Shown: positions 1 to 42,689 of the stretch, piece after piece | How positions within the stretch are numbered: position 1 is the stretch's first letter | How the letters are laid out: each line of letters opens with the position of its first letter | Origin: an uncultured Porphyromonadaceae bacterium | Lineage (GTDB): Bacteria; Bacteroidota; Bacteroidia; Bacteroidales; UBA12481 | Reading direction: 5' to 3' | Length of the DNA: 42,689 nucleotides | NCBI GenBank assembly: GCA_964465145.1 | Contig: CAYXJR010000034.1 | Location: forward strand, 1-42,689 | Notes under the pieces: model-generated | Database searches by the model: none | Told to the model about the DNA's origin: nothing | The model's input: only the letters and a program-made list of their open reading frames with translations | Made by a program: the position numbers and the translations under genes

Positions 1-825
1 GCGTTGAACTTCGGAAATTGTTTCAGGGCCAGTGCTGAAATTTTCAGCAATATAGCCGTCATGGTGAGTTTCCCACCGGCTTTTTCCACGGCTGCCTTCC
101 CCATTTTCCTGAATTTCTCCACCTCAGTTATATCAGCTTTGTCGAACTGAACAACCTGTGGAATGGTCTGCCAGGAATTCACGGTACTCTCGGCTGTGAT
201 CTGGCGTATCCTGCTCATAGGCTGTAATTCAATCTCACCCCACTGGGAAAAATCGGGGATCTCGGCGTATTCCATTTGAATCTTGGAAGTGCTGCCATGG
301 ATGGCTTGTTTAGCAAAAGTCTTCACATCCTCGTCTGATATCCTGCCGCCGGGGCCTGTTCCCTTCACCCTGGCAATATCCAAACCTAATTCCCTGGCAA
401 AACGCCTCACAGAAGGAGATGCAGGAACAGAGAAGGTGGATGCCGGGGTAGTTTCAACGGCAGCCGCCGGGATAACAGGTTGTGCGGTTACTATTTTTTC
501 AGCTGGAGGAGTTTCAGGTTTTACTGATATTGGAGCATCGGATGTTTTCACCGCTTCAACTTCCGGAACCGTATCACTTTCGGTACTCTCGGATTCAACC
601 ACCAGAATGGTTTGACCCACACGTATCTCATCTCCGGTGTTGACTTTGATATCAATAATTTTTCCTCCAAATGGCGAGGGTATATCTGTGCTTGCTTTGT
701 CGGTTTCTACCTCTATTATGGATTGATCTTCTTCTATTATATCCCCAACCGACACGAGGATCCGGGCCAGGTATCCTGAATCAACATTATCTGCTATTTC
801 AGGTAGTACAATGTTTTTTTTCATC
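1..825 (-). CDS. aceF: Dihydrolipoyllysine-residue acetyltransferase (pyruvate dehydrogenase E2), N-terminal part; continues beyond the window start
   Basis: Minus-strand ORF starting ATG at 825 (MKKNIVLPEIADNVDSGYLARILVSVGDIIEEDQSIIEVETDKAST...). This has the lipoyl-domain DKA motif. An Ala/Pro/Gly-rich linker follows; its reverse complement is the spurious + ORF 283..615. It lies immediately downstream of aceE on the same strand. Confidence 0.8.
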
Positions 826-842
826 TCAATAAGAATTATCGC

Positions 843-3503
843 TTAAACAGCGGCGGGGTTGTTTTTTCCGGATCTTATCTTAAGTTTTTCCTTAGCCTTC
901 GATAACAGATCAGCACTTAGTTTACCCTTACCGTGAAGTTGAACCAGGCTTGACCATACGATATGCCTGGCATCTACCTCAAAATGGTCACGGAGTTCTG
1001 TTCGGCCTTCGCTAAGGCCAAAACCGTCAGTTCCGAGCACAGTGAAATCGCCAGGGATAAATTTAGCAATTGAAAGCGGGAGAGCTTTTACATAATCGCT
1101 AGCGGCAACAAACAATCCAGGTTCTTTTCCAAGAAGGAATCCAAGGTGGCTGGTTTCCTTTTTGCCGGGATTCAGGTTGTTATGGCGATCCACATCCCGG
1201 GCATCGTCATAAAGGGCTTTATAGCTGGTCACGCTCCATATATGAGGGCTTATGCCATATTCCTTTTCCAGAATATCTGCGGCCAGTATAACCTGGTTCA
1301 GAATGGCTCCGCTGCCCATAAGGTTTACGTTAAACTGATTAGTCTCAGAATGTTTATACTGATACATCCCCTTGAGGATATGTTCTTTGGTGCAGGGAGG
1401 CTTGGCTGGCATGTGATATTTTTCATTCATCACGGTGATATAATAGATCACATCTTTGGCCTCCACATACATATCTTTGATCCCTTCCTCCACTATGATT
1501 GACAACTCATAGGCGAATGCGGGATCATAGGCTCTAACGGAGGGATAAGTCATAGCAAGCAGGTGGCTGTTCCCATCCTGGTGCTGTAAACCTTCCCCTG
1601 CCAGGGTTGTACGGCCGGATGTTCCACCAATCAAAAATCCACGGGCCCTGACATCAGCTGCTGCCCAGATCAGATCACCCACACGCTGGAATCCGAACAT
1701 GGAATAGAATATAAAGAAGGGAATGTTATTTACCCCATGTGTAGCATGACTGGTACCGGCGGCGATGAAAGAGGACATTGATCCTGCTTCGCTGATTCCC
1801 TCTTCCAGTATGGCCCCATCTTTTGCCTCCTTATAGTACATAAGGCTATCGCGGTCGACAGGTTCATAAAGCTGGCCGGTGTGGGCATAGATTCCTACCT
1901 GGCGGAAGAGTGAATCCATGCCAAATGTTCTTGATTCATCGGGTACTATTGGAACGACAAGCTTGCCTATATTTTTGTCTTTCAGTAGTTTGGAGAGAAG
2001 CTGTACCATCACCATTGTGGTAGCTACTTCCTTACCGCCAGAATCTTTGGAATACTCTTCAAAGATGGAATGATCAGGCATGGCGAAACGGATTTTCTCC
2101 GATACCCTCTTAGGCAGGAAGCCACCGAGTTTCTCCCGTCGTTCCATAAGATACTTCATTTCTGCACTGTCAGGATCCGGCTTGTAGAAAGGAGCTTCCC
2201 CGATGTCTTCATCTGAGATAGGAATGCCGAAGCGACCGCGGAAATATTTCAATTCCTCTTCATTAAGCTTCTTCTGAGAATGGGTAATATTCCTCCCTTC
2301 ACCTGCTTCTCCCAGTCCATAGCCTTTGATTGTTGAGGCAAGAATAACGGTAGGGGCGCCTTTATGATTCACAGCAGCTTTGAAAGCATTATAAATTTTG
2401 AGAGGATCATGGCCGCCACGACGAAGTTTTTGAAGTTGTTCATCCGAATAGTGTTCCACCATTTTCAGCGTCTGCTCATATTTCCCGAAGAAATCCTGGC
2501 GGATAAAATCTCCAGAGGATATAACATATCTCTGGCGGTGGCCATCCACAATTTCACCATGCCTTTTGGCCAGTATTCCATCAGTATCTTTCTCAAATAA
2601 GGGATCCCAGTCTTGGCCATGAAGAACTTTTATCACATTCCAGCCAGCGCCGTGAAAGGCAGATTCAAGTTCCTGCACTATTGATCCGTTTCCTCTTACC
2701 GGGCCGTCCAATCGTTGAAGGTTGCAGTTAACCACAAAAATCAGGTTATCAAGTTCCTCACGCGAAGCAAGGGTTAATGCACCCATGGATTCAGGTTCAT
2801 CCATTTCTCCGTCGCCGAGGAAAGCCCATATCTTTTGGTTTGATTCACTGATCAGCCCCTTATCTTCCATGTATCGGTTGAAGCGTGCCTGGTAGATAGC
2901 CATAATGGGTCCCAGCCCCATGGAAACGGTTGGAAACTGCCAGTAATCCGACATTGATCTGGGGTGGGGATAGGATGAAAGTCCCCCGCCGGGGTTCAGT
3001 TCCCTGCGGAAATTCTTCAGGTCTTTTTCAGTCAAACGCCCTTCAAGGAACGACCGGGCATATATCCCAGGAGATGCATGACCCTGGAAATATACAATAT
3101 CAGGAGGCAGGCCGTTTTCACCACCACGGAAGAAGTGGTTGAAGCCCACCTCGTAAAGAGCAGCACTTGATGCAAAGGTGGAAATGTGTCCGCCGATACC
3201 ATCCTCTACCTTATTAGCCCTTACTACCATTGCCATAGCATTCCATCGAATAATACTTTTTATTTTTCTTTCCAGTTCACGGCTTCCCGGATATGGGGAT
3301 TCCTTGCTTGCAGGAATTGTATTAAGATAGGGGGTATTGCCCTGGTAGGTGAATGCTATTCCCTGTACATGGGATCTGGTTTGAAGAAGAAGCAATATCT
3401 CCCTTGCCCGTTCAGGGCCTTCATTTTCAATAATATAATCCAGGGATTCAATCCATTCTTTGTTCTCAATCTCGTGGATTTTTAATAGTTCCTCGTTATT
3501 CAT
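843..3503 (-). CDS. aceE: Pyruvate dehydrogenase E1 component, homodimeric type (886 aa)
   Basis: 886-aa ORF with the typical E1 length and architecture (transketolase-like TPP enzyme). It sits upstream of the E2 gene on the same strand. Confidence 0.9.
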   Translation of the reverse strand: MNNEELLKIHEIENKEWIESLDYIIENEGPERAREILLLLQTRSHVQGIAFTYQGNTPYLNTIPASKESPYPGSRELERKIKSIIRWNAMAMVVRANKVEDGIGGHISTFASSAALYEVGFNHFFRGGENGLPPDIVYFQGHASPGIYARSFLEGRLTEKDLKNFRRELNPGGGLSSYPHPRSMSDYWQFPTVSMGLGPIMAIYQARFNRYMEDKGLISESNQKIWAFLGDGEMDEPESMGALTLASREELDNLIFVVNCNLQRLDGPVRGNGSIVQELESAFHGAGWNVIKVLHGQDWDPLFEKDTDGILAKRHGEIVDGHRQRYVISSGDFIRQDFFGKYEQTLKMVEHYSDEQLQKLRRGGHDPLKIYNAFKAAVNHKGAPTVILASTIKGYGLGEAGEGRNITHSQKKLNEEELKYFRGRFGIPISDEDIGEAPFYKPDPDSAEMKYLMERREKLGGFLPKRVSEKIRFAMPDHSIFEEYSKDSGGKEVATTMVMVQLLSKLLKDKNIGKLVVPIVPDESRTFGMDSLFRQVGIYAHTGQLYEPVDRDSLMYYKEAKDGAILEEGISEAGSMSSFIAAGTSHATHGVNNIPFFIFYSMFGFQRVGDLIWAAADVRARGFLIGGTSGRTTLAGEGLQHQDGNSHLLAMTYPSVRAYDPAFAYELSIIVEEGIKDMYVEAKDVIYYITVMNEKYHMPAKPPCTKEHILKGMYQYKHSETNQFNVNLMGSGAILNQVILAADILEKEYGISPHIWSVTSYKALYDDARDVDRHNNLNPGKKETSHLGFLLGKEPGLFVAASDYVKALPLSIAKFIPGDFTVLGTDGFGLSEGRTELRDHFEVDARHIVWSSLVQLHGKGKLSADLLSKAKEKLKIRSGKNNPAAV

Positions 3504-3581
3504 ATTCTTTTAACCGGTTTTTTACAATAGTGTGCGCATAAGATATACACTCAAGTCAGCAGAAGGTTCCCGATTATCATG

Positions 3582-4964
3582 CTATTTCCCTCCGATTTGC
3601 ATCTCAGCAACCCGGAAGCTAGGTGCTGTAAATGATTTATTCATGTCGAGATCATTGCCCATCCTGTCGATAGCCATCAGGATATCGCTGGCGCTGCCTG
3701 CAATGGTGAGTCCTTTTACCGGGTGAACCACCTTTCCATTCTCTATCCACAGCCCGCTGGCACCACCGCTGAAATTTCCGTTTACCGGATTGATCCCGTA
3801 TCCTGTAACATCCTTTAGTAAAATTCCCCGCTTTGTATCCCCGATAATTTTTTCCGGGGTATCATTACCCGCCTTAACATAAATGTTGTGAGTTCCTATA
3901 CCTGGAAGGCTGGCAAATCCACCACGTGAAGCATTACCTGTACTTTCCACTCCTGCTCTTTTGGCTGCTATAGTGTTGTAAATAAAGCTTTTCAGTACAC
4001 CCTTTTCAACCAGAATTCGTTTTTGTGTAGGAACACCCTCACCATCAAAAGGCGCACTACCCATACCTTTGGGCCTTGTACCATCATCGATTATTGTCAG
4101 CAGCTCGGAAGCAAATTGCTGATCCAGTGAATTTTTCAGGAAGCTGGCTCCCTGGCTTACCCTTTCACCGTTAATAGCACCCAGGATTCCCCCTATCATT
4201 GAACCTGCTACGGATGGATCGAAGATTACGCTTGCCCGCTGGGTTGATACCATCACCGGATCAATCAATTCTTTTGCCTTAGCAGCTGCACTGTCTGCAA
4301 TTTTCCTGATTGGATCCAGGTCGGCAAAAAACCGCCGTGTACAATACTCCTCTCCGGTGTTTTTCTGTTCACCTTTTTCTGCTACCACACTCACGCCGAT
4401 GGAGCATCCGCATGATCTGTAATTGTTCGAAATGCCATTGGAATTGGCAACAAACACCTCGTAATCACCCTCCCCAAAACTAGCTCCGGAACTTTTTGTG
4501 ATAAGGGAATCCTCTAAAGCCATTTTTTCAAGCTCAAGGGCCATTTGGATCTTATCTTCCATAGAAACCGAGGCAATTTTAGGGTCGTACAAGCCATCAA
4601 CAGGTGTAAAACCCTGGTTGGCTGGCAGGAGGTTATTCTCATCGGCTGTTGTGAGTTTGGCGAATTGAATAGCTTGTTTAAGAGTGTTTTTCAATGACGT
4701 GCCGGTCAGGTCATTACAATGACTAAATCCCATCCTGCCATTTACGAGCACCCTGAATCCCACACCGGCGGAAGAGGCTTCCTCGATGGTTTCTATTTCC
4801 CCGTTAAGTACGTTTATGGATAAGTCGCGGCTGGTTTCAAAATAAACCTCTGCTGCACTTGCTCCCTGCTTCAGACATTGCTGAACAAGTTTTTCGGATA
4901 ATTTTTTATAGTTCATGATGTTTTGTTCTAGATAGTTCGAATCAGGCTTTACTTCCTCCCACAT
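3582..4964 (-). CDS. TldD/PmbA family metallopeptidase, PmbA/TldE-like (no HExxxH)
   Basis: 460-aa ORF with the TldD/PmbA-family C-terminal region (GGxSGG.., NGNFSGGASGLWIENGK). It overlaps the upstream TldD gene by 23 nt, which is the usual paired arrangement. Confidence 0.8.
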   Translation of the reverse strand: MWEEVKPDSNYLEQNIMNYKKLSEKLVQQCLKQGASAAEVYFETSRDLSINVLNGEIETIEEASSAGVGFRVLVNGRMGFSHCNDLTGTSLKNTLKQAIQFAKLTTADENNLLPANQGFTPVDGLYDPKIASVSMEDKIQMALELEKMALEDSLITKSSGASFGEGDYEVFVANSNGISNNYRSCGCSIGVSVVAEKGEQKNTGEEYCTRRFFADLDPIRKIADSAAAKAKELIDPVMVSTQRASVIFDPSVAGSMIGGILGAINGERVSQGASFLKNSLDQQFASELLTIIDDGTRPKGMGSAPFDGEGVPTQKRILVEKGVLKSFIYNTIAAKRAGVESTGNASRGGFASLPGIGTHNIYVKAGNDTPEKIIGDTKRGILLKDVTGYGINPVNGNFSGGASGLWIENGKVVHPVKGLTIAGSASDILMAIDRMGNDLDMNKSFTAPSFRVAEMQIGGK

Positions 4965-6477
4965 TTATTCCGCTTATTCTCACAGTGGGCTGCCCGGCAG
5001 ATACCTCGGCAGCTTGCCCTTTTCCACATATACCCGGGCCAAAATCCAGGTCATTCCCTACAGCATCGATATTTGAGATCACCTCCAGGCATGATCCGAT
5101 CAGGGTAGCACCCCTGATTGGCCTGGTTTTTCTACCATTTTCTATCAGGTAGGCTTCGCGGCATGTGAAGTTGAATACCCCGGTGACCGGGTTCACACTT
5201 CCACCACTGAGGCTTTGCACGTAAATGCCCTTTTTGGTGGATGCGAGAATGTCAGCAGGATCACTCTCCCCCTTGTCGATAAAGGTGTTGGTCATCCTGG
5301 GAATAGGCAGGTAGCGGAATGATTCACGCCGCCCGTTGCCTGTCCGTTCCATGTTCAGCTGCTTAGAGCTCAGGATATCAGTCATATAGCCTTTAAGTAC
5401 ACCTTTTTCAATCAGTACATTTCTTTTTGCCTGGGTACCCTCATCATCAAAATTAATAGTGCCCCTGAAGTTTGGCAGGCTCCCGTCGTCAACCATGGTG
5501 AAGCAATCGCTGGCAACTTTTTGCCCCAGTTTACCGGTAAAGGCACCTATGTCTTTTGCAATATTGTCGGCCTCCAGCGGGTGTCCTACAGCCTCATGAA
5601 CCAGCACCCCGCCCCAGCCGTTCTGCATCACTACATCCATAATTCCTGCCGGAGCTTCCTCAGCATCCAGCATGGCGATGGCCTCCCTGGCAGCCCTCCG
5701 GGCCACCTCTTCAGGACTGACCATATCGAACATCTCAAATCCTGAATGCTTGCTCAGCCTCTCGCGCGACATATGCCTGGCATTCCCATCATCGCTCATG
5801 GTCTCTACAATGAAGAATAGGAGTGGAAGCTCATCCGTCAGATATACCCCTTCAGAATTGGCGATCACCCGTCCACGTACCTCATCGTAATAGTTCACCA
5901 TGGCCATCTTTATGCGGGGATCATAATCCATGGCCGCCTGGTCAGCCCTTTTCATAACCTCAATACGCTTTTCATCTGCAATCTCCAGGAGGGGCATCTT
6001 AACAGTGACGAAAGATTCGCGTTTTGCCGGGCTGATGTCGACAGGCTCGGTAATTGTACCGTTTTTGGCAACGTAAGAAGCCACTTCGGCTGCCCTCATT
6101 AACTTTTCTTCAGTAATTTCATCGGTATAGGCATACCCGGTTTTATTGCCCGATATCACCCTGACACCTGCTCCCTGGCTTATTCCATAGAGCCCGCTTT
6201 TGAATTTCGATTCCTCCATCACGATCTGCCTTGAAACACGGTTTTCCAGATATACGTCGGCAAAATCCCCTCCATTTTTCAATGCCCTGGCTATTACCTT
6301 ATTTAATATCGATTTGTCCATATTCAGTTTTGAAGCTGAAACGGCGGGATCCATAGAGCAGGATACAAGATTAGATAAGATAGCAGGGGTGGCGGCAATC
6401 ATCAGCCCACCCTTAAAGCTAAGCTCAAGGAATTTCCTGCGCGGCATATCCCTTACGCTGAATTTTTCGGTATTCAT
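4942..6477 (-). CDS. tldD: TldD-like metallopeptidase with Tat signal
   Basis: 511-aa ORF containing a HEAVGH zinc motif. The N-terminus (RRKFLELSFKGGLMIAATPA) looks like a twin-arginine signal. Confidence 0.85.
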   Translation of the reverse strand: MNTEKFSVRDMPRRKFLELSFKGGLMIAATPAILSNLVSCSMDPAVSASKLNMDKSILNKVIARALKNGGDFADVYLENRVSRQIVMEESKFKSGLYGISQGAGVRVISGNKTGYAYTDEITEEKLMRAAEVASYVAKNGTITEPVDISPAKRESFVTVKMPLLEIADEKRIEVMKRADQAAMDYDPRIKMAMVNYYDEVRGRVIANSEGVYLTDELPLLFFIVETMSDDGNARHMSRERLSKHSGFEMFDMVSPEEVARRAAREAIAMLDAEEAPAGIMDVVMQNGWGGVLVHEAVGHPLEADNIAKDIGAFTGKLGQKVASDCFTMVDDGSLPNFRGTINFDDEGTQAKRNVLIEKGVLKGYMTDILSSKQLNMERTGNGRRESFRYLPIPRMTNTFIDKGESDPADILASTKKGIYVQSLSGGSVNPVTGVFNFTCREAYLIENGRKTRPIRGATLIGSCLEVISNIDAVGNDLDFGPGICGKGQAAEVSAGQPTVRISGINVGGSKA

Positions 6478-6499
6478 GTTAATAGGTTTTTGATTCAGG

Positions 6500-6830
6500 A
6501 TTAAGCTGTTAAGGTAGGAAAAAAAGATGAATCATGTTGCATGTTGCAGGTTGCAGGTTGCAAGGCATTGATAAACACTTCTTGAATGATATGGAAAACT
6601 TCGTAGAGACGCATACTTGCGTCTTGAGGTTTCAGGCTTGAGGATAAGTATAAGTAATTAGTAATAAGGTTATATGTAATTTATAAGAGGGATCTCCACC
6701 CTGCTCTGAGATACCAGATAACAGATTTTTTTAGGTCTTCCGTCTTAGTTCTTGTATCTTGTATCTTCTTTTACTCCCTGCTCCCCGTTACCTGTTCCCC
6801 GTTACCTGTTCCCTTCTTACTCCCCCGGTA
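6500..6830. repeat. Mosaic heptanucleotide-periodic repeat tract (ATGTTGC/AGGTTGC, CTTGAGG, ATAAGTA, TCTTGTA, CCCCGTT/ACCTGTT)
   Basis: Direct reading: catgttgcatgttgcaggttgcaggttgcaagg ... tcttccgtcttagttcttgtatcttgtatcttc ... ccccgttacctgttccccgttacctgttccc. A 7-nt phase is maintained across the motifs. Confidence 0.8.
6607..6624. other. Hairpin motif AGACGCA-TACT-TGCGTCT (7-bp stem, 4-nt loop)
   Basis: Perfect inverted repeat seen directly. A near-identical motif GGACGCA-TAAT-TGCGTCC occurs at 42219..42236. Confidence 0.6.
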
Positions 6831-7949
6831 TAACTCGTACTTATTAAACCTGCATTCCAGGGCGCCGTTGAATACTTTTATCTTTCTCGAGGTTCTAAGC
6901 CCGATGAATTTCAGGGCTTCCATATTTGAGCTGATAATCCAGGCATCCCATCCCTCAAAATTGTGCTTCAGATGAGTTCCAATTTTTTCATACAGGGCAT
7001 TGACATTGCTTTTTTCTTCCAGCCGTTCCCCATAGGGAGGATTTATCATTATCAGTCCTTCCGGATCTTTCGATTTGGAATCAAATAAATCCTCACTTTT
7101 CAAAGAGATAATATTACCCAGTCCGGCACGACGGGCATTTCGCATTGCACTATCCAGGGGTTTTGAATCGTTGTCCCGGCCAAGAATTTTACATTCAGGG
7201 GTAATAATCTGGGATTCAGCCTGTTCTTTCAGGTTTTTCCACAGGGTCTGATCATAATCATTCCAGGATTCGAAACCAAAAGTGCGCAATCTGCCCGGGG
7301 CGTATTTCCCAGCTATCATGGCTGCTTCTATAGGGATGGTTCCTGATCCGCACATAGGATCCAGGAATAATGTTTTCTGATCCCAACCGGAAAGACTGAT
7401 CATCCCGGCTGCCAGCACCTCGTTAATGGGTGCGTGGACCTGATCAAGCCTATAGCCTCTTTTGCTGAGAGGCAGCCCGGAGCTGTCTAAAGAAATGGTG
7501 CAACGGGTATCTGCAATATGTACATTGATTTGCACATCGGGCCGGATAACATCTACGGAGGGCCTGATTCCGAATTGCTCCCGGAACTTGTCGGCAATGG
7601 CATCCTTCGCTTTTAAGGCCACATATTTGGAGTGGCGGAAAACATCACCATTGCAAACGGCATCTATGGCAAACGACTGTTTGAAGGTGAAATAATCATT
7701 CCAGGGTATCTTTTTTACCTTTTCGTAGAGCTGAACATCGTTTCTTGCATTGAAAACCGCAATGGGCTTAAGGACCTTGAGTGCAGTCCGCAGATGCAGA
7801 TTACTTTTATACAGCAGATCCTGATCGCCAAGATATTTTACTGCCCTGTTAATGATTTGTATATCAGTAGCACCCAGGGCTGATAGCTCTTTTGCCAGGA
7901 TTTCTTCCAACCCAAAAAGGGTGGTGGCGACCATTTCAAAGTTGTTCAA
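6771..7949 (-). CDS. THUMP-domain class I SAM-dependent RNA methyltransferase (RlmL/N6-m2G-type)
   Basis: 392 aa with DPMCGSGTIPIEAAM (SAM-binding site) and an NPPYGERL catalytic motif. There is an N-terminal THUMP-like region. The last ~15 codons are encoded by the heptamer repeat (CCCCGTT/ACCTGTT). Confidence 0.8.
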   Translation of the reverse strand: MNNFEMVATTLFGLEEILAKELSALGATDIQIINRAVKYLGDQDLLYKSNLHLRTALKVLKPIAVFNARNDVQLYEKVKKIPWNDYFTFKQSFAIDAVCNGDVFRHSKYVALKAKDAIADKFREQFGIRPSVDVIRPDVQINVHIADTRCTISLDSSGLPLSKRGYRLDQVHAPINEVLAAGMISLSGWDQKTLFLDPMCGSGTIPIEAAMIAGKYAPGRLRTFGFESWNDYDQTLWKNLKEQAESQIITPECKILGRDNDSKPLDSAMRNARRAGLGNIISLKSEDLFDSKSKDPEGLIMINPPYGERLEEKSNVNALYEKIGTHLKHNFEGWDAWIISSNMEALKFIGLRTSRKIKVFNGALECRFNKYELYRGSKKGTGNGEQVTGSRE

Positions 7950-8061
7950 AATACTCCTTTTTTTATGCTCTAAAGGTAATGAATTGAGCTCAACAACATT
8001 GCACCCCTTGGTTGTTGAATTTTTAGTATATTAGGTATTACAATCAAACCCGAAAAATACC

Positions 8062-9126
8062 ATGTTTTACAATTCCCACATTCACACATTTATGGATATT
8101 GATGTGCCGCGAAAATTCTTACCCCTTTCCCTGGTGAGAATACTGGCTACAAAGGCTGGAACAGCTGTGATCGCTAAAGTCCTTAACATGATCAATCCCT
8201 TCACCGACAATGACCTTTTCAACCGTTATGTGAATTTTTTTAAGGCTGGAAAGCTGGGCTCCCAGGAGGAGATTTTCAAACAATGCCAGAAATTTTATCC
8301 CCGCGATTCCCGTTTTGTTATACTCCCGATGGATATGGCTTATATGAGGGCAGGGGAGGTTCCCAGGCAGTATAATGATCAGCTTAATGAACTGGCAGGC
8401 CTGGCAAGAAAAATACCTGAAATTATCCCTTTCATGCATATTGATCCCCGTCGGCCCGGAGTCCTGGATTTATTAAAAGAGAATGTGGAGGAGAATGGAT
8501 TCAAAGGGATAAAGCTCTATCCGCCCCTCGGATATTTCCCATATGATAAGTATTTATACCCGGTATATGAATATTGCCAGGCACACAACCTGCCGGTTAT
8601 TTCCCACTGCAGCCCCATTAACCTGGTCCATTACAGGGGCAGCAGAAAAGAGGTGGCCGCCCTGTTGTCCAAATCACTAAAACCGATCGATATCCAGGGG
8701 AAATCAAAAAAAGAGCTCTTCGCCTGTTTTGCACATCCTTCCAATTATGAACCGCTGTTGCAGGATTTTCCAGACCTCAGGATATGCGTTGCCCATTTCG
8801 GCTCCGGACATTACTGGGATAAGTTCCTTTCTGATCCGGAAGACGAGGACAACTGGTTTTCCATCATCAAGGGAATGATAGAGAAATATAAGAATTTCTA
8901 TACCGATATCTCTTTTACCCTCAACAACAGGGAATATTTTTCTCTGCTGAAAGTATTGATGTATGATGATAAAATCAACCGTAAAATCCTCTTTGGTTCA
9001 GATTATTACATGGTTGAAACAAAAGCAGATGAACGCCGCTTTGGGATTGACCTCAGGGCTTTTCTGGGAAATGAATATTTTAAACTGATCTCAGTAGAAA
9101 ACCCAAAGCGTTTCCTCGGAGTTTAA
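8062..9126 (+). CDS. Amidohydrolase-family (TIM-barrel metal-dependent hydrolase) protein
   Basis: 354 aa. It has HxH-like N-terminal His residues (MFYNSHIHTF) and a C-terminal FGSDY motif typical of the amidohydrolase 2 family. Its stop overlaps the convergent downstream gene by 4 nt (TTAA). Confidence 0.65.
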   Translation: MFYNSHIHTFMDIDVPRKFLPLSLVRILATKAGTAVIAKVLNMINPFTDNDLFNRYVNFFKAGKLGSQEEIFKQCQKFYPRDSRFVILPMDMAYMRAGEVPRQYNDQLNELAGLARKIPEIIPFMHIDPRRPGVLDLLKENVEENGFKGIKLYPPLGYFPYDKYLYPVYEYCQAHNLPVISHCSPINLVHYRGSRKEVAALLSKSLKPIDIQGKSKKELFACFAHPSNYEPLLQDFPDLRICVAHFGSGHYWDKFLSDPEDEDNWFSIIKGMIEKYKNFYTDISFTLNNREYFSLLKVLMYDDKINRKILFGSDYYMVETKADERRFGIDLRAFLGNEYFKLISVENPKRFLGV

Positions 9127-10430
9127 AGCGTAAAGTATGGCTTATTGGTTTTCCATTTGCCCCTTGTAAAATCTGGTACTTCAATCGACTTGCTTCCCTT
9201 GGCAATTGAGCTCTCCGATAATGGGCCAATGGACGACATCAGCACACCGTCATACAAACTCAGCGGCAGTTTGGTTTTATCCTTTACGGCCTTAACAATC
9301 TGATTGAGCATTATGCCATCTGCCCCGCCGTGACCGCCAAAAATATCCTTTGCAAACCTGTTCTCATATTTTTCCTGGTATGGAGGGAATGGCTCCCAGC
9401 TGTGATATTGAGGGCTGATACCTGTCAGGTACACCGATTCCCTCTGTTCGTTGTAAATCCCTTTTGTCCCCTGAACAGTCCAGCGGTTATCGTAGGGACG
9501 GGGCGATTGCATATCAAAATTGATAACAATTGTTTTGCCCATCTTGGTCCGAACAACAGTGGTAACTATATCACCCTGCTTAAATGTCCGGTCGCCGTTC
9601 GGATGGCCCGGGAACCTCCTCTTGAAATATTCATTAATACTGAAACAGTCGGTGGCCGTTGAGGTCAGGGTGTCATAAGCATCCCCGCAGTTGATATCCA
9701 GCCAGCTGATTACCGGCCCCTGCTGGTGGGTAGGGTACTGGTTCCTGTTGTGCTCCAAAAGAAAGCGGGCCCCCCAGCGGTCGTTTCCTGTTGCACTATC
9801 AAAATACCAATGGTCAATACAGTCGTGTGAATAAGCACAGTGCGCATGTGTCATATTTCCCAGCAGGCCCTGTCTGATCATATTGAGAACTGCCAGGTTA
9901 TCAGGCCTGAAGCTCCAGTTTTCCATCATCATGCACTCCACTCCTGTTTCTTCATGGGTCTTTATCAGTTCCCAGCATTCATCGAGAGTATATGCGATCG
10001 GCACCTCACAGCAGGTGTACTTCCCTGCCTTCATCCCTGCCACTGCCATTGGAGTGTGCAGGTCCCATGGTGTGGCAATAATGACTGCATCAAGGTCATC
10101 TCTCTGGACAAGCTTCAGATAGTCTGTTTCCCCTGGGTAGCCTTCAGGTTTGGGCTGTCCCTTGTCCATAACGATCTTTTGGGCTGCTTCAAGAGCTGCC
10201 GGGTCGATGTCGCATACAGCGGGGATTTCCACTCCTTCTATTGATAAAATGTTGGCCATCAGACCGCGTCCACGGCCTCCTGTTCCAATAAATCCGATCC
10301 TGACTTTCTTAACAGATTGCCGGGTTGCTGCCTTGGCCACAAAGGGAAAGGTGCCTGCGAGGGTTACTCCGGCCAGGACTGCTGAATTGGTTTTTATAAA
10401 ACTTCGGCGATCAATCACTTTCTTTTTCAT
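9123..10430 (-). CDS. Gfo/Idh/MocA-family NAD-dependent oxidoreductase with Tat signal (GH109-like)
   Basis: 435 aa with an N-terminal RRSFIK twin-arginine signal and a Rossmann GFIGTGGRG motif. The length and architecture match Bacteroidota GH109 alpha-N-acetylgalactosaminidase-like enzymes. Confidence 0.7.
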   Translation of the reverse strand: MKKKVIDRRSFIKTNSAVLAGVTLAGTFPFVAKAATRQSVKKVRIGFIGTGGRGRGLMANILSIEGVEIPAVCDIDPAALEAAQKIVMDKGQPKPEGYPGETDYLKLVQRDDLDAVIIATPWDLHTPMAVAGMKAGKYTCCEVPIAYTLDECWELIKTHEETGVECMMMENWSFRPDNLAVLNMIRQGLLGNMTHAHCAYSHDCIDHWYFDSATGNDRWGARFLLEHNRNQYPTHQQGPVISWLDINCGDAYDTLTSTATDCFSINEYFKRRFPGHPNGDRTFKQGDIVTTVVRTKMGKTIVINFDMQSPRPYDNRWTVQGTKGIYNEQRESVYLTGISPQYHSWEPFPPYQEKYENRFAKDIFGGHGGADGIMLNQIVKAVKDKTKLPLSLYDGVLMSSIGPLSESSIAKGSKSIEVPDFTRGKWKTNKPYFTL

Positions 10431-10449
10431 TGTTTTAGAATATTAAGTT

Positions 10450-11550
10450 TTATTGGTTTTTTAAGGCTTTTCCTAACTTTTTCCACTGTTTCTTCGACAT
10501 GGAATTGGCGTTAAAGAGGCATATCCCCTTAGCTCCAGCTTCATTAGAGTATCTTACCAAATCTTGCATTTCTTCAGCTTTGATCCAGCCGGTAAACACT
10601 CCACTGTATAAAGGAATATTGTCGGGCAAGGCATCAACTCCTTCTTTTGCTGCTGTCTTCACCCAGCTAAGCTCCTCATAATAATATTCATGATAGATCA
10701 TTGGCATAACTGCATCAATTTTCCAATTGGCCCAGTCCTGCCGTACCAGTTTTTTCGACAGCTCCGGTGTGGGGAAAACGGCTGCAGTCAACATTTTTCC
10801 TTCCTGGTAGACCACATCATAGATATCATTGACCAATGTGGTAATTGAATTATATCTGAATTCCACCCAGTCTTTGTTATTGGGCGGATCATCCAGGTCC
10901 ATAGGATCAATACCATGTTCTTCTTTAAACTTTTTACGGCAATGCTCGCAGTAACAGAAATCAAACTCAGGATATTCTTTATCCTGAACCAGATTGTATT
11001 TGGGTTGTAAGCCGACTGGAAGAATGACATCCGGGAAACGGATATAATCCAGGTGCACTCCATCCAGGTAATCCAGGCTGGCAAGTGAACGCATCTGGTC
11101 AATCATGTAAGCACGGGCCCCGGGATTATTTGGGCACAGCCATTTGTAGGATGGTATGTATGGTGGTTTATCCAGGCAGGAAATACCTTCGCGGCTTACC
11201 TGGAACCATTCGGGATGTTCTTTTTGCAGGTCCCTGCCTCCATGAGGATTGGTGGTTGGGATCCAGACGTGCATGCTGAGGCCGGCTTCCTTGCCGATCC
11301 TGGCCACCCGGCTTAATTCCTCGGTTTCCCTCGGGTGCAGCAGCAATATCCCGTCAATCCCTGAATTTTTCATCATCTGGAATTTCTTATCCCATTGATG
11401 GTCGCTCATATCCCCCCGGACATACATCCAGGCCCAGTCGTAGCTTTGTTTCCCGGAATGAGAGGAATGATTATCTTGTGATTTGGTTTGCGGGGAAAAA
11501 ATCAGCAGAAAAACAGCTGTCAGCAGAAAGTAAAATCGTTTCATATTCAT
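10450..11550 (-). CDS. Secreted glycoside-hydrolase-like (GHL10/DUF187-like TIM barrel) protein
   Basis: 366 aa with a signal peptide (MNMKRFYFLLTAVFLLIFSPQTKSQ). The D...YIRFPD and W-rich segments resemble GH-like family 10 proteins. Assignment is by recollection only. Confidence 0.45.
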   Translation of the reverse strand: MNMKRFYFLLTAVFLLIFSPQTKSQDNHSSHSGKQSYDWAWMYVRGDMSDHQWDKKFQMMKNSGIDGILLLHPRETEELSRVARIGKEAGLSMHVWIPTTNPHGGRDLQKEHPEWFQVSREGISCLDKPPYIPSYKWLCPNNPGARAYMIDQMRSLASLDYLDGVHLDYIRFPDVILPVGLQPKYNLVQDKEYPEFDFCYCEHCRKKFKEEHGIDPMDLDDPPNNKDWVEFRYNSITTLVNDIYDVVYQEGKMLTAAVFPTPELSKKLVRQDWANWKIDAVMPMIYHEYYYEELSWVKTAAKEGVDALPDNIPLYSGVFTGWIKAEEMQDLVRYSNEAGAKGICLFNANSMSKKQWKKLGKALKNQ

Positions 11551-11586
11551 TTCATATTATAGCAGATTTTAAAAATAGTAAATTAA

Positions 11587-13347
11587 ATGATCTCTTTTTT
11601 CGACTGGACAGTCATTGCCTTGCTTTTGGTTTTTTCACTGGGATTAGGGCTTTATTTTTCTAAGCAATCCTCGGGCCAGGGGACTGTTGGTTATTTTGCA
11701 GCCGGGAGGAATCTTCCCTGGTGGGCCATTGGTTTATCGAATACGGCCACATATCAATCAGGGGCTGGAGGATTTGTAATGCTGATCCTCACCTTCGGAT
11801 TAGTGGGGAATTGGATATGGTGGGCCAGCTGGATTATCTGGATGCCACTGGTAGCTATTATCTGGGCTCCCATGTGGAGGCGAATGAAGATTAATACTAC
11901 GGCTGAGCTGATTACACTGCGGTATGGAGGGAAAAAGGCCCTGGTGGCCAGGAAATCCTATGCATTTATCAGCTGTTTTGGTTTTGCCGTATTATTGATT
12001 GGTTATATCACAGGGTTTTTTGTCAAGACCCTTGCTCCAATAATTCAGCTTTCAGAGATACAGGTCCTGGTTGTTCTCGGTGGCATTGCGGTTATTTATA
12101 CAATGTTTGGCGGACTCACAGGGGTGGTGTATGTTGATGTGATGCAATTCTTTTTCCTGATGGCAGGAAGTTTTCTGTTCCTGTTTTTTGCTATGGATCA
12201 GGCAGGCGGACTGCATTCGGTGGTTGAAAAAGTTACCGCCATCCGTCCGGATGCTATGAAAATAGTTCCACCCTCCGATTCGTTTGGCATCCCCTTGTTG
12301 CTCATTCTTCTGCTACAAGGCTTCTTTTTCGCAGGTTCACCAACGGCCGGAGAGGGATCGACGGCACAACGTTTTATGGCAGCAAAATCTGAGAGGGAGG
12401 CAATGAAAGGCCAACTTTTTAATACCTTCCTGGCACTCTCGCTCAGGACCATTCCATTGATAGGGATCGGGATTGTTTGTATGTCGCTTTTCCTGACCAG
12501 AGATATGGCAGGGGAAATGAGTCAGGTACCTGCAGGGATGACCGTCCTTGACGATCCCGTTCATGCCTGGGGCAGCCTGATCAATTGGACAAATTTACCA
12601 AACGGGCTAAGGGGCTTATTGATTGCTGTTGAAGTGGCAGCCTACCTGTCGACGCTTAGTACCCTGATCAACTGGGGCAGCAGCTTCGTGGTGAATGATC
12701 TTCTCCCTAAGAGAATGCTGAAAAGTGAAAAGCAGCAGATAACCGTCAGCCGCCTGAGCACATTGCTCCTGTTCATCGGGGCGGGTTTTGTGGCAGTACT
12801 GTTTGTTGAGAATATGGTCAGCTGGTTTGTGTTTATTAACTCTGCCATGGTGGTTTTCCTCCTTCCCCTTTCCTGGTTCCGGTTTTTCTGGTGGAGGTTT
12901 AACGTATGGGGGGAACTGGCAGCTATCATCCTGGGATTGCCTCTGTCCATTATCGTATGGTTTGTTCTGGACTATCAGGATAAATCGATGTGGCAGGGTC
13001 TTGCAATACTATTTGGCCTTAGCTTTTTAGTATTAATCCTCATTACCATACTGACAAAACCGGAAGATAAAAATCAACTTAAAATATTTTATGAACGATG
13101 CCGGCCGATAGGCTGGTGGGGCCCGGTTCGAGATAATTTAGGGACCAAGGAAGTCTCTCAAAACCGTAATTTGCTGATCAATTCAGCTATGGGGATTGGT
13201 ACAAGTCTTGGTTTAGTTTTTTTCACCAATGCCCTGTTTGCAGGCAGGCCTTTTATTTTAATTCTTGGTTTAATATTAACATTTGGATTAGGCTTCCTTC
13301 TGATTAGGAGATTGAGGCATAAATCCGTAAATTTCACTGATAAGTAA
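11587..13347 (+). CDS. Sodium:solute symporter (SSS) family transporter
   Basis: 586 aa, about 13-14 TM segments, SSS-like N-terminal region (GRNLPWWAIGLSNTATYQSGAG). Confidence 0.85.
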   Translation: MISFFDWTVIALLLVFSLGLGLYFSKQSSGQGTVGYFAAGRNLPWWAIGLSNTATYQSGAGGFVMLILTFGLVGNWIWWASWIIWMPLVAIIWAPMWRRMKINTTAELITLRYGGKKALVARKSYAFISCFGFAVLLIGYITGFFVKTLAPIIQLSEIQVLVVLGGIAVIYTMFGGLTGVVYVDVMQFFFLMAGSFLFLFFAMDQAGGLHSVVEKVTAIRPDAMKIVPPSDSFGIPLLLILLLQGFFFAGSPTAGEGSTAQRFMAAKSEREAMKGQLFNTFLALSLRTIPLIGIGIVCMSLFLTRDMAGEMSQVPAGMTVLDDPVHAWGSLINWTNLPNGLRGLLIAVEVAAYLSTLSTLINWGSSFVVNDLLPKRMLKSEKQQITVSRLSTLLLFIGAGFVAVLFVENMVSWFVFINSAMVVFLLPLSWFRFFWWRFNVWGELAAIILGLPLSIIVWFVLDYQDKSMWQGLAILFGLSFLVLILITILTKPEDKNQLKIFYERCRPIGWWGPVRDNLGTKEVSQNRNLLINSAMGIGTSLGLVFFTNALFAGRPFILILGLILTFGLGFLLIRRLRHKSVNFTDK

Positions 13348-13357
13348 AAACCCGACT

Positions 13358-14137
13358 ATGGCTAAAATATATTATGTTGGCGACTGGGCAGTATTAACCG
13401 GCCCGGTGTTTGCCGAAAGTCCATTTCAATATGCACATAAAGGGCTGGAGATATTTAATTATGGTGTATGGCTAAAGGATGCCCTGGAGTCGGATGGGAA
13501 ACATGAGGTCAAATCGGTGGCTTCATGGGACTTCTATAATCTTGGCCCGGGGGAATATGAAGCCATTTTGAATGATTATGATGTACTGATATTCAGCGAC
13601 TTTGAGAGTAAGCTTTTTCAGCTCTCCCCGGAGTTTTTCGACAGGAAGAAATTTGGCCAGGGCATCCTGACTTTCCCCGACCGTATCCGGCTTACTACTG
13701 AAGCGGTGCAAAATGGCCTGGGGCTGATGTTCCTGGGCGGATGGTATTCCTTCACCGGGGAGGCTGGGAAAGGAGGCTGGGGCAGAACCATGCTCAGGGA
13801 TATCCTGCCTGTGAAATGCCTCGACTATGAGGATCTGGTAGAAAGTACTGAAGGTTATTTTCCTCTGTTGACAGAACTTGGGAAAAGCACCTTTAAGAAC
13901 CTTATTTTGGATGATATTCCCCCAATTTTGGGATATAATGAAACCAGGGAGATTGAAGAAGGACAAGTTCTCCTTCGTGTGCAGGAAACAGGTGATCCCC
14001 TTGTGGCAGTAAGGCAGGTGGGAAAAGGGAAAGTGCTGGCCTATACCTCCGATCCAGCGCCCCACTGGGGCCTGAACTTTGTTTACTGGGAACATTATAA
14101 TGAGTTCTGGCTGAATTGCCTGGAGTTGGTGCTTTGA
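13358..14137 (+). CDS. Hypothetical protein, class-I glutamine-amidotransferase-like/ThuA-like fold (putative)
   Basis: 259 aa, start 11 nt after the symporter stop (operon). Weak resemblance to putative GATase1-like proteins. Low-certainty call. Confidence 0.4.
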   Translation: MAKIYYVGDWAVLTGPVFAESPFQYAHKGLEIFNYGVWLKDALESDGKHEVKSVASWDFYNLGPGEYEAILNDYDVLIFSDFESKLFQLSPEFFDRKKFGQGILTFPDRIRLTTEAVQNGLGLMFLGGWYSFTGEAGKGGWGRTMLRDILPVKCLDYEDLVESTEGYFPLLTELGKSTFKNLILDDIPPILGYNETREIEEGQVLLRVQETGDPLVAVRQVGKGKVLAYTSDPAPHWGLNFVYWEHYNEFWLNCLELVL

Positions 14138-14266
14138 GTTGCGGGTGACGGGTGACGGGTGACGGGTGACGGGTGACGGGTGACGGGTGACGGGTGACGG
14201 GTTGCAGGTGACGGGTGACGGGTGACAGGTGACGGGTGACGGGTGACGGGTGACAGGTGACGGGTT
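14138..14266. repeat. Tandem heptamer repeat (GGTGACG)n, about 18 copies with GGTGACA/GGTTGCA variants
   Basis: gttgcgggtgacgggtgacgggtgacgg... read directly. It starts at the first nucleotide after the upstream stop codon. Confidence 0.95.
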
Positions 14267-14291
14267 CTTATTAACTATTTACTGATTTCCA

Positions 14292-15554
14292 ATGCTTGTT
14301 GGCACATTCAAAATTGACATTACTCCCCTTCCGTGTGTTGAACTTTGCGGTTTTGCAAAAAGGCCGCAGCCATCAAACCATATTTTAGACCCATTGTATG
14401 TCAGGATTCTTTATTTGGATGCCGGGGGAGAAAAATTCCTGCTGATAAACCCCGACCTGATAGGTGTAGAGGGCAGTTTTGTACAGAGGATAAGATCAGA
14501 ATTAAATATTGATTTTGATATTCCTGAGGAGCACATTCAGATTTTTGCTACCCATACCCACAGCGGGCCGGGGACGGTTCACCTGAATTTTTGCGGTGAG
14601 TATGCCCCTGATTATATTGATTTCCTGCAGGATAAAATATTGGAAGGATGCCGGGCTGCCATGAAGGATCCTGAACCCTGCACGCCTGAGTTCCGGGAGG
14701 CTTCCCTAGAGCTGGGCCGGAACAGAAGGTATGTTAGTGATGATCCTTTAGATAATCCCTTAAGGATACTCTCCTGGAGAAAGCATGGAGGAGAGCTCAA
14801 ATCTGTTCTTCTGAATTATGCCATGCATCCTGTATGCCTGAAGGGTACAGGTATAAGCGCCGATTATCCCGGATGGGTAAGCAAGGCCCTGGGTGAGGAA
14901 CTGCCCGGCCAGCCACTGGTGTTATTCGGATTAGGTGCAGCCGGGGATATTGATCCACCTGGAGTGGGTGTTAGCTATGAACAAATGCAGGACTGGGGCA
15001 GCCGGATAGCCGGAACTGCAATGGATTGCTTGTTGAATGGCAGCAATGAAATTACCCTGCCGGATGGACCACTTATTAGGCTTGAGTCGGCAACGGTTGA
15101 AATTCCTCTCAGGTCTTTAGATATTGATGAGATAGACCGGTATGCCGAAAAATATCTGTCCGACAGTAAATGGAATGATGAGTTCGGGCCGGTTTTTCCC
15201 CAGGCTGTGGAAAAGTGGAGAGAGGACATGAAAAGGAAGGTGCAAAATGGCCCGGCAAGCACCAAAGCTATTGAACTGAACTGTCTGATGATTGGGCAAC
15301 TAGCAATCCTGTTTGTTAATGCCGAACTGTTTTCAGAATTTGAGAACCTTGTCCGCTCAAAAATCCATACTCCAATTATGGTGATCTCTTGCACTAACGG
15401 GCTCGAAGGTTATCTGCCCGACAGGAAAGAGTATGCCCATGGCGGTTATGAGGTTGAGACAGCTATTTTTTTCTACAACTCATTTTTGCCAGAGGCGGGA
15501 TCGCTGGAAATGTTAGCGGGGAAGTCAGTAAGGCTGATAAATAGATTTTTATAG
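14292..15554 (+). CDS. Neutral/alkaline ceramidase N-terminal-domain-like hydrolase (putative)
   Basis: 420 aa. The FATHTHSGPG motif resembles the neutral ceramidase active-site region. Assignment is from memory of the family. Confidence 0.5.
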   Translation: MLVGTFKIDITPLPCVELCGFAKRPQPSNHILDPLYVRILYLDAGGEKFLLINPDLIGVEGSFVQRIRSELNIDFDIPEEHIQIFATHTHSGPGTVHLNFCGEYAPDYIDFLQDKILEGCRAAMKDPEPCTPEFREASLELGRNRRYVSDDPLDNPLRILSWRKHGGELKSVLLNYAMHPVCLKGTGISADYPGWVSKALGEELPGQPLVLFGLGAAGDIDPPGVGVSYEQMQDWGSRIAGTAMDCLLNGSNEITLPDGPLIRLESATVEIPLRSLDIDEIDRYAEKYLSDSKWNDEFGPVFPQAVEKWREDMKRKVQNGPASTKAIELNCLMIGQLAILFVNAELFSEFENLVRSKIHTPIMVISCTNGLEGYLPDRKEYAHGGYEVETAIFFYNSFLPEAGSLEMLAGKSVRLINRFL

Positions 15555-15582
15555 GAGGCGAAGCACTTTCATTTAATTCCTC

Positions 15583-15777
15583 TCACCACCCGCCACCACC
15601 TGGTACCTTTGGTGCTGTTGAGTCAGCCTGAGCTTCTTTTGGACTGAAGAAAAAGAGCATGGATGCGGCTGTAAAGGCAGCATATTTGCCAGCCTTTTTC
15701 AGAGCCTCCTTTCTGGAAATTATCTCTGCTTCAGTTTTTTTCTCTGTGGTGGCTTTTTTATTCTTCTTGTCAGTCAT
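15583..15777 (-). CDS. Small 64-aa peptide with a charged N-terminus, hydrophobic core and C-terminal GGGGW; candidate substrate/precursor of the adjacent kinase–nucleotidyltransferase system
   Basis: MTDKKNKKATTEKKTEAEIISRKEALKKAGKYAAFTAASMLFFFSPKEAQADSTAPKVPGGGGW. A frame-conserved decayed paralog lies directly upstream of the kinase gene at 20556..20640, which supports that this is real coding sequence. Confidence 0.5.
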   Translation of the reverse strand: MTDKKNKKATTEKKTEAEIISRKEALKKAGKYAAFTAASMLFFFSPKEAQADSTAPKVPGGGGW

Positions 15778-15820
15778 TGCTATTCAATTCTCAATGGATG
15801 AAAATAAATTAATTTTGTTT

Positions 15821-17941
15821 TTACCAGGAAATTTTTTCATTTATCAATTCATTTCCATTCTGTATTTGCAGGAGGTAGATTCCCCTGTTCAACTGGGGTA
15901 AGTACAGAAGATTATCAAACTTATCCTTTAGAATCTTTTCTGCTCTTAATCGTCCTGAAAGATCATACACGCGCACTTTGGAACCATTATCCATTTTTCC
16001 AATAATTTTCACATAGCCTTCGGGCTGGTTAACTATGAACTTCAAATTATCTGCTGATATTTCAGCTTCTTCAATACTGAGTGTTTTCGCACTTGTATGT
16101 AAAAAGAATGTGCCAGCTTTGGTATTTTCATTATCGAGAAGCACAGAGTACGATGATCCTTCAACATCAAGCCTTGTATAAACTCCTGCATTCCTGTCCT
16201 CCAGGTAGCAGAATGCATTTTCCGGCAAATTATCTACTGCGGCTCTGAATGTAACAATAATACCTGCCGGAGCATCCAGTCCAATTGGTATTACAAGCTC
16301 ATCATAGTCTTCAGGAAGACTTTGAATGGCAAAATCCACACCATTATCTTCAACTAATTTTGAATAGAGAGAAAAATCCGGGTTACTTTTAAACATCCCG
16401 GCATCATAAGAAACATCCAGCCCACGTGTCATAGATTGATCAAAAGCTATTAGAGTATTGCTTTTGATATCCTGGCTTTCTGCGATGAGCTGAATGCTGG
16501 GCCATGGGGTATTGGAGGATTTAAAGTCAGTACCAGTTTGATGCTCCTGCATGGCTTCCGTGATACTAAAGGTAAATGTCCAAGGGTCTGCATTTTTTGC
16601 TCTTACAAAAAATCCCTGTCCTGCCTGAATATAGTTTTGGGCTAAAGATCCAGTTGGATTAGAAGCACCAGAATTATTTATTGTCTGGTATGTTGAAGAA
16701 GAAGCTTCCCACAAATACAAGGCAGCATAACTGACATCAAGTATTGCTACATTGGTGCTGTTTAATAAGTAATCTGTAGCACCACCAGAGGTAGCACGAA
16801 TGGCGCTCGGATATGGATTTCCCAGCAAATTCCAGCCCTGACCAGTGGAAACAGTGCGGGTAATAGTCATATTAGCTGGTGGTACATCAGTAGTTAGTAC
16901 CGTTCCTGTGAAAGAAACAATTCCATCTCCTGTACGCAGGGTAGAATAACCAATGCCATTTGTGAAGGGTATACCAGGATCAGCCGAAGGATAGGTATTC
17001 CAGTCATCAGCAGATTCACTGTAGGTTGTTATTGCTTTTAGAGAACCATTAGAAGCAATGCTATTTCCTGTAACGTATGACCAAATATCCTGACCAACAA
17101 CTGGGGCAGACACAAGATGCCACGGTACCACTGCACCAACCTTGCCTGTCATCCAGCGCTCATAAGTAATATTTCCGGTTGAGGTTCCTCCGACGATAAG
17201 AGATCCGGAAGAGGTATTATCGGATTGGACCAACAGGGTGGTAGTTATAAGATTACTACTGAAAGTTACTCCGGTTGTGGATCCAATTGTAATGTTCGCG
17301 GCTGTTTGAGCTTGACTAACCGTTTTGATCCCTGTTCCGGAGAAAACTAGATTATTAACAGTTGCAGGCAATCCGTTTGCTATTTGGTCAGCACCATTAA
17401 ATTCGTAATTGCCAGCTGTACTAAGAGTTACATTTTGATGCAGTGCTGGTGCTTGTATTGAACCGGTGCTTGTTGCATGATATATCCCATATTGATTCAT
17501 AGTGATCAAATTGCCATTCATGGCAAAAGTTGTTTGATTCCCATTAGTAACGTTTGCAGCGTAGGTAAGCTGAGTAGTACTAGTTGAATTAAACTGTATA
17601 GTTGCTCCAGAACCAATAGTTAATGTATTACCCCTTACAATGTTAATCACACCGTTTAAAGTAATAGAATGAGTATCGTTAGAGGTAAAATTTTGGTTCA
17701 ATTGGACAGTATGTCCTGTTGCAATTATAACATCATCAGTCCCGGTTGGAACAACATTACCAACCCAGGTGCCAGTGGCACTCCAGTTACCACTTGTAAG
17801 AGATGTTATTTGCCCCCAGCCTTTTTGTCCAACCAGAATGGCAAATAAGACGAAAAGAAATACAGTTTTAAAATAACCAGACTTGAGGAGTCCAAAAAGC
17901 TTACTTTCTGGCTGTTCTTGAGCTATGTTAATATTTACCAT
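15821..17941 (-). CDS. T9SS C-terminal-sorting-domain secreted protein, Thr/Asn/Gly-rich adhesin-like
   Basis: 706 aa with an N-terminal signal/anchor and long low-complexity T/S/N/G beta-rich regions. The C-terminal ~70 aa (FIVNQPEGYVKI...VRVYDLSGRL...GIYLLQI) match the Por/T9SS CTD pattern. Confidence 0.7.
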   Translation of the reverse strand: MVNINIAQEQPESKLFGLLKSGYFKTVFLFVLFAILVGQKGWGQITSLTSGNWSATGTWVGNVVPTGTDDVIIATGHTVQLNQNFTSNDTHSITLNGVINIVRGNTLTIGSGATIQFNSTSTTQLTYAANVTNGNQTTFAMNGNLITMNQYGIYHATSTGSIQAPALHQNVTLSTAGNYEFNGADQIANGLPATVNNLVFSGTGIKTVSQAQTAANITIGSTTGVTFSSNLITTTLLVQSDNTSSGSLIVGGTSTGNITYERWMTGKVGAVVPWHLVSAPVVGQDIWSYVTGNSIASNGSLKAITTYSESADDWNTYPSADPGIPFTNGIGYSTLRTGDGIVSFTGTVLTTDVPPANMTITRTVSTGQGWNLLGNPYPSAIRATSGGATDYLLNSTNVAILDVSYAALYLWEASSSTYQTINNSGASNPTGSLAQNYIQAGQGFFVRAKNADPWTFTFSITEAMQEHQTGTDFKSSNTPWPSIQLIAESQDIKSNTLIAFDQSMTRGLDVSYDAGMFKSNPDFSLYSKLVEDNGVDFAIQSLPEDYDELVIPIGLDAPAGIIVTFRAAVDNLPENAFCYLEDRNAGVYTRLDVEGSSYSVLLDNENTKAGTFFLHTSAKTLSIEEAEISADNLKFIVNQPEGYVKIIGKMDNGSKVRVYDLSGRLRAEKILKDKFDNLLYLPQLNRGIYLLQIQNGNELINEKISW

Positions 17942-17944
17942 GCT

Positions 17945-18178
17945 CTAAGGTTTTAATAGGTTAAAAATCGGTCTATCTAATTTACTAATAACTGCTAAAA
18001 TAACAAGACACCTTTGGGAAATAGAAGGTAAGGATAAAACATTTTGCCAGGTGTTATTCTCTGTTGTTGCCACAGGAATACCTTGATCAGCAGCAACAGC
18101 CTGTAAAGTTTGGGCGTATGAATAATTCGCTGAAAATAATAATAATAGAACCAAACACCCATACAATGATGAGTGCAA
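17945..18178 (-). CDS. Hypothetical small secreted protein (TTG start, no ATG)
   Basis: 77 aa with signal-peptide-like LYGCLVLLLLFSANYSYAQ. The start is TTG only. The ORF is in-frame with the downstream 706-aa gene across a TAG. Confidence 0.3.
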   Translation of the reverse strand: MHSSLYGCLVLLLLFSANYSYAQTLQAVAADQGIPVATTENNTWQNVLSLPSISQRCLVILAVISKLDRPIFNLLKP

Positions 18179-18232
18179 AAATTGCTTTGTTTTAATAACC
18201 TTGCGTAGTATTTAAAACGTTTTTACTCAATG

Positions 18233-18240
18233 CAAAGTTA
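18233..18240 (-). promoter_or_regulatory. Possible Bacteroidota -7 element TAACTTTG (TAnnTTTG) upstream of the 77-aa/T9SS/peptide genes
   Basis: The reverse complement of caaagtta at 18233-18240 matches the Bacteroidetes sigma-A -7 consensus TAnnTTTG, about 55 nt upstream of the TTG start. There is no clear -33 TTTG. Confidence 0.25.
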
Positions 18241-18304
18241 TTAACTTAAATTGAATTGCGCAGTCATAATGACTTTTTTTAGTGAAATTGGACAGGTTTA
18301 TGAT

Positions 18305-19426
18305 TTAGCGTCTGATAAAAAGGTTTTTATAGGTTGCAAAATGTGCTTTGTACCAAGACTTATCTCCCAACCTACGGATGAGAGCTTTCCGCTCTGCTTT
18401 GTTGTAAATGGCTATCACGGGCAATGTGACATATCTTTTCAGGCGTGTGCCAAAATACAAAGCTATTCTGAATGCAGAATGCCAGGCAGGATGATTAATA
18501 AAAAACAGAATTTGACGGAGGTATCTTCTGGCCTGAGAATTATTTTCGTATTGCAGGCTGTCGGGGCGATCAAGCAATTCATGAGAAACAATAATATGGG
18601 CATTTAGGCGCTTGAAATAATGACCGAAATCCTTGCTGGTTTGTAAACAATTGGCCCTTTGGGAAAGTAAAAACAAATCATAGCTATGACGGAGAGACAG
18701 TTTTCTTTCCTTAAAAGCCTTATCATTCATCTGAGCATTCATCATATTATGAATAATTTGATGCCTATCTGAGAGGATAAAGGCTTCTCCTTCATGGATT
18801 AATTTTCTTTTCTCCGTGTCTATCAGATCAAAGTTGAATTTCCGGTCGTATGGCTTCGATACTGGCTGCCGGTGCACTTCCACAGCAGCTAACAAAGTAT
18901 CATTACGTAAACGGGGATAATGCTTTATCTCTTTTAATATATCGGTACTGAAAGGAATGGGATAATAATATCCCAATTCCCCTAATAACTCTACTGCCGG
19001 GAGTAATTCCTCCCAGGCAACAAGGAAGTCAATATCCCCGATCATGCGTTCGCCATGATCCCGATAGAGCCCATCCATCATGTGGGCAGTACCTTTAAGG
19101 AAAATAGGAGAAATGCCTTTCGAATTGAGCAGCTTAATAATATCACTTATCTGGGCTAGTATTTCCTTATTCCTCCGGGAGTTGGTTTCATGCAGATGGT
19201 CAAGATGTACGATCAGGTCAGCAGGTAATTCGTTCAGGAGCTTGCTGTCTCTCAGCTGGATGTACAGAGCCGGAAGTACCAGTTGCTGGCTGCTCACCAA
19301 TACCAGATGTTCCCATTCCAACTCACCGCTCTGCAGGATTTTTCTAATCTCCGGTATGCGTTGCGGGTAATGCCTGAGAGTAAGGCAGTTTCCAACAAAG
19401 AACAATGTATCCTTATAGTTCATCAT
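18305..19426 (-). CDS. Nucleotidyltransferase-superfamily protein (NTP_transf_5-like, uncharacterised)
   Basis: 373 aa with the minimal pol-beta NTase signature ...FLKGTAHMMDGLYRDHGERMIGDIDFLV (hG[GS]...DhD). Its start overlaps the kinase stop by 14 nt (aATGATGAACTATAA), implying translational coupling. Confidence 0.75.
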   Translation of the reverse strand: MMNYKDTLFFVGNCLTLRHYPQRIPEIRKILQSGELEWEHLVLVSSQQLVLPALYIQLRDSKLLNELPADLIVHLDHLHETNSRRNKEILAQISDIIKLLNSKGISPIFLKGTAHMMDGLYRDHGERMIGDIDFLVAWEELLPAVELLGELGYYYPIPFSTDILKEIKHYPRLRNDTLLAAVEVHRQPVSKPYDRKFNFDLIDTEKRKLIHEGEAFILSDRHQIIHNMMNAQMNDKAFKERKLSLRHSYDLFLLSQRANCLQTSKDFGHYFKRLNAHIIVSHELLDRPDSLQYENNSQARRYLRQILFFINHPAWHSAFRIALYFGTRLKRYVTLPVIAIYNKAERKALIRRLGDKSWYKAHFATYKNLFIRR

Positions 19427-20555
19427 TGAACAGTTTACGCACAGTACTCACCATTTGTTCGTTATCGCTGTATGTTAATCTGTAGCAGGGTAGTTCGATG
19501 AACCAGTCCATAAAGCTCTCTACATTTTCATATATCGGGGAGATCCATGAATCCGTTACCAGTTTTTGAAATGCGATATGTTTTGGTTCTTCAGTCAGTT
19601 CCAGTTCAGCACCCGGGGAATAATTAATAAAAACAATTGCCTTAACCGGGGCAGCCGTGTTTTCAGGATCAGCCGTAATGGGAGGGGGAAGAAAAATCAT
19701 TCTTGTGGCAGCATCCTTATAATGGACTTCTCTGTGTTCCCCGAATTCAGGGAATGAGTTTTTAATAAGATCCCAAGCTCCTTCCTTTATTGAAATGGCG
19801 GAGGGGAATAGTCGTAATTCTCTTGTTGCAGCCTCGATAGGCACAAAATCATCGGCTATAACATCAAAACCATTGGCAAGAAGTATAGCCAGACTTGTAC
19901 TTTTCCCGCTTCCTGATTCACCGGGCATAATTATGCTGTTTTTCCCATCGCTGAGGGCTGATGCATGGAAAACCCCTATCCAGTCTTCTTCCTTCCTGTC
20001 ATAAACTTTATTCAGGAATTCCGCCGAAACCTTGCCCTGGAAGAAGTGTACCTCATCCATACCCCATGGGCCAATCAGCTTATCATCAGACCGCAAATAG
20101 AGATTATCCTCAATCCTGAAAAGCATAAATGTGTGATAATCGTCTTTTACCTCATTTGTTTCCAGGTGGGCAAGTTTTGGGTGGAACATTTCCTCCAGCT
20201 TCTTATGGTAATATTGAAAGCAGAAGCTGCATCCAGCGAACTGGTAATATTTCTCTGAATAAATTCCACCCTCAGGATTGATCTTAACTGAATCCTGGTG
20301 AGTATGATTAAGGATATTTTGAAAAGGCTTATTGTTTAATTCTATCAGGGAACTGACTTCCCCCACAAACTTTTGGGCATCAGCGTTTGGCAATCCATAG
20401 GTATTGGAGCACCAAAAGGCAATATTATCAAGGGGAATATTATTATTTAACTGATCAAAAACCCGGTAAGCAGGCTCCTCCATCCACACGTACTTGTTGC
20501 TTTTCTCAAACCATACAAGTGATTTGTCCTCCAGGGATCTGCAAAGTATTCTCAT
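19413..20555 (-). CDS. PqqD/RRE-like N-terminal domain fused to an HPr-kinase/phosphorylase-like P-loop kinase
   Basis: 380 aa. Residues ~10-80 (LVWFEKSNKYVWMEEPAYRVFDQL...IAFWCSNTYGLPNADAQKFVGEVSSLIELN) follow the PqqD pattern. A Walker-A motif GESGSGKST followed by an Asp-rich region matches the HprK C-terminal domain. Confidence 0.7.
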   Translation of the reverse strand: MRILCRSLEDKSLVWFEKSNKYVWMEEPAYRVFDQLNNNIPLDNIAFWCSNTYGLPNADAQKFVGEVSSLIELNNKPFQNILNHTHQDSVKINPEGGIYSEKYYQFAGCSFCFQYYHKKLEEMFHPKLAHLETNEVKDDYHTFMLFRIEDNLYLRSDDKLIGPWGMDEVHFFQGKVSAEFLNKVYDRKEEDWIGVFHASALSDGKNSIIMPGESGSGKSTSLAILLANGFDVIADDFVPIEAATRELRLFPSAISIKEGAWDLIKNSFPEFGEHREVHYKDAATRMIFLPPPITADPENTAAPVKAIVFINYSPGAELELTEEPKHIAFQKLVTDSWISPIYENVESFMDWFIELPCYRLTYSDNEQMVSTVRKLFNDEL

Positions 20556-20640
20556 TTATTTCCTCTCACCATTTGCTACCCGGATCCTTTGCTTTTTCTG
20601 AGTCTGCCTGAGCTTATTTAGGGCTGAAGAAAAAGACCAT
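20556..20640 (-). pseudogene. Decayed 3' fragment of a paralog of the 64-aa peptide gene (in-frame TAA, 5' end replaced by repeat element)
   Basis: About 80% nucleotide identity to 15562-15670. The conserved frame reads MVFFFSPK*AQADSEKAKDPGSKW*, compared with MLFFFSPKEAQADSTAPKVPGGGGW* in the intact copy. Homology ends at catggatg, where the 42-bp IR element begins. Confidence 0.55.
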
Positions 20641-20682
20641 GGATGTTGGAGCGCAGCGACAGTCCCGGCTTGCCGGGAACAG
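20641..20682. repeat. 42-bp inverted-repeat element, left copy (contains hairpin TCCCGG-cttg-CCGGGA)
   Basis: ggatgttggagcgcagcgacagtcccggcttgccgggaacag. The reverse complement of 23140-23181 matches at 41/42 positions. Confidence 0.9.
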
Positions 20683-20900
20683 TTAACAGATGACAGATAA
20701 CGGATAGCTTTGGTCTTAATTCTTTGATCTTGATTTCTTAAACAAGATTCTTGCATCTTGCGTCTTGCATCTTGTATCTTGTATTTTGCGTCTCCGGTCC
20801 CTCCGTCCCCTTTTCTCCCGCGTCACTCGTCACCCGTCACTTGTCACTCTTTTCCGTCCCCTCGTCCCTTTGTCCCTCTATTTCCCTTTTCTCCTCCACC
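20683..20900. repeat. Mosaic heptamer-periodic tract (ACAGATR, TCTTGYR, CGTCACY, TCGTCCC...) extending into the flotillin 3' coding end
   Basis: ttaacagatgacagataacggat ... cttgcatcttgcgtcttgcatcttgtatcttgtattttgcgtct ... cgtcactcgtcacccgtcacttgtcactc read directly. Confidence 0.8.
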
Positions 20901-22261
20901 TTCTTGCCTTTCAGATAATCAGGTAGTTCGAGGCCGGCCATCCTGAATAGTTCTTCGAATGGAGGTATGGAGCCGAGCATCCCGGAAAGAAAGTTTGCAG
21001 ATGTTGGGGATTTTCCGTCTTTTCCCGACGACATATTATCCCAGACGGTTATCTTATCGATCTTAAGGTTCTTAATGGCTTCAACCTGTGTTTTCACCAG
21101 CTCGGGCAGCTTATCGGCTATCATCAGCATAACGGCAGCGGAAGGATCTTCGTTGGCAGCATCCACCAGCTTCTCAAAACCGCTGGCCTCTTTGCTCAGG
21201 ATCTCGTAAATACCACGGGCCTCAGCATCCATCTTCAGGAAGATAGCATCTGCTTCCCCTTTGGCATGCCGCCTTGTCTGTTCGGCAATAGCTTCGGCAT
21301 TGATCTCAACTTTTTCCTTATCGATCTGGGCAGGCACCACGATGTTGGCATTCTGAGTGGCCCTGTCCCTCTCGGCACGGGCCTTTTCAGCATCTTGTTC
21401 AGCGGCATAAGCCTCTTCGAGGGCTTTGGCTTGTGTGACTTTCTCAGCCACAACAGCTTTCCTTTCGGCTTCTGCTTCTTTCTCACGCCTGGTGGCATTG
21501 GAGTTGGCAATAGTGATTTTAGCGGTGTTTTCCCCTTCCACAGCTGATGCATCGGCGGATGCAACCTGTATCCTCTGATCCTGATGGGCCTGGGCTTCAC
21601 CGATCGATCCATCTCTGTTCTTTTCGGCAACGCTTTTCTTGGCATCATTTATAGCTTTAGCGGCAGCTTCTTTACCCAAAGCTTCAATATATCCGGATTC
21701 ATCATTGATATCGGTTACGTTCACGTTGATCAGCTTAAGTCCGATCTTTTTTAGTTCAGCCTCAACGTTGGAAGATACAGCCGCCAGGAACTTATCCCTG
21801 TTAGAGTTGATCTCCTCAATATCCATTGTTGCTACCACCAGCCTCAACTGACCGAAAATGATGTCCTTGGCCAGGTTGCTGATGTCCTGCTGTGAGAGGC
21901 CAAGAAGCCTTTCTGCTGCATTGGTCATGACACCCGGCTCTGTGGAAATACCAACAGTAAAGCGGGATGGAACATCAACACGGATATTCTGCTTACTCAA
22001 AGCACTGGTTAGATTGATTTCAATGGATAGCGGTGTGAGATCGAGGAATGAATAATCCTGGATCACCGGCCAGATAAAGGCTGCCCCCCCATGTATGCAT
22101 TTGGCAGAACGGTACTCTGCTTCCCCGCCTTTACCAATCTTACCATAAATAACAAGAATACGGTCGGAAGGGCATCTCTTGTACCTTCTGAAGAATGAAA
22201 TGATGAGAATGAAAACGAAAAGTGCTGCTAAAACCAGCAGTATAAGTGTGTATTGTCCCAT
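20837..22261 (-). CDS. Flotillin-like SPFH/band-7 protein (YqiK-like)
   Basis: 474 aa with an N-terminal TM, an SPFH domain, then a long Ala/Glu/Lys-rich coiled-coil (AEAERKAVVAEKVTQAKALEEAYAAEQDAEKARAERDRA). This is typical flotillin architecture. Confidence 0.85.
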   Translation of the reverse strand: MGQYTLILLVLAALFVFILIISFFRRYKRCPSDRILVIYGKIGKGGEAEYRSAKCIHGGAAFIWPVIQDYSFLDLTPLSIEINLTSALSKQNIRVDVPSRFTVGISTEPGVMTNAAERLLGLSQQDISNLAKDIIFGQLRLVVATMDIEEINSNRDKFLAAVSSNVEAELKKIGLKLINVNVTDINDESGYIEALGKEAAAKAINDAKKSVAEKNRDGSIGEAQAHQDQRIQVASADASAVEGENTAKITIANSNATRREKEAEAERKAVVAEKVTQAKALEEAYAAEQDAEKARAERDRATQNANIVVPAQIDKEKVEINAEAIAEQTRRHAKGEADAIFLKMDAEARGIYEILSKEASGFEKLVDAANEDPSAAVMLMIADKLPELVKTQVEAIKNLKIDKITVWDNMSSGKDGKSPTSANFLSGMLGSIPPFEELFRMAGLELPDYLKGKKVEEKREIEGQRDEGTEKSDK

Positions 22262-22279
22262 TGGAGTATAATTTAAGAA

Positions 22280-22873
22280 TTATTTAGCGGAAGGTTTAAC
22301 AATCAGAATTTCATTATTGTATATATCGATCACCTCAACTACTGCCCCTGTTTTGAGCTCCTCTTCACTATCAGTAATGGCATCGAGGGTTTGCAGGCCC
22401 TGCACAGATATCTGCACCTTACCCATCCCGGCCCTTTTGGGAGGTATTGTAAGGTAAACAGTCCCAATCTTCCCTTTAGCATTTACCAGCCTCAGGGTGC
22501 CATCATCAGTGAGCTTCCACATGAAATAGATCAAGGATGCCATGATTACCATCATCAGGAGGCCAGCACCCAGGGAAATTATCAGGGTGAGCGGCACACT
22601 CAAACCGGAATTAACGCATGCGATCCCAGCCCAGGCAAAAATGGTGAAAAAGGCAACGAGGTTTTTCAATGAAAGGAACTGAAAACCAATCCCATGGTCA
22701 CTTTCGATGCTGGCATCAACATCCCCGCTAGAATCCACATCACTCATGTCCCCCATAAAAAATGTCATTATGGTTTGCAGAATGAAAATCACGGAAAAAG
22801 GTATGGCAATGATCCAGTAAACCTTTTCAAGGGCACCCAGGGAGGGCCACCACTCGGAGATAGAGAGTATCAT
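22280..22873 (-). CDS. NfeD-like membrane protein (YqiJ-like) partner of flotillin
   Basis: 197 aa with multiple TM helices followed by a C-terminal soluble beta-domain-like tail. It lies immediately upstream of and co-directional with flotillin. Confidence 0.65.
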   Translation of the reverse strand: MILSISEWWPSLGALEKVYWIIAIPFSVIFILQTIMTFFMGDMSDVDSSGDVDASIESDHGIGFQFLSLKNLVAFFTIFAWAGIACVNSGLSVPLTLIISLGAGLLMMVIMASLIYFMWKLTDDGTLRLVNAKGKIGTVYLTIPPKRAGMGKVQISVQGLQTLDAITDSEEELKTGAVVEVIDIYNNEILIVKPSAK

Positions 22874-22904
22874 GCTGGGAGGTATTTAATTATGTTTTAA
22901 TATC

Positions 22905-23139
22905 ACCCTTAAAAATACTAAATAATTCCAAATTACAACTGTATTCTCGCTCACTTCGTTCGCTGGAAATTACCAAGGCTTGTCGAAGCGAAGCGGAGAT
23001 CCCGATAGCGAAGCGTATCGGGAAGGCTTAAGGCATAAGACTTTAGTATAAGTATGAGTTTTAAGTTTTGAGGTTATAAGGAAAGTTATTATTCGTAACC
23101 TTACATAACCTCTCGTAACCTTTTTTAATCACCCGTCAT
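22905..23139. repeat. Mosaic heptamer-periodic/REP-like intergenic tract (TCGCTCACTTCGTTCGCTG, GCGAAGCG, ATAAGTA/TAAGTTT, CGTAACC motifs)
   Basis: Read directly. It shares a 20-mer with 40716-40736 and the ATAAGTA/TAAGGTT vocabulary with 6645-6680 and 40760-40800. Confidence 0.6.
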
Positions 23140-23181
23140 CTGTTCCCGGCAAGCCGGGACTGTCGCTGCGCTCCAGCATCC
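23140..23181. repeat. 42-bp inverted-repeat element, right copy
   Basis: ctgttcccggcaagccgggactgtcgctgcgctccagcatcc is the reverse complement of 20641-20682 with one mismatch. Confidence 0.9.
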
Positions 23182-23252
23182 TATATCCTCATACATCCTA
23201 AACCTTAATAGATTATTTCGAATTAATTTCGTACATTTAGAAAAAACCTGTC

Positions 23253-23855
23253 ATGAAACGGATTTTAGTTGCACTTTGTATTCTGCTTTTTCTGTGGATT
23301 TCCGGATCAAGCTTCTGGTATGTTTGTAAGATCAGGGACAACTGTAATTCCGGACAAGAGATAACAATAGATAATGAGCAAAAGGAAGAAACCCTGCTGA
23401 TAGATGAGCCTGATGAAGCGGATTCTCTTATGAAAGACTCCCGGGCTAACAGCCTTATCCCACCTCCTGCCCCTGTAGATTCCTTGTCAATAGCAAGGGC
23501 ATATATGCAAAATGTACAAACCAAAACCATCTATTTCGATTTCGCCAAATCTGAAACAAAACTATCGGAGGATGACAGGGAATATCTTAAAATGCTCCGT
23601 ATTTACATGGATAATGAGCCTGGGAAAGGGATATACCTGACTGGCCATTCAGATTCAAAAGGGAGCCCGGAGGCTAACATGTATGCCAGCGGTCAGCGTG
23701 CGCTGTTTGTTTCAGGATTATTGACGGAGGCAGGGATCCGGGAGGACCTAATCAAATCCAAAGGCCTGGGGGACAAAGAGCCGGCTGAATCAAACCAATC
23801 GCCTGAAGGCAGGGCCAAAAACCGCAGAGTAGAAATCACCATTAAAAACCAATAA
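23253..23855 (+). CDS. OmpA-family peptidoglycan-binding protein with N-terminal membrane anchor
   Basis: 200 aa. The C-terminal OmpA-like domain has TGHSDSKGSPEANMYASGQRA...NRRVEI. Confidence 0.75.
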   Translation: MKRILVALCILLFLWISGSSFWYVCKIRDNCNSGQEITIDNEQKEETLLIDEPDEADSLMKDSRANSLIPPPAPVDSLSIARAYMQNVQTKTIYFDFAKSETKLSEDDREYLKMLRIYMDNEPGKGIYLTGHSDSKGSPEANMYASGQRALFVSGLLTEAGIREDLIKSKGLGDKEPAESNQSPEGRAKNRRVEITIKNQ

Positions 23856-23859
23856 TATT

Positions 23860-24153
23860 ATGAGTGAACGATTCTCTTCCGACCTCCTATTTATCATCAT
23901 TGTATTGGTGATAGCTGCGATCCTGGGTTTTATGATCGGATACCTGATCGTAATGATCCAAAAAAGAAAAGCAGTTCAGCTATTGGAAAAACAAATTGCC
24001 GGTTTAGAAACCGAACTTTCTTCTTGCAAAAAAAGGAGGGATGAATCGGAATTAGAGGCGATTGGCCTGCGCAAGAAATTGGAGGAAGCCCTGGCCGCTG
24101 CTCCTGAACCAGAGTTAGATCCGAAAAAGCCCAAAAAGAAAAAGGGAGAATAA
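23860..24153 (+). CDS. Small single-TM coiled-coil protein with Lys-rich tail
   Basis: 97 aa, starting 5 nt after the OmpA-family gene. It has a TM helix, a coiled-coil segment and KKPKKKKGE. Confidence 0.45.
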   Translation: MSERFSSDLLFIIIVLVIAAILGFMIGYLIVMIQKRKAVQLLEKQIAGLETELSSCKKRRDESELEAIGLRKKLEEALAAAPEPELDPKKPKKKKGE

Positions 24154-24166
24154 GAGCCAGCCTAAT

Positions 24167-24412
24167 ATGAAATTAATCTTTAATCAATTAATATCTGGAG
24201 GTATTATTATGGAAACTTTAATTAGGTGGGTAAGCTGGATTCTCGTTATTTTGTCAGGTGTAGCCTTTATTTTCGCTGTTCTGACTGCTATTACTGATTT
24301 AACAATCATGGATTTAGCCCCGGAGAGCTATTCCCGTGCCTGTTCCAACCTGGCACTGCTGGCTATAGCCTTATCGTTTGTTGGGGTAAAAAAAGGCAGT
24401 AAGAAGGATTGA
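24167..24412 (+). CDS. Small two-TM membrane protein
   Basis: 81 aa with two hydrophobic helices. It follows the previous ORF by 13 nt. Confidence 0.4.
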   Translation: MKLIFNQLISGGIIMETLIRWVSWILVILSGVAFIFAVLTAITDLTIMDLAPESYSRACSNLALLAIALSFVGVKKGSKKD

Positions 24413-24613
24413 TATTTCAGTAAATAAATTTCTTTGTCTTTTCTGCCCGGAATGCTTTGCCATAACTGGGATATATTATTTTAACTCCTCTGTTCATCAA
24501 TTCCCGCCAGCTTTTATTTAGCTAATCAGGTAACAATGATTCATGCCGAGTTGAATGTCAATAATTTTTGTTTCCATTGTAAAAAGCAGAGTATGGATTG
24601 TTACGGTGGATTT

Positions 24614-24646
24614 ACAAAAAAGGCCATCCCATTTTTGGGACGGCCT
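24614..24646 (-). terminator. Rho-independent terminator for the minus-strand 70-aa ORF
   Basis: Minus-strand transcript reads AGGCCGUCCC-AAAAA-UGGGAUGGCCU followed by UUUUUU (plus strand aaaaaaggccatcccatttttgggacggcct). It begins about 15 nt after the ORF stop. Confidence 0.6.
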
Positions 24647-24660
24647 CCTGTCAGGCATTA

Positions 24661-24873
24661 TTATGCAAGTATATAATTAATTGCCGGAACCGGTTCGTAT
24701 ACAACATCCTGAAATCCCAGTGTACGGTTGAATGCACGTAGGTGGTTTCTGGATTCTAGCATAAGTGCCTCAGCTACAGCAATAATATCTTCACCCGGCG
24801 ACAATTCATATACATCTGCCAGATCGATAATATCCACTTCCTCAATAAGTGCCACTACCATCAGCGCTTCCAC
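24661..24873 (-). CDS. Hypothetical 70-aa protein (GTG start)
   Basis: ORF with an intrinsic terminator immediately downstream. No confident family assignment. Confidence 0.35.
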   Translation of the reverse strand: MEALMVVALIEEVDIIDLADVYELSPGEDIIAVAEALMLESRNHLRAFNRTLGFQDVVYEPVPAINYILA

Positions 24874-24968
24874 CAGGTTTGCACTTCCTCTTTCATAATT
24901 TTATATTTATTTTAATTAATACTTGAGGCGGATAGTTTTGTCGTGGAACCGGCTGGCTGTCCGTCTCT

Positions 24969-25526
24969 TTATTTAATCTCATTCCCATTGCTAAACCTTC
25001 TCCCATGCCCTGGGCCTCTGCCTGATCCTTGTCTGTTGCCAGATGGTTGATCAGTTTGAATAAGGGTTTGGAATAGTTTCAGCAGGTTTTCGTTTTGCTC
25101 AGGATTGCAGATCTTTTTTATGCCAAGATAAAAATCGATAGTTACCTGCTTTAGTTCAGTATGCTTATTCCCAATATCTTGAGACAACTGACTTAACGCC
25201 AGTTCATTTGGTTCACCTTTGCCTAATTCAGTTACCAGTTCCTGGCGTGAGATATCCATTTCAGCCTTTATCCTGTTAGCCATTCGGTTGAATCCCTGGT
25301 TCAGTTCCCATACCTTTTCCTGCTGATCGTTGTCCAGATTTAGTTTTTCGGTGAAAAAGCGGGTTCGTTGCATGTCGGGAATATTTTCCTCCTGCAGATT
25401 TTCCTGAACAGATACACCCGTTTTCTCTTTAAGGTGACTAACAAGGCTAATAATGGTCCCTGCATTGGTAGCTAATAATAACAGAACCAGCCAGGGAAGA
25501 ATTTTATATATGCGTTTATCGTTCAT
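24969..25526 (-). CDS. Periplasmic Spy/CpxP-like (LTXXQ-type) protein, third gene of ECF sigma operon
   Basis: 185 aa with signal/anchor. It is helical and Gln/Glu/Asn-rich (DNDQQEKVWELNQGFNRMANRIKAEMDISRQELV). The position after sigma/anti-sigma is typical. Confidence 0.45.
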   Translation of the reverse strand: MNDKRIYKILPWLVLLLLATNAGTIISLVSHLKEKTGVSVQENLQEENIPDMQRTRFFTEKLNLDNDQQEKVWELNQGFNRMANRIKAEMDISRQELVTELGKGEPNELALSQLSQDIGNKHTELKQVTIDFYLGIKKICNPEQNENLLKLFQTLIQTDQPSGNRQGSGRGPGHGRRFSNGNEIK

Positions 25527-25541
25527 GTCTTTTGTCGCGTT

Positions 25542-25979
25542 TTATAAATTTAACAGGAACTGCTCAATAGGTTCCTGCTCCATATCGTTTACCAGGTACT
25601 CAAATCCGCTTATTGCAGATTCATCCTGATATACATCCGGGGCCAGAACTTTACCTAATCCCAATCCTCCTAAAACACCAATTAGCAGAACCAGGCCGGC
25701 GGCTACTGCAGGTATCCACCTGAAAGACGAAAAAGTCTGTCTGAGAATCCCCGCATTGGATTCAGAATCAATTCTTGCCATAATCCGTGAATACAAAAAG
25801 GGATACGGCTGAATTTGTTTTTCCTCTTGTATGATATCGAGGGTGGTCCTAAGATAGATTACAAATGTGCTGCAGCTGGTGCATTTTTTCAAATGGGCCG
25901 CTACCTCCTGCATATCTTGTATATTCAGGCCTCCTTCGATGTAATCCGTTAATTTGCTATGACAATTTTTACATTCCAT
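25542..25979 (-). CDS. Zinc-finger anti-sigma factor (membrane-spanning)
   Basis: 145 aa with an N-terminal CxxH...CxxC (MECKNCHS...KKCTSCS) and one TM. It lies directly downstream of the ECF sigma gene. Confidence 0.6.
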   Translation of the reverse strand: MECKNCHSKLTDYIEGGLNIQDMQEVAAHLKKCTSCSTFVIYLRTTLDIIQEEKQIQPYPFLYSRIMARIDSESNAGILRQTFSSFRWIPAVAAGLVLLIGVLGGLGLGKVLAPDVYQDESAISGFEYLVNDMEQEPIEQFLLNL

Positions 25980-26027
25980 TAGGATGGCTTTTAACTATTT
26001 GACACTTTAATTTCCATAAACTTGCAC

Positions 26028-26627
26028 TCAGCACATTTTTTTGTAACAGTTCCATAATTTTTTCTGCAGATTTTTCCGGGCCCGAAACAGCAAAGACTCC
26101 ACGGAAGAAATACTTATTTCCAGGATATCCGCAATTTCCTTATATGACAGCTCATCGTATTTATGCAGTACAAATGCTTTGCGCTGATTTTCCGGAAGAG
26201 AGTCTATTGCCTGATGAAGGAATTTAGCCCGGTCCTTATTTTCCAGCTCCTTGTCGGGTATCTCCCAACCAGCCACTGGAATCTTCAAGCTTATCTTTCT
26301 TGAGCTATTGTCACCAGGGTTATTGCTATCAATATTGCTATCAAGACTGCTGGCATCCCGATGTTTCTTATTGTCACGTATATAATTCATGGATAGATTT
26401 ACAGTGATCCTGTAGATCCAGGTCGACAATCCGGATTCCTGACGGAATTGATCAAGGGACTGGAAAATTTTGATAAAAACTTCCTGAGAAAGATCATGGG
26501 CATCCTCATCATTTTTCACAAATCCGCGAGCTGTAGCCAGCACAAGCCGTTGATATCTGTCAACCAGTTCCTTGAAGGCCCCGGATTTATCAACAATCAA
26601 TTTGCGGATCAGCTCTATTTCAGTCAT
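26028..26627 (-). CDS. RNA polymerase ECF-type sigma-70 factor
   Basis: 199 aa with a sigma-70 region 2 (DLSQEVFIKIFQSL) and a region 4 helix-turn-helix (SYKEIADILEISISSVESLLFRARKNL). Confidence 0.85.
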   Translation of the reverse strand: MTEIELIRKLIVDKSGAFKELVDRYQRLVLATARGFVKNDEDAHDLSQEVFIKIFQSLDQFRQESGLSTWIYRITVNLSMNYIRDNKKHRDASSLDSNIDSNNPGDNSSRKISLKIPVAGWEIPDKELENKDRAKFLHQAIDSLPENQRKAFVLHKYDELSYKEIADILEISISSVESLLFRARKNLQKKLWNCYKKMC

Positions 26628-26767
26628 TCTGAACAGTCAGTTTTATCATTTGACACAAGAATATCAAATAACTTGCATACTGTGACAAGAAAAAATAAAT
26701 TTACTTGACTTATCTGAAAAACATTCTTAATAATCTAAATTAGGGATCATTTATCATAAAACTGCTT

Positions 26768-27538
26768 ATGGATTCCATCCCGGTTATACAATGCGAAAGT
26801 TTGACCAAAAGTTTTGGTCAACTGAAAGCAGTAGATGGATTGAACCTTGAGATCAGAAAAGGTGAAATACTTGGTTTTTTGGGTCCTAATGGGGCAGGAA
26901 AGACAACCACAATCAACATGATCTGTGGTTTATTGAACCCGGATAGTGGAACTGTAAAAATATTAGGGAAAGATCTAAGGAAGATTCAGGAATTGCGATT
27001 TAAGATTGGCTTATGTCCGCAGGAAAATATCTTCTGGCCAAAACTCACAGGCCTCGAGCAGCTTCAGTTCATGGCAAGGATGTACGGGATTGGGATAAAA
27101 GAAAGCAGGGTGCGGGCCTATCAGCTGCTTGATCAACTAGGCCTAAAAGGGAAAGCCAGCAGCGTTACTGCCAAATGGTCGGGAGGGATGAAGCGCAGAT
27201 TGAACATTGCCCTTGCCCTGATCCATGATCCTGAAATACTAATTCTTGATGAGCATGAAGCAGGGCTTGATCCGCAAAGCAGGGTTATGGTGCGTGAATT
27301 TATCAAGTCATTTGTGCCGCACAAAACTGTCCTGCTCACGACACACAATATGGACGAAGCCGACAGGATGTCGGAACGGGTGGCAGTTATAGATAGTGGG
27401 AAAATAATTGCACTGGGAACCCCGGGTGAGCTCAAAGCCTTAATTGGAGGGGAACAACAGATAAAAGAGTGGGTTGTAAGGGAAAAAACTCTTGAAGATG
27501 TTTTTATTCAGTTAACAGGAAAAAAACTTAGGTCATGA
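26768..27538 (+). CDS. ABC transporter ATP-binding protein
   Basis: Walker A GPNGAGKTT, signature SGGMKRRLNIA and Walker B ILILDE. Confidence 0.9.
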   Translation: MDSIPVIQCESLTKSFGQLKAVDGLNLEIRKGEILGFLGPNGAGKTTTINMICGLLNPDSGTVKILGKDLRKIQELRFKIGLCPQENIFWPKLTGLEQLQFMARMYGIGIKESRVRAYQLLDQLGLKGKASSVTAKWSGGMKRRLNIALALIHDPEILILDEHEAGLDPQSRVMVREFIKSFVPHKTVLLTTHNMDEADRMSERVAVIDSGKIIALGTPGELKALIGGEQQIKEWVVREKTLEDVFIQLTGKKLRS

Positions 27539-28680
27539 AGATCCTGGCTGTAATAATGAAATCTCTCAGTGAGCAATCCCGACAAATCTGGGTCGTGATC
27601 CTCACAATTTCCATGGCCCCGTTTTTTGTGGGAATTTATTACCTTATGTGGGAATCCACCAAGCTAAGCATGGATGTCGAGATTGTTAACCTCGACAAGG
27701 GATATGGTGGGTTTGATTATGGAAAGGAAATCAGCCAATTTGTTATTTCCCAATCATCCGATGAACTCCCTGTTAACTTTCATCTGAGTGCAAGTCGGGA
27801 TAATGCCCTCAATCAGATAAGGAACAAAAAATCTGATGCTATTCTTATCCTGCCTGAGGATTTCAGCGAGAAGGCAGTGATGTTGGGCAGGGGCGAAAAT
27901 GTGCAGATACCATTTGAACTTACTGGAGATCTTTCAGATATCAATTATATGCTGGCTGCTACCTGGACCTATGAGCTGATAGGTGCTTTTATTAGTGAAA
28001 ATACAGGGATTAAAACCCCATTTGAATTCAGGGAAACCCCGGCTGGTGTTTCGGGGGAGATGAATGAGTTCGACCTTTATGTTCCGGGCTTGCTGATCCT
28101 GTCAACCGTTATGCTGATGTTTACGGCGGCAATTGCCTTCGTGCGGGAGCCTGAACAGAAAACAATTATCCGACTTAAGTTATCACAGCTAAAGAACTGG
28201 GAATTTATTACCGGAGTCAGCCTGGTTCAAATGTTTATCGGATTTTTCTCTATTCTTCTCACTCTGGCTGTTGCAGCTGCATTGGGATTTGAATTCAGGG
28301 GGTCATGGGGAAGTTTCTTAATCGTGACAACACTCACCTGTCTCTCAATAATCGGGTTTAGCCTGATTGTAGCGGCTCTCACACGTACTGTTAACCAGGT
28401 ACTGGTAGTTGGTAATTTCCCTCTTTTCCTGTTTATGTTTTTTACAGGAGCTATGATGCCTGTTCACGGACCAACACTATTCAGTTTTGCATCGTATGAT
28501 TTTACTCTGCCAGGACTAATGTCGCCCTACCATGCCGTCAGCGCACTGAAAAAAATCAGCATATTCGAAGCCTCACTTGGGGAAATATGGCCGGAATTAA
28601 CCTGCCTGGCCGGGATCACGGTTATTTATTTCCTTATCGGAGCCTTGCTCTACCGCCGACAGCACCTACGGCTATTATAA
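27535..28680 (+). CDS. ABC-2 type transporter permease
   Basis: 381 aa. After a large N-terminal extracytoplasmic domain there are about 5 further TMs. A 4-nt overlap with the ATPase gene indicates coupling. Confidence 0.75.
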   Translation: MKILAVIMKSLSEQSRQIWVVILTISMAPFFVGIYYLMWESTKLSMDVEIVNLDKGYGGFDYGKEISQFVISQSSDELPVNFHLSASRDNALNQIRNKKSDAILILPEDFSEKAVMLGRGENVQIPFELTGDLSDINYMLAATWTYELIGAFISENTGIKTPFEFRETPAGVSGEMNEFDLYVPGLLILSTVMLMFTAAIAFVREPEQKTIIRLKLSQLKNWEFITGVSLVQMFIGFFSILLTLAVAAALGFEFRGSWGSFLIVTTLTCLSIIGFSLIVAALTRTVNQVLVVGNFPLFLFMFFTGAMMPVHGPTLFSFASYDFTLPGLMSPYHAVSALKKISIFEASLGEIWPELTCLAGITVIYFLIGALLYRRQHLRLL

Positions 28681-28878
28681 CAGATAACAGATGACAGATA
28701 ACAGATAACAGATGACAGATGACAGATAACAGATGACGGATGACTTAAAAGAAGGATGTTGGATTTTAGATTTTAAATGTCGCTCTTTTAACTTAACTTA
28801 TTTTCCTTAAGACTTAAAGCTTTAAACCTACTTTTGCCTTCTGCCTTCTGCCCTCTGCCCTCTGCCTTATCTTTCGTC
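28681..28878. repeat. About 28 consecutive degenerate heptamers filling an entire convergent intergenic spacer (CAGATAA/CAGATGA ... TTAAAGC ... CTGCCTT/CTGCCCT)
   Basis: cagataacagatgacagataacagatgacagatgacagataacagatgacggatgac...ctgccttctgccctctgccctctgcctt. A 7-nt phase is kept from the stop at 28680 to the stop at 28879. Confidence 0.9.
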
Positions 28879-30219
28879 TTATTCTTTTGCGAAGCAATAA
28901 AGGCTTTTAAATCCCCGGAGGAAGAGCTCATCGCCAATAACCACAGGACTGGCATGGAAAGTGTCATCCAGGGTGTTGGAGGCTAATAGCTCAAATTCCG
29001 GGCCTGCCTTGAGGACACTAACGGCTCCTGTGGCAACAATATAAATTTTACCGCCAGCACCGGTTGGGGAGGAGAAAAGGGTGCTGATTCCCTCCACTTT
29101 TTCAGTAGCGTATTTAACTTCTCCGGTTTTTGCGTCAAGGCATGTCAGGAAGCCATTGTTGGTTCTTATGAAATAGAGGTAACCATCCATAAGAAGGGGG
29201 CTGGGGGCATATGGAGTGTCCTGGTTGTATTCCCAGAGGATCGTTTTGGTACCGGTAATATCTCCTTTAGCCTTAGCCAGGTCGATGGCCATCAGAGCCG
29301 TGCCTCTATATCCGCTCATAACGTAGAGAATCCCATCTCCATATACAGGGCTGGGTATCACATTCCTGGTCAAGCCTGTACATTCCCAAATGATTTCTCC
29401 TGTTTCCAGGTCATAGCTTCTCACCTTATTGGTGGCACTGGTGATTACCTGGGTTTTTCCTCCGGCTTGAACAATCAGTGGTGTTGTCCAGGAAGTAATT
29501 TCATCACGCTCAGTTTTCCAGATCTCTTCCCCGGTGGTTTTATCCAAAGCCACAATAAATGATTCACCCTGATGATCCCAGAGGACTACAATTTTATCCC
29601 CATAAAGTGCAGGTGAGCTGCCTTCACCGAAACTCATCACTTTTTCCATCTGTCCCCAATCCTTTTCCCAGAGCACATTACCTTCAAAATCAAGACAGAA
29701 TAGTCCTCGGGAACCGAAATATGCAAATATATGTTCACCATCGGTCACTGGTGAATTTGAAGCCCAACTACCCAATTCATGAGTGCTTTCGAGTGGAAGT
29801 TCTTCTTTGACAGTGCGTTTCCAGTTGATTTTCCCGGTGTTTTTATCTACTGAAACGACCATGAATTGGTGGATGAGTTCAGTTCCGCTGGAAGGAGGCC
29901 CCATCCTTTTTCCTTCCTGGCTTATTTCTTCTTCTCCTTCTTCCTGCACAGGTTTTCTATCTGTGGCTACGGCGGTTAACAGGATGATCTGCTCGCCCCA
30001 GACAATAGGGGTGGCATGCCCTTTACCTGGGATTTCTGTTTTCCATTTCAGGTTTTTAGATTCCCCAAATTCAGTTGGGGGATTTCCGGCCAAAGCAGCA
30101 CCGGTTTCCAGAGGGCCGCGCCATTGAGGCCAGTTGGATTGTGATTGTTGAGCCTTAATAATTAGTGATCCGCCAAAAAACAGGATTACTACTAGACCGA
30201 AGAATTTTTTCCCTGACAT
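28879..30219 (-). CDS. PQQ-like beta-propeller repeat protein (BamB-like), secreted
   Basis: 446 aa with a signal peptide and repeated hydrophobic-G/W-D beta-propeller blades. Confidence 0.7.
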   Translation of the reverse strand: MSGKKFFGLVVILFFGGSLIIKAQQSQSNWPQWRGPLETGAALAGNPPTEFGESKNLKWKTEIPGKGHATPIVWGEQIILLTAVATDRKPVQEEGEEEISQEGKRMGPPSSGTELIHQFMVVSVDKNTGKINWKRTVKEELPLESTHELGSWASNSPVTDGEHIFAYFGSRGLFCLDFEGNVLWEKDWGQMEKVMSFGEGSSPALYGDKIVVLWDHQGESFIVALDKTTGEEIWKTERDEITSWTTPLIVQAGGKTQVITSATNKVRSYDLETGEIIWECTGLTRNVIPSPVYGDGILYVMSGYRGTALMAIDLAKAKGDITGTKTILWEYNQDTPYAPSPLLMDGYLYFIRTNNGFLTCLDAKTGEVKYATEKVEGISTLFSSPTGAGGKIYIVATGAVSVLKAGPEFELLASNTLDDTFHASPVVIGDELFLRGFKSLYCFAKE

Positions 30220-30237
30220 ATTGAACTAATTAATTAT

Positions 30238-30957
30238 TTATTTGGTGATCAGTTTCGCATTTTCCATTATTATACCATACTTATAACCAGCCCCAAAATC
30301 CCGGTCTTTGGAAATCTGGCCCTGTACACTGATTACCTGATCCACCTCAACATTTTCCTGAGTAGTTAAAGTGAGATCATAATTGTTGTCATCTGCCGGT
30401 TCAGACGTGATGTGCACCCAGTTTCTGTCCATGATAGCAGGGTTTACCTTGATCACCCTTCCTGTCACCTTCACCAGCTTATTGGTATATTCATCTGAAT
30501 TGGACAATAATTCATGGATACTGATCTCTTCTTTTACCTCACCCACTATTTCACCTGGCCCATCAGTATTGATCAGTGGGTTTTGATTGCTAGGCGTACC
30601 CATCTGAATCTTTGGGCCTTTGTTGAGGTCCTGAATGAAAAATACCTGATCGAATGTCCTTTTCAATTCCGGACTTTCAAAATCCTTCATCTCAGAGGAA
30701 GTTGTATAATAAAGGGTTTCTCCCACCTTGGCTTCTGTCTTAGGGGCTGCCATCCAATATTCCGATTTCCCTTCACTTACCCTGAAGTATGTGTAATTGG
30801 TTGTTTGAATAAATTCCTTCACCTTTACCTGGTGTGCATTCATTGCCTGCAGAGTATCAGTGTTATCTGGTTTAGATTTACATCCGGCTATTAGCAATAA
30901 TCCGCTTAATAAGATTATCATTAAACCTAATTCTCTTTTCATTTTTAGTCCCCTCAT
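30238..30957 (-). CDS. Hypothetical lipoprotein
   Basis: 239 aa with a lipobox LLIAGC. It lies co-directionally upstream of the beta-propeller gene. Confidence 0.5.
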   Translation of the reverse strand: MRGLKMKRELGLMIILLSGLLLIAGCKSKPDNTDTLQAMNAHQVKVKEFIQTTNYTYFRVSEGKSEYWMAAPKTEAKVGETLYYTTSSEMKDFESPELKRTFDQVFFIQDLNKGPKIQMGTPSNQNPLINTDGPGEIVGEVKEEISIHELLSNSDEYTNKLVKVTGRVIKVNPAIMDRNWVHITSEPADDNNYDLTLTTQENVEVDQVISVQGQISKDRDFGAGYKYGIIMENAKLITK

Positions 30958-31181
30958 TTTATTTGTTTTTCAAAAATTTGTTCTGCAAAATTAACAGGAT
31001 TTTTTTAATGAGAACAAATGGCTGAAAACAAGTATTTTCAGATACCATTATTTTGGGTGATTGTTGGTTTGAAAGTTGGACTTATCAGGAGACAAATATT
31101 ATAGTGTAATTAGCAGGCAGCAGGGTAATATGTGATAGTATTCTTATCTTTAGTGCATTATGAACTTTAAAACAATATAAA

Positions 31182-31838
31182 TTGAAAAGGCCAATGGGAG
31201 CCTGGGTTCGCATAATGGCTATTATTTCTCTGGGTATTTTTGGCTGTGGAGAGCGGGTAGGGAATTTATTTATACCTGCCTCATCTGAGCCTGTTCTTGA
31301 AGAAATCTACATAGCCAAGCATACATGGCATACCGGTATAATATTGAAAAGATCAACTTTCAATAATCTTTCTGTACTTAAGGAAGTTTATCCCGGGGCC
31401 GAATACCTGGAGATTGGCTGGGGAGATTTAGATTTCTTTACCTCCGAAAAAGCCACCCCGGGTATGGCTTTGAAAGCCATGTTATGGCCCACCGGATCGG
31501 TGCTGCTTGTTATGCCATATTACCAGCATCCGTCAAAATATTTTGATGAAAATAAGCTAATTGAACTGACATTGCCTGCAGAGGGTTACCATAAACTGCT
31601 AAATTATTTTAACAGGAGTTTTGCCCTTGATCAGGCCGGTAAGATCATTCCGATTGAAAGTGACAGTGATGTTGGAGGCCGGTTTTATCTCTCTGTGGAA
31701 AAATATTATCTGTTCAAAACCTGCAATGTGTGGACTGCCAGGGCTATTAAGGAAGGAGGTTTTTCTATAGTTCCCTTTTATGCCTTGAGCTCGGGAAACC
31801 TCATGAAGCAATTAAGAAAGAAACGGAAGGATTATTAA
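31182..31838 (+). CDS. Hypothetical secreted protein (possibly DUF2459-like)
   Basis: 218 aa with a signal peptide. Family assignment is tentative. Confidence 0.4.
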   Translation: MKRPMGAWVRIMAIISLGIFGCGERVGNLFIPASSEPVLEEIYIAKHTWHTGIILKRSTFNNLSVLKEVYPGAEYLEIGWGDLDFFTSEKATPGMALKAMLWPTGSVLLVMPYYQHPSKYFDENKLIELTLPAEGYHKLLNYFNRSFALDQAGKIIPIESDSDVGGRFYLSVEKYYLFKTCNVWTARAIKEGGFSIVPFYALSSGNLMKQLRKKRKDY

Positions 31839-31848
31839 GGGTGGTGTT

Positions 31849-32514
31849 CTACCTGATCCGCGAGAGGTAGTATTTTATACCAAGTGATGTGGAAAACCAG
31901 GTGAAGTGTAAAAAGCCAGTCAGATCATCGTAAGCGTTCTTCGGAAATAACAGATTTACATCCCAAATCATTATCAGGTTACTTCTTTCTTCCTTTGGCA
32001 GATTCACCCCAATTCCCAATCCATAGGCAAAACCTTCCATCTTGCTATAGCCAATAATTAGCTGCTCGTCTCTTCTATTTGGGATTTCATCACTGGTGAT
32101 AGCGTATCCAATTACAACATTTGCGTGCACCCGGCGTTTTCTGCCCTGAAGGCCCACGCCGGAGAAACTAAAAAACGACTCCGAAGCGAAAAGTTGGCGA
32201 TGTAAGGCAAAAAAATCAAAATAGGAATACTTTGCAACATGTTTGGATTTAGACAAGGTTCCTCCAACGGCAATATCTAAATTAAATCCATTACCATGTG
32301 ACTCCCTGAACTTTGCCGTTACCGGCCCGGTCTGGCCGGGGGTAGTCACATCAAACCGGTCGAACACATTACCATACCCCCCCAGAATCTTTGAGTATAG
32401 GTATACCTTGTTTTTTCTCTGCCCGTAACTATCAGGAGTTCCAATAATTATTAATACCAACAGGAAGAAAAATAAGTATCTGAATTTTATGGTTTGATGT
32501 GTCATATCGTTCAA
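31849..32514 (-). CDS. Hypothetical outer-membrane beta-barrel-like protein
   Basis: 221 aa with a signal peptide, alternating hydrophobic beta-strand pattern and a C-terminal aromatic residue. Confidence 0.4.
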   Translation of the reverse strand: MNDMTHQTIKFRYLFFFLLVLIIIGTPDSYGQRKNKVYLYSKILGGYGNVFDRFDVTTPGQTGPVTAKFRESHGNGFNLDIAVGGTLSKSKHVAKYSYFDFFALHRQLFASESFFSFSGVGLQGRKRRVHANVVIGYAITSDEIPNRRDEQLIIGYSKMEGFAYGLGIGVNLPKEERSNLIMIWDVNLLFPKNAYDDLTGFLHFTWFSTSLGIKYYLSRIR

Positions 32515-32609
32515 TTTACTGTTTCTATAGATGGTTTCTCAACCCAAAACTATTAAAAATCTGTGTTCTTCCGACTATTATCTGATTCTGGTGATTCAAT
32601 TTTGCTACA

Positions 32610-33278
32610 TCACCAGGATAAAGGAAGAATATAAAAGAAAATACCTATAAAATGTGCTACTGTTCCGGCGATAACCAGTAAATGCCATACCAGATGGTGG
32701 TATTTAAATTTGGCTTTTCGGTAAAAGAAGATTCCGATAGTATAACACAACCCGCCTATCAATATCCACATTACACCCATAAGCGGAACATTTTTAAAAA
32801 GGGGAACTATGGCAATCAAAAGCATCCAGCCCATGACGGCATATAACAGAATGTAAAACAGGTTAACTCCTTTATTGAATTGGGTAGGTTTGGCCAGTTT
32901 GATAATAATTCCAATGGCTGCCAGTCCCCACTCAAGGCCAAATAGAACCCATCCCAAAGGTCCGTGTAAGGCAATCAGAGTGAGGGGCGTATATGTTCCA
33001 GCAATCAGGAGGAAAATAGCTATCTGGTCAAGGGTAAAGAAAACCTCTTTCGCCTTTCCGGGATTTAGCCAGTGGGTCATGGTGGAGGAGAAATACAGAA
33101 TTATCATACTGGCACCAAAAACAGCCGAGCTAACTATATGCCAACCTGTTTCCAATTGCACTGATTTTACCAGTAACAGAACTAATCCAACAGTTGCCAG
33201 AAGGGTTCCGGTAAGATGGGAAATTGCATTAGCCTGTTCTTCATTCTTTGTGTATCGGGATTTTACCTGGACATCCAT
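32610..33278 (-). CDS. Hemolysin-III/PAQR family 7-TM channel protein
   Basis: Seven TM helices, HxxxH near the C-terminus (HHLVWHLLVIAG) and an N-terminal EEQANAISHLTG. The start is taken at internal MDVQV (33278) rather than the longest ORF (33368), which would overlap a gene remnant. Confidence 0.75.
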   Translation of the reverse strand: MDVQVKSRYTKNEEQANAISHLTGTLLATVGLVLLLVKSVQLETGWHIVSSAVFGASMIILYFSSTMTHWLNPGKAKEVFFTLDQIAIFLLIAGTYTPLTLIALHGPLGWVLFGLEWGLAAIGIIIKLAKPTQFNKGVNLFYILLYAVMGWMLLIAIVPLFKNVPLMGVMWILIGGLCYTIGIFFYRKAKFKYHHLVWHLLVIAGTVAHFIGIFFYILPLSW

Positions 33279-33297
33279 TAGATCTTTGTAATTTATG

Positions 33298-33600
33298 TTA
33301 ATAAAATAGTGAACTATTGTAGAAACCGAGGGTTGGGCTATAGCTAACCCTTGGCCATCCATTTCCACACGGAAATAACTCCAATTGCTGGTATCTTCCT
33401 GTCAGTTTTGTGCCTAACTTTTTGCTCAACATACTGGCATTCGAACCAGTAATATAGATTTTTTTTCCTTGATCGATGGCGGTTCGTATATATTTTTTCC
33501 ACACTTTCTAATACCCAGCCAAAGGTTGGCTTAGGCCCGACCTTTGGCTTTCCAATAGGTAATTTGTAAATTACATCGATAATTTTGCGAACGGTCCTAA
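33298..33600 (-). pseudogene. Remnant of an AAA-ATPase (DUF4143-type) gene, frameshifted/truncated
   Basis: The 68-aa frame contains KKIYITGSNASMLSKKLGTKLTGRYQQLELFP, which resembles the characteristic GSS..L...LAGR...L.PLSF region of Bacteroidota ATPases. A Walker-A-like degenerate stretch (PIGKPKVGPKPTFG) sits upstream in another frame. Confidence 0.3.
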
Positions 33601-33627
33601 TTCTGAAACTGACATTTTATTCTGATA

Positions 33628-35142
33628 ATGAAAGCCATTAGATTTCCACAAATTACCTGGGATTGTAGTATCCCAATCATCATCTTCTTCCTGCTAATCG
33701 GACTGGCTGCAACAGCCCAGAAACGATATGAACCAAACTGGGAATCGGTTGATAGCCGTCCGACCCCTGAATGGTTCAGCGATGCCAAATTCGGTGTTTT
33801 TATCTGCTGGGGGCTATATTCTGTACCGGCCTGGAGCCCTGTAGGGCAATATTCCGAATGGTATCAGTACTGGCTTCAGCAGAAATCCAGTAACGGCCAG
33901 GTATATGATTTTCACAGGCGCACTTACGGGGAGGATTTCCAGTTTAAAGATTTTGCCCCGATGTTCAGGGCTGAACTGTTTAATGCTGATGAATGGGCCA
34001 GTCTGATCGGCAGGGCAGGTGCCAGGTATATCGTCTTTACCACTAAACATCATTCGGGATATACCATGTGGCCCAGTAAAGAAGCTGAACAATCTTATGG
34101 AGAAAATTATAATCCGGTAAAAGTGGGCCCCAAAAGGGATATAGTAGGAGAATTGGAAAAATCAATGAGGAAGAATGATATAAAATTCGGGTTGTACTAT
34201 TCTCTTTATGAGTGGTATCATCCTTTGTATAAGACAGATGTGAATAGGTTTGTGGAGGAGCATTTTCATCCTCAGTTCAAAGACCTTGTTACCCGGTACA
34301 CACCTGATATTATCTGGACCGACGGGGAGTGGGAGCAGTTTTCTGCAACCTGGAGATCTCCTGAACTCCTGGCCTGGTGGTTCAATAATGCTCCGAACAA
34401 AGAAACCCTTGTAATCAATGATCGCTGGGGCAACGACAGTCGGCACAAGCATGGCGGGTTCTATACAACGGAATACGGGTCTGGTATGAATGACGACTCT
34501 CATCCCTGGGAGGAGAACCGGGGAATGGGTTATTCTTACGGATATAACCGGGCCGAAAATATTGAGGATTACAGAAGTGCGCAGGAACTTATTCTGATGC
34601 TGGCCGACCTGGTGAGCCGTGGAGGAAACCTATGCCTGGATATAGGCCCGGCGGCAGATGGCAGCATTCCGGTAATTATGCAGGAAAGATTGCTTCAGAT
34701 AGGTGAATGGCTTGGCATAAACGGTGAGGCCATTTATGGCACAAGGATGTGGGAAAGGCCTTGCCAGTGGTCGGAAGGAAATATGCCGGAATTGACACGG
34801 GGTGAATATATGACCGGCTTTGACATCCTAAAACAAACCATTAATCCTGATCCCGGAATGGCCATCAAGGAAATCTTTTTTACTTCGAAAGGAAATACAA
34901 TATATGCCATAACACCGAAATGGCCAGGGGCGGATCTGAGAATAAAGATGTATGATGATGGAAATAAGCCGGGTGATTTAAGGGGTGCAGACAACAAAAT
35001 AAAAGTGACCTTCCTACTGACAGGAGAAGATTTGGATTTTCTATTGGATGAGCATGATCTTATTATCAGGATGCCACATTTCGGTCCGGAATTATTCAGC
35101 GGGCAGGCGGCGTACGCGTTTAAGATAGGGGACGGGGAATAG
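33628..35142 (+). CDS. Alpha-L-fucosidase, GH29
   Basis: 504 aa with a signal peptide. GH29 hallmarks are present: KFGVFICWGLYSVPAW and YIVFTTKHHSGYTMWPS. Confidence 0.85.
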   Translation: MKAIRFPQITWDCSIPIIIFFLLIGLAATAQKRYEPNWESVDSRPTPEWFSDAKFGVFICWGLYSVPAWSPVGQYSEWYQYWLQQKSSNGQVYDFHRRTYGEDFQFKDFAPMFRAELFNADEWASLIGRAGARYIVFTTKHHSGYTMWPSKEAEQSYGENYNPVKVGPKRDIVGELEKSMRKNDIKFGLYYSLYEWYHPLYKTDVNRFVEEHFHPQFKDLVTRYTPDIIWTDGEWEQFSATWRSPELLAWWFNNAPNKETLVINDRWGNDSRHKHGGFYTTEYGSGMNDDSHPWEENRGMGYSYGYNRAENIEDYRSAQELILMLADLVSRGGNLCLDIGPAADGSIPVIMQERLLQIGEWLGINGEAIYGTRMWERPCQWSEGNMPELTRGEYMTGFDILKQTINPDPGMAIKEIFFTSKGNTIYAITPKWPGADLRIKMYDDGNKPGDLRGADNKIKVTFLLTGEDLDFLLDEHDLIIRMPHFGPELFSGQAAYAFKIGDGE

Positions 35143-35148
35143 GGATCC

Positions 35149-35555
35149 CTATTTAAACTCCGGCTTGTTCCATGGTATCATTCCCTCATTCTTCATTTGC
35201 TGGTTATATAATTCGTGAAAGGGTTTAACCTTACTCATCGGGACGAATTCATTCACCATTAAAGGGCGGGCTTCCATCCACCATTTTTCATAGGCTTCCA
35301 TCAGTTCAGCCTTAATTTCAGGGTACTGGTCAATAACATTTAATGTTTCCCCGGGATCGGCCTGGACATCATATAGTTCATTCAAGCCCACCAGGCGGAA
35401 TTGTTCATTTCTGACAGCAAAATTGACATATTGGAAGGAATCTGGTTCGGCGCCAACAGGCCAGCGGCCCTGGTGAAAGATTCTATAACGGTTGAGCAGG
35501 CGCATAAGCAAAGAAAAATGCTGGCGGTTGTTAGGATTTTTCTTATTGTTTTCAT
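35149..35555 (-). pseudogene. Sulfatase gene remnant: signal peptide fused out of frame to C-terminal ~115 aa, with the catalytic core deleted
   Basis: ATG at 35555 encodes lipoprotein signal MKTIRKILTTASIFLCLCACS. A different frame from 35511 encodes a typical arylsulfatase C-terminus (LYDVQADPGETLNV...). Total length is about 135 aa, against about 480-520 aa for intact sulfatases. Confidence 0.6.
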
Positions 35556-35632
35556 TTGTTACTCGTTATTCGTCAATTGTCACTTTGCATCCCCCTTTTT
35601 TTGTCACCCGTCACCTGTCACTCGTCACTATT

Positions 35633-37927
35633 TCAGAATGAAATCTTGTATGTTTCCCCTTTTTCTGTCTCCATTTCCTTCACCTCCCCTTTATACCTGA
35701 GTCGGAGAGGCTCTCCTGCCTTGGATAAAACACTAACTTCTTGTAGTTCACTATTCTCCCAGCTGAATGAGAGTTCGAATCCTCCACGGGCACAAACTCC
35801 GTAAATTGATCCGTCAGGCAGGGCATCCGGTAGGGCGGGTAATAAATCAATAGCACTCTGATGGGATTGTATCAGCATCTCAACCATCCCTGCAGGTGCA
35901 CCAAAATTTCCATCTATCTGGAATGGAGGGTGGGAATCAAAAAGGTTGATGTATGATCCTCCTCCCTGGTACTGTGTGTTACCATCCTCCTTAACTCTGA
36001 ATAATAGTTTAATCAATTCATATGCATGATTGCCGTCCATAAAGCGCGACCAGAAATTGATTTTCCATGCCAGGCTCCATCCTGTGCCATCATCACCACG
36101 GTATAGGAGAGACTGCATGGCGGCTTTCATTATCTCGGGAGAGGTTTCCCAGGTGATATCAGCGCCGGGAGTTACACCCCAAAGATGCGATACATGCCGG
36201 TGGTGGTTTTCAGGATCATCCTTGTCTTCCATCCACTCCTGTAGCTGGCCGTAACGGCCAACCTGGTTCGGTGCAATTTTAGGGGTTAAATCCCTGAGTA
36301 AATCGGCAAAATCATTATCCACACCCAGGATCTCTGAAGTTTCTATGCATGCTTTGAAAAGAGAACGAATGATCTGGTGGTCCATGGTCGGGCCGGCCAC
36401 CAATCCACCAATCTCCGGGGAATTGGAAGGGGTACTTATAAGCCAGCCTGTCCTGGGATCCTCTATGAGAAACTGGGAGTAGAAAGTTGCTGCCCCTTTC
36501 ATTAGAGGCCAAGCTCTATCTCTAAGAAAATCAATGTCTTTGGTGTACAGGTAATGCTCCCACAGATGACTGCAGAGCCAACCGCTTCCTCCCAGCCAGA
36601 TGCCATGGTTCGAAGCATTGATGGGTGCTGCTCCCCTCCAGATATCTGTGTTGTGATGAAGTACCCAGCCATCGCAGTTGTAATGAACTTTCGCTACTTC
36701 AGCACCTGTTTGTGCAACCTCTTCAATCATATTAAATAAAGCATCATGGCAGTCGGATAGGTTAGTCAGTTCAGCCGGCCAATAATTCATTTCGGCGTTG
36801 ATATTACAAGTGTATTTACTTCCCCAGGCAGGTTTGAGATCCTGGTTCCAGATACCCTGCAAATTGGCAGGAAAAGTCCCCGGCCGGCTGGAGGATATCA
36901 TCAGGTAGCGGCCATATTGGATATAGAGTGCAATCAGTTGTGGATCCTCAGGCAGCTCATTGAATTTATGCAGTCGTTGGTCCATTGGGAGGGCTTCCCG
37001 GCCGTTCGATCCGAGATCAAGAGCGAATCTCTTAAAATATTTATGATAATCGGCGATGTGATCCTTTCTCACTTTATTGTAAGGAACATTTCTAAGCTTA
37101 CTCAAATTGGCAGTTAACTCTACCTCCGGGTCTGCGCTTACATCCTGGTATGAAACATGGTTTGTTGAGGCACTTAAATATATGGTAGCAGAGCTGGCAT
37201 TTTTTACCTCAATATGGGATTCATGTGTAATAAGAGTTCCCTTTGTGCGAACTTCTATCCTTGCTATACCTTTCAGAACACCATCCTTTACAGTTACAGA
37301 AAGCGTTTGCTGGTTACCATCAGTAATAACTTCTGATTGTTCATGTGGGGAATTCAGCACAATATGGAATCCTAATGCATCTTTTTGATCAGCATCCAGT
37401 TGTATAGCAATAACCTGGTGGGGTGCGCTGGCCAGGACCTCCCGCGTATATGTTACATCACCCACTTTGTAAGTCGTCCTGGCAATGGCGTTTTCTATAT
37501 CAAGTAATCTGATATAATCAGTAAACTCTTCATGGCCAGGGAATTCAATTATTAAATCACCAAAGGGCTGGTATTCCATCTGGTGGAGCGGGAGGCTCAT
37601 AAATTTCTCCATTGCCAGGTCCTGGGCTTCCCTCTGCTTTCCTTCAAAAAGGAGCTGGCGGATAGTATCCAGGTAGTCAAAAGCCCCTTCGTGTGCATAA
37701 CTCCGGGGTTCGCCCGTCCATAATGTTTCTTCATTGAACTGTATCCGTTCGCGGGCCACCGTACCAAAGACCATGGCTCCCAATCGTCCGTTTCCAACTG
37801 GTAAAGCTTCATTCCATGATTTTGCCGGCTGTTCATACCAGAGCTTGAGATCTGTTGTTTCATACTCAATCTGGTTGGTGCAGGAGAAGAAGCCTAGCAG
37901 GACAAGGAGAAAAAGAATGTTTTTCAT
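35633..37927 (-). CDS. Alpha-L-fucosidase, GH95 family
   Basis: 764 aa with a signal peptide. The N-terminal LWYEQPAKSWNEALPVGNGRLGAMVFG is the GH95 signature region. Confidence 0.85.
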   Translation of the reverse strand: MKNILFLLVLLGFFSCTNQIEYETTDLKLWYEQPAKSWNEALPVGNGRLGAMVFGTVARERIQFNEETLWTGEPRSYAHEGAFDYLDTIRQLLFEGKQREAQDLAMEKFMSLPLHQMEYQPFGDLIIEFPGHEEFTDYIRLLDIENAIARTTYKVGDVTYTREVLASAPHQVIAIQLDADQKDALGFHIVLNSPHEQSEVITDGNQQTLSVTVKDGVLKGIARIEVRTKGTLITHESHIEVKNASSATIYLSASTNHVSYQDVSADPEVELTANLSKLRNVPYNKVRKDHIADYHKYFKRFALDLGSNGREALPMDQRLHKFNELPEDPQLIALYIQYGRYLMISSSRPGTFPANLQGIWNQDLKPAWGSKYTCNINAEMNYWPAELTNLSDCHDALFNMIEEVAQTGAEVAKVHYNCDGWVLHHNTDIWRGAAPINASNHGIWLGGSGWLCSHLWEHYLYTKDIDFLRDRAWPLMKGAATFYSQFLIEDPRTGWLISTPSNSPEIGGLVAGPTMDHQIIRSLFKACIETSEILGVDNDFADLLRDLTPKIAPNQVGRYGQLQEWMEDKDDPENHHRHVSHLWGVTPGADITWETSPEIMKAAMQSLLYRGDDGTGWSLAWKINFWSRFMDGNHAYELIKLLFRVKEDGNTQYQGGGSYINLFDSHPPFQIDGNFGAPAGMVEMLIQSHQSAIDLLPALPDALPDGSIYGVCARGGFELSFSWENSELQEVSVLSKAGEPLRLRYKGEVKEMETEKGETYKISF

Positions 37928-38154
37928 GACAATCAGGATTTAGGGAGAATTGAGAATTAATAGAAATTAAAAATACAACTTCTGAACCGGATTATCAATT
38001 GGTTGGAAGTTGGAGGTTGTTGGATAAAGAGGATATTAGATGTTGAAGACATCGCTGGGTCTTTCGTCCTTTAACTTGTATCTTATTTTCGTTCCCACGT
38101 TCCCAAGTCCCCAATTCCCTATTTTTCCTACCTTAGCTTTTCAAATCAAAATCA
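37928..38154. repeat. Heptamer-periodic divergent intergenic tract (GAGAATT, GGTTGGA/AGTTGGA, CGTTCCC/ACGTTCC/CAAGTCC...)
   Basis: ggagaattgagaattaatagaaattaaaaat ... cgttcccacgttcccaagtccccaattccc read directly. Confidence 0.6.
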
Positions 38155-39258
38155 ATGGAAATCCGACCTTTCACCCTCGAACGCTATTTCGCAGAATTTG
38201 AATTTGCGGCGAAGCACCTCCTTAGTAGCTCTGATTGTGAACCCCTTGCGATGCAAGAGTTGTTGGATATGGCCGATCCAGAGGCTATAGACTTGTGGAA
38301 TAATCTAAAGCTGGCCTATACCGAGTCGCTAGGCCTGCCAGCTCTCAGGGAGGAAATTGCCGGCATGTATGATGGTATTCAGCCTGACAGGGTAATGGTG
38401 GTAAATCCGGAGGAAGGGATTTTTCTAACTATGCAGACTTTGTTGGAGCCCGGCGATGAGGTGGTTGCCACCTTCCCCGGCTATCAGTCATTATATGAGA
38501 TTGCTATTAGCCAGGGCTGTAAAGTTGGTAAGTGGGAGCCTGATGATAATAATGAATTCTCAGTAGATAAATTGGAGGATCTTATTACTGACAAAACCAG
38601 AATGCTGGTGATTAATTTCCCTCATAATCCAACTGGTGACCAATTGAGCAAAAAAGATTTTGAGAGGGTGATCTCCTTAGCGAAAGAGAGGGATATTTTA
38701 TTGTTTTCAGATGAGATGTACAGGTTTCTTGAGTATAAAGAGGAGGATAGGCTGCCATCAGCTTGTGAGATCTATGAAAACTCAATTACCCTATGTGGTT
38801 TGTCGAAGAGTTTTGCTCTCCCTGGGCTTCGGCTTGGTTGGTTGATTATCAATGATCCTGTTGTCATGAACAAGCTGCAGTCGTATAAAGATTACACCAC
38901 AATATGCCAGCCAGGGCCTTCAGAGATTCTTGCTCTGATGGCAATAAGAAACAGAGACGAGATCATCAGAAGAAATCTGAAAATAATTGAAAAAAATATC
39001 CACTTAATGGAAGAATTCGCGGTGAGAAATCCGGATTTTATCAGATGGATCCCTCCAAAGGCTGGATCAGTTGCTTTTCCGGAAATTTTTGTGAGATATG
39101 AAGTGGAATATTTTTGCAGATGCCTGACAAAGAAAACTGGTGTTATGCTTCTGCCTTCAAGTGTATATGGCTATAAAAAAAATAGGGTCCGTATTGGTTT
39201 AGGGCGGATTGATTTTGAGGAAGGGTTAAGGGTGCTGGAGGGGTTTGTAACAATTTAA
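38155..39258 (+). CDS. Class I/II pyridoxal-phosphate-dependent aminotransferase
   Basis: 367 aa with a PLP-lysine region SKSFALPGLRLGW. The last 5 codons (GFVTI*) overlap a REP unit. Confidence 0.8.
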   Translation: MEIRPFTLERYFAEFEFAAKHLLSSSDCEPLAMQELLDMADPEAIDLWNNLKLAYTESLGLPALREEIAGMYDGIQPDRVMVVNPEEGIFLTMQTLLEPGDEVVATFPGYQSLYEIAISQGCKVGKWEPDDNNEFSVDKLEDLITDKTRMLVINFPHNPTGDQLSKKDFERVISLAKERDILLFSDEMYRFLEYKEEDRLPSACEIYENSITLCGLSKSFALPGLRLGWLIINDPVVMNKLQSYKDYTTICQPGPSEILALMAIRNRDEIIRRNLKIIEKNIHLMEEFAVRNPDFIRWIPPKAGSVAFPEIFVRYEVEYFCRCLTKKTGVMLLPSSVYGYKKNRVRIGLGRIDFEEGLRVLEGFVTI

Positions 39259-39420
39259 TCCCTACGGGATAATTGATTTTGCATCCTTGAATTTGTTCTA
39301 TAACAATTTAATACCTACGGGATATGTGGTTGTTGGGTTTTACCATGTCAATAATTGCCCGTAGGGCATAAACTGTTATAGAAACACACGTCCCACAATC
39401 AATATCTTACCCCGTAGGGG
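39244..39420. repeat. REP cluster (units TTCTATAACAATTTAATCCCTACGGGATA in both orientations; includes a REP doublet)
   Basis: Core hairpin ATCCC-TAC-GGGAT. Copies are at 39255, 39309 (+), 39356 and 39408 (−). The ~65-nt doublet 39309-39376 is repeated at 40127-40206. Confidence 0.85.
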
Positions 39421-39891
39421 TTATACATCTTCAATAAACCGAAAAAGGTATTTTTCGTCGAATTCTATTTTCAATTTTTCAAGAAAGGTCAAAAATTCTT
39501 GCTTAAATGTTCTGGCCTTATGATGATTCTCCTGGTTCAAAATATAATTATAGACCCTGTCCATATTGGAATGACTGCAAGAAAATGCTCCATATCCTTC
39601 CTGCCAGGAAAATTTGCCCATACAGAATTTTTCTTTATTGATGAGGAGGGATGTACTTCTTTTTACGTTTTGAACCACCTCAGAGATTGTTTTTGATGGA
39701 TTCAATCCAATCAGTAAATGAACATGATCTGAAGTGCCATCAATAATTATTGACTTGTGACCTAGGGTTGAGACAACTCCGCTCATATATTTAAAAACCT
39801 TTGGCCTAATTTGATCATTTAGAAGGGCTTCACGGTTTTTAACGGCAAATACAAGGTGGACATATAATTGGCAATAGGTTTTTGGTTTCAT
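39421..39891 (-). mobile_element. REP-associated tyrosine transposase (RAYT) / IS200-family Y1 HUH transposase
   Basis: 156 aa with an HUH motif (SDHVHLLIG) and a catalytic Tyr region (RVYNYILNQENHH). It is flanked on both sides by REP arrays. Confidence 0.8.
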
Positions 39892-39899
39892 ATTTTTTC

Positions 39900-40255
39900 T
39901 GTTAATCCCCTACGGGGAATTGATAATAAATTAAGGTATCCTTTGCTATAACAATATAATCCCTACGGGATAAATTTTCAAAGATATTTTGTCTTTGTGC
40001 TGTGTCATTTTCTATAACAGTTTAATCCCTACGGGATAATTGATTTTGCATCCTTGAATTTGTTCTATAACAATACAACCCTTACGGGGTAGATTAATCC
40101 CTGTGTAATTCCTTGTTCTATAACAATATAATCCCTACGGGATATGTGGTTGTTGGGTTTTACCATGTCAATAATTGCCCGTAGGGCATAAACTGTTATA
40201 GAAACATAGAACCATAACCGATTTTTTACCCCGTAGGGGTTACACATTTTATTTA
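39900..40255. repeat. REP cluster, about 8 units (CCCTACGGG / CCCGTAGGG cores) upstream of RAYT
   Basis: Copies at 39906, 39957, 40021, 40076, 40127 (+), 40174 and 40226 (−). It contains a near-exact copy of the 39254-39305 and 39309-39386 segments. Confidence 0.85.
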
Positions 40256-40346
40256 AATATTTTCCATTCTAATGGTATAGATGCATTATTTCCTGATATT
40301 GGAAAAAATCCACCCACTTTTTGTTATTTTGTAGAAAATTGCACTT

Positions 40347-40688
40347 ATGGCTAAAGACTGGAAAGACCGGCTTGGTGTGGTGTATTCAACAAGTTCCGAT
40401 TTTAATTACGAAAAGGAGGAACAGGAAGAATCAGATACTCTTCCTCCTCAGCAGCAAAAACTCATCGTAAGCCTCGATAAACGCAATCGTAAGGGGAAGG
40501 CTGTAACTCTGGTTGCTGGCTTCATAGGCTCAGAAGATGACCTCAAAGAACTGGGTAAACATCTCAAGACAAATTGTGGAGTTGGCGGCAGTGTAAAGGA
40601 GGGGGAGATTCTGATTCAAGGGGATCACCGGAACAAAGTTGTGGAGATATTGGAAAGGGATGGTTATAAGGTTAAAAGATCTGGTTAG
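40347..40688 (+). CDS. yciH: Translation initiation factor SUI1/YciH family
   Basis: 113 aa. An N-terminal Lys/Glu-rich region is followed by a SUI1 fold region (KAVTLVAGFIGSEDDLKELGKHLKTNCGVGGSV...IQGDHR). Confidence 0.85.
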   Translation: MAKDWKDRLGVVYSTSSDFNYEKEEQEESDTLPPQQQKLIVSLDKRNRKGKAVTLVAGFIGSEDDLKELGKHLKTNCGVGGSVKEGEILIQGDHRNKVVEILERDGYKVKRSG

Positions 40689-40800
40689 AGGGGATTCAAG
40701 GGGATTAAGGTTATTTCGCTCACTGCGTTCGCTGTGATTCAGGTGATTCCAGGTGATTCGAGGTTTACTTATAACCTTATTACCAATTACTTATACTTAT
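40689..40800. repeat. Heptamer-periodic tract (GATTCAA/GGGGATT, GTGATTC/AGGTGAT, TTATAAC/CTTATAC) including the TCGCTCACTGCGTTCGCTG 20-mer
   Basis: gattcaaggggattaagg...tcgctcactgcgttcgctgtgattcaggtgattccaggtgattcgagg...ttacttatacttatac read directly. It overlaps the 3' end of the gene fragment at 40780. Confidence 0.7.
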
Positions 40801-41152
40801 ACTCAGGCCTTCCAACCGACGTGACTCCCTTTTCCCAGCAATATGAGCTACCCATTTTAACTGCTCATTGGCAAACTTTTCTTTTGCCTTAGAGTGGTTT
40901 TTTATGTAGGACCAATTTGAGAATACTACAAGTAATCCATAATCCCGGATATGTTCAAAATCTTTCGACATATCGAGGCCCATTCCTGTTGCCCAGTTCC
41001 TGGTCCGCACAAATATGTAATATTCACCGGGCTCCAAAACTGAAAAACTGGTTACTGCATCCTCAACCGGGATCCCCAGTCCATGTGCCATGAGATAGGG
41101 CGAACCCATCACATCCATAAACTGCTGGTCGTCACCCAGCCACCTTTATTAT
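40780..41152 (-). pseudogene. C-terminal gene fragment (possibly FAD-dependent oxidoreductase-like), no start codon; C-terminus runs into the repeat tract
   Basis: The frame is open from a double stop at ~41152 ([31 protein letters not shown]...TRNWATG...). There is no upstream coding continuation, and the last ~8 codons are derived from repeat sequence. Confidence 0.3.
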
Positions 41153-41263
41153 CAAAGCTTTCAGGTTCTGATTACGGGTTCTGATTTGGGGACTCATAAT
41201 TCATAACTCATAATTAATATGCTTTCAGCAAACTTAACAAATAGAGTGTGAAAAAAACTAATT
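41119..41263. repeat. Heptamer-periodic tract (TTCTGAT/TACGGGT, TCATAAT/TCATAAC)
   Basis: tttcaggttctgattacgggttctgatttggggactcataattcataactcataattaat read directly. Confidence 0.6.
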
Positions 41264-42187
41264 TTGACCTCAATTGTATTTCCATCCATGCATTGGGAAA
41301 AACGTTGGTTTCAATATTCGATTCTATTACTCCTGGCTTTCGTATGGGGGAGTTCTTTTATTCTGATGAAAATCGGACTGAAGAGTTTCTCGAGCAATCA
41401 GGTGGCAGCCATACGTATATTATTAGCCTCAACAGTATTGCTGCCAATAGCACTGAAAAACCTGAAGAATCTCAAAAAGAAGGATTTGAAAAGTTTGTTG
41501 ATCGCAGGTTTTATAGGGAGTTTCATTCCTGCTTTTCTTTTTACAAGGGCGCAGACCAGGATTGATAGTGCCCTGGCCGGTATGCTAAACTCTCTCACCC
41601 CGGTATTTACGCTGATCATCGGCTTGCTTTTTCATAAGACTAAAACAGGCTGGAAGCAGGTACTGGGATTGGGTTTAGGCTTAGCAGGTGCTGTTGCCCT
41701 TATCTCTATTGGTGAGGGGGTATCCCTCAGGAATATAAATACTTATGCCTTGTTTATCGTTCTGGCCACTCTTTTTTATGGCACCAATGTAAACGTAATC
41801 AAGTCTACCCTTACACACCTTACCGGTGCCCAGATCACCTCTTTGTCATTCATGTTTCTCTGGCCTGTGGCACTGGGATATTTATTAACCACTGATTTTG
41901 ACCCTGTTTTTGAGAATCCGGATTGGCATATTCACCTTATGGCTATAGCCATCCTTGGTATTATCGGTACTGCCATGGCCATGTTGTTGATGAACAGCTT
42001 GATAAGGTATGCTTCAGCTGTATTCTCATCATCTGTAACCTACATCATCCCAATATTTGCTATCATGTGGGGAATAATCGATGGGGAAAGGATTACCTTG
42101 CTTCATCTGGCCTGTATGACGGTTATTATGATAGGGGTTTACCTTATAAACATAAGGCAAAAGGCAAATGGCAGAAGGCAAAAGTAG
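41264..42187 (+). CDS. DMT-superfamily (EamA-like) transporter
   Basis: 307 aa with 10 predicted TM helices arranged as two EamA-like halves. Confidence 0.8.
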   Translation: MTSIVFPSMHWEKRWFQYSILLLLAFVWGSSFILMKIGLKSFSSNQVAAIRILLASTVLLPIALKNLKNLKKKDLKSLLIAGFIGSFIPAFLFTRAQTRIDSALAGMLNSLTPVFTLIIGLLFHKTKTGWKQVLGLGLGLAGAVALISIGEGVSLRNINTYALFIVLATLFYGTNVNVIKSTLTHLTGAQITSLSFMFLWPVALGYLLTTDFDPVFENPDWHIHLMAIAILGIIGTAMAMLLMNSLIRYASAVFSSSVTYIIPIFAIMWGIIDGERITLLHLACMTVIMIGVYLINIRQKANGRRQK

Positions 42188-42218
42188 GTTATAAGATAAA
42201 AGTTTAAAGGATTAGGTA

Positions 42219-42236
42219 GGGACGCATAATTGCGTC
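42219..42236. other. Hairpin motif GGACGCA-TAAT-TGCGTCC between convergent gene ends (possible bidirectional terminator)
   Basis: 7-bp perfect stem. It is a near-copy of the 6607-6624 hairpin and lies between the DMT stop (42187) and the thioredoxin-like stop (42240). Confidence 0.5.
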
Positions 42237-42239
42237 CTA

Positions 42240-42689
42240 CTACTCCCTACATAACTCCCGTATCATCTCCTCCATTTCCCTTGTATCGCCGGCACCTATT
42301 TTATACCATCTGACAACGCCTTTTTTATCAATTAAAACGACATGTGGGATGGCGCCTATGCCATAGGCGAGGTTATTCAGGGATTCGTCGGACAAGCCGA
42401 TTGGATAAACAAAGCTCTGATTATCAATAAAAGCCTCAATATCAGCCTCAGTCTGCCGGTTATCCAAACGGGTTAGTCCCAGGATTTGTAATCCTTCCGG
42501 CCCATAGGTTTTTTGCAAACGTTCCAATTCAGGGAAAGTCTTGATGCATGGTTTACACCAGGTGGCCCAGAAATCGAGTAGGACCACCTTTCCTTTGCTA
42601 TTATATAGTCCTGGAAAACTCCCATTGAACCATTTTAACCCAAGTTGAAAAAGAATAATTGTAAAGCTAACATAATCTACGACATACAT
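42240..42689 (-). CDS. Thioredoxin-fold TlpA/redoxin-like thiol-disulfide oxidoreductase (start at window edge; may extend beyond)
   Basis: WATWCKPC CxxC motif. An ATG occupies the last 3 nt of the window, so the true start may lie outside. Confidence 0.7.
   Translation of the reverse strand: MYVVDYVSFTIILFQLGLKWFNGSFPGLYNSKGKVVLLDFWATWCKPCIKTFPELERLQKTYGPEGLQILGLTRLDNRQTEADIEAFIDNQSFVYPIGLSDESLNNLAYGIGAIPHVVLIDKKGVVRWYKIGAGDTREMEEMIRELCRE

Follow-up and report, generated by a model that had tools for sequence, protein, structure and literature searches.

Drifting heptanucleotide tandem repeats in the intergenic spacers of an uncultured Bacteroidales lineage

The window analyzed here is the whole 42,689-nt stretch of contig CAYXJR010000034.1, from an uncultured Porphyromonadaceae bacterium. 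Its original assignment to Bacteroidota agreed with the closest genomes, which were Bacteroidota/Bacteroidales MAGs with 72–84% identity for a GATase1-like protein. The genes flanking the repeats have housekeeping functions (an RlmL-type methyltransferase, TldD/PmbA, the GATase1-like protein, an ABC-2 permease, GH95 and an aminotransferase). The window also contains an IS200-like Y1 transposase gene (Y1_Tnp, 39421..39891) flanked by REP-like hairpins of the ATCCCTACGGGAT type. No tRNA or tmRNA was found in the window by ARAGORN, no Rfam family matched any part of it at the gathering threshold, and the protein encoded at 35149..35511 had no exact match on record.

About one third of the intergenic gaps in this Bacteroidales DNA are drifting 7-nt tandem repeats. 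The main array is directly preceded by the TGA stop (14135-14137) of the GATase1-like gene (13358..14137), and a gap of 26 nt separates it from the ATG at 14292. TRF placed this tract at 14142-14265, with period 7, 17.7 copies, 91% matches and the consensus CGGGTGA, in agreement with the predicted 18 or so copies of GGTGACG. CGGGTGA is a rotation of GGTGACG. Variant units (one GGTTGCA and two ACAGGTG) were present inside the array. The repeat features of the window, with TRF start positions, are as follows.

14138..14266, plus strand: main array of about 18 GGTGACG (GGGTGAC) units (TRF, lag-7 z, ortholog in L002)
6532..6564, plus strand: GTTGCAG array, four units (TRF start 6536)
6618..6687, no strand: degenerate AT-rich heptamers
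6709..6826, minus strand: ACCAGAT/AACAGAT, then TCTTGTA units (TRF start 6750), then 2.6 copies of CCCCGTTACCTGTT, the reverse complement of ACAGGTAACGGGG (TCCCTGT array, TRF start 6775, fitting better as a 14-mer)
20641..20684, no strand: 44-nt core with a hairpin (GGATGTTGGAGCGCAGCGACAGTCCCGGCTTGCCGGGAACAG), grading into ACAGAT heptamers
20678..20793, no strand: four AACAGAT units (TRF start 20678), degenerate TTGATCT units, then six TCTTGCR/TCTTGTA units (TCTTGCA array, TRF start 20749), all in a single phase
20794..20905, minus strand: C-rich in-phase units including four CGTCACY (CGTCACT array, TRF start 20821)
22874..23252, no strand: divergent spacer with weak period 7
28676..28744, plus strand: nine ACAGATR units with a 21-nt higher-order period (ACAGATG array, 9.3 copies, TRF start 28680), identical in contig L343
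28745..28830, no strand: AT-rich degenerate in-phase units joining both arrays of a convergent spacer
28831..28878, minus strand: CTTCTGC array, five units (TRF start 28831)
35548..35632, minus strand: degenerate units, ending in four GTCACYC (GTCACCC array, TRF start 35603)
37998..38137, no strand: divergent spacer with GGTTGGA-type, then C-rich units
40765..40810, no strand: inverted copy of a 46-nt AT-rich degenerate-heptamer module
41192..41219, no strand: short TCATAAT array, 3.7 units, in a divergent spacer (TRF start 41194)
42151..42211, plus strand: 4.4 AAGGCAA units, then AAAGTAGGTT (TRF start 42154)

Besides the main array, TRF detected 11 period-7 arrays in seven other spacers. One phase was kept across whole spacers, for up to ~30 units, and the words drifted by single substitutions. 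For example, ACAGATG, ACAGGTG and ACGGGTG are single-transition steps, with intermediates present in the arrays. Several arrays were built of 14-, 21- or 28-nt higher-order blocks, such as those at 28680 (0.955 at lag 21 vs 0.897 at lag 7) and 6775 (0.885 at lag 14 vs 0.727 at lag 7). Pooled intergenic autocorrelation stood at 0.327 for lag 7, 0.310 for lag 14 and 0.317 for lag 21, over a baseline of ~0.275, and coding DNA of the 42.7-kb window gave 0.253 at lag 7. When spacers were considered individually, 8 of 23 showed lag-7 z of at least 2.8. The highest value belonged to the main spacer 14138-14291 (z 14.4), followed by 28681-28878 (11.9, identity 0.634), 6478-6770 (7.2), 20556-20836 (6.7), 35512-35632 (5.1), 37928-38154 (4.8), 22874-23252 (3.3) and 41119-41263 (2.8). 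A sliding-window scan returned 6 local segments with period 7 and none with periods 5, 6, 8, 9, 10 or 11. TRF, autocorrelation and the period scan therefore all bore out the description of these spacers as phase-keeping, drifting 7-nt units. Most of the tracts listed originally were recovered, except for the spacer part (40689-40779) of 40689-40800, which had z -0.4 and a TRF period of 10; outside the module copy, 40689-40764 had a period of ~10, not 7. At 22905-23139 and 41119-41263 period 7 was present but weak. No tract occurred in the 3 kb adjoining the window on the right.

Many arrays were positioned with respect to gene ends. In the array at 28676, the first unit includes the stop codon (TAA) of the gene for the ABC-2 permease (27535..28680). 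The array at 28831..28878 adjoins the stop of a BamB-like gene (28879..30219), in whose sense strand it has the form AAGGCAG. The four CGTCACY units of 20794..20905 and the four GTCACYC units of 35548..35632 are both GGTGACG-like on the sense strand, and 4 nt separate the latter from the stop codon of the gene for GH95 (35633..37927). Coding overlap was limited to the last 12–23 codons of three ORFs: an RlmL-like ORF (6771..7949), in which the last ~18 codons come from the 6709..6826 array, an SPFH/Band 7 ORF (20837..22261), whose last ~23 codons overlap the units at 20794..20905, and an EamA ORF (41264..42187), whose last ~12 codons are read from the 42151..42211 array, which continues past them. 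Upstream of the TldD/PmbA gene (4942..6477, minus strand), ~55 nt from its start, is the 6532..6564 array.

The closest relative was the MAG CSMAG_468 (JAUVKA01, L002; ~84% protein identity), and our sample consisted of the 42.7-kb window and 16.7 kb of a relative. Window and L002 were syntenic, with protein identity of up to 92%. Each of the two syntenic gene tails carried an array in L002 (z 5.0 and 5.8), with dominant words other than those of the window. Tracts that begin at or over stop codons, as predicted for the window, were thus present at the orthologous stops of L002 as well. The array orthologous to the main array is located at 8904-8977 of L002. Both arrays begin with GTTG after the GATase1-like stop, and they are homogenized to GGTGACG in the window vs GGTTACG/GGTTCCG in L002. 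The RlmL tail in L002 carries a CGTCACT array; the two RlmL proteins share ...ELYRGSKK, beyond which 13 and 6 divergent, array-encoded residues follow. In a more distant relative (L003), the spacer at the GATase1-like tail is 8 nt long, as opposed to ~155 nt in both L002 and the window. Per kb, there were 0.14 tracts in the window, 0.18 in L002 and 0.009 across 79 other genome loci. One Calditrichia MAG (L053) was tract-dense as well.

The original prediction knew of no description of such repeats. However, this is an already described kind of bacterial repeat, and what is new is a further lineage, within Bacteroidales, that has a separate set of words. PMC4679880 already reports arrays of heptamers from the spacers of Bacteroidetes, and PMC4692102 covers the class and the rules of its placement, as does Mrazek, Guo and Shah 2007, which it cites. 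As summarized in PMC4679880 and PMC4692102, the latter survey covered long simple sequence repeats (LSSRs) with units of 5–11 nt, in which heptanucleotides were dominant and phylogenetic distribution was sporadic, and polymerase slippage in a 7-nt register was proposed as the origin. The arrays in our window resemble this class in that they are head-to-tail 7-nt tandems beyond chance, non-coding, and of sporadic, lineage-specific abundance. Neither Bacteroidales nor mosaic, multi-word spacers that share sequence between loci appear in these summaries of the survey.

MacGregor (2015) described TAACTGA and accompanying heptamers in Bacteroidetes, Beggiatoaceae and Cyanobacteria, with intergenic heptamer direct repeats in the Bacteroidetes Gramella, Aequorivita, Elizabethkingia, Flexibacter and Paludibacter (PMC4679880). 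Similar to our arrays, larger heptamer assemblages occupy spacers in these genomes, contigs end inside repeats, and close relatives have short, repeat-free spacers in the same gene neighbourhood. In contrast, our window has a different word set and comes from an uncultured lineage of Bacteroidales. No TAACTGA tandem was found in the window or L002 (6 singletons vs 5.2 expected), and only degenerate TAAC-containing units precede an ATG in L002. In addition, TAACTGA repeats are located a few nt upstream of starts in forward orientation, whereas the strong arrays here abut stop codons.

STRR heptanucleotides of cyanobacteria, to which the repeats had been likened, are mentioned in PMC4692102 and PMC2670836. 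The likeness holds for dispersed intergenic heptamer tandems at many sites per genome, with several word families, some of them hairpin-capable. The cyanobacterial words reportedly described by Mazel et al. in 1990 are CCCCAGT (STRR1), TTGGTCA (STRR2) and CAACAGT (STRR3). The likeness does not extend to these canonical words, whose tandems were absent from the window and L002 with singletons at chance, or to the host, which is not a cyanobacterium. We also considered TAACAGA/GAACAGT as forms of TAACTGA or of STRR3; a one-mismatch match among 14 rotations/strands of many words is expected by chance, and this candidate was rejected.

Another known system consists of G-rich intergenic heptamers, GGGAATC in Xanthomonas and GGGGAYT in Nostoc PCC 7120 (Rehm et al. 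2015, PMC4692102). Like these, our arrays are strongly intergenic 7-nt tandems with housekeeping flanks. They are located nearest the upstream ORF, 0–50 nt from or over its stop, with the G-rich strand coding, or upstream of an ORF with the G-rich strand non-coding, and are rarer or weaker between divergent genes. Related species have them at the same junctions with widely varying length and sequence, and some form inverted pairs. The word GGGTGAC also has the G3N4 geometry. On the other hand, GGGAATC and GGGGAYT tandems were absent, the phylum is different, and many words coexist and intergrade within one spacer, mostly without G-runs.

One rival explanation is that the arrays serve as functional cis-elements in the leaders or at the 3' ends of transcripts, acting in termination, insulation between adjacent genes or mRNA stability, either through G-quadruplexes or as phased ~7-nt sites for a cold-shock/S1-type OB-fold single-strand-binding protein. 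We consider this somewhat unlikely. Consistent with such a function, all seven stop-adjacent arrays had a purine/G-rich sense strand with respect to the gene they abut (purine fraction 0.69–0.87, with genes at 0.535; GC skew +0.20 to +0.58 vs +0.10). Their orientation therefore tracks transcription, and the occurrence of words in both orientations, which had been taken as a sign of free propagation, follows the gene sense strand in 7/7 cases; a check of array strand against flanking genes had been proposed, and this was its outcome in the window. Array position was also conserved in L002. Moreover, four G-quadruplex (G4) motifs vs 0.18 expected were found, all within tracts (14143-14194, 20858-20886 and 38094-38119), and their placement matched the rule in PMC4692102 (within 50 nt past a stop for the coding strand, or before a start for the non-coding one). 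GGGTGAC, the main array word, matches G3N4, the SPFH/Band 7 ORF has the 20858-20886 motif in its sense strand, and the 38094-38119 motif, on the minus (non-coding) strand, precedes the ATG at 38155 by 36 nt. A G4-aware ViennaRNA fold predicted one quadruplex in the main array. With regard to a protein reader, CspB is noted in PMC4679880 to bind heptamer repeats with one protein per unit.

Other observations argue against a cis-element. Words were diverse and unlike each other between orthologous arrays, arrays were also present in divergent promoter spacers, and a G3 run with a 4-nt loop over at least four consecutive units was true of only a subset of arrays; most words, including ACAGATR, TCTTGYA, AAGGCAR and TCATAAT, have no G-runs. 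The main array folded worse than all 200 shuffles (z +2.48), and sense-strand RNA folding of four spacers gave no consistent structure (z -1.55, -2.02, -0.5 and +2.48). Rehm et al. found no regulatory role for heptamer repeats (PMC4692102), and our analysis yielded no candidate binding protein. A terminator scan was at shuffle expectation, and the absence of canonical terminator hairpins from tract spacers would fit a cis-element. A sigma-70 promoter scan, based on a consensus that is not of the Bacteroidota type, was likewise at shuffle expectation with no hit in tract spacers. Among independent ACRGRTR arrays the raw orientation was 48:14, a biased count since ACRGRTR carries stop codons; after array masking it was 47 sense vs 15 antisense (P 6e-5). 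This bias stems from high-GC contigs and was not significant at GC <=0.5 (10:5), and it is therefore not claimed as general for low-GC lineages.

Two further ideas were rejected. As a general rule, sense orientation does not appear to be favoured for supplying stops in all frames, since neither AAGGCAR nor GGGTTAC, the latter a word of L002, contains a stop on the sense strand. Similarly, opposed arrays in one spacer were considered as a long functional hairpin; z values were weak (-1.55 and -2.02), and at 6500-6830 the idea failed (z -0.5).

The same words occurred at separate loci as predicted, with the exception of TCTTGYA at 38078, where only ~1.5 units are present. Within the window, seven inter-spacer word pairs were at distance <=1 vs 1.3–2.0 expected (P 0.0007–0.004), an excess over chance of the kind that the prediction had proposed to look for. 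Inter-spacer BLAST yielded 39 matches of at least 30 bits vs 0.05–0.15 in shuffles, and degenerate stretches of 26–66 nt recurred between spacers at 79–98% identity. For example, the 28831..28878 array belongs to a ~60-nt module common to 42151-42211, which has the same gene-relative orientation as 28804-28864; units of 35548..35632 are up to 96% complementary to 14215-14240; and the divergent spacer 22874..23252 holds copies of the AT-rich module and the hairpin core together with a CACCCGTCATCTGT fragment. As the shared stretches are degenerate and span multiple units, we conclude from these alignments that some copying between loci is real. In a general collection ACRGRTR arrays were not commoner than permuted control words (32 stretches vs 33, 27 and 40), and sharing therefore needs a cause within the lineage.

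One such cause could be a mobile mosaic intergenic element (BIME/REPIN-, MITE- or Nostoc small-dispersed-repeat-like) that inserts into spacers and carries heptamer arrays along, possibly mobilized in trans by a transposase. Both chromosome orientations were indeed represented among the stretches shared between spacers (97.6% over 42 nt; 79–89% over 35–61 nt). The first is the hairpin core at 20641..20684, which has a sharp left boundary and an inverted, near-identical copy at 23140-23181, and the 46-nt module at 6634-6679 makes three copies with its inverted counterparts at 40765-40810 (91%) and 23037-23084 (75%). The Y1 transposase with its REP-like hairpins implies that this genome does propagate small repeats, and the 8-nt tail spacer of L003 resembles an empty site. 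Like REP/BIME sequences with RAYT transposases and REPINs (PMC3116915), the spacers are short intergenic mosaics in both orientations. Nevertheless, heptamer arrays are direct tandem repeats, not palindromes, the main array being unstructured, and their words are unrelated in sequence to the ATCCCTACGGGAT hairpins beside the transposase, as are the other modules. The three best shared modules lacked terminal inverted repeats and target-site duplications (few copies exist in 42.7 kb), similarity faded raggedly into heptamers, and the common pieces were short and different for each locus pair. None of the non-heptamer modules of the window was significant in L002, 79 other genome loci or 251 scan-derived loci. 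Taken together, a mobile element is an unlikely source of the arrays.

Independent assemblies were found via exact flanking proteins and numbered 3–9, all seemingly from one population. ENA, JGI and Logan contigs from different samples were 100% identical over 28681-28878 (L343) and 40689-42240 (L082–L090), and 20556-20915 was reproduced in L345 and L346 with only one unmapped mismatch in L345. Hypervariable tract length, which had been suggested as a check, was not seen, although one population makes this a weak test. This identity also bears on contingency (phase-variation) loci, in which unit number would switch expression of adjacent genes. The arrays are simple sequence repeats, close to the ends of genes and within certain promoter spacers, and unit changes would alter the C-terminal tails of the three ORFs that run into arrays. 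However, the flanking genes are housekeeping rather than surface or adaptation genes, the arrays are mostly after stops rather than in 5' coding regions or between promoter hexamers, and degenerate arrays are poor slippage substrates, so phase variation is very improbable. As for assembly or sequencing artefacts, the center of the main tract (14162-14230) was covered by the window alone, and the k141 contigs L001, L091 and L344 broke inside arrays, the first two within the main one. Short-read de Bruijn assemblies are expected to break at 120-nt tandem repeats, and the breaks are thus technical. Given the identity of other tracts across samples and the related array at the orthologous site of an unrelated MAG, an artefact is extremely improbable.

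The reading that we favour as probable is that the arrays are STRR-type heptanucleotide long simple sequence repeats, with in-register slippage behind their turnover and occasional copying from one locus to another. Arrays would arise and turn over via replication slippage or unequal exchange in register, involving both single units and multi-unit blocks, and re-amplification of point mutants would amount to concerted evolution. Growth may be halted at selected sequence, i.e. the stop codon of the upstream gene or the promoter/leader of the downstream gene; expansion up to such sequence would explain why some ORFs read a few variable array codons. Ectopic copying (gene conversion or template switching), together with embedded small hairpin modules, could spread multi-unit stretches, and the shared vocabulary may exist because such copying between spacers happens occasionally. 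The original view of a propagating family rather than local slippage is thus retained with regard to inter-locus copying. Its exclusion of slippage is contradicted by in-phase drift, single-transition intermediates and 14/21/28-nt blocks, and also by orthologous arrays homogenized to different words in L002. We infer slippage rather than observe it directly; no length polymorphism was found in the 3–9 assemblies of what is seemingly one population. Position kept over ~16% protein divergence and orientation in 7/7 arrays also fit a functional element. Transcription of stop-adjacent arrays, as 3' UTR or inter-cistronic RNA, is probable, and the mRNA would then carry the purine/G-rich strand. Most likely, the arrays are tolerated, nearly neutral spacer DNA; for GGGTGAC-type arrays, G-quadruplex effects or effects on the transcript 3' end are possible.

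It is improbable that the heptamer arrays and their embedded hairpin modules make up a lineage-specific, transcription-oriented mosaic that is actively copied between gene tails and acts at 3' ends or as an insulator through a protein whose footprint is 7 nt. If this were true, the shared placement rules of Bacteroidales, Calditrichia, Xanthomonas and Nostoc would reflect a general bacterial mechanism for making and using 7-nt registers. These arrays do not overturn current understanding. In practical terms, they break short-read assemblies, and for annotation, several housekeeping proteins gain variable, array-encoded C-terminal tails. Since the cyanobacterial STRR repeats it has been a question why some lineages pack their spacers with 7-nt repeats, and a companion question is why they are placed at stop codons in one constant strand orientation. 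The window adds an uncultured Bacteroidales lineage to the hosts of heptamer arrays, and the pair formed with CSMAG_468, together with the empty site of a third relative, makes array birth, concerted evolution and inter-locus copying measurable.

Period-7 arrays were confirmed in the intergenic DNA. After the TGA stop at 14135-14137 the sequence reads GTTGC and then iterates GGGTGAC, and Tandem Repeats Finder (TRF) placed the main tract at 14142-14265 (17.7 copies, 91% matches), with eleven more period-7 arrays elsewhere.

Period-7 arrays detected by TRF (start positions; 14142 is the main array)
6536, array
6750, array
6775, array abutting a stop codon
14142, array abutting a stop codon
20678, array
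20749, array
20821, array abutting a stop codon
28680, array abutting a stop codon
28831, array abutting a stop codon
35603, array abutting a stop codon
41194, array
42154, array abutting a stop codon

In pooled spacers, identity was 0.327 at lag 7, 0.310 at lag 14 and 0.317 at lag 21, compared with approximately 0.275 at the remaining lags, and coding DNA had no lag-7 excess (0.253); within the window, the signal was confined to intergenic DNA and a few ORF 3' ends. The lag-7 score (z) reached 2.8 to 14.4 in 8 of 23 spacers, and a sliding scan returned six segments for period 7 and zero for periods 5, 6 and 8-11. When printed in 7-nt blocks, entire spacers kept a single phase for up to ~30 units as the word drifted. 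The heptamer tracts described in the original prediction were therefore borne out by the TRF arrays, the lag-7/14/21 identity and the period-specific scan, except that 40689-40779, the spacer portion of a tract proposed at 40689-40800, lacked period-7 signal (z of -0.4; TRF gave period 10), the tracts proposed at 22905-23139 and 41119-41263 were weak, and TCTTGYA at 38078 amounted to ~1.5 units. Directly past the SUI1 stop, TRF found period-10 tandems of AGGGGATTA (2.3 copies) and GTGATTCCAG (3.2 copies) at 40689-40764, the sole non-heptamer short tandem arrays in any spacer.

An artefact is an unlikely explanation: contigs from separate assemblies (ENA, JGI and Logan) reproduce the sequence across tracts, which are therefore not artefacts. 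Segment 17939-21748 was matched by L346 at 100% and by L345 with one mismatch, its position not mapped, 26731-30867 by L343 at 100%, and 38979-42689 by L082-L090 at 100%. The centre of the 14138 tract alone is without independent cover, since contigs L001 and L091, built from short reads, break off within it. A proposed comparison of tract lengths gave no polymorphism among available assemblies, which seem to sample one population; phase variation through these tracts is unlikely.

The nearest genomes were uncultured Bacteroidota/Bacteroidales MAGs, and L002 (MAG CSMAG_468) was syntenic with the window across thirteen genes (protein identity 53-92%). The genes adjoining tracts were ordinary: PDH E1, TldD/PmbA, an RlmL-type methyltransferase, a sodium:solute (SSF-family) symporter, a GATase1-like protein, an SPFH protein, an ABC-2 permease, a BamB-like protein, GH95, an aminotransferase, SUI1 and EamA. 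All arrays with z >5 sat in spacers containing a gene tail, and those in divergent spacers were weaker. In 7 of the 7 arrays abutting stops, the purine- and G-rich strand was the sense strand of the gene (purine fraction 0.69-0.87 and GC skew +0.20 to +0.58, against gene averages of 0.535 and +0.10); the suggested link to gene 3' ends is supported. Occurrence in both orientations had been taken as a sign of propagation; arrays do lie on both chromosome strands, but relative to genes these seven are uniform, their orientation following transcription. The same orientation was observed in L002 (two arrays) and in L053, contig CAWCNS010000011.1 of a Calditrichia MAG (two stop-adjacent arrays). Among independently sampled ACRGRTR arrays no more than 50 nt from a stop, 48 were sense and 14 antisense, a raw count biased by the TGA/TAA that ACRGRTR itself carries; with arrays masked before ORF calling the ratio was 47:15 (P 6e-5), which stemmed from contigs with GC >0.5 (37:10) and was not significant at GC <=0.5 (10:5). 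The orientation rule thus holds in the window and is suggestive beyond it. Besides, four G-quadruplex motifs occurred in the window against 0.18 expected, all four inside tracts.

The main rival explanation is that arrays function at 3' ends, via G-quadruplexes or a protein that binds single strands and whose footprint is 7 nt. The orientation rule and the conserved array positions favor it, but the words are diverse, and we consider such a role unlikely. The window had no Rfam match, and RNA folding of tract spacers gave no consistent picture: the main array folded worse than every shuffle (z +2.48), and oppositely oriented arrays paired weakly in two spacers (z -1.55 and -2.02) and not at all in one. 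Terminator-like and sigma-70-like sites were not in excess.

Most likely, the tracts belong to the long simple-sequence repeats with heptanucleotide units. The arrays would be created and turned over by slippage in register or by unequal exchange, re-amplification of variants would amount to concerted evolution, and arrays, which we infer to be transcribed, would grow through all unconstrained spacer as far as the upstream stop codon and may endure long at one junction. The 7-nt register, in-phase drift and higher-order blocks are directly observed; in several arrays lag 14 or lag 21 beats lag 7, a mark of multi-unit block duplication. Local slippage, against which the original prediction had argued, would accordingly remain the main process, given the in-phase drift and blocks. 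Orthologous yet differently homogenised arrays were also observed. At two syntenic gene tails with window arrays, L002 showed period 7 too (z 5.0 and 5.8), and syntenic spacers without tracts were tract-free in both. For example, where the GATase1-like gene ends at its orthologous stop, each array starts with GTTG; that of the window has been homogenised to GGTGACG and retains a single relic GGTTGCA, and that of L002 consists of GGTTACG/GGTTCCG with GGTTGCA flanks. In L003, a more distant relative, only 8 nt separate the two genes at this junction. RlmL orthologues share ...ELYRGSKK and then continue into 13 and 6 differing array-encoded residues; similarly, the SPFH and EamA ORFs terminate within arrays.

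Tract density in the window and L002 was ~15-19 times that of 79 other genome loci. L053, from an unrelated phylum, showed comparable density with unrelated words (GGAGCGT, TTTTACC, GAGATGC and CATCCCG x11), in the following arrays:

10786-11031, L053 array
12782-12850, L053 array
14234-14598, L053 array

A purine-rich L053 array begins right after the orthologue of the GATase1-like gene stops, and an inverted pair, GAGATRC then GYATCTC, follows another stop. In L006, contig CAYGOU010000074.1 of a Porphyromonadaceae MAG, ~19 units of GGTTGCT/GGTTACT (11674-11809) reach the contig end; this word is near GGTTGCA of the window and GGTTACG of L002.

The shared vocabulary between spacers was upheld. 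All-vs-all spacer comparison gave 39 matches of at least 30 bits, versus 0.05 in mononucleotide and 0.15 in 7-nt-block shuffles, and the dominant units formed seven inter-spacer pairs with at most one mismatch, rotation and strand allowed (expected 1.3-2.0, P 0.0007-0.004). ACAGATG, ACAGGTG and ACGGGTG are successive single transitions with intermediates present within arrays, and ACAGGTAACGGGG is the reverse complement of CCCCGTTACCTGTT. Four-unit ACRGRTR arrays occurred in 32 viral contigs and three permuted control patterns in 33, 27 and 40; metagenome contigs with arrays of the same words spanned GC 0.34-0.72 (0.26-0.72 with viral-scan loci). As controls were equally common and carriers so broad in GC, the words themselves are not special and not specific to one lineage, so that a within-lineage cause is needed for their recurrence in the window. 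Identity between loci was observed in three modules:

20641 and inverted copy at 23140, hairpin-containing 44-nt core (42 nt at 97.6%)
6634, 40765 (91%) and 23037 (75%), AT-rich 46-nt module
28804 and 42151, ~60-nt [AAGGCAR]n-AAAGTAGGTT module

Some copying between loci is thus real, because independent slippage cannot yield shared degenerate multi-unit stretches; the propagation claim stands to this extent, with slippage still the main process. Copying would be occasional, via ectopic recombination or template switching, and would include small hairpin modules. In alignments of the shared modules, neither terminal inverted repeats nor target-site duplications were seen. As a rival, we rate a discrete mobile element below 3'-end function and consider it improbable. 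The palindromic hairpins AGACGCATACTTGCGTCT (6608-6625) and GGGACGCATAATTGCGTCC (42221-42238) are alike, both in tract-bearing spacers, and may belong to a further small dispersed element or act as a terminator in both directions. A short conserved motif amid heptamers, GGGATCTCCRC..TGCTC, lies at 6688-6712, at 22990-23003 (inverted) and, in L002, within the syntenic spacer (1387-1410), and TCGCTCACTKCGTTCGCTG at 22946 and 40718.

Two gene blocks are missing from otherwise syntenic L002, 3582-6477 (two genes including TldD/PmbA) and 15555-22873 (five genes with a T9SS-tail protein and the SPFH protein), and the edges of both carry tract-bearing spacers. A ~108-nt direct repeat (15558-15665 versus 20541-20645, ~80% identity) has one copy spanning the initial codons of gene 19413..20555 together with its upstream leader and a second, truncated, directly after gene 14292..15554; since block 15555-22873 is missing from L002, the copies may lie at the boundary of a rearrangement. 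An IS200-like Y1 transposase gene (39421..39891, minus strand; Pfam Y1_Tnp, E 3e-26) has on either side, within 39235-40260, clusters of a ~38-nt repeat holding the hairpin ATCCCTACGGGAT at 53-nt spacing in both orientations, which looks like a RAYT/REP arrangement. Units of 94 nt on its flanks (39293-39386 and 40113-40206) are 98% identical, and in L089, from another sample, 39431 is fused to 40113, the transposase segment being deleted between repeats. Directly right of the window, L082 of the same strain (3721-5616) encodes a 631-aa DDE_Tnp_1 transposase, which adds to the evidence that this genome abounds in repeats and insertion sequences.

Rehm et al. 2015 (PMC4692102) reported G-rich heptamer repeats in Xanthomonas and Nostoc that are ~90% intergenic, nearer the upstream ORF, scarce between divergent genes and adjacent to housekeeping genes, that occupy the same junctions in related species while varying extensively in both length and sequence, and that have no identified function; the anatomy of the window arrays matches these point for point. 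MacGregor 2015 (PMC4679880) described TAACTGA, 'other heptamer direct repeats' and 'larger assemblages of heptamer repeats' in spacers of Gramella, Aequorivita, Elizabethkingia, Flexibacter and Paludibacter, with relatives having short repeat-free spacers and contigs terminating in repeats. As cited there, Mrazek 2007 found heptanucleotides to be the commonest long simple-sequence repeats, possibly from the polymerase footprint. Heptamer arrays had thus already been described, Bacteroidetes included, contrary to the original prediction, whose observation is confirmed and whose interpretation is partly supported; our literature search found no description specific to Bacteroidales. Tandems of STRR1-3, TAACTGA, GGGAATC and GGGGAYT were absent from the window, so its arrays are of the same repeat kind as the published heptamers and outside every named sequence family. 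They would not surprise a specialist, and they offer a clean case for comparative work on a long-standing, unsolved problem.

Follow-up and report, generated by a model that had tools for sequence, protein, structure and literature searches.

The window analysed here (the whole stretch of DNA, 42.7 kb) contains a flotillin operon that lies between two nearly perfect inverted repeats of 42 nt. This arrangement raises the question of whether the repeats are the ends of a cassette that has moved or inverted the operon, or two copies of a small dispersed element.

Architecture of the inverted repeats

The repeats and their hairpins are located as follows.

20641..20682, plus strand: left 42-nt repeat, made of GGATG (20641-20645, native peptide-gene sequence), the core (20646-20678) and ACAG (20679-20682)
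20663..20678, plus strand: left-core hairpin TCCCGG-CTTG-CCGGGA, 6-bp stem and 4-nt loop
23140..23181, minus strand: right 42-nt repeat, with its core at 23144-23176, identical to the cores at loci L003, L006 and L011
23144-23159: right-core hairpin, 6-bp stem and 4-nt loop

The two 42-mers (20641-20682 on the plus strand and 23140-23181 on the minus strand) are reverse complements with one mismatch, and 0 of 100 shuffles yielded any match. In this the initial annotation was correct, as it was in seeing the TCCCGG-cttg-CCGGGA hairpin in each copy (20663-20678 and 23144-23159). The uninterrupted identity between the two copies is 36 bp (20647-20682). The pair can be extended to 66 nt at 83% identity, and the adjoining heptamers are the sole source of this extension. 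Each 42-mer consists of GGATG, a 33-nt core and ACAG, the last being the first bases of a heptamer tandem array. The core reads (C/T)TGGAGCGCAGCGACAG-TCCCGG-CTTG-CCGGGA, that is, an AGCG-rich tail of 17 nt followed by a hairpin with a 6-bp stem and a 4-nt loop. The left core opens with T where the other copies have C. No terminal inverted repeats were found in the core, which has a single internal hairpin. The whole 42-mer folds at -9.5 kcal/mol (z = -1.7), a stability just modestly above that of shuffles. In a terminator and promoter scan, neither repeat copy was called as an intrinsic terminator; no T-run comes after the hairpin, the next bases being ACAG on one strand and CTGTCGC on the other. 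Rfam gave no match in the whole window at the gathering threshold, and permissive settings returned noise alone for both spacers (E >= 0.1, eukaryotic families).

Heptamer arrays and a further hairpin lie close to the cores.

20678..20706, plus strand: AACAGAT/AACGGAT heptamer array, on the inner side of the left core
20708..20877, strand not assigned: further period-7/8 arrays (CTTTGAT, TCTTGCA, CGTCACT, CGTCCCTT)
22982..23026, plus strand: a second, different hairpin element, GAAGCGAAGCGGAGA-TCCCGATA-GCGAAGC-GTATCGGGA, in the same spacer as the right core
23129..23143: short remnant of heptamers (TCACCCG TCATCTG), inward of the right core
23177..23205: TAGGATG-type heptamer-like sequence (CATCC TATATCC TCATACATCC TA), outward of the right core

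The heptamers had initially been placed on the outer sides of the repeats, but those of the ACAGATG type are on the inner sides (20678-20706 and 23129-23143). The period-7/8 arrays at 20708..20877 fill the space up to the flotillin 3' end and overlap it. In total, the window contains 21 period-7 arrays, and their unit sequences vary (ACGGATG, GTGACGG, TCTTGTA and others). The hairpin element at 22982..23026 shares the layout of the core, with an AGCG-rich tail and then a TCCCG...CGGGA stem.

The enclosed operon and its relatives

Two genes lie between the repeats.

20837..22261, minus strand: flotillin (SPFH/Band_7), 474 aa, Band_7 E = 5e-28, a bystander enclosed by the pair
22280..22873, minus strand: membrane protein, 197 aa, the conserved flotillin partner gene, upstream of flotillin

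The pair encloses both genes complete and also 266 nt upstream of the operon, in agreement with the initial annotation (474 aa, ~270 nt). Its naming of the second gene as NfeD did not hold. The 197-aa protein has no NfeD match in Pfam or NCBIfam, and the label is a guess from position. Flotillin is 82-94% identical across many Bacteroidales, a range expected of vertical inheritance. The operon is an ordinary locus that has been inherited vertically.

A near-perfect 42-nt inverted pair around a complete two-gene operon and its upstream region is what a composite mobile cassette would look like. The repeats would then be the terminal inverted repeats of a non-autonomous element that imported flotillin and its partner gene, as the initial annotation proposed, and the breakpoint of a truncated peptide gene coincides with the left repeat. 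The gene order of the relatives contradicts this. In 4/4 relatives whose flotillin is 91-94% identical to that of the window (L019, L025, L026 and L027), OmpA is divergent from the 197-aa gene and flotillin. The OmpA/197-aa-gene spacers of these relatives are 45, 75, 177 and 209 nt long versus 379 nt in the window, and the core was found in none of them (0/4). The initial annotation proposed to check whether the operon is missing from the syntenic site in relatives; it is present in all four. Because these genes are adjacent there without the repeat, the right-hand "end" falls between genes that were already neighbours; the operon thus occupies its ancestral position, and the repeats came in afterwards. 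The compared relatives are distant (the coding sequence of L019 has ~78% nucleotide identity), so the exact empty site is not reconstructable. Target-site duplications were not found, the left outer flank (...AAGACCAT) and the right one (TATATCCT...) sharing no direct repeat. Furthermore, no transposase lies in or beside the segment, the lost portion of the peptide gene does not reappear past the right repeat, and solitary copies of an identical core exist at other loci. With flotillin conserved as a vertically inherited gene would be, we consider a cassette extremely improbable.

On the downstream side of the operon, L019, L025 and L026 also have period-7 arrays after the flotillin stop codon, and no array was found at this position in the more distant L021 and L023. 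Distant relatives of the latter type have hairpin-plus-T-run terminators where close relatives have heptamer arrays.

The left junction and the resident transposases

The left repeat adjoins the remnant of a small-peptide gene, of which an intact paralog is present in the window.

15583-15777, minus strand: intact small-peptide ORF, 64 aa
20578..20645, minus strand: small-peptide gene remnant, covering the 3' third and containing an internal stop; the intact 64-aa ORF is its paralog

The homology between 15583-15777 and the 20.6-kb copy ends exactly at the left repeat (...CCATGGATG). The earlier statement that the left copy truncated the peptide gene is just one reading of this. GGATG at the junction is common to the native peptide sequence and the flank of the element, and the intact paralog shows that it pre-existed. 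The remainder of the peptide gene was not found beyond the left or right repeat in the window. The common GGATG and the missing remainder favour a microhomology junction (deletion or rearrangement) over a simple insertion, and the junction with the cut peptide gene is best read as a putative rearrangement at GGATG.

One mobile-element gene was found in the window.

39421-39891: IS200-like Y1 transposase, the sole transposase in the window

This gene is the mobile-element gene nearest to the repeats, at a distance of ~16 kb. It scores 75.6 bits for IS200, and 22 bits for REP-associated transposase versus a cutoff of 80. It was rejected as the cognate enzyme of the core, as its own flanking hairpin repeats (TAATCCCTACGGGATA; CCCTACGGG-type) are unrelated to the core. 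An IS91-family transposase 1.2 kb from the L006 copy was also rejected as a parent element, since such a neighbour occurs at 1/5 copies only.

Orientation of the enclosed segment

Two inverted copies that are identical over 36 uninterrupted bp (20647-20682) would also suit recombination sites, which might flip the 2.4-kb segment by a site-specific enzyme or, rarely, by RecA over 36 bp. An identity of ~36 bp is near the minimum length for bacterial homologous recombination. Eight junction-spanning contigs from at least 7 samples (L008, L028 and L029 at the left junction; L010 and L012-L015 at the right junction; 99.97-100% identical to the window) were all in the orientation of the window, assemblies giving the majority form only. 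No empty site and no array-length variant was found among these same-population contigs when they were compared for polymorphism. No invertase or tyrosine recombinase gene lies nearby, and a Pfam search of the ORFs of >= 110 aa from 843 to 39258, with several smaller ones beside the repeats, found no recombinase. The upstream/promoter region of the operon lies inside the segment, so that a flip would not switch expression on or off. The single copies of the core at other loci also speak against inversion. The inversion sites suggested by the initial annotation are unsupported by these data, and we regard an invertible segment as very unlikely.

Other copies of the core

An exact-core scan of metagenomes found the identical 33-nt core at L003, L006 (= L009) and L011, at least three further unrelated loci. 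The metagenomes with these loci also hold the two copies of the window itself (L008 and L010). From the shared metagenomes and the shared heptamer types, we infer that the three loci belong to the same genome as the window. All three are solitary copies between or beside ACGGATG/ACGGATA heptamers. In 4/5 copies the core is 100% identical, the fifth has a 1-nt difference, and the first flanking heptamers already diverge. An invariant core with differing flanks indicates that the core is a discrete unit. GGATG is directly 5' of the core in 5/5 copies. It belongs to native coding sequence in the left copy, to a TAGGATG-type array in the right copy and to ACGGATG arrays elsewhere, three contexts in all. 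The bases after the core are ACAG in both window copies versus ACGG in the other three. Relative to its flanking genes the core has no single orientation: it is forward at L011 and L003, and reverse in both window copies and at L006.

The solitary identical cores in both orientations fit the dispersed REP/MITE-like family that was proposed from the window, except that the core is not a MITE, because it has no terminal inverted repeats and no target duplication, and that its copy number appears low. Rough capture-recapture arithmetic puts the exact copy number at ~5-10 or at 6-8 (5 loci recovered in the population), not hundreds. The genome and metagenome scans each used one exact core pattern, and exact-match scans miss diverged copies, so that the family size and host range are lower bounds. 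Three other matches of the metagenome scan (L004, L005 and L007) were rejected as chance, being unrelated GC-rich palindromes or hairpins without heptamers. A BLAST match of the core plus heptamers to a Variovorax plasmid was dismissed as weak and partial (27 nt, E = 0.1). Two core patterns gave 0 matches in viral contigs.

For a few copies in a 4-Mb genome, the expected number of core pairs 2.4 kb apart under random placement is ~0.03-0.06 (rough arithmetic). The proximity of the window copies is therefore improbable if placement is random and may not be pure chance. Local copying could account for it; both copies share ACAG after the core.

Occurrence in other phyla

At L002, a core with 31/33 identical positions is flanked by GTCAAAG heptamers in a contig of 64% GC. 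Its DUF362 protein is ~80% identical to Phycisphaerales/Planctomycetota MAG proteins, and the origin of the contig appears to be Planctomycete-like. L030, a relative of L002, keeps the UbiA-DUF362 gene order, and neither core nor heptamers were found in its UbiA-DUF362 spacer. In L001, a Balneolaceae MAG, (GTGAAAA)7 is followed by CTGGAGCG-ACAGTCCCGGCAGGCCGGGA, a shortened version of the core. L001 was the sole match among 185,579 species genomes in an exact-pattern scan. By rough arithmetic, the chance expectation for 20 specified bases is ~1.1 in 596 Gb on both strands, which matches this single observation, and L001 is taken as real solely because of an extra CTGG match and the adjoining heptamer array.

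An invariant core between variable flanks, with a near-identical one in a Planctomycete-like contig and a similar one in a Balneolaceae MAG, could point to a functional cis element. The core, on both sides of the operon, would then be a putative binding site or structural signal, such as an insulator, a terminator or a site for a nucleoid protein or a regulator, and would be conserved across phyla because its protein partner is. Heptamer arrays in close relatives replacing the hairpin-plus-T-run terminators of more distant ones would agree with this. However, the core is absent from the orthologous spacers of the four same-operon relatives and of L030, so it is not needed for these genes. Its orientation to genes is mixed, it has no T-run, no terminator call and no Rfam family, and with 1 match in 185,579 species genomes its distribution is too patchy to fit a host function that is conserved. 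We therefore think that a cis function is unlikely.

Comparison with known repeat systems

Small dispersed repeats (SDRs) are very small (tens of nt, 21-27 nt), hairpin-capable and non-coding, with near-identical copies and hundreds per genome. They are present or absent at orthologous sites without an encoded enzyme, and their host genomes are rich in heptamer tandem repeats. Elhai and co-workers reportedly described them in 2008 in Nostoc and other cyanobacteria. The core resembles them in being small, hairpin-capable, non-coding and without an encoded enzyme. Near-identical copies of < 40 nt lie at unrelated loci (5 loci, identical or 1 nt off), and the core is present or absent at orthologous sites (the OmpA/197-aa gene spacer; the UbiA-DUF362 spacer of L002 versus L030). 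The insertion context is also fixed in both, the core following GGATG in 5/5 copies and SDR5 inserting between the 3rd and 4th nucleotides of HIP1 (PMC4390886). In contrast to the cyanobacterial SDRs, the core has a different sequence, 33 nt versus 21-27 nt, occurs in Bacteroidota and Planctomycetota-like hosts, and appears to number about ten copies versus hundreds.

We know of no REPs inside heptamer arrays. REP/REPIN elements are mobilised by RAYT (Y1 HUH) transposases (Bertels and Rainey 2011, PMC3116915). With them the core shares a short extragenic hairpin, a conserved single-stranded 5' tail beside the stem, intergenic dispersal and occasional inverted pairs (PMC3116915), and the window holds a Y1 transposase gene (39421-39891) surrounded by its own hairpin repeats. 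These repeats are unrelated to the core, unlike in the RAYT systems, and no core copies flank the gene. REPs are imperfect palindromes of 20-40 nt that have a conserved 5' head and occur in tens to hundreds of extragenic copies. The core combines a hairpin with a conserved tail of 17 nt and was recovered at 5 loci. It lacks a GTAG-type head, it does not form a full palindrome, and its copy number appears low. Its copies are singletons (the window pair is 2.4 kb apart), whereas REPIN doublets are 70-100 nt apart.

Intergenic heptamer direct repeats occur in Beggiatoaceae, cyanobacteria and some Bacteroidetes, those of cyanobacteria being known as STRR (MacGregor 2015, PMC4679880). Close relatives share the gene neighbourhood and have shorter spacers without arrays, and the origin and function of the arrays are unexplained (PMC4679880). 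Here too, several 7-nt unit sequences occur per genome and the spacers of relatives are shorter at the flotillin locus, but the units (among them ACGGATG, GTGACGG and TCTTGTA) are not the same as TAACTGA. MITEs and composite transposons are likewise non-autonomous, carry an inverted repeat pair and can bracket passenger genes; a MITE is a single unit of 50-500 nt with terminal inverted repeats and a target-site duplication. They differ from the present pair, which has no target-site duplication and no transposase and encloses an operon ancestral in place; the 33-nt unit has no terminal inverted repeats, and the heptamers beside it form arrays rather than a fixed duplication.

Origin and meaning of the repeat pair

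We believe that the pair probably represents two copies of a REP/SDR-like, non-coding small dispersed repeat, and not the ends of a mobile or invertible cassette. The literature on heptamer arrays covers the arrays only, and not a conserved 33-nt hairpin core within them. The element is dispersed, has an invariant core with variable flanks, is present or absent at orthologous sites and has no gene-strand preference, and the position of the operon is ancestral. The flotillin operon was thus in place first, and core-bearing, heptamer-rich DNA came later into both flanking intergenic regions, the core sitting within or at the edge of heptamer tandem arrays and, in this population, always directly 3' of GGATG. 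The inverted orientation and the bracketing may be incidental, or one copy may have been made locally from the other. We infer that what spreads is the core itself, as a discrete unit of DNA. It might be moved by an enzyme in trans that recognises the hairpin, the tail and the GGATG target, or template switching or short-tract gene conversion might copy it from one heptamer array to another. No mobilising enzyme for the core was identified, which counts against this explanation.

Any functional role of the bracketing of the operon is purely putative, and the interesting remainder is the core with its heptamers across phyla. Tentatively, and with more doubt than confidence, the 33-nt core may be an ultra-small mobile module, undescribed before, that is spreading horizontally among Bacteroidales and a Planctomycete-like host and, in a shortened form, Balneolaceae, and that is tied mechanistically to heptamer arrays. 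Within this reading, the core may either target the arrays or seed them.

For annotators, the locus is a warning that independent or local copies of micro-repeats can give near-perfect inverted repeats around an operon. It also illustrates cleanly how heptamer arrays, together with tiny hairpin modules, inflate the intergenic DNA of this Bacteroidales lineage. To our knowledge, the heptamer arrays of cyanobacteria, Beggiatoaceae and Bacteroidetes have been familiar for decades without a mechanism. If the core does spread horizontally, this would mean that a machinery acting in trans has gone unrecognised, such as an enzyme of the HUH type or another one that works on single-stranded DNA. The core might then help to explain where the heptamer arrays of bacterial intergenic DNA come from, which has long lacked an explanation. 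A conserved sequence accompanying such arrays would give the search for the responsible enzyme or process a concrete starting point.

The inverted repeat pair and the genes it encloses

The 42-mer GGATGTTGGAGCGCAGCGACAGTCCCGGCTTGCCGGGAACAG (20641-20682) has a single further match in the 42.7-kb window, at 23140-23181 on the opposite strand with 1 mismatch, and 0 of 100 dinucleotide-preserving shuffles yielded one. Both 42-mers contain the hairpin TCCCGG-CTTG-CCGGGA. The inverted pair and the internal hairpin described in the initial annotation are thus borne out. The heptamers, which it had placed on the outer sides, are of the ACAGATG type and lie on the inner side of both copies. With a repeat finder the pair stretches to 66 nt at 83%, the added part being heptamer units. 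Folded as single-stranded DNA, the 42-mer forms a 6-bp stem and a weak second stem (-9.5 kcal/mol), just 1.7 sd above shuffles in stability. The enclosed genes are:

20837-22261, minus strand, flotillin (SPFH/Band_7), 474 aa
22280-22873, minus strand, 197-aa membrane protein gene

The 266 nt upstream of the 197-aa gene are likewise enclosed. The extent of the proposed flotillin/NfeD operon and its protein lengths therefore stand, but the name NfeD is unsupported: the 197-aa protein had no NfeD match in Pfam or NCBIfam, permissive thresholds included. It is a conserved flotillin partner in every relative examined. At 20837-20900, period-7/8 array sequence overlaps the end of the flotillin gene, and the last ~14-20 residues are encoded by repeat-like DNA and not conserved with homologs.

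A 33-nt core dispersed among heptamer arrays

An exact scan of the metagenome collection with the central 24 nt and a free loop (AGCGACAGTCCCGGNNNNCCGGGA) returned 10 contigs. Two of them (L008 and L010) hold the window's own copies. In the same metagenomes, the core lies at unrelated loci: beside phosphate transporter and methyltransferase genes (L006, and L009, the same locus from another sample), sulfatase and TetR regulator genes (L011), and an unannotated gene (L003). These solitary cores largely bear out one earlier suggestion, that of a dispersed REP/MITE-like family with two copies flanking the operon; with neither terminal inverted repeats nor a target-site duplication, the element is not a MITE. 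The matches in L004, L005 and L007 were treated as chance (unrelated GC-rich palindromes or hairpins without heptamers).

Alignment of all copies gave an invariant 33-nt core, CTGGAGCGCAGCGACAGTCCCGGCTTGCCGGGA, with T at position 1 in the left window copy. GGATG stands before it and ACGGAT or ACAGAT after it; the original 42-mer is therefore GGATG, the core and ACAG. An ACGGATG unit directly borders the core on each side in L006 and L011; in L003 the bordering units are ACGGATG and ACGGATA. The core is constant, but the heptamers around it differ, starting with the first unit. Measured against its neighbouring genes, the core has forward orientation in L011 and L003, and reverse orientation in L006 and both window copies. 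There is no T-run at the core, a terminator scan called neither window copy, and Rfam gave no match. This makes a strand-specific role as RNA unlikely; in its behaviour the element is a repeat at the level of DNA.

The window contains 21 tandem arrays of period 7 (or 14 or 21), 663 bp in total, all intergenic except two short ones. Their units are varied and include GTGACGG (x17), ACAGATG (x9), TCTTGTA, CTTCTGC, AAGGCAA and GTTGCAG. Since L003 and L011 have the same kinds of units, we assigned them to the window's genome or a very close one. The core is confined to arrays of the ACGGATG/ACAGATG or TAGGATG type, and the nine-unit ACAGATG array at 28680-28744 is without it. Some "arrays" appear to be dispersed, ordered mosaics rather than local slippage products, because a composite low-complexity motif (…CTTATTAC TTATAC TTATACTC AAGCCT… AAGCCTTAAGCCTT) recurs at 6634-6679, 23020-23084 and 40765-40810, two of these sites being 91% complementary over 46 nt, and also downstream of flotillin in two relatives (L019 8494-8559, L026 4349-4414).

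Other small repeats were also observed. A second hairpin element (22982-23026, GAAGCGAAGCGGAGA-TCCCGATA-GCGAAGC-GTATCGGGA), in the spacer between an OmpA-family gene and the 197-aa gene, has the layout of the core, an AGCG-rich tail and then a TCCCG…CGGGA stem. Its loop, GCGAAGC, is a sequence known for folding into a highly stable DNA mini-hairpin. Among the repeat arrays, the motif TCGCTCACT(T/G)CGTTCGCTG occurs at 22945-22966 and 40716-40734, and the palindrome GACGCATA(C/A)TTGCGTC at 6606-6628 and 42221-42236.

Position of the operon in relatives

The flotillin is 82-94% identical to thousands of environmental Bacteroidales proteins, including those of Prolixibacteraceae, Marinilabiliaceae and Tenuifilaceae. 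We compared the neighbourhoods of its closest homologs, L019 (93% identical), L025 (94%), L026 (91%) and L027 (92%). In all four, a divergent OmpA-family gene adjoins the 197-aa gene and flotillin. The L019 proteins are 82% (197-aa protein) and 44% (OmpA) identical to those of the window, with a common OmpA N-terminal motif. The OmpA/197-aa-gene spacers measure 45, 75, 177 and 209 nt in the relatives versus 379 nt in the window. Their promoter-proximal ends are recognisably conserved, and the core was found in none of the four relatives' spacers (for L019 also by BLAST). This indicates that the right repeat came between existing neighbours, which cannot be reconciled with an element that imported the operon and had the repeats as its ends. 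The proposal of a mobile cassette with terminal inverted repeats is thus contradicted by synteny, the operon being present beside OmpA where the core is absent. Nor is there a target-site duplication at the pair or a transposase inside or beside the enclosed segment, and the missing 5' part of the peptide gene cut at the left repeat does not resume beyond the right repeat.

Heptamer arrays directly follow the flotillin stop codon in the window and, with other unit sequences, in L019 (8441-8562), L025 (2943-2986) and L026 (4320-4424). The more distant L021 and L023 have hairpin-plus-T-run terminators there. On this flank the relatives have an ABC transporter, an exporter directly downstream of flotillin in L019 (8563-10257), L026 (4425-6119) and L027 (3317-5751); in L027 it comes after genes of lasso-peptide type (Transglut_core3, PqqD). 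The flank is variable, since the window has a different peptide-modification cluster there, and within the clade this seems to be a site of changing peptide natural-product genes.

Orientation of the enclosed segment

The repeats had also been proposed as recombination sites inverting the 2.5-kb segment. Same-population contigs from at least 7 samples are 99.97-100% identical to the window. The left junction is spanned by three (L008, L028, L029) and the right by five (L010, L012, L013, L014, L015), and all eight are in the window orientation. No recombinase gene lies near the pair, and inversion would not act as a switch because the operon's upstream region is inside the segment. An invertible segment is therefore not supported, although these assemblies represent the majority form only and the 36-bp perfect stretch might permit rare homologous inversion.

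The left junction and possible local copying

A peptide-modification (RiPP-like) cluster occupies 15558-20645 (minus strand). Its intact peptide gene is:

15583-15777, minus strand, 64-aa peptide (MTDKKNKK...VPGGGGW) ending GGGGW

The cluster also encodes a 706-aa protein (match to the T9SS sorting tail weak and under the cutoff), a 373-aa NTP_transf_5 protein and a 380-aa HprK-related kinase. A ~108-nt segment (peptide 3' end and kinase gene start) is present twice, 5 kb apart. In one copy the peptide is intact and the kinase start truncated, and in the other this is reversed, like the edge of a partial tandem duplication.

The second peptide copy, at 20.6 kb directly upstream of the kinase gene, retains only the last third of the peptide and has an internal stop codon. 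Homology stops at ...CCATGGATG, where the intact paralog reads ...GCATGGATG; GGATG here is therefore native peptide-gene sequence. It is also the 5-mer preceding the core in every other copy, a five-base coincidence with a probability of ~1 in 1000 by our arithmetic. The junction can be read as target preference (insertion 3' of GGATG) or as microhomology-mediated deletion or rearrangement. For this copy rearrangement needs fewer assumptions, because no further peptide-gene sequence was found on the far side. Thus the paralog does end at the repeat, as first noted, but simple insertion is the less likely cause of its truncation.

One metagenome has four core loci and another two, with one in common, which by a crude capture-recapture calculation of ours gives 6-8 exact copies. 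If this estimate holds, chance would not be expected to place two copies 2.4 kb apart. The core is followed by ACAG in both window copies and by ACGG in the other three, which hints that one window copy was made locally from the other. Local copying would explain the 42-nt rather than 33-nt repeat and would lend no function to the bracketing of the operon.

The core in other lineages

A species-level scan (one genome per species, 185,579 genomes) gave one match to the core pattern, about the chance expectation for 20 specified bases by our arithmetic. We consider this copy, in a Balneolaceae MAG, a genuine relative, because CTGG before it restores CTGGAGCG-ACAGTCCCGGCAGGCCGGGA, the core minus CAGCG, and a (GTGAAAA)7 array adjoins it. 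A Planctomycete-like contig of 64% GC (L002), another of the 10 returned by the metagenome scan, carries CTGGAGCGCAGCGACAGTCCCGGCGCGCCGGGA, 31/33 identical to the core, between GTCAAAG-type heptamers. Its DUF362 protein is ~80% identical to Phycisphaerales/Planctomycetota MAG proteins. A relative (L030) keeps the UbiA/DUF362 gene order, and its 133-nt spacer has neither core nor heptamers. Comparing L002 with L030 and the window with its relatives, the core is present or absent at orthologous sites in two phyla, each time with locally different heptamers. In L002 the UbiA-family ORF (3-1421) reads through heptamers and core without a stop codon, a ~60-residue C-terminal extension versus the L030 homolog. 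The core was not found in viral contigs, and a plasmid search gave a weak partial match only.

Possible mobilisation and known systems

The window encodes a 156-aa IS200/IS605-family Y1 transposase (39421-39891, minus strand; Pfam Y1_Tnp E = 3e-26; NCBIfam transpos_IS200 75.6 bits). Clusters of REP/REPIN-like hairpin repeats of its own, TTCTATAACAATWTAATCCCTACGGG with inverted partners, lie on either side. Since these repeats are unrelated to the core, the enzyme is not the obvious mobiliser. At this locus (39235-40260) the partners are 36 nt apart, there are at least 6 direct copies and numerous inverted pairs, and each flank of the gene carries a copy of a 94-nt unit (98% identity). The locus looks RAYT-style; the NCBIfam score is for IS200, not for a REP-associated transposase. 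In L006, an IS91-family transposase (621-1790, minus strand; Y2_Tnp and an N-terminal integrase SAM-like domain, NCBIfam 311 bits) is found 1.2 kb away from the core; a cyclopropane-synthase-like methyltransferase separates the two.

The core might have spread by the logic of HUH single-strand transposition (IS200/IS605, REP/RAYT), which it resembles in its conserved single-stranded tail beside a hairpin, a fixed 5' 5-mer and no duplication. Alternatively, template switching or short-tract gene conversion may copy it from array to array; long tracts are disfavoured because the first flanking heptamers are variable.

Of the known systems, the small dispersed repeats of Nostoc come closest. Elhai and colleagues in 2008 reportedly described these as tiny, near-identical modules that form hairpins and insert in precise contexts, without a known mobiliser. 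SDR5 inserts precisely within HIP1 (PMC4390886). REP/REPIN-RAYT systems (PMC3116915) share the hairpin-plus-tail layout, but in the DNA covered here no cognate transposase flanked by the core and no doublets were found, and the copy number looks low, with five loci recovered. Heptamer arrays occur in Beggiatoaceae, cyanobacteria and some Bacteroidetes, and relatives of array-bearing genomes keep the gene neighbourhood but have shorter spacers, free of arrays (MacGregor 2015, PMC4679880). The window arrays match this phenomenon, shorter array-free spacers in relatives included. The two 42-mers are copies of a small, dispersed hairpin repeat lying within heptamer arrays. What remains notable is the near-identity of its core across phyla, always with heptamers alongside.

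Follow-up and report, generated by a model that had tools for sequence, protein, structure and literature searches.

A low-copy IS200-like Y1 nuclease gene with locally confined mini-hairpin arrays in REPtron-like layout, from an uncultured Porphyromonadaceae bacterium

The 42,689-nt stretch of DNA analyzed here (the window) carries an intact gene for a 156-aa HUH/Y1 nuclease set between two arrays of small hairpins. We consider it fairly probable that this locus is a single intact, low-copy IS200-like cassette of subclass 1.2 with REPtron-like architecture, the hairpins being cis sites for its own nuclease that multiply locally; it is not best read as a canonical RAYT serving REPs spread across the genome. 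RAYT/REP systems, which arose from IS200-type elements, are the standard example of how bacteria have domesticated a transposase. Subclass 1.2 is the IS200-type group nearest to the IS200-to-RAYT transition. What appears to be new is that members of this subclass, the window locus included, carry a conserved hairpin unit in a REPtron-like mirror layout, and that the unit is amplified locally, not dispersed. Subclass 1.2 gains a concrete candidate substrate, and the intermediate state becomes testable. Two warnings for annotation follow: the label 'RayT' derived from a COG name is misleading for such genes, and a flanking array alone is no basis for a genome-wide REP family.

The nuclease gene lies between genes for an aminotransferase (38155-39258) and SUI1:

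39421-39891, minus strand: Y1 nuclease gene, intact, 156 aa, TnpAY1 subclass 1.2 by motifs and profile scores

The sequence-only reading had described an IS200-like HUH/Y1 ORF with HVHLL and Y…QE.HH motifs, which is borne out by the intact frame and a Pfam Y1_Tnp score of 92.3 bits. The signature of subclass 1.2 comprises DH[IV]H, WQ and Y---Q--HH, with the consensus YIKNQKEHH (Table 1 in PMC6006769), and the protein has all three motifs: the HUH motif D55-H56-V57-H58-L-L (DHVH, residues 55-58), the W motif W96-Q97 and the Y motif Y116-ILN-Q120-EN-H123-H124 (YILNQENHH, residues 116-124). The tail of the subclass is present as well, residues 125-156 aligning gap-free with 27 homologues, among which F129, E132, L149 and F150 are invariant. 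The DHVH, WQ and Y---Q--HH residues and the C-terminal tail are unvarying across the 27 homologues, and the one copy in the window agrees with the low copy number of the subclass. The class-2 (RAYT) motif Y---NP is missing from the protein, with Y---Q--HH in its place. It passes the NCBIfam model NF033573 (IS200/IS605 family transposase, IS200 equivalog) at 75.6 bits against a cut-off of 55, and fails NF047646 (REP_Tyr_transpos, REP-associated tyrosine transposase) at 22.4 bits against 80. Its nearest matches among solved structures are ISDra2 TnpA and IS608 TnpA (E = 6e-6 to 2e-4), and none of the eight Y1 transposases matched at E <= 1 is named as E. coli TnpAREP. By motifs and HMM scores, then, the protein is classed as TnpAY1 subclass 1.2, and by no test run is it a RAYT, as had been proposed. 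A Pfam scan of 23 ORFs in the window, namely the Y1 gene, its two neighbours and 20 of the 30 ORFs that reach 180 aa, found no TnpB/OrfB domain. An AlphaFold model from the 27-sequence alignment was poor and was set aside for its low pLDDT (48). A scan for Sigma-70 promoters gave six against 5.5 expected, that is, no enrichment.

The hairpin unit in the window consists of a TATAAC box, about 8 nt, and a 5-bp stem closed by a TAC loop. In generalised form it has a TATAAC/TATAAT/TACAAT-like box, about 8 nt, a G+C-rich 5-bp stem and a T(T/A)C triloop, which reads G(A/T)A on the opposite strand. For its core, CCYTACGGG, chance would give 0.46 copies in the window; there are 10, every one within 39260-40238, and none of 100 shuffles reached 10 copies; an eleventh, variant copy, ACCTACGGG, stands at 39313. 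A covariance model (CM) of box plus hairpin, run with filters off, returned 11 units (E <= 2.3e-4), all in 39241-40257, the next-best match elsewhere in the window being at 14.2 bits (E = 0.7). The hairpin array is thus as first described, with the count corrected from about 12 to 11 because of the covariance model and the variant eleventh copy. By the strand of the TAC loop, the units run +,+,-,- left of the gene and +,+,+,+,+,-,- right of it, confirming that both orientations flank the gene:

39241-39276, plus strand: U1, outermost left unit, CM 35 bits
39294-39329, plus strand: U2, opposite orientation, variant core ACCTACGGG, CM 26.2 bits
39350-39385, minus strand: U3, distal downstream hairpin (hp2), canonical family position, CM 39.1 bits
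39403-39438, minus strand: U4, proximal downstream hairpin (hp1), canonical family position, CM 29.6 bits
39889-39924, plus strand: U5, proximal upstream hairpin mirroring hp1, canonical family position, CM 26.1 bits
39942-39977, plus strand: U6, distal upstream hairpin mirroring hp2, canonical family position, CM 40 bits
40008-40043, plus strand: U7, extra upstream unit, CM 40 bits
40061-40096, plus strand: U8, extra upstream unit, CM 32.4 bits
40114-40149, plus strand: U9, extra upstream unit, CM 37.2 bits
40170-40205, minus strand: U10, hp2-type, in 'downstream' orientation yet upstream of the gene, CM 39.1 bits
40222-40257, minus strand: U11, hp1-type, in 'downstream' orientation yet upstream of the gene, CM 31.4 bits

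The box of U1 supplies the final codons and the stop codon (39256-39258) of the aminotransferase gene, so that the left array does overlap that stop, as noted earlier. U3 is made up of a TTTCTATAACAG box and TGCCC-TAC-GGGCA; U4 reads TATAA-CCCC-TAC-GGGG, with the stop codon of the nuclease gene inside its box, and a hairpin occupies this position in homologous loci too. On the gene strand U5 reads TTCCCCGTAGGGGAT and ends about 10 nt ahead of the ATG, where an identical TTCCCCGTAGGGGAT is found in five homologous loci (L006, L011, L012, L014 and L015). U7 to U9 are spaced at 53 nt, with spacers constant in length and variable in sequence, and U11 is accompanied by a degenerate repeat of the final ~18 nt of the nuclease gene, at 40240-40257. 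Gene callers placed no ORF inside the array on L001-L003.

Regular 53-nt spacing with such spacers may recall a CRISPR-like or simple tandem array, and a cluster of palindromes may arise by chance, but we give this family of explanations next to no credence. The units stand in both orientations and are no more than 68-87% alike; Tandem Repeats Finder reported no array, only a trivial 8-mer; the enrichment is far above chance; and dozens of genomes have these units flanking a homologous gene. The CRISPR-like reading is refuted by orientation, unit divergence and the family data. The 53-nt periodicity is visible only in the register of the conserved units.

By the rule used for REPs in PMC6006769, the hairpin stem has 7 bp or more and a GT[AG]G tetranucleotide precedes its foot on the 5' side at a distance of 0-2 nt. 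The window units depart from it on both counts: the stem has 5 bp, and GTAG, instead of forming a foot 5' of the stem, spans the loop and 3' arm of the hairpin, the bases 5' of the stem foot being A/T-rich. The suggested check of the 5' tetranucleotide therefore came out against a REP. Most relatives have GAAG where the window units have GTAG. The strict REP pattern TATAACARTWTAWNCCCTACGGG matches five of the 11 local units.

Two inverted doublets had been noticed as near-identical, and they are (98% identity over 94 nt):

39293-39386: left inverted doublet, U2 and U3, arms 36 nt apart, one long ssDNA hairpin
40113-40206: right inverted doublet, U9 and U10

As single-stranded DNA, the left doublet folds at -16.6 and -16.5 kcal/mol (z -4.2 and -4.5) and the right one at -15.9 kcal/mol (z -3.8). 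Folds of single units are weak, from -2.7 to -5.5 kcal/mol with z from -0.9 to -3.2 (nearest-neighbour DNA parameters). Block alignment places the doublets in a larger direct repeat:

about 39246-39441: left block copy, U1 to U4 and the 3' end of the gene, direct repeat
about 40013-40260: right block copy, U7 to U11 and the gene-end remnant, direct repeat

The right block has one 53-nt unit more than the left, and the segments of the two blocks' repeats are 91%, 98% and 78% identical. U10 and U11, together with the copy of the gene end, are the remnant of a partial head-to-tail copy.

The sequence-only reading took the locus for a presumed source of genome-wide REP dissemination. That a domesticated RAYT with its cognate REP arrays feeds a genome-spread REP/REPIN family is, in our judgement, rather improbable. 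The layout on which the proposal was founded stands: a lone Y1 gene, no TnpB in the window ORFs scanned, inverted units, and doublets folding as long hairpins. Several homologues also carry the JGI label 'REP element-mobilizing transposase RayT', and in two loci (L039 and L048) a small number of isolated units or dyads lie some 3 kb away from the gene. Moreover, Bertels et al. describe an 'IS200 Group 3' that is RAYT-like in having no duplicates and in being flanked by abundant 16-mers (PMC5581495). The protein class and the REP rule, set out above, speak against the proposal, and so does the lack of dispersal. The covariance model found no unit in the remaining 41.7 kb of the window. The strict pattern TATAACARTWTAWNCCCTACGGG had no match among 185,579 species genomes, so that these representatives do not include the source genome; the same pattern recovered only the same locus in JGI metagenomes. 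Across 84 loci of the family, hairpin density is about 9/kb in the first 100 nt beside the gene, drops to 0.004/kb at distances of 5-10 kb, and is 0.10/kb in ORF-free DNA more than 2.5 kb from the gene. As read from the coordinates, all but three of the best 300 covariance-model matches in 1.27 Mb have a Y1 gene within 2.5 kb. The REP load of E. coli is about one per 8 kb, and a similar load would predict some five further copies in the window. The family-level data bound sparse dispersed units in the source genome at roughly one per 70 kb or fewer. In all the data searched the units keep to the vicinity of the gene, and a REP family spread through the genome finds no support. Absence of the repeat elsewhere, together with an IS200/IS605-type TnpA accompanied by TnpB, had been named in advance as what would overturn the REP/RAYT reading; within the data searched the repeat is absent elsewhere and the protein is IS200-type, with no TnpB partner in the window ORFs scanned.

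The layout of the window locus is shared by its relatives. At least 588 relatives are present among GTDB species genomes, and 79 assemblies, mostly of Bacteroidota, supply the 80 best loci, none of them cyanobacterial; copy number in the retrieved loci is about one per genome. Homologous loci with 47-67% protein identity have the same order of mirror hp2, mirror hp1, ATG to stop, hp1 and hp2. At least one such hairpin lies within 1.5 kb of the gene in 76 of the 84 loci (median 4, maximum 24), and arrays in both orientations reach up to 1.7 kb from the gene. Orientation is strongly biased, 118 L vs 22 R upstream and 100 R vs 33 L downstream (84 loci). In a scan that allowed any 3-nt loop, the outward-facing loop was TTC or TAC in 188 of 264 flanking hairpins. 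This loop sits on 31 different stems, and the stem varies even inside a single locus. Because stems differ within one locus and the loop is constant, recognition would be of a structure and not of a duplex palindrome; a duplex-palindrome operator is unlikely, since a single locus can combine one loop with as many as four stems. A covariation count on the unit alignment (100% paired, double changes in all five pairs) was discarded as circular because the units came from a scan that required pairing. The non-circular evidence consists of the near/far density, the loop bias in the any-loop scan and the variety of stems. All three metagenome contigs with the window locus have the same architecture; the samples in which the locus occurs are JGI 3300028191 and ENA ERZ27248895/ERZ27248920.

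Could the hairpins act only in RNA, as 5'-UTR and 3'-UTR stem-loops that steer translation, stability or termination of the nuclease mRNA, with no role in DNA? The 5' hairpin of IS200 is a precedent, hp1 adjoins the stop codon, and its mirror copy stands 10-30 nt ahead of the ATG. Transcribed from the T(T/A)CG strand's sense, the loop would form a tetraloop, C(UUCG)G or C(UACG)G, of a kind that is very stable in RNA. Four units have terminator-like scores against 1.0 expected, these four 'terminators' being the units themselves. Nevertheless we hold this explanation to be very improbable. The upstream units are reversed, and the mRNA there would therefore lack the UNCG form; the arrays extend far from the gene in both orientations; and events at the DNA level are indicated by the duplicated cassettes, by the gene-less copies and by the box conserved on the 5' side of the stem. 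Rfam gave no family above threshold; its weaker matches, to hairpin models of eukaryotic miRNAs and snoRNAs, were taken as noise.

Duplicated cassettes, gene-less derivatives and array-length polymorphism all occur among the relatives. A second copy at 95-98% identity is found in two of about 80 related genomes: a 725-bp cassette with 94.6% identity (L005/L006, proteins 94% identical) and a 682-bp cassette with 97.8% identity (L016/L019). One locus (L012) has a tandem pair of full copies, another (L018) a gene-less, internally deleted copy 7.4 kb off, and L005 has gene-less end-to-end units in tandem. At one and the same locus, L007 has three array units of about 238 nt and L008 has one. The window locus follows the same partial-copy logic as these local copies. 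The genomic context of the gene differs in every genome examined, and in none of the 84 loci does it lie between an aminotransferase and SUI1 as in the window.

These data might suggest an ordinary, currently active IS of the IS200 type, whose own end serves as a preferred target into which full and deleted copies insert in tandem or nested fashion to give the arrays. The passed IS200 equivalog model, the discrete 0.68-0.73-kb duplicates in two other genomes, the tandem full copies, the internally deleted copy and the changing genomic context would all fit. We nonetheless regard this as unlikely. The window holds one copy in 42.7 kb, and one per genome is usual among the 80 best loci; the two ends mirror each other and are not same-strand; the single-unit runs of 53-nt period are not whole-element insertions; and the architecture is unchanged in the metagenome contigs. 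The literature, too, finds the subclass without IS-like properties, at 1.7 copies per genome with only 36% identity (PMC6006769). Because of this low identity and of about one copy per genome in our data, the element hardly behaves as an active IS.

The locally multiplying cassette that we favour accounts as follows for the observed anatomy and protein class of the locus, and for hairpins that throughout the family accompany the gene, keep their orientation and stay close to it. The mirror pairs U6 and U5 ahead of the gene and U4 and U3 behind it would be the family's own end structures, and the remaining seven units extra copies made locally, with U7-U9 as a run of 53-nt period. The block of 195-250 nt of units with the last ~18 nt of the gene, direct on both sides, would be left over from an incomplete head-to-tail duplication of the cassette. 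The nuclease may bind the mini-hairpins in single-stranded DNA, for instance at replication forks, and may cut and rejoin beside them through its HUH metal site and Tyr116, like the TnpA of IS608 or ISDra2. A rare outcome would be that the ~0.7-kb cassette or gene-less derivatives are moved or duplicated, a commoner one that units are gained or lost beside the gene. We infer that the 156-aa protein binds and cleaves the hairpins, that the box is presumably a cleavage or guide site, and that the arrays probably grow by the nuclease rather than by slippage or homologous recombination. Some observations count against this explanation: the mirror ends misfit the same-strand 'peel and paste' of IS200/IS605 and look more like REPtron/REPIN, the low copy number is hardly that of an active IS, and single units are weak hairpins (-2.7 to -5.5 kcal/mol).

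A bolder proposal, which we offer tentatively and think possible at best, is that subclass 1.2 nucleases and their box-plus-triloop mini-hairpins form a distinct, hitherto undescribed HUH/hairpin system between IS200 and RAYT/REP, with mirror ends and nuclease-driven local arrays, and largely immobile. In such a system the G-N-A / T-N-C triloop would be conserved and the 5-bp stems would covary freely, and arrays would wax and wane beside the gene as the nuclease cleaves and rejoins at or in the hairpin. It would possibly be retained for a host function, and could represent either the state ancestral to REP/RAYT or a second, independent domestication.

Among the closest known systems is TnpAY1 subclass 1.2 as described by Quentin et al. 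(2018, PMC6006769), which is of low copy number and found in Bacteroidetes and Cyanobacteria. The window protein resembles it in signature, in length (~150 aa) and in the conserved tail of ~30 aa, and the family in its mostly Bacteroidota relatives, low copy number and lack of TnpB. Unlike the published subclass, which was described without REP-like structures (PMC6006769), the gene in the window and in most of the 84 loci is flanked by mirror mini-hairpins that are often arrayed. The automatic search in that study accepted only hairpins with a GTAG/GTGG foot whose stem of 7-20 nt was paired throughout (PMC6006769), and 5-bp stems fail it because of the stem length required. Since the published account of subclass 1.2 lists no REP-like structures, the hairpin association appears to be undescribed.

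The REPtron (E. coli-type tnpAREP, class 2) is similar in its lone Y1 gene without TnpB, inverted hairpin flanks and inverted doublets, and in that the cassette in most genomes seems not to multiply as a unit. It differs in that the protein here has Y---Q--HH instead of Y---NP and fails NF047646, the 5-bp stem with its triloop has no 5' GT[AG]G foot, and the units have no appreciable dispersal density. IS200 is about 0.7 kb in size. Together with IS608 and ISDra2 (subclass 1.1), it shares with the present family the IS200 model and subterminal hairpins flanking the gene, and the cassette in two-copy genomes measures 0.68-0.73 kb; the closest relatives with solved structures are in this group. 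In contrast, the ends here are mirror images (reverse complements) and not same-strand, with two hairpins per end plus arrays, an extra C-terminal tail and about one copy per genome.

In the TIRtron/TIRYT systems (Di Nocera et al. 2013, PMC3733652) a Y1 gene likewise lies between terminal inverted repeats, which have no family or a small one elsewhere in the genome and sometimes form dimers or clusters. TIRYTs, however, are RAYT-like and probably of class 2.1 (PMC6006769), and their TIR motifs (GGGGWSAS) and lengths are unlike those of the window units. Finally, 'IS200 Group 3' of Bertels et al. (2017, PMC5581495) resembles the present family as an IS200-type sequence that behaves RAYT-like; it has no duplicates, is not found on plasmids and is flanked by 16-mers of moderate abundance (21 occurrences). 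Compared by description and not by sequence, subclass 1.2 is probably the same as this RAYT-like group, and local arrays alone could be the source of its moderate 16-mer abundance.

The Y1 gene of the window lies between an aminotransferase gene and a SUI1 gene:

38155-39258, plus strand, aminotransferase gene
39421-39891, minus strand, Y1 gene (ORF of 156 aa)
40347-40688, plus strand, SUI1 gene

The 156-aa product matches Pfam Y1_Tnp (92.3 bits) and the NCBIfam IS200/IS605 equivalog (75.6 bits, cut-off 55), which bears out the IS200-like Y1 transposase of the sequence-only reading. Its further identification as a RAYT is contradicted by the Y motif and the family-model score: the protein lacks the Y---NP that defines TnpAY1 class 2 (Quentin et al. 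2018, PMC6006769) and reaches 22.4 bits, below the cut-off of 80, with the NCBIfam REP-associated tyrosine transposase model. Solved structures matched by the protein are those of ISDra2 TnpA (E = 6e-6), IS608 TnpA (E = 2e-4) and archaeal relatives; none of the eight Y1 transposases matched at E ≤ 1 is named as E. coli TnpAREP. Subclass 1.2 is defined by DH[IV]H, WQ, YIKNQKEHH and a 30-aa tail (Quentin et al. 2018, PMC6006769). The window protein has D55HVH58, W96Q97 and Y116ILNQENHH124, and the motif residues and tail are invariant or nearly so across 27 homologues. Judged by its sequence, the protein is an IS200-like TnpAY1 of subclass 1.2 by every feature tested.

Ten copies of the core CCYTACGGG were counted in the 42.7-kb window (0.46 expected; none of 100 shuffles gave as many), all within 39260-40238, and ACCTACGGG at 39313 is an eleventh core copy. 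A covariance model of the repeat unit (R1), built from 50 units of related loci and four window units and applied without filters to the entire window, found 11 units (U1-U11, numbered left to right) at E ≤ 2.3e-4, all in 39241-40257; its best match elsewhere in the window had 14.2 bits (E = 0.7). The array of hairpin units read earlier therefore stands, with 11 units in place of "about 12". Near-identity of the two inverted doublets is likewise confirmed (98% between 39293-39386 and 40113-40206); in single-stranded form each has a folding energy of about -16 kcal/mol (z-scores -3.8 to -4.5), and single units fold weakly (-2.7 to -5.5 kcal/mol). With R denoting a T(T/A)C loop on the gene strand and L the opposite orientation, the gene strand reads:

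upstream part: gene-end remnant, U11(R), U10(R), U9(L), U8(L), U7(L)
core: U6(L), U5(L), gene, U4(R), U3(R)
downstream part: U2(L), U1(L)

About 10 nt separate the end of U5 from the ATG, and the U4 box includes the Y1 stop codon. Alignment of the two flanks showed that ~39246-39441 is directly duplicated as ~40013-40260, with identities of 91%, 98% and 78% for the direct-repeat pairs D2, D4 and D5; the right block is longer by one 53-nt unit and contains a decayed copy of the gene's last ~18 nt. A 60-aa ORF at 40065-40247 (minus strand) is a read-through of U8-U11 and no gene.

The overlap of the left array with the aminotransferase stop was confirmed, the last four codons and stop (…V T I *) being the box of U1 (39241-39258), and for this reason the array may have replaced the original 3' end of that gene. 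The aminotransferase looks complete, since its Pfam match extends to profile position 346 of 361. At its right end (42240-42689) the window stops at a thioredoxin-like gene. Directly past this gene, two contigs of the same locus carry a 631-aa DDE_Tnp_1 (IS4-like) transposase gene (L001:1160-3055, L002:1278-3173), so the assembly probably broke here at an insertion sequence.

A search at E ≤ 1e-10 gave more than 3,400 relatives of the window protein (best match 67% identical). Among GTDB species genomes there are at least 588, mostly from Bacteroidota, with some from Ignavibacteria, Calditrichia, Anaerolineae and Acidobacteria. The comparison took in 84 loci: the window plus L005-L007 and L011-L090, mostly including 10 kb each side. 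In nearly all of them the gene is flanked by mirror-oriented units, two upstream and two downstream. In the family unit, a TATAAT, TACAAT or TATAAC box is followed, after about 8 nt, by a G+C-rich stem of 5 bp whose TTC or TAC loop points away from the gene. When any 3-nt loop was allowed, 188 of the 264 hairpins in the flanks had an outward TTC or TAC loop. By orientation, L units outnumber R units 118 to 22 upstream, and R units outnumber L units 100 to 33 downstream. Of the 84 loci, 76 have one or more such hairpins within 1.5 kb of the gene (median 4, maximum 24), and the window has nine perfect ones in that range (5-bp stem; TTC/TAC or GAA/GTA loop). The 31 stem variants share one loop, and several stems occur inside a single locus; this variety with a constant loop favours a folded single strand over a duplex palindrome as the structure recognized.

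Of the two closest relatives among those whose loci were fetched, L091 (protein 63% identical) has four units, all 3' of the gene, and L093 (66%) has unit runs at a 54-nt period vs. 53 nt in the window, near-identical and on both sides of the gene (L093:930-2047). Like that of L093, the local arrays of L034 and L084 are very long: L034:10603-12146 holds 11 units at an exact 151-nt period and L084:9055-11262 about 30 units on both sides. In L091:10454-10720 and L007/L008:10480-10700 the gene has no preceding hairpins, and R, R, L, L units follow it as one palindromic module whose L units adjoin the start of the next gene. Five contigs (L009, L010, L002, L035, L068) stop within 50-100 nt past the gene or inside the array, and most homologue-bearing contigs from the protein search span just 1-4 kb; arrays may break short-read assemblies, although contigs in that collection are generally short anyway.

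The locus had further been presumed to be a source of genome-wide REP dissemination, for which we found no support. A strict pattern (fitting 5 of the 11 window units) had no match in 185,579 species genomes, and its sole match in JGI metagenomes was a contig with the window's own locus (L004, the same as L001). Three short metagenome contigs encode the exact window protein; its neighbours and the core-motif spacing are the same there, save that one contig ends inside the left array. R1 found no unit in the remaining 41.7 kb of ordinary chromosomal genes, among them pyruvate dehydrogenase E1, PmbA/TldD, glycoside hydrolases and an ABC transporter. A REP load like that of E. coli or Pseudomonas is thereby excluded, a sparse one being possible. 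In related loci, hairpin density falls off with distance.

Density in related loci of perfect hairpins (5-bp stem, TTC/TAC or GAA/GTA loop)
≤100 nt from gene: about 9/kb
250-500 nt from gene: 1-2/kb
5-10 kb from gene: 0.004/kb (2 in 558 kb)
ORF-free DNA >2.5 kb from gene: 0.10/kb

Several of the distant ORF-free matches belong to second gene copies. The window core motif (CCCGTAGGG or CCCTACGGG) likewise occurs at 0.32/kb near the gene vs. 0.004/kb far from it. Across 1.27 Mb, R1 gave 421 matches at E ≤ 0.01; among the best 300, with coordinates read by eye, a distance of >2.5 kb to the nearest Y1 gene is seen for only three, of which two lie in a gene-less copy in L018 and the third in L048. 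From this fall-off and these positions, the units are cis features of the Y1 locus and no dispersed repeat family, and the window locus is no evidence of a REP source in its genome. In L021 (~5560-5830), 4.2-4.4 kb upstream of the gene, stand four TCCGC-TTC-GCGGA hairpins at an 88-nt period, absent from the 300 listed R1 matches; they could represent a diverged array or a tandem repeat unconnected with the units.

Some relatives show traces of mobility and of turnover at the locus. Sharp-edged second copies were found in two genomes, 725 bp at 94.6% in L005/L006 (proteins 94% identical) and 682 bp at 97.8% in L016/L019. The conserved HH is YH in the L006:8692-10471 copy (P0112), which also has further changes at conserved positions, adjoins an IS110-family transposase gene and may be a decaying duplicate. 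L012:10001-11160 holds two complete Y1 genes head to tail at a 692-nt period, each with its own hairpins, and L018 has an internally deleted gene-less copy (L018:17393-17816) 7.4 kb from the full one. The distal downstream hairpin at L018:10520-10560 is interrupted by a 20-nt insertion (bracketed in AAGCCC[CCGATAAATCGGGGCAGGCT]CTACGGGCT) that is absent from the orthologues L016 and L019; the interrupted form also occurs within the gene-less copy. The window's placement of the gene, with aminotransferase and SUI1 neighbours, recurs in none of the 84 loci compared. The downstream array of L005 consists of three 256-nt units, each the gene's last 27 nt plus downstream hairpins joined to upstream hairpins, and the window's duplicated block follows the same logic. 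L007 and L008, one locus in different samples, have three vs. one ~238-nt array unit. The boundary of the duplicated cassette in L016 falls within the loop and 3' arm of a hairpin, a single observation which hints that joining takes place there.

By homology to IS608 and ISDra2 TnpA, the window protein would bind the mini-hairpins in single-stranded DNA, and its HUH site and Tyr116 would cut and rejoin DNA near them. G-N-A triloops closed by C-G form unusually stable DNA mini-hairpins, in line with the GAA/GTA loop conserved on one strand. The other strand of such a sequence reads as a UNCG tetraloop in RNA, so that, on sequence alone, the hairpins may also have an RNA-level role. The conserved box is the obvious candidate cleavage or guide site; IS608 and ISDra2 TnpA bind a hairpin and are guided in cleavage by a short sequence 5' of its foot (PMC6006769). 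Exchange between neighbouring units by the nuclease could make arrays grow. Slippage or homologous recombination might also make them, and the products would look similar.

In layout the locus resembles a REPtron, and its mirror-image ends resemble those of REPtrons and REPINs, whereas its enzyme is of the IS200 type. It differs from IS200/IS605 elements, which follow a same-strand end logic, and from RAYT/REP systems in lacking the Y---NP motif, a family-model pass, repeat dispersal and the GT[AG]G foot that the REP 5' tetranucleotide rule would predict for its units. The nearest described architecture is the TIRtron, a concept involving Y1 proteins other than subclass 1.2 (Di Nocera et al. 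2013, PMC3733652). IS200 Group 3, called "RAYT-like", with no duplicates or plasmid members and moderately abundant flanking 16-mers (Bertels et al. 2017, PMC5581495), is, from its description, probably the family of the window protein. The one paper found to describe subclass 1.2 reports no associated structures (Quentin et al. 2018, PMC6006769); its search, limited to stems of 7 bp or more with a GTAG/GTGG foot, could not have detected 5-bp units. The window locus thus provides a solid example of a hairpin partner for subclass 1.2, apparently undescribed before.
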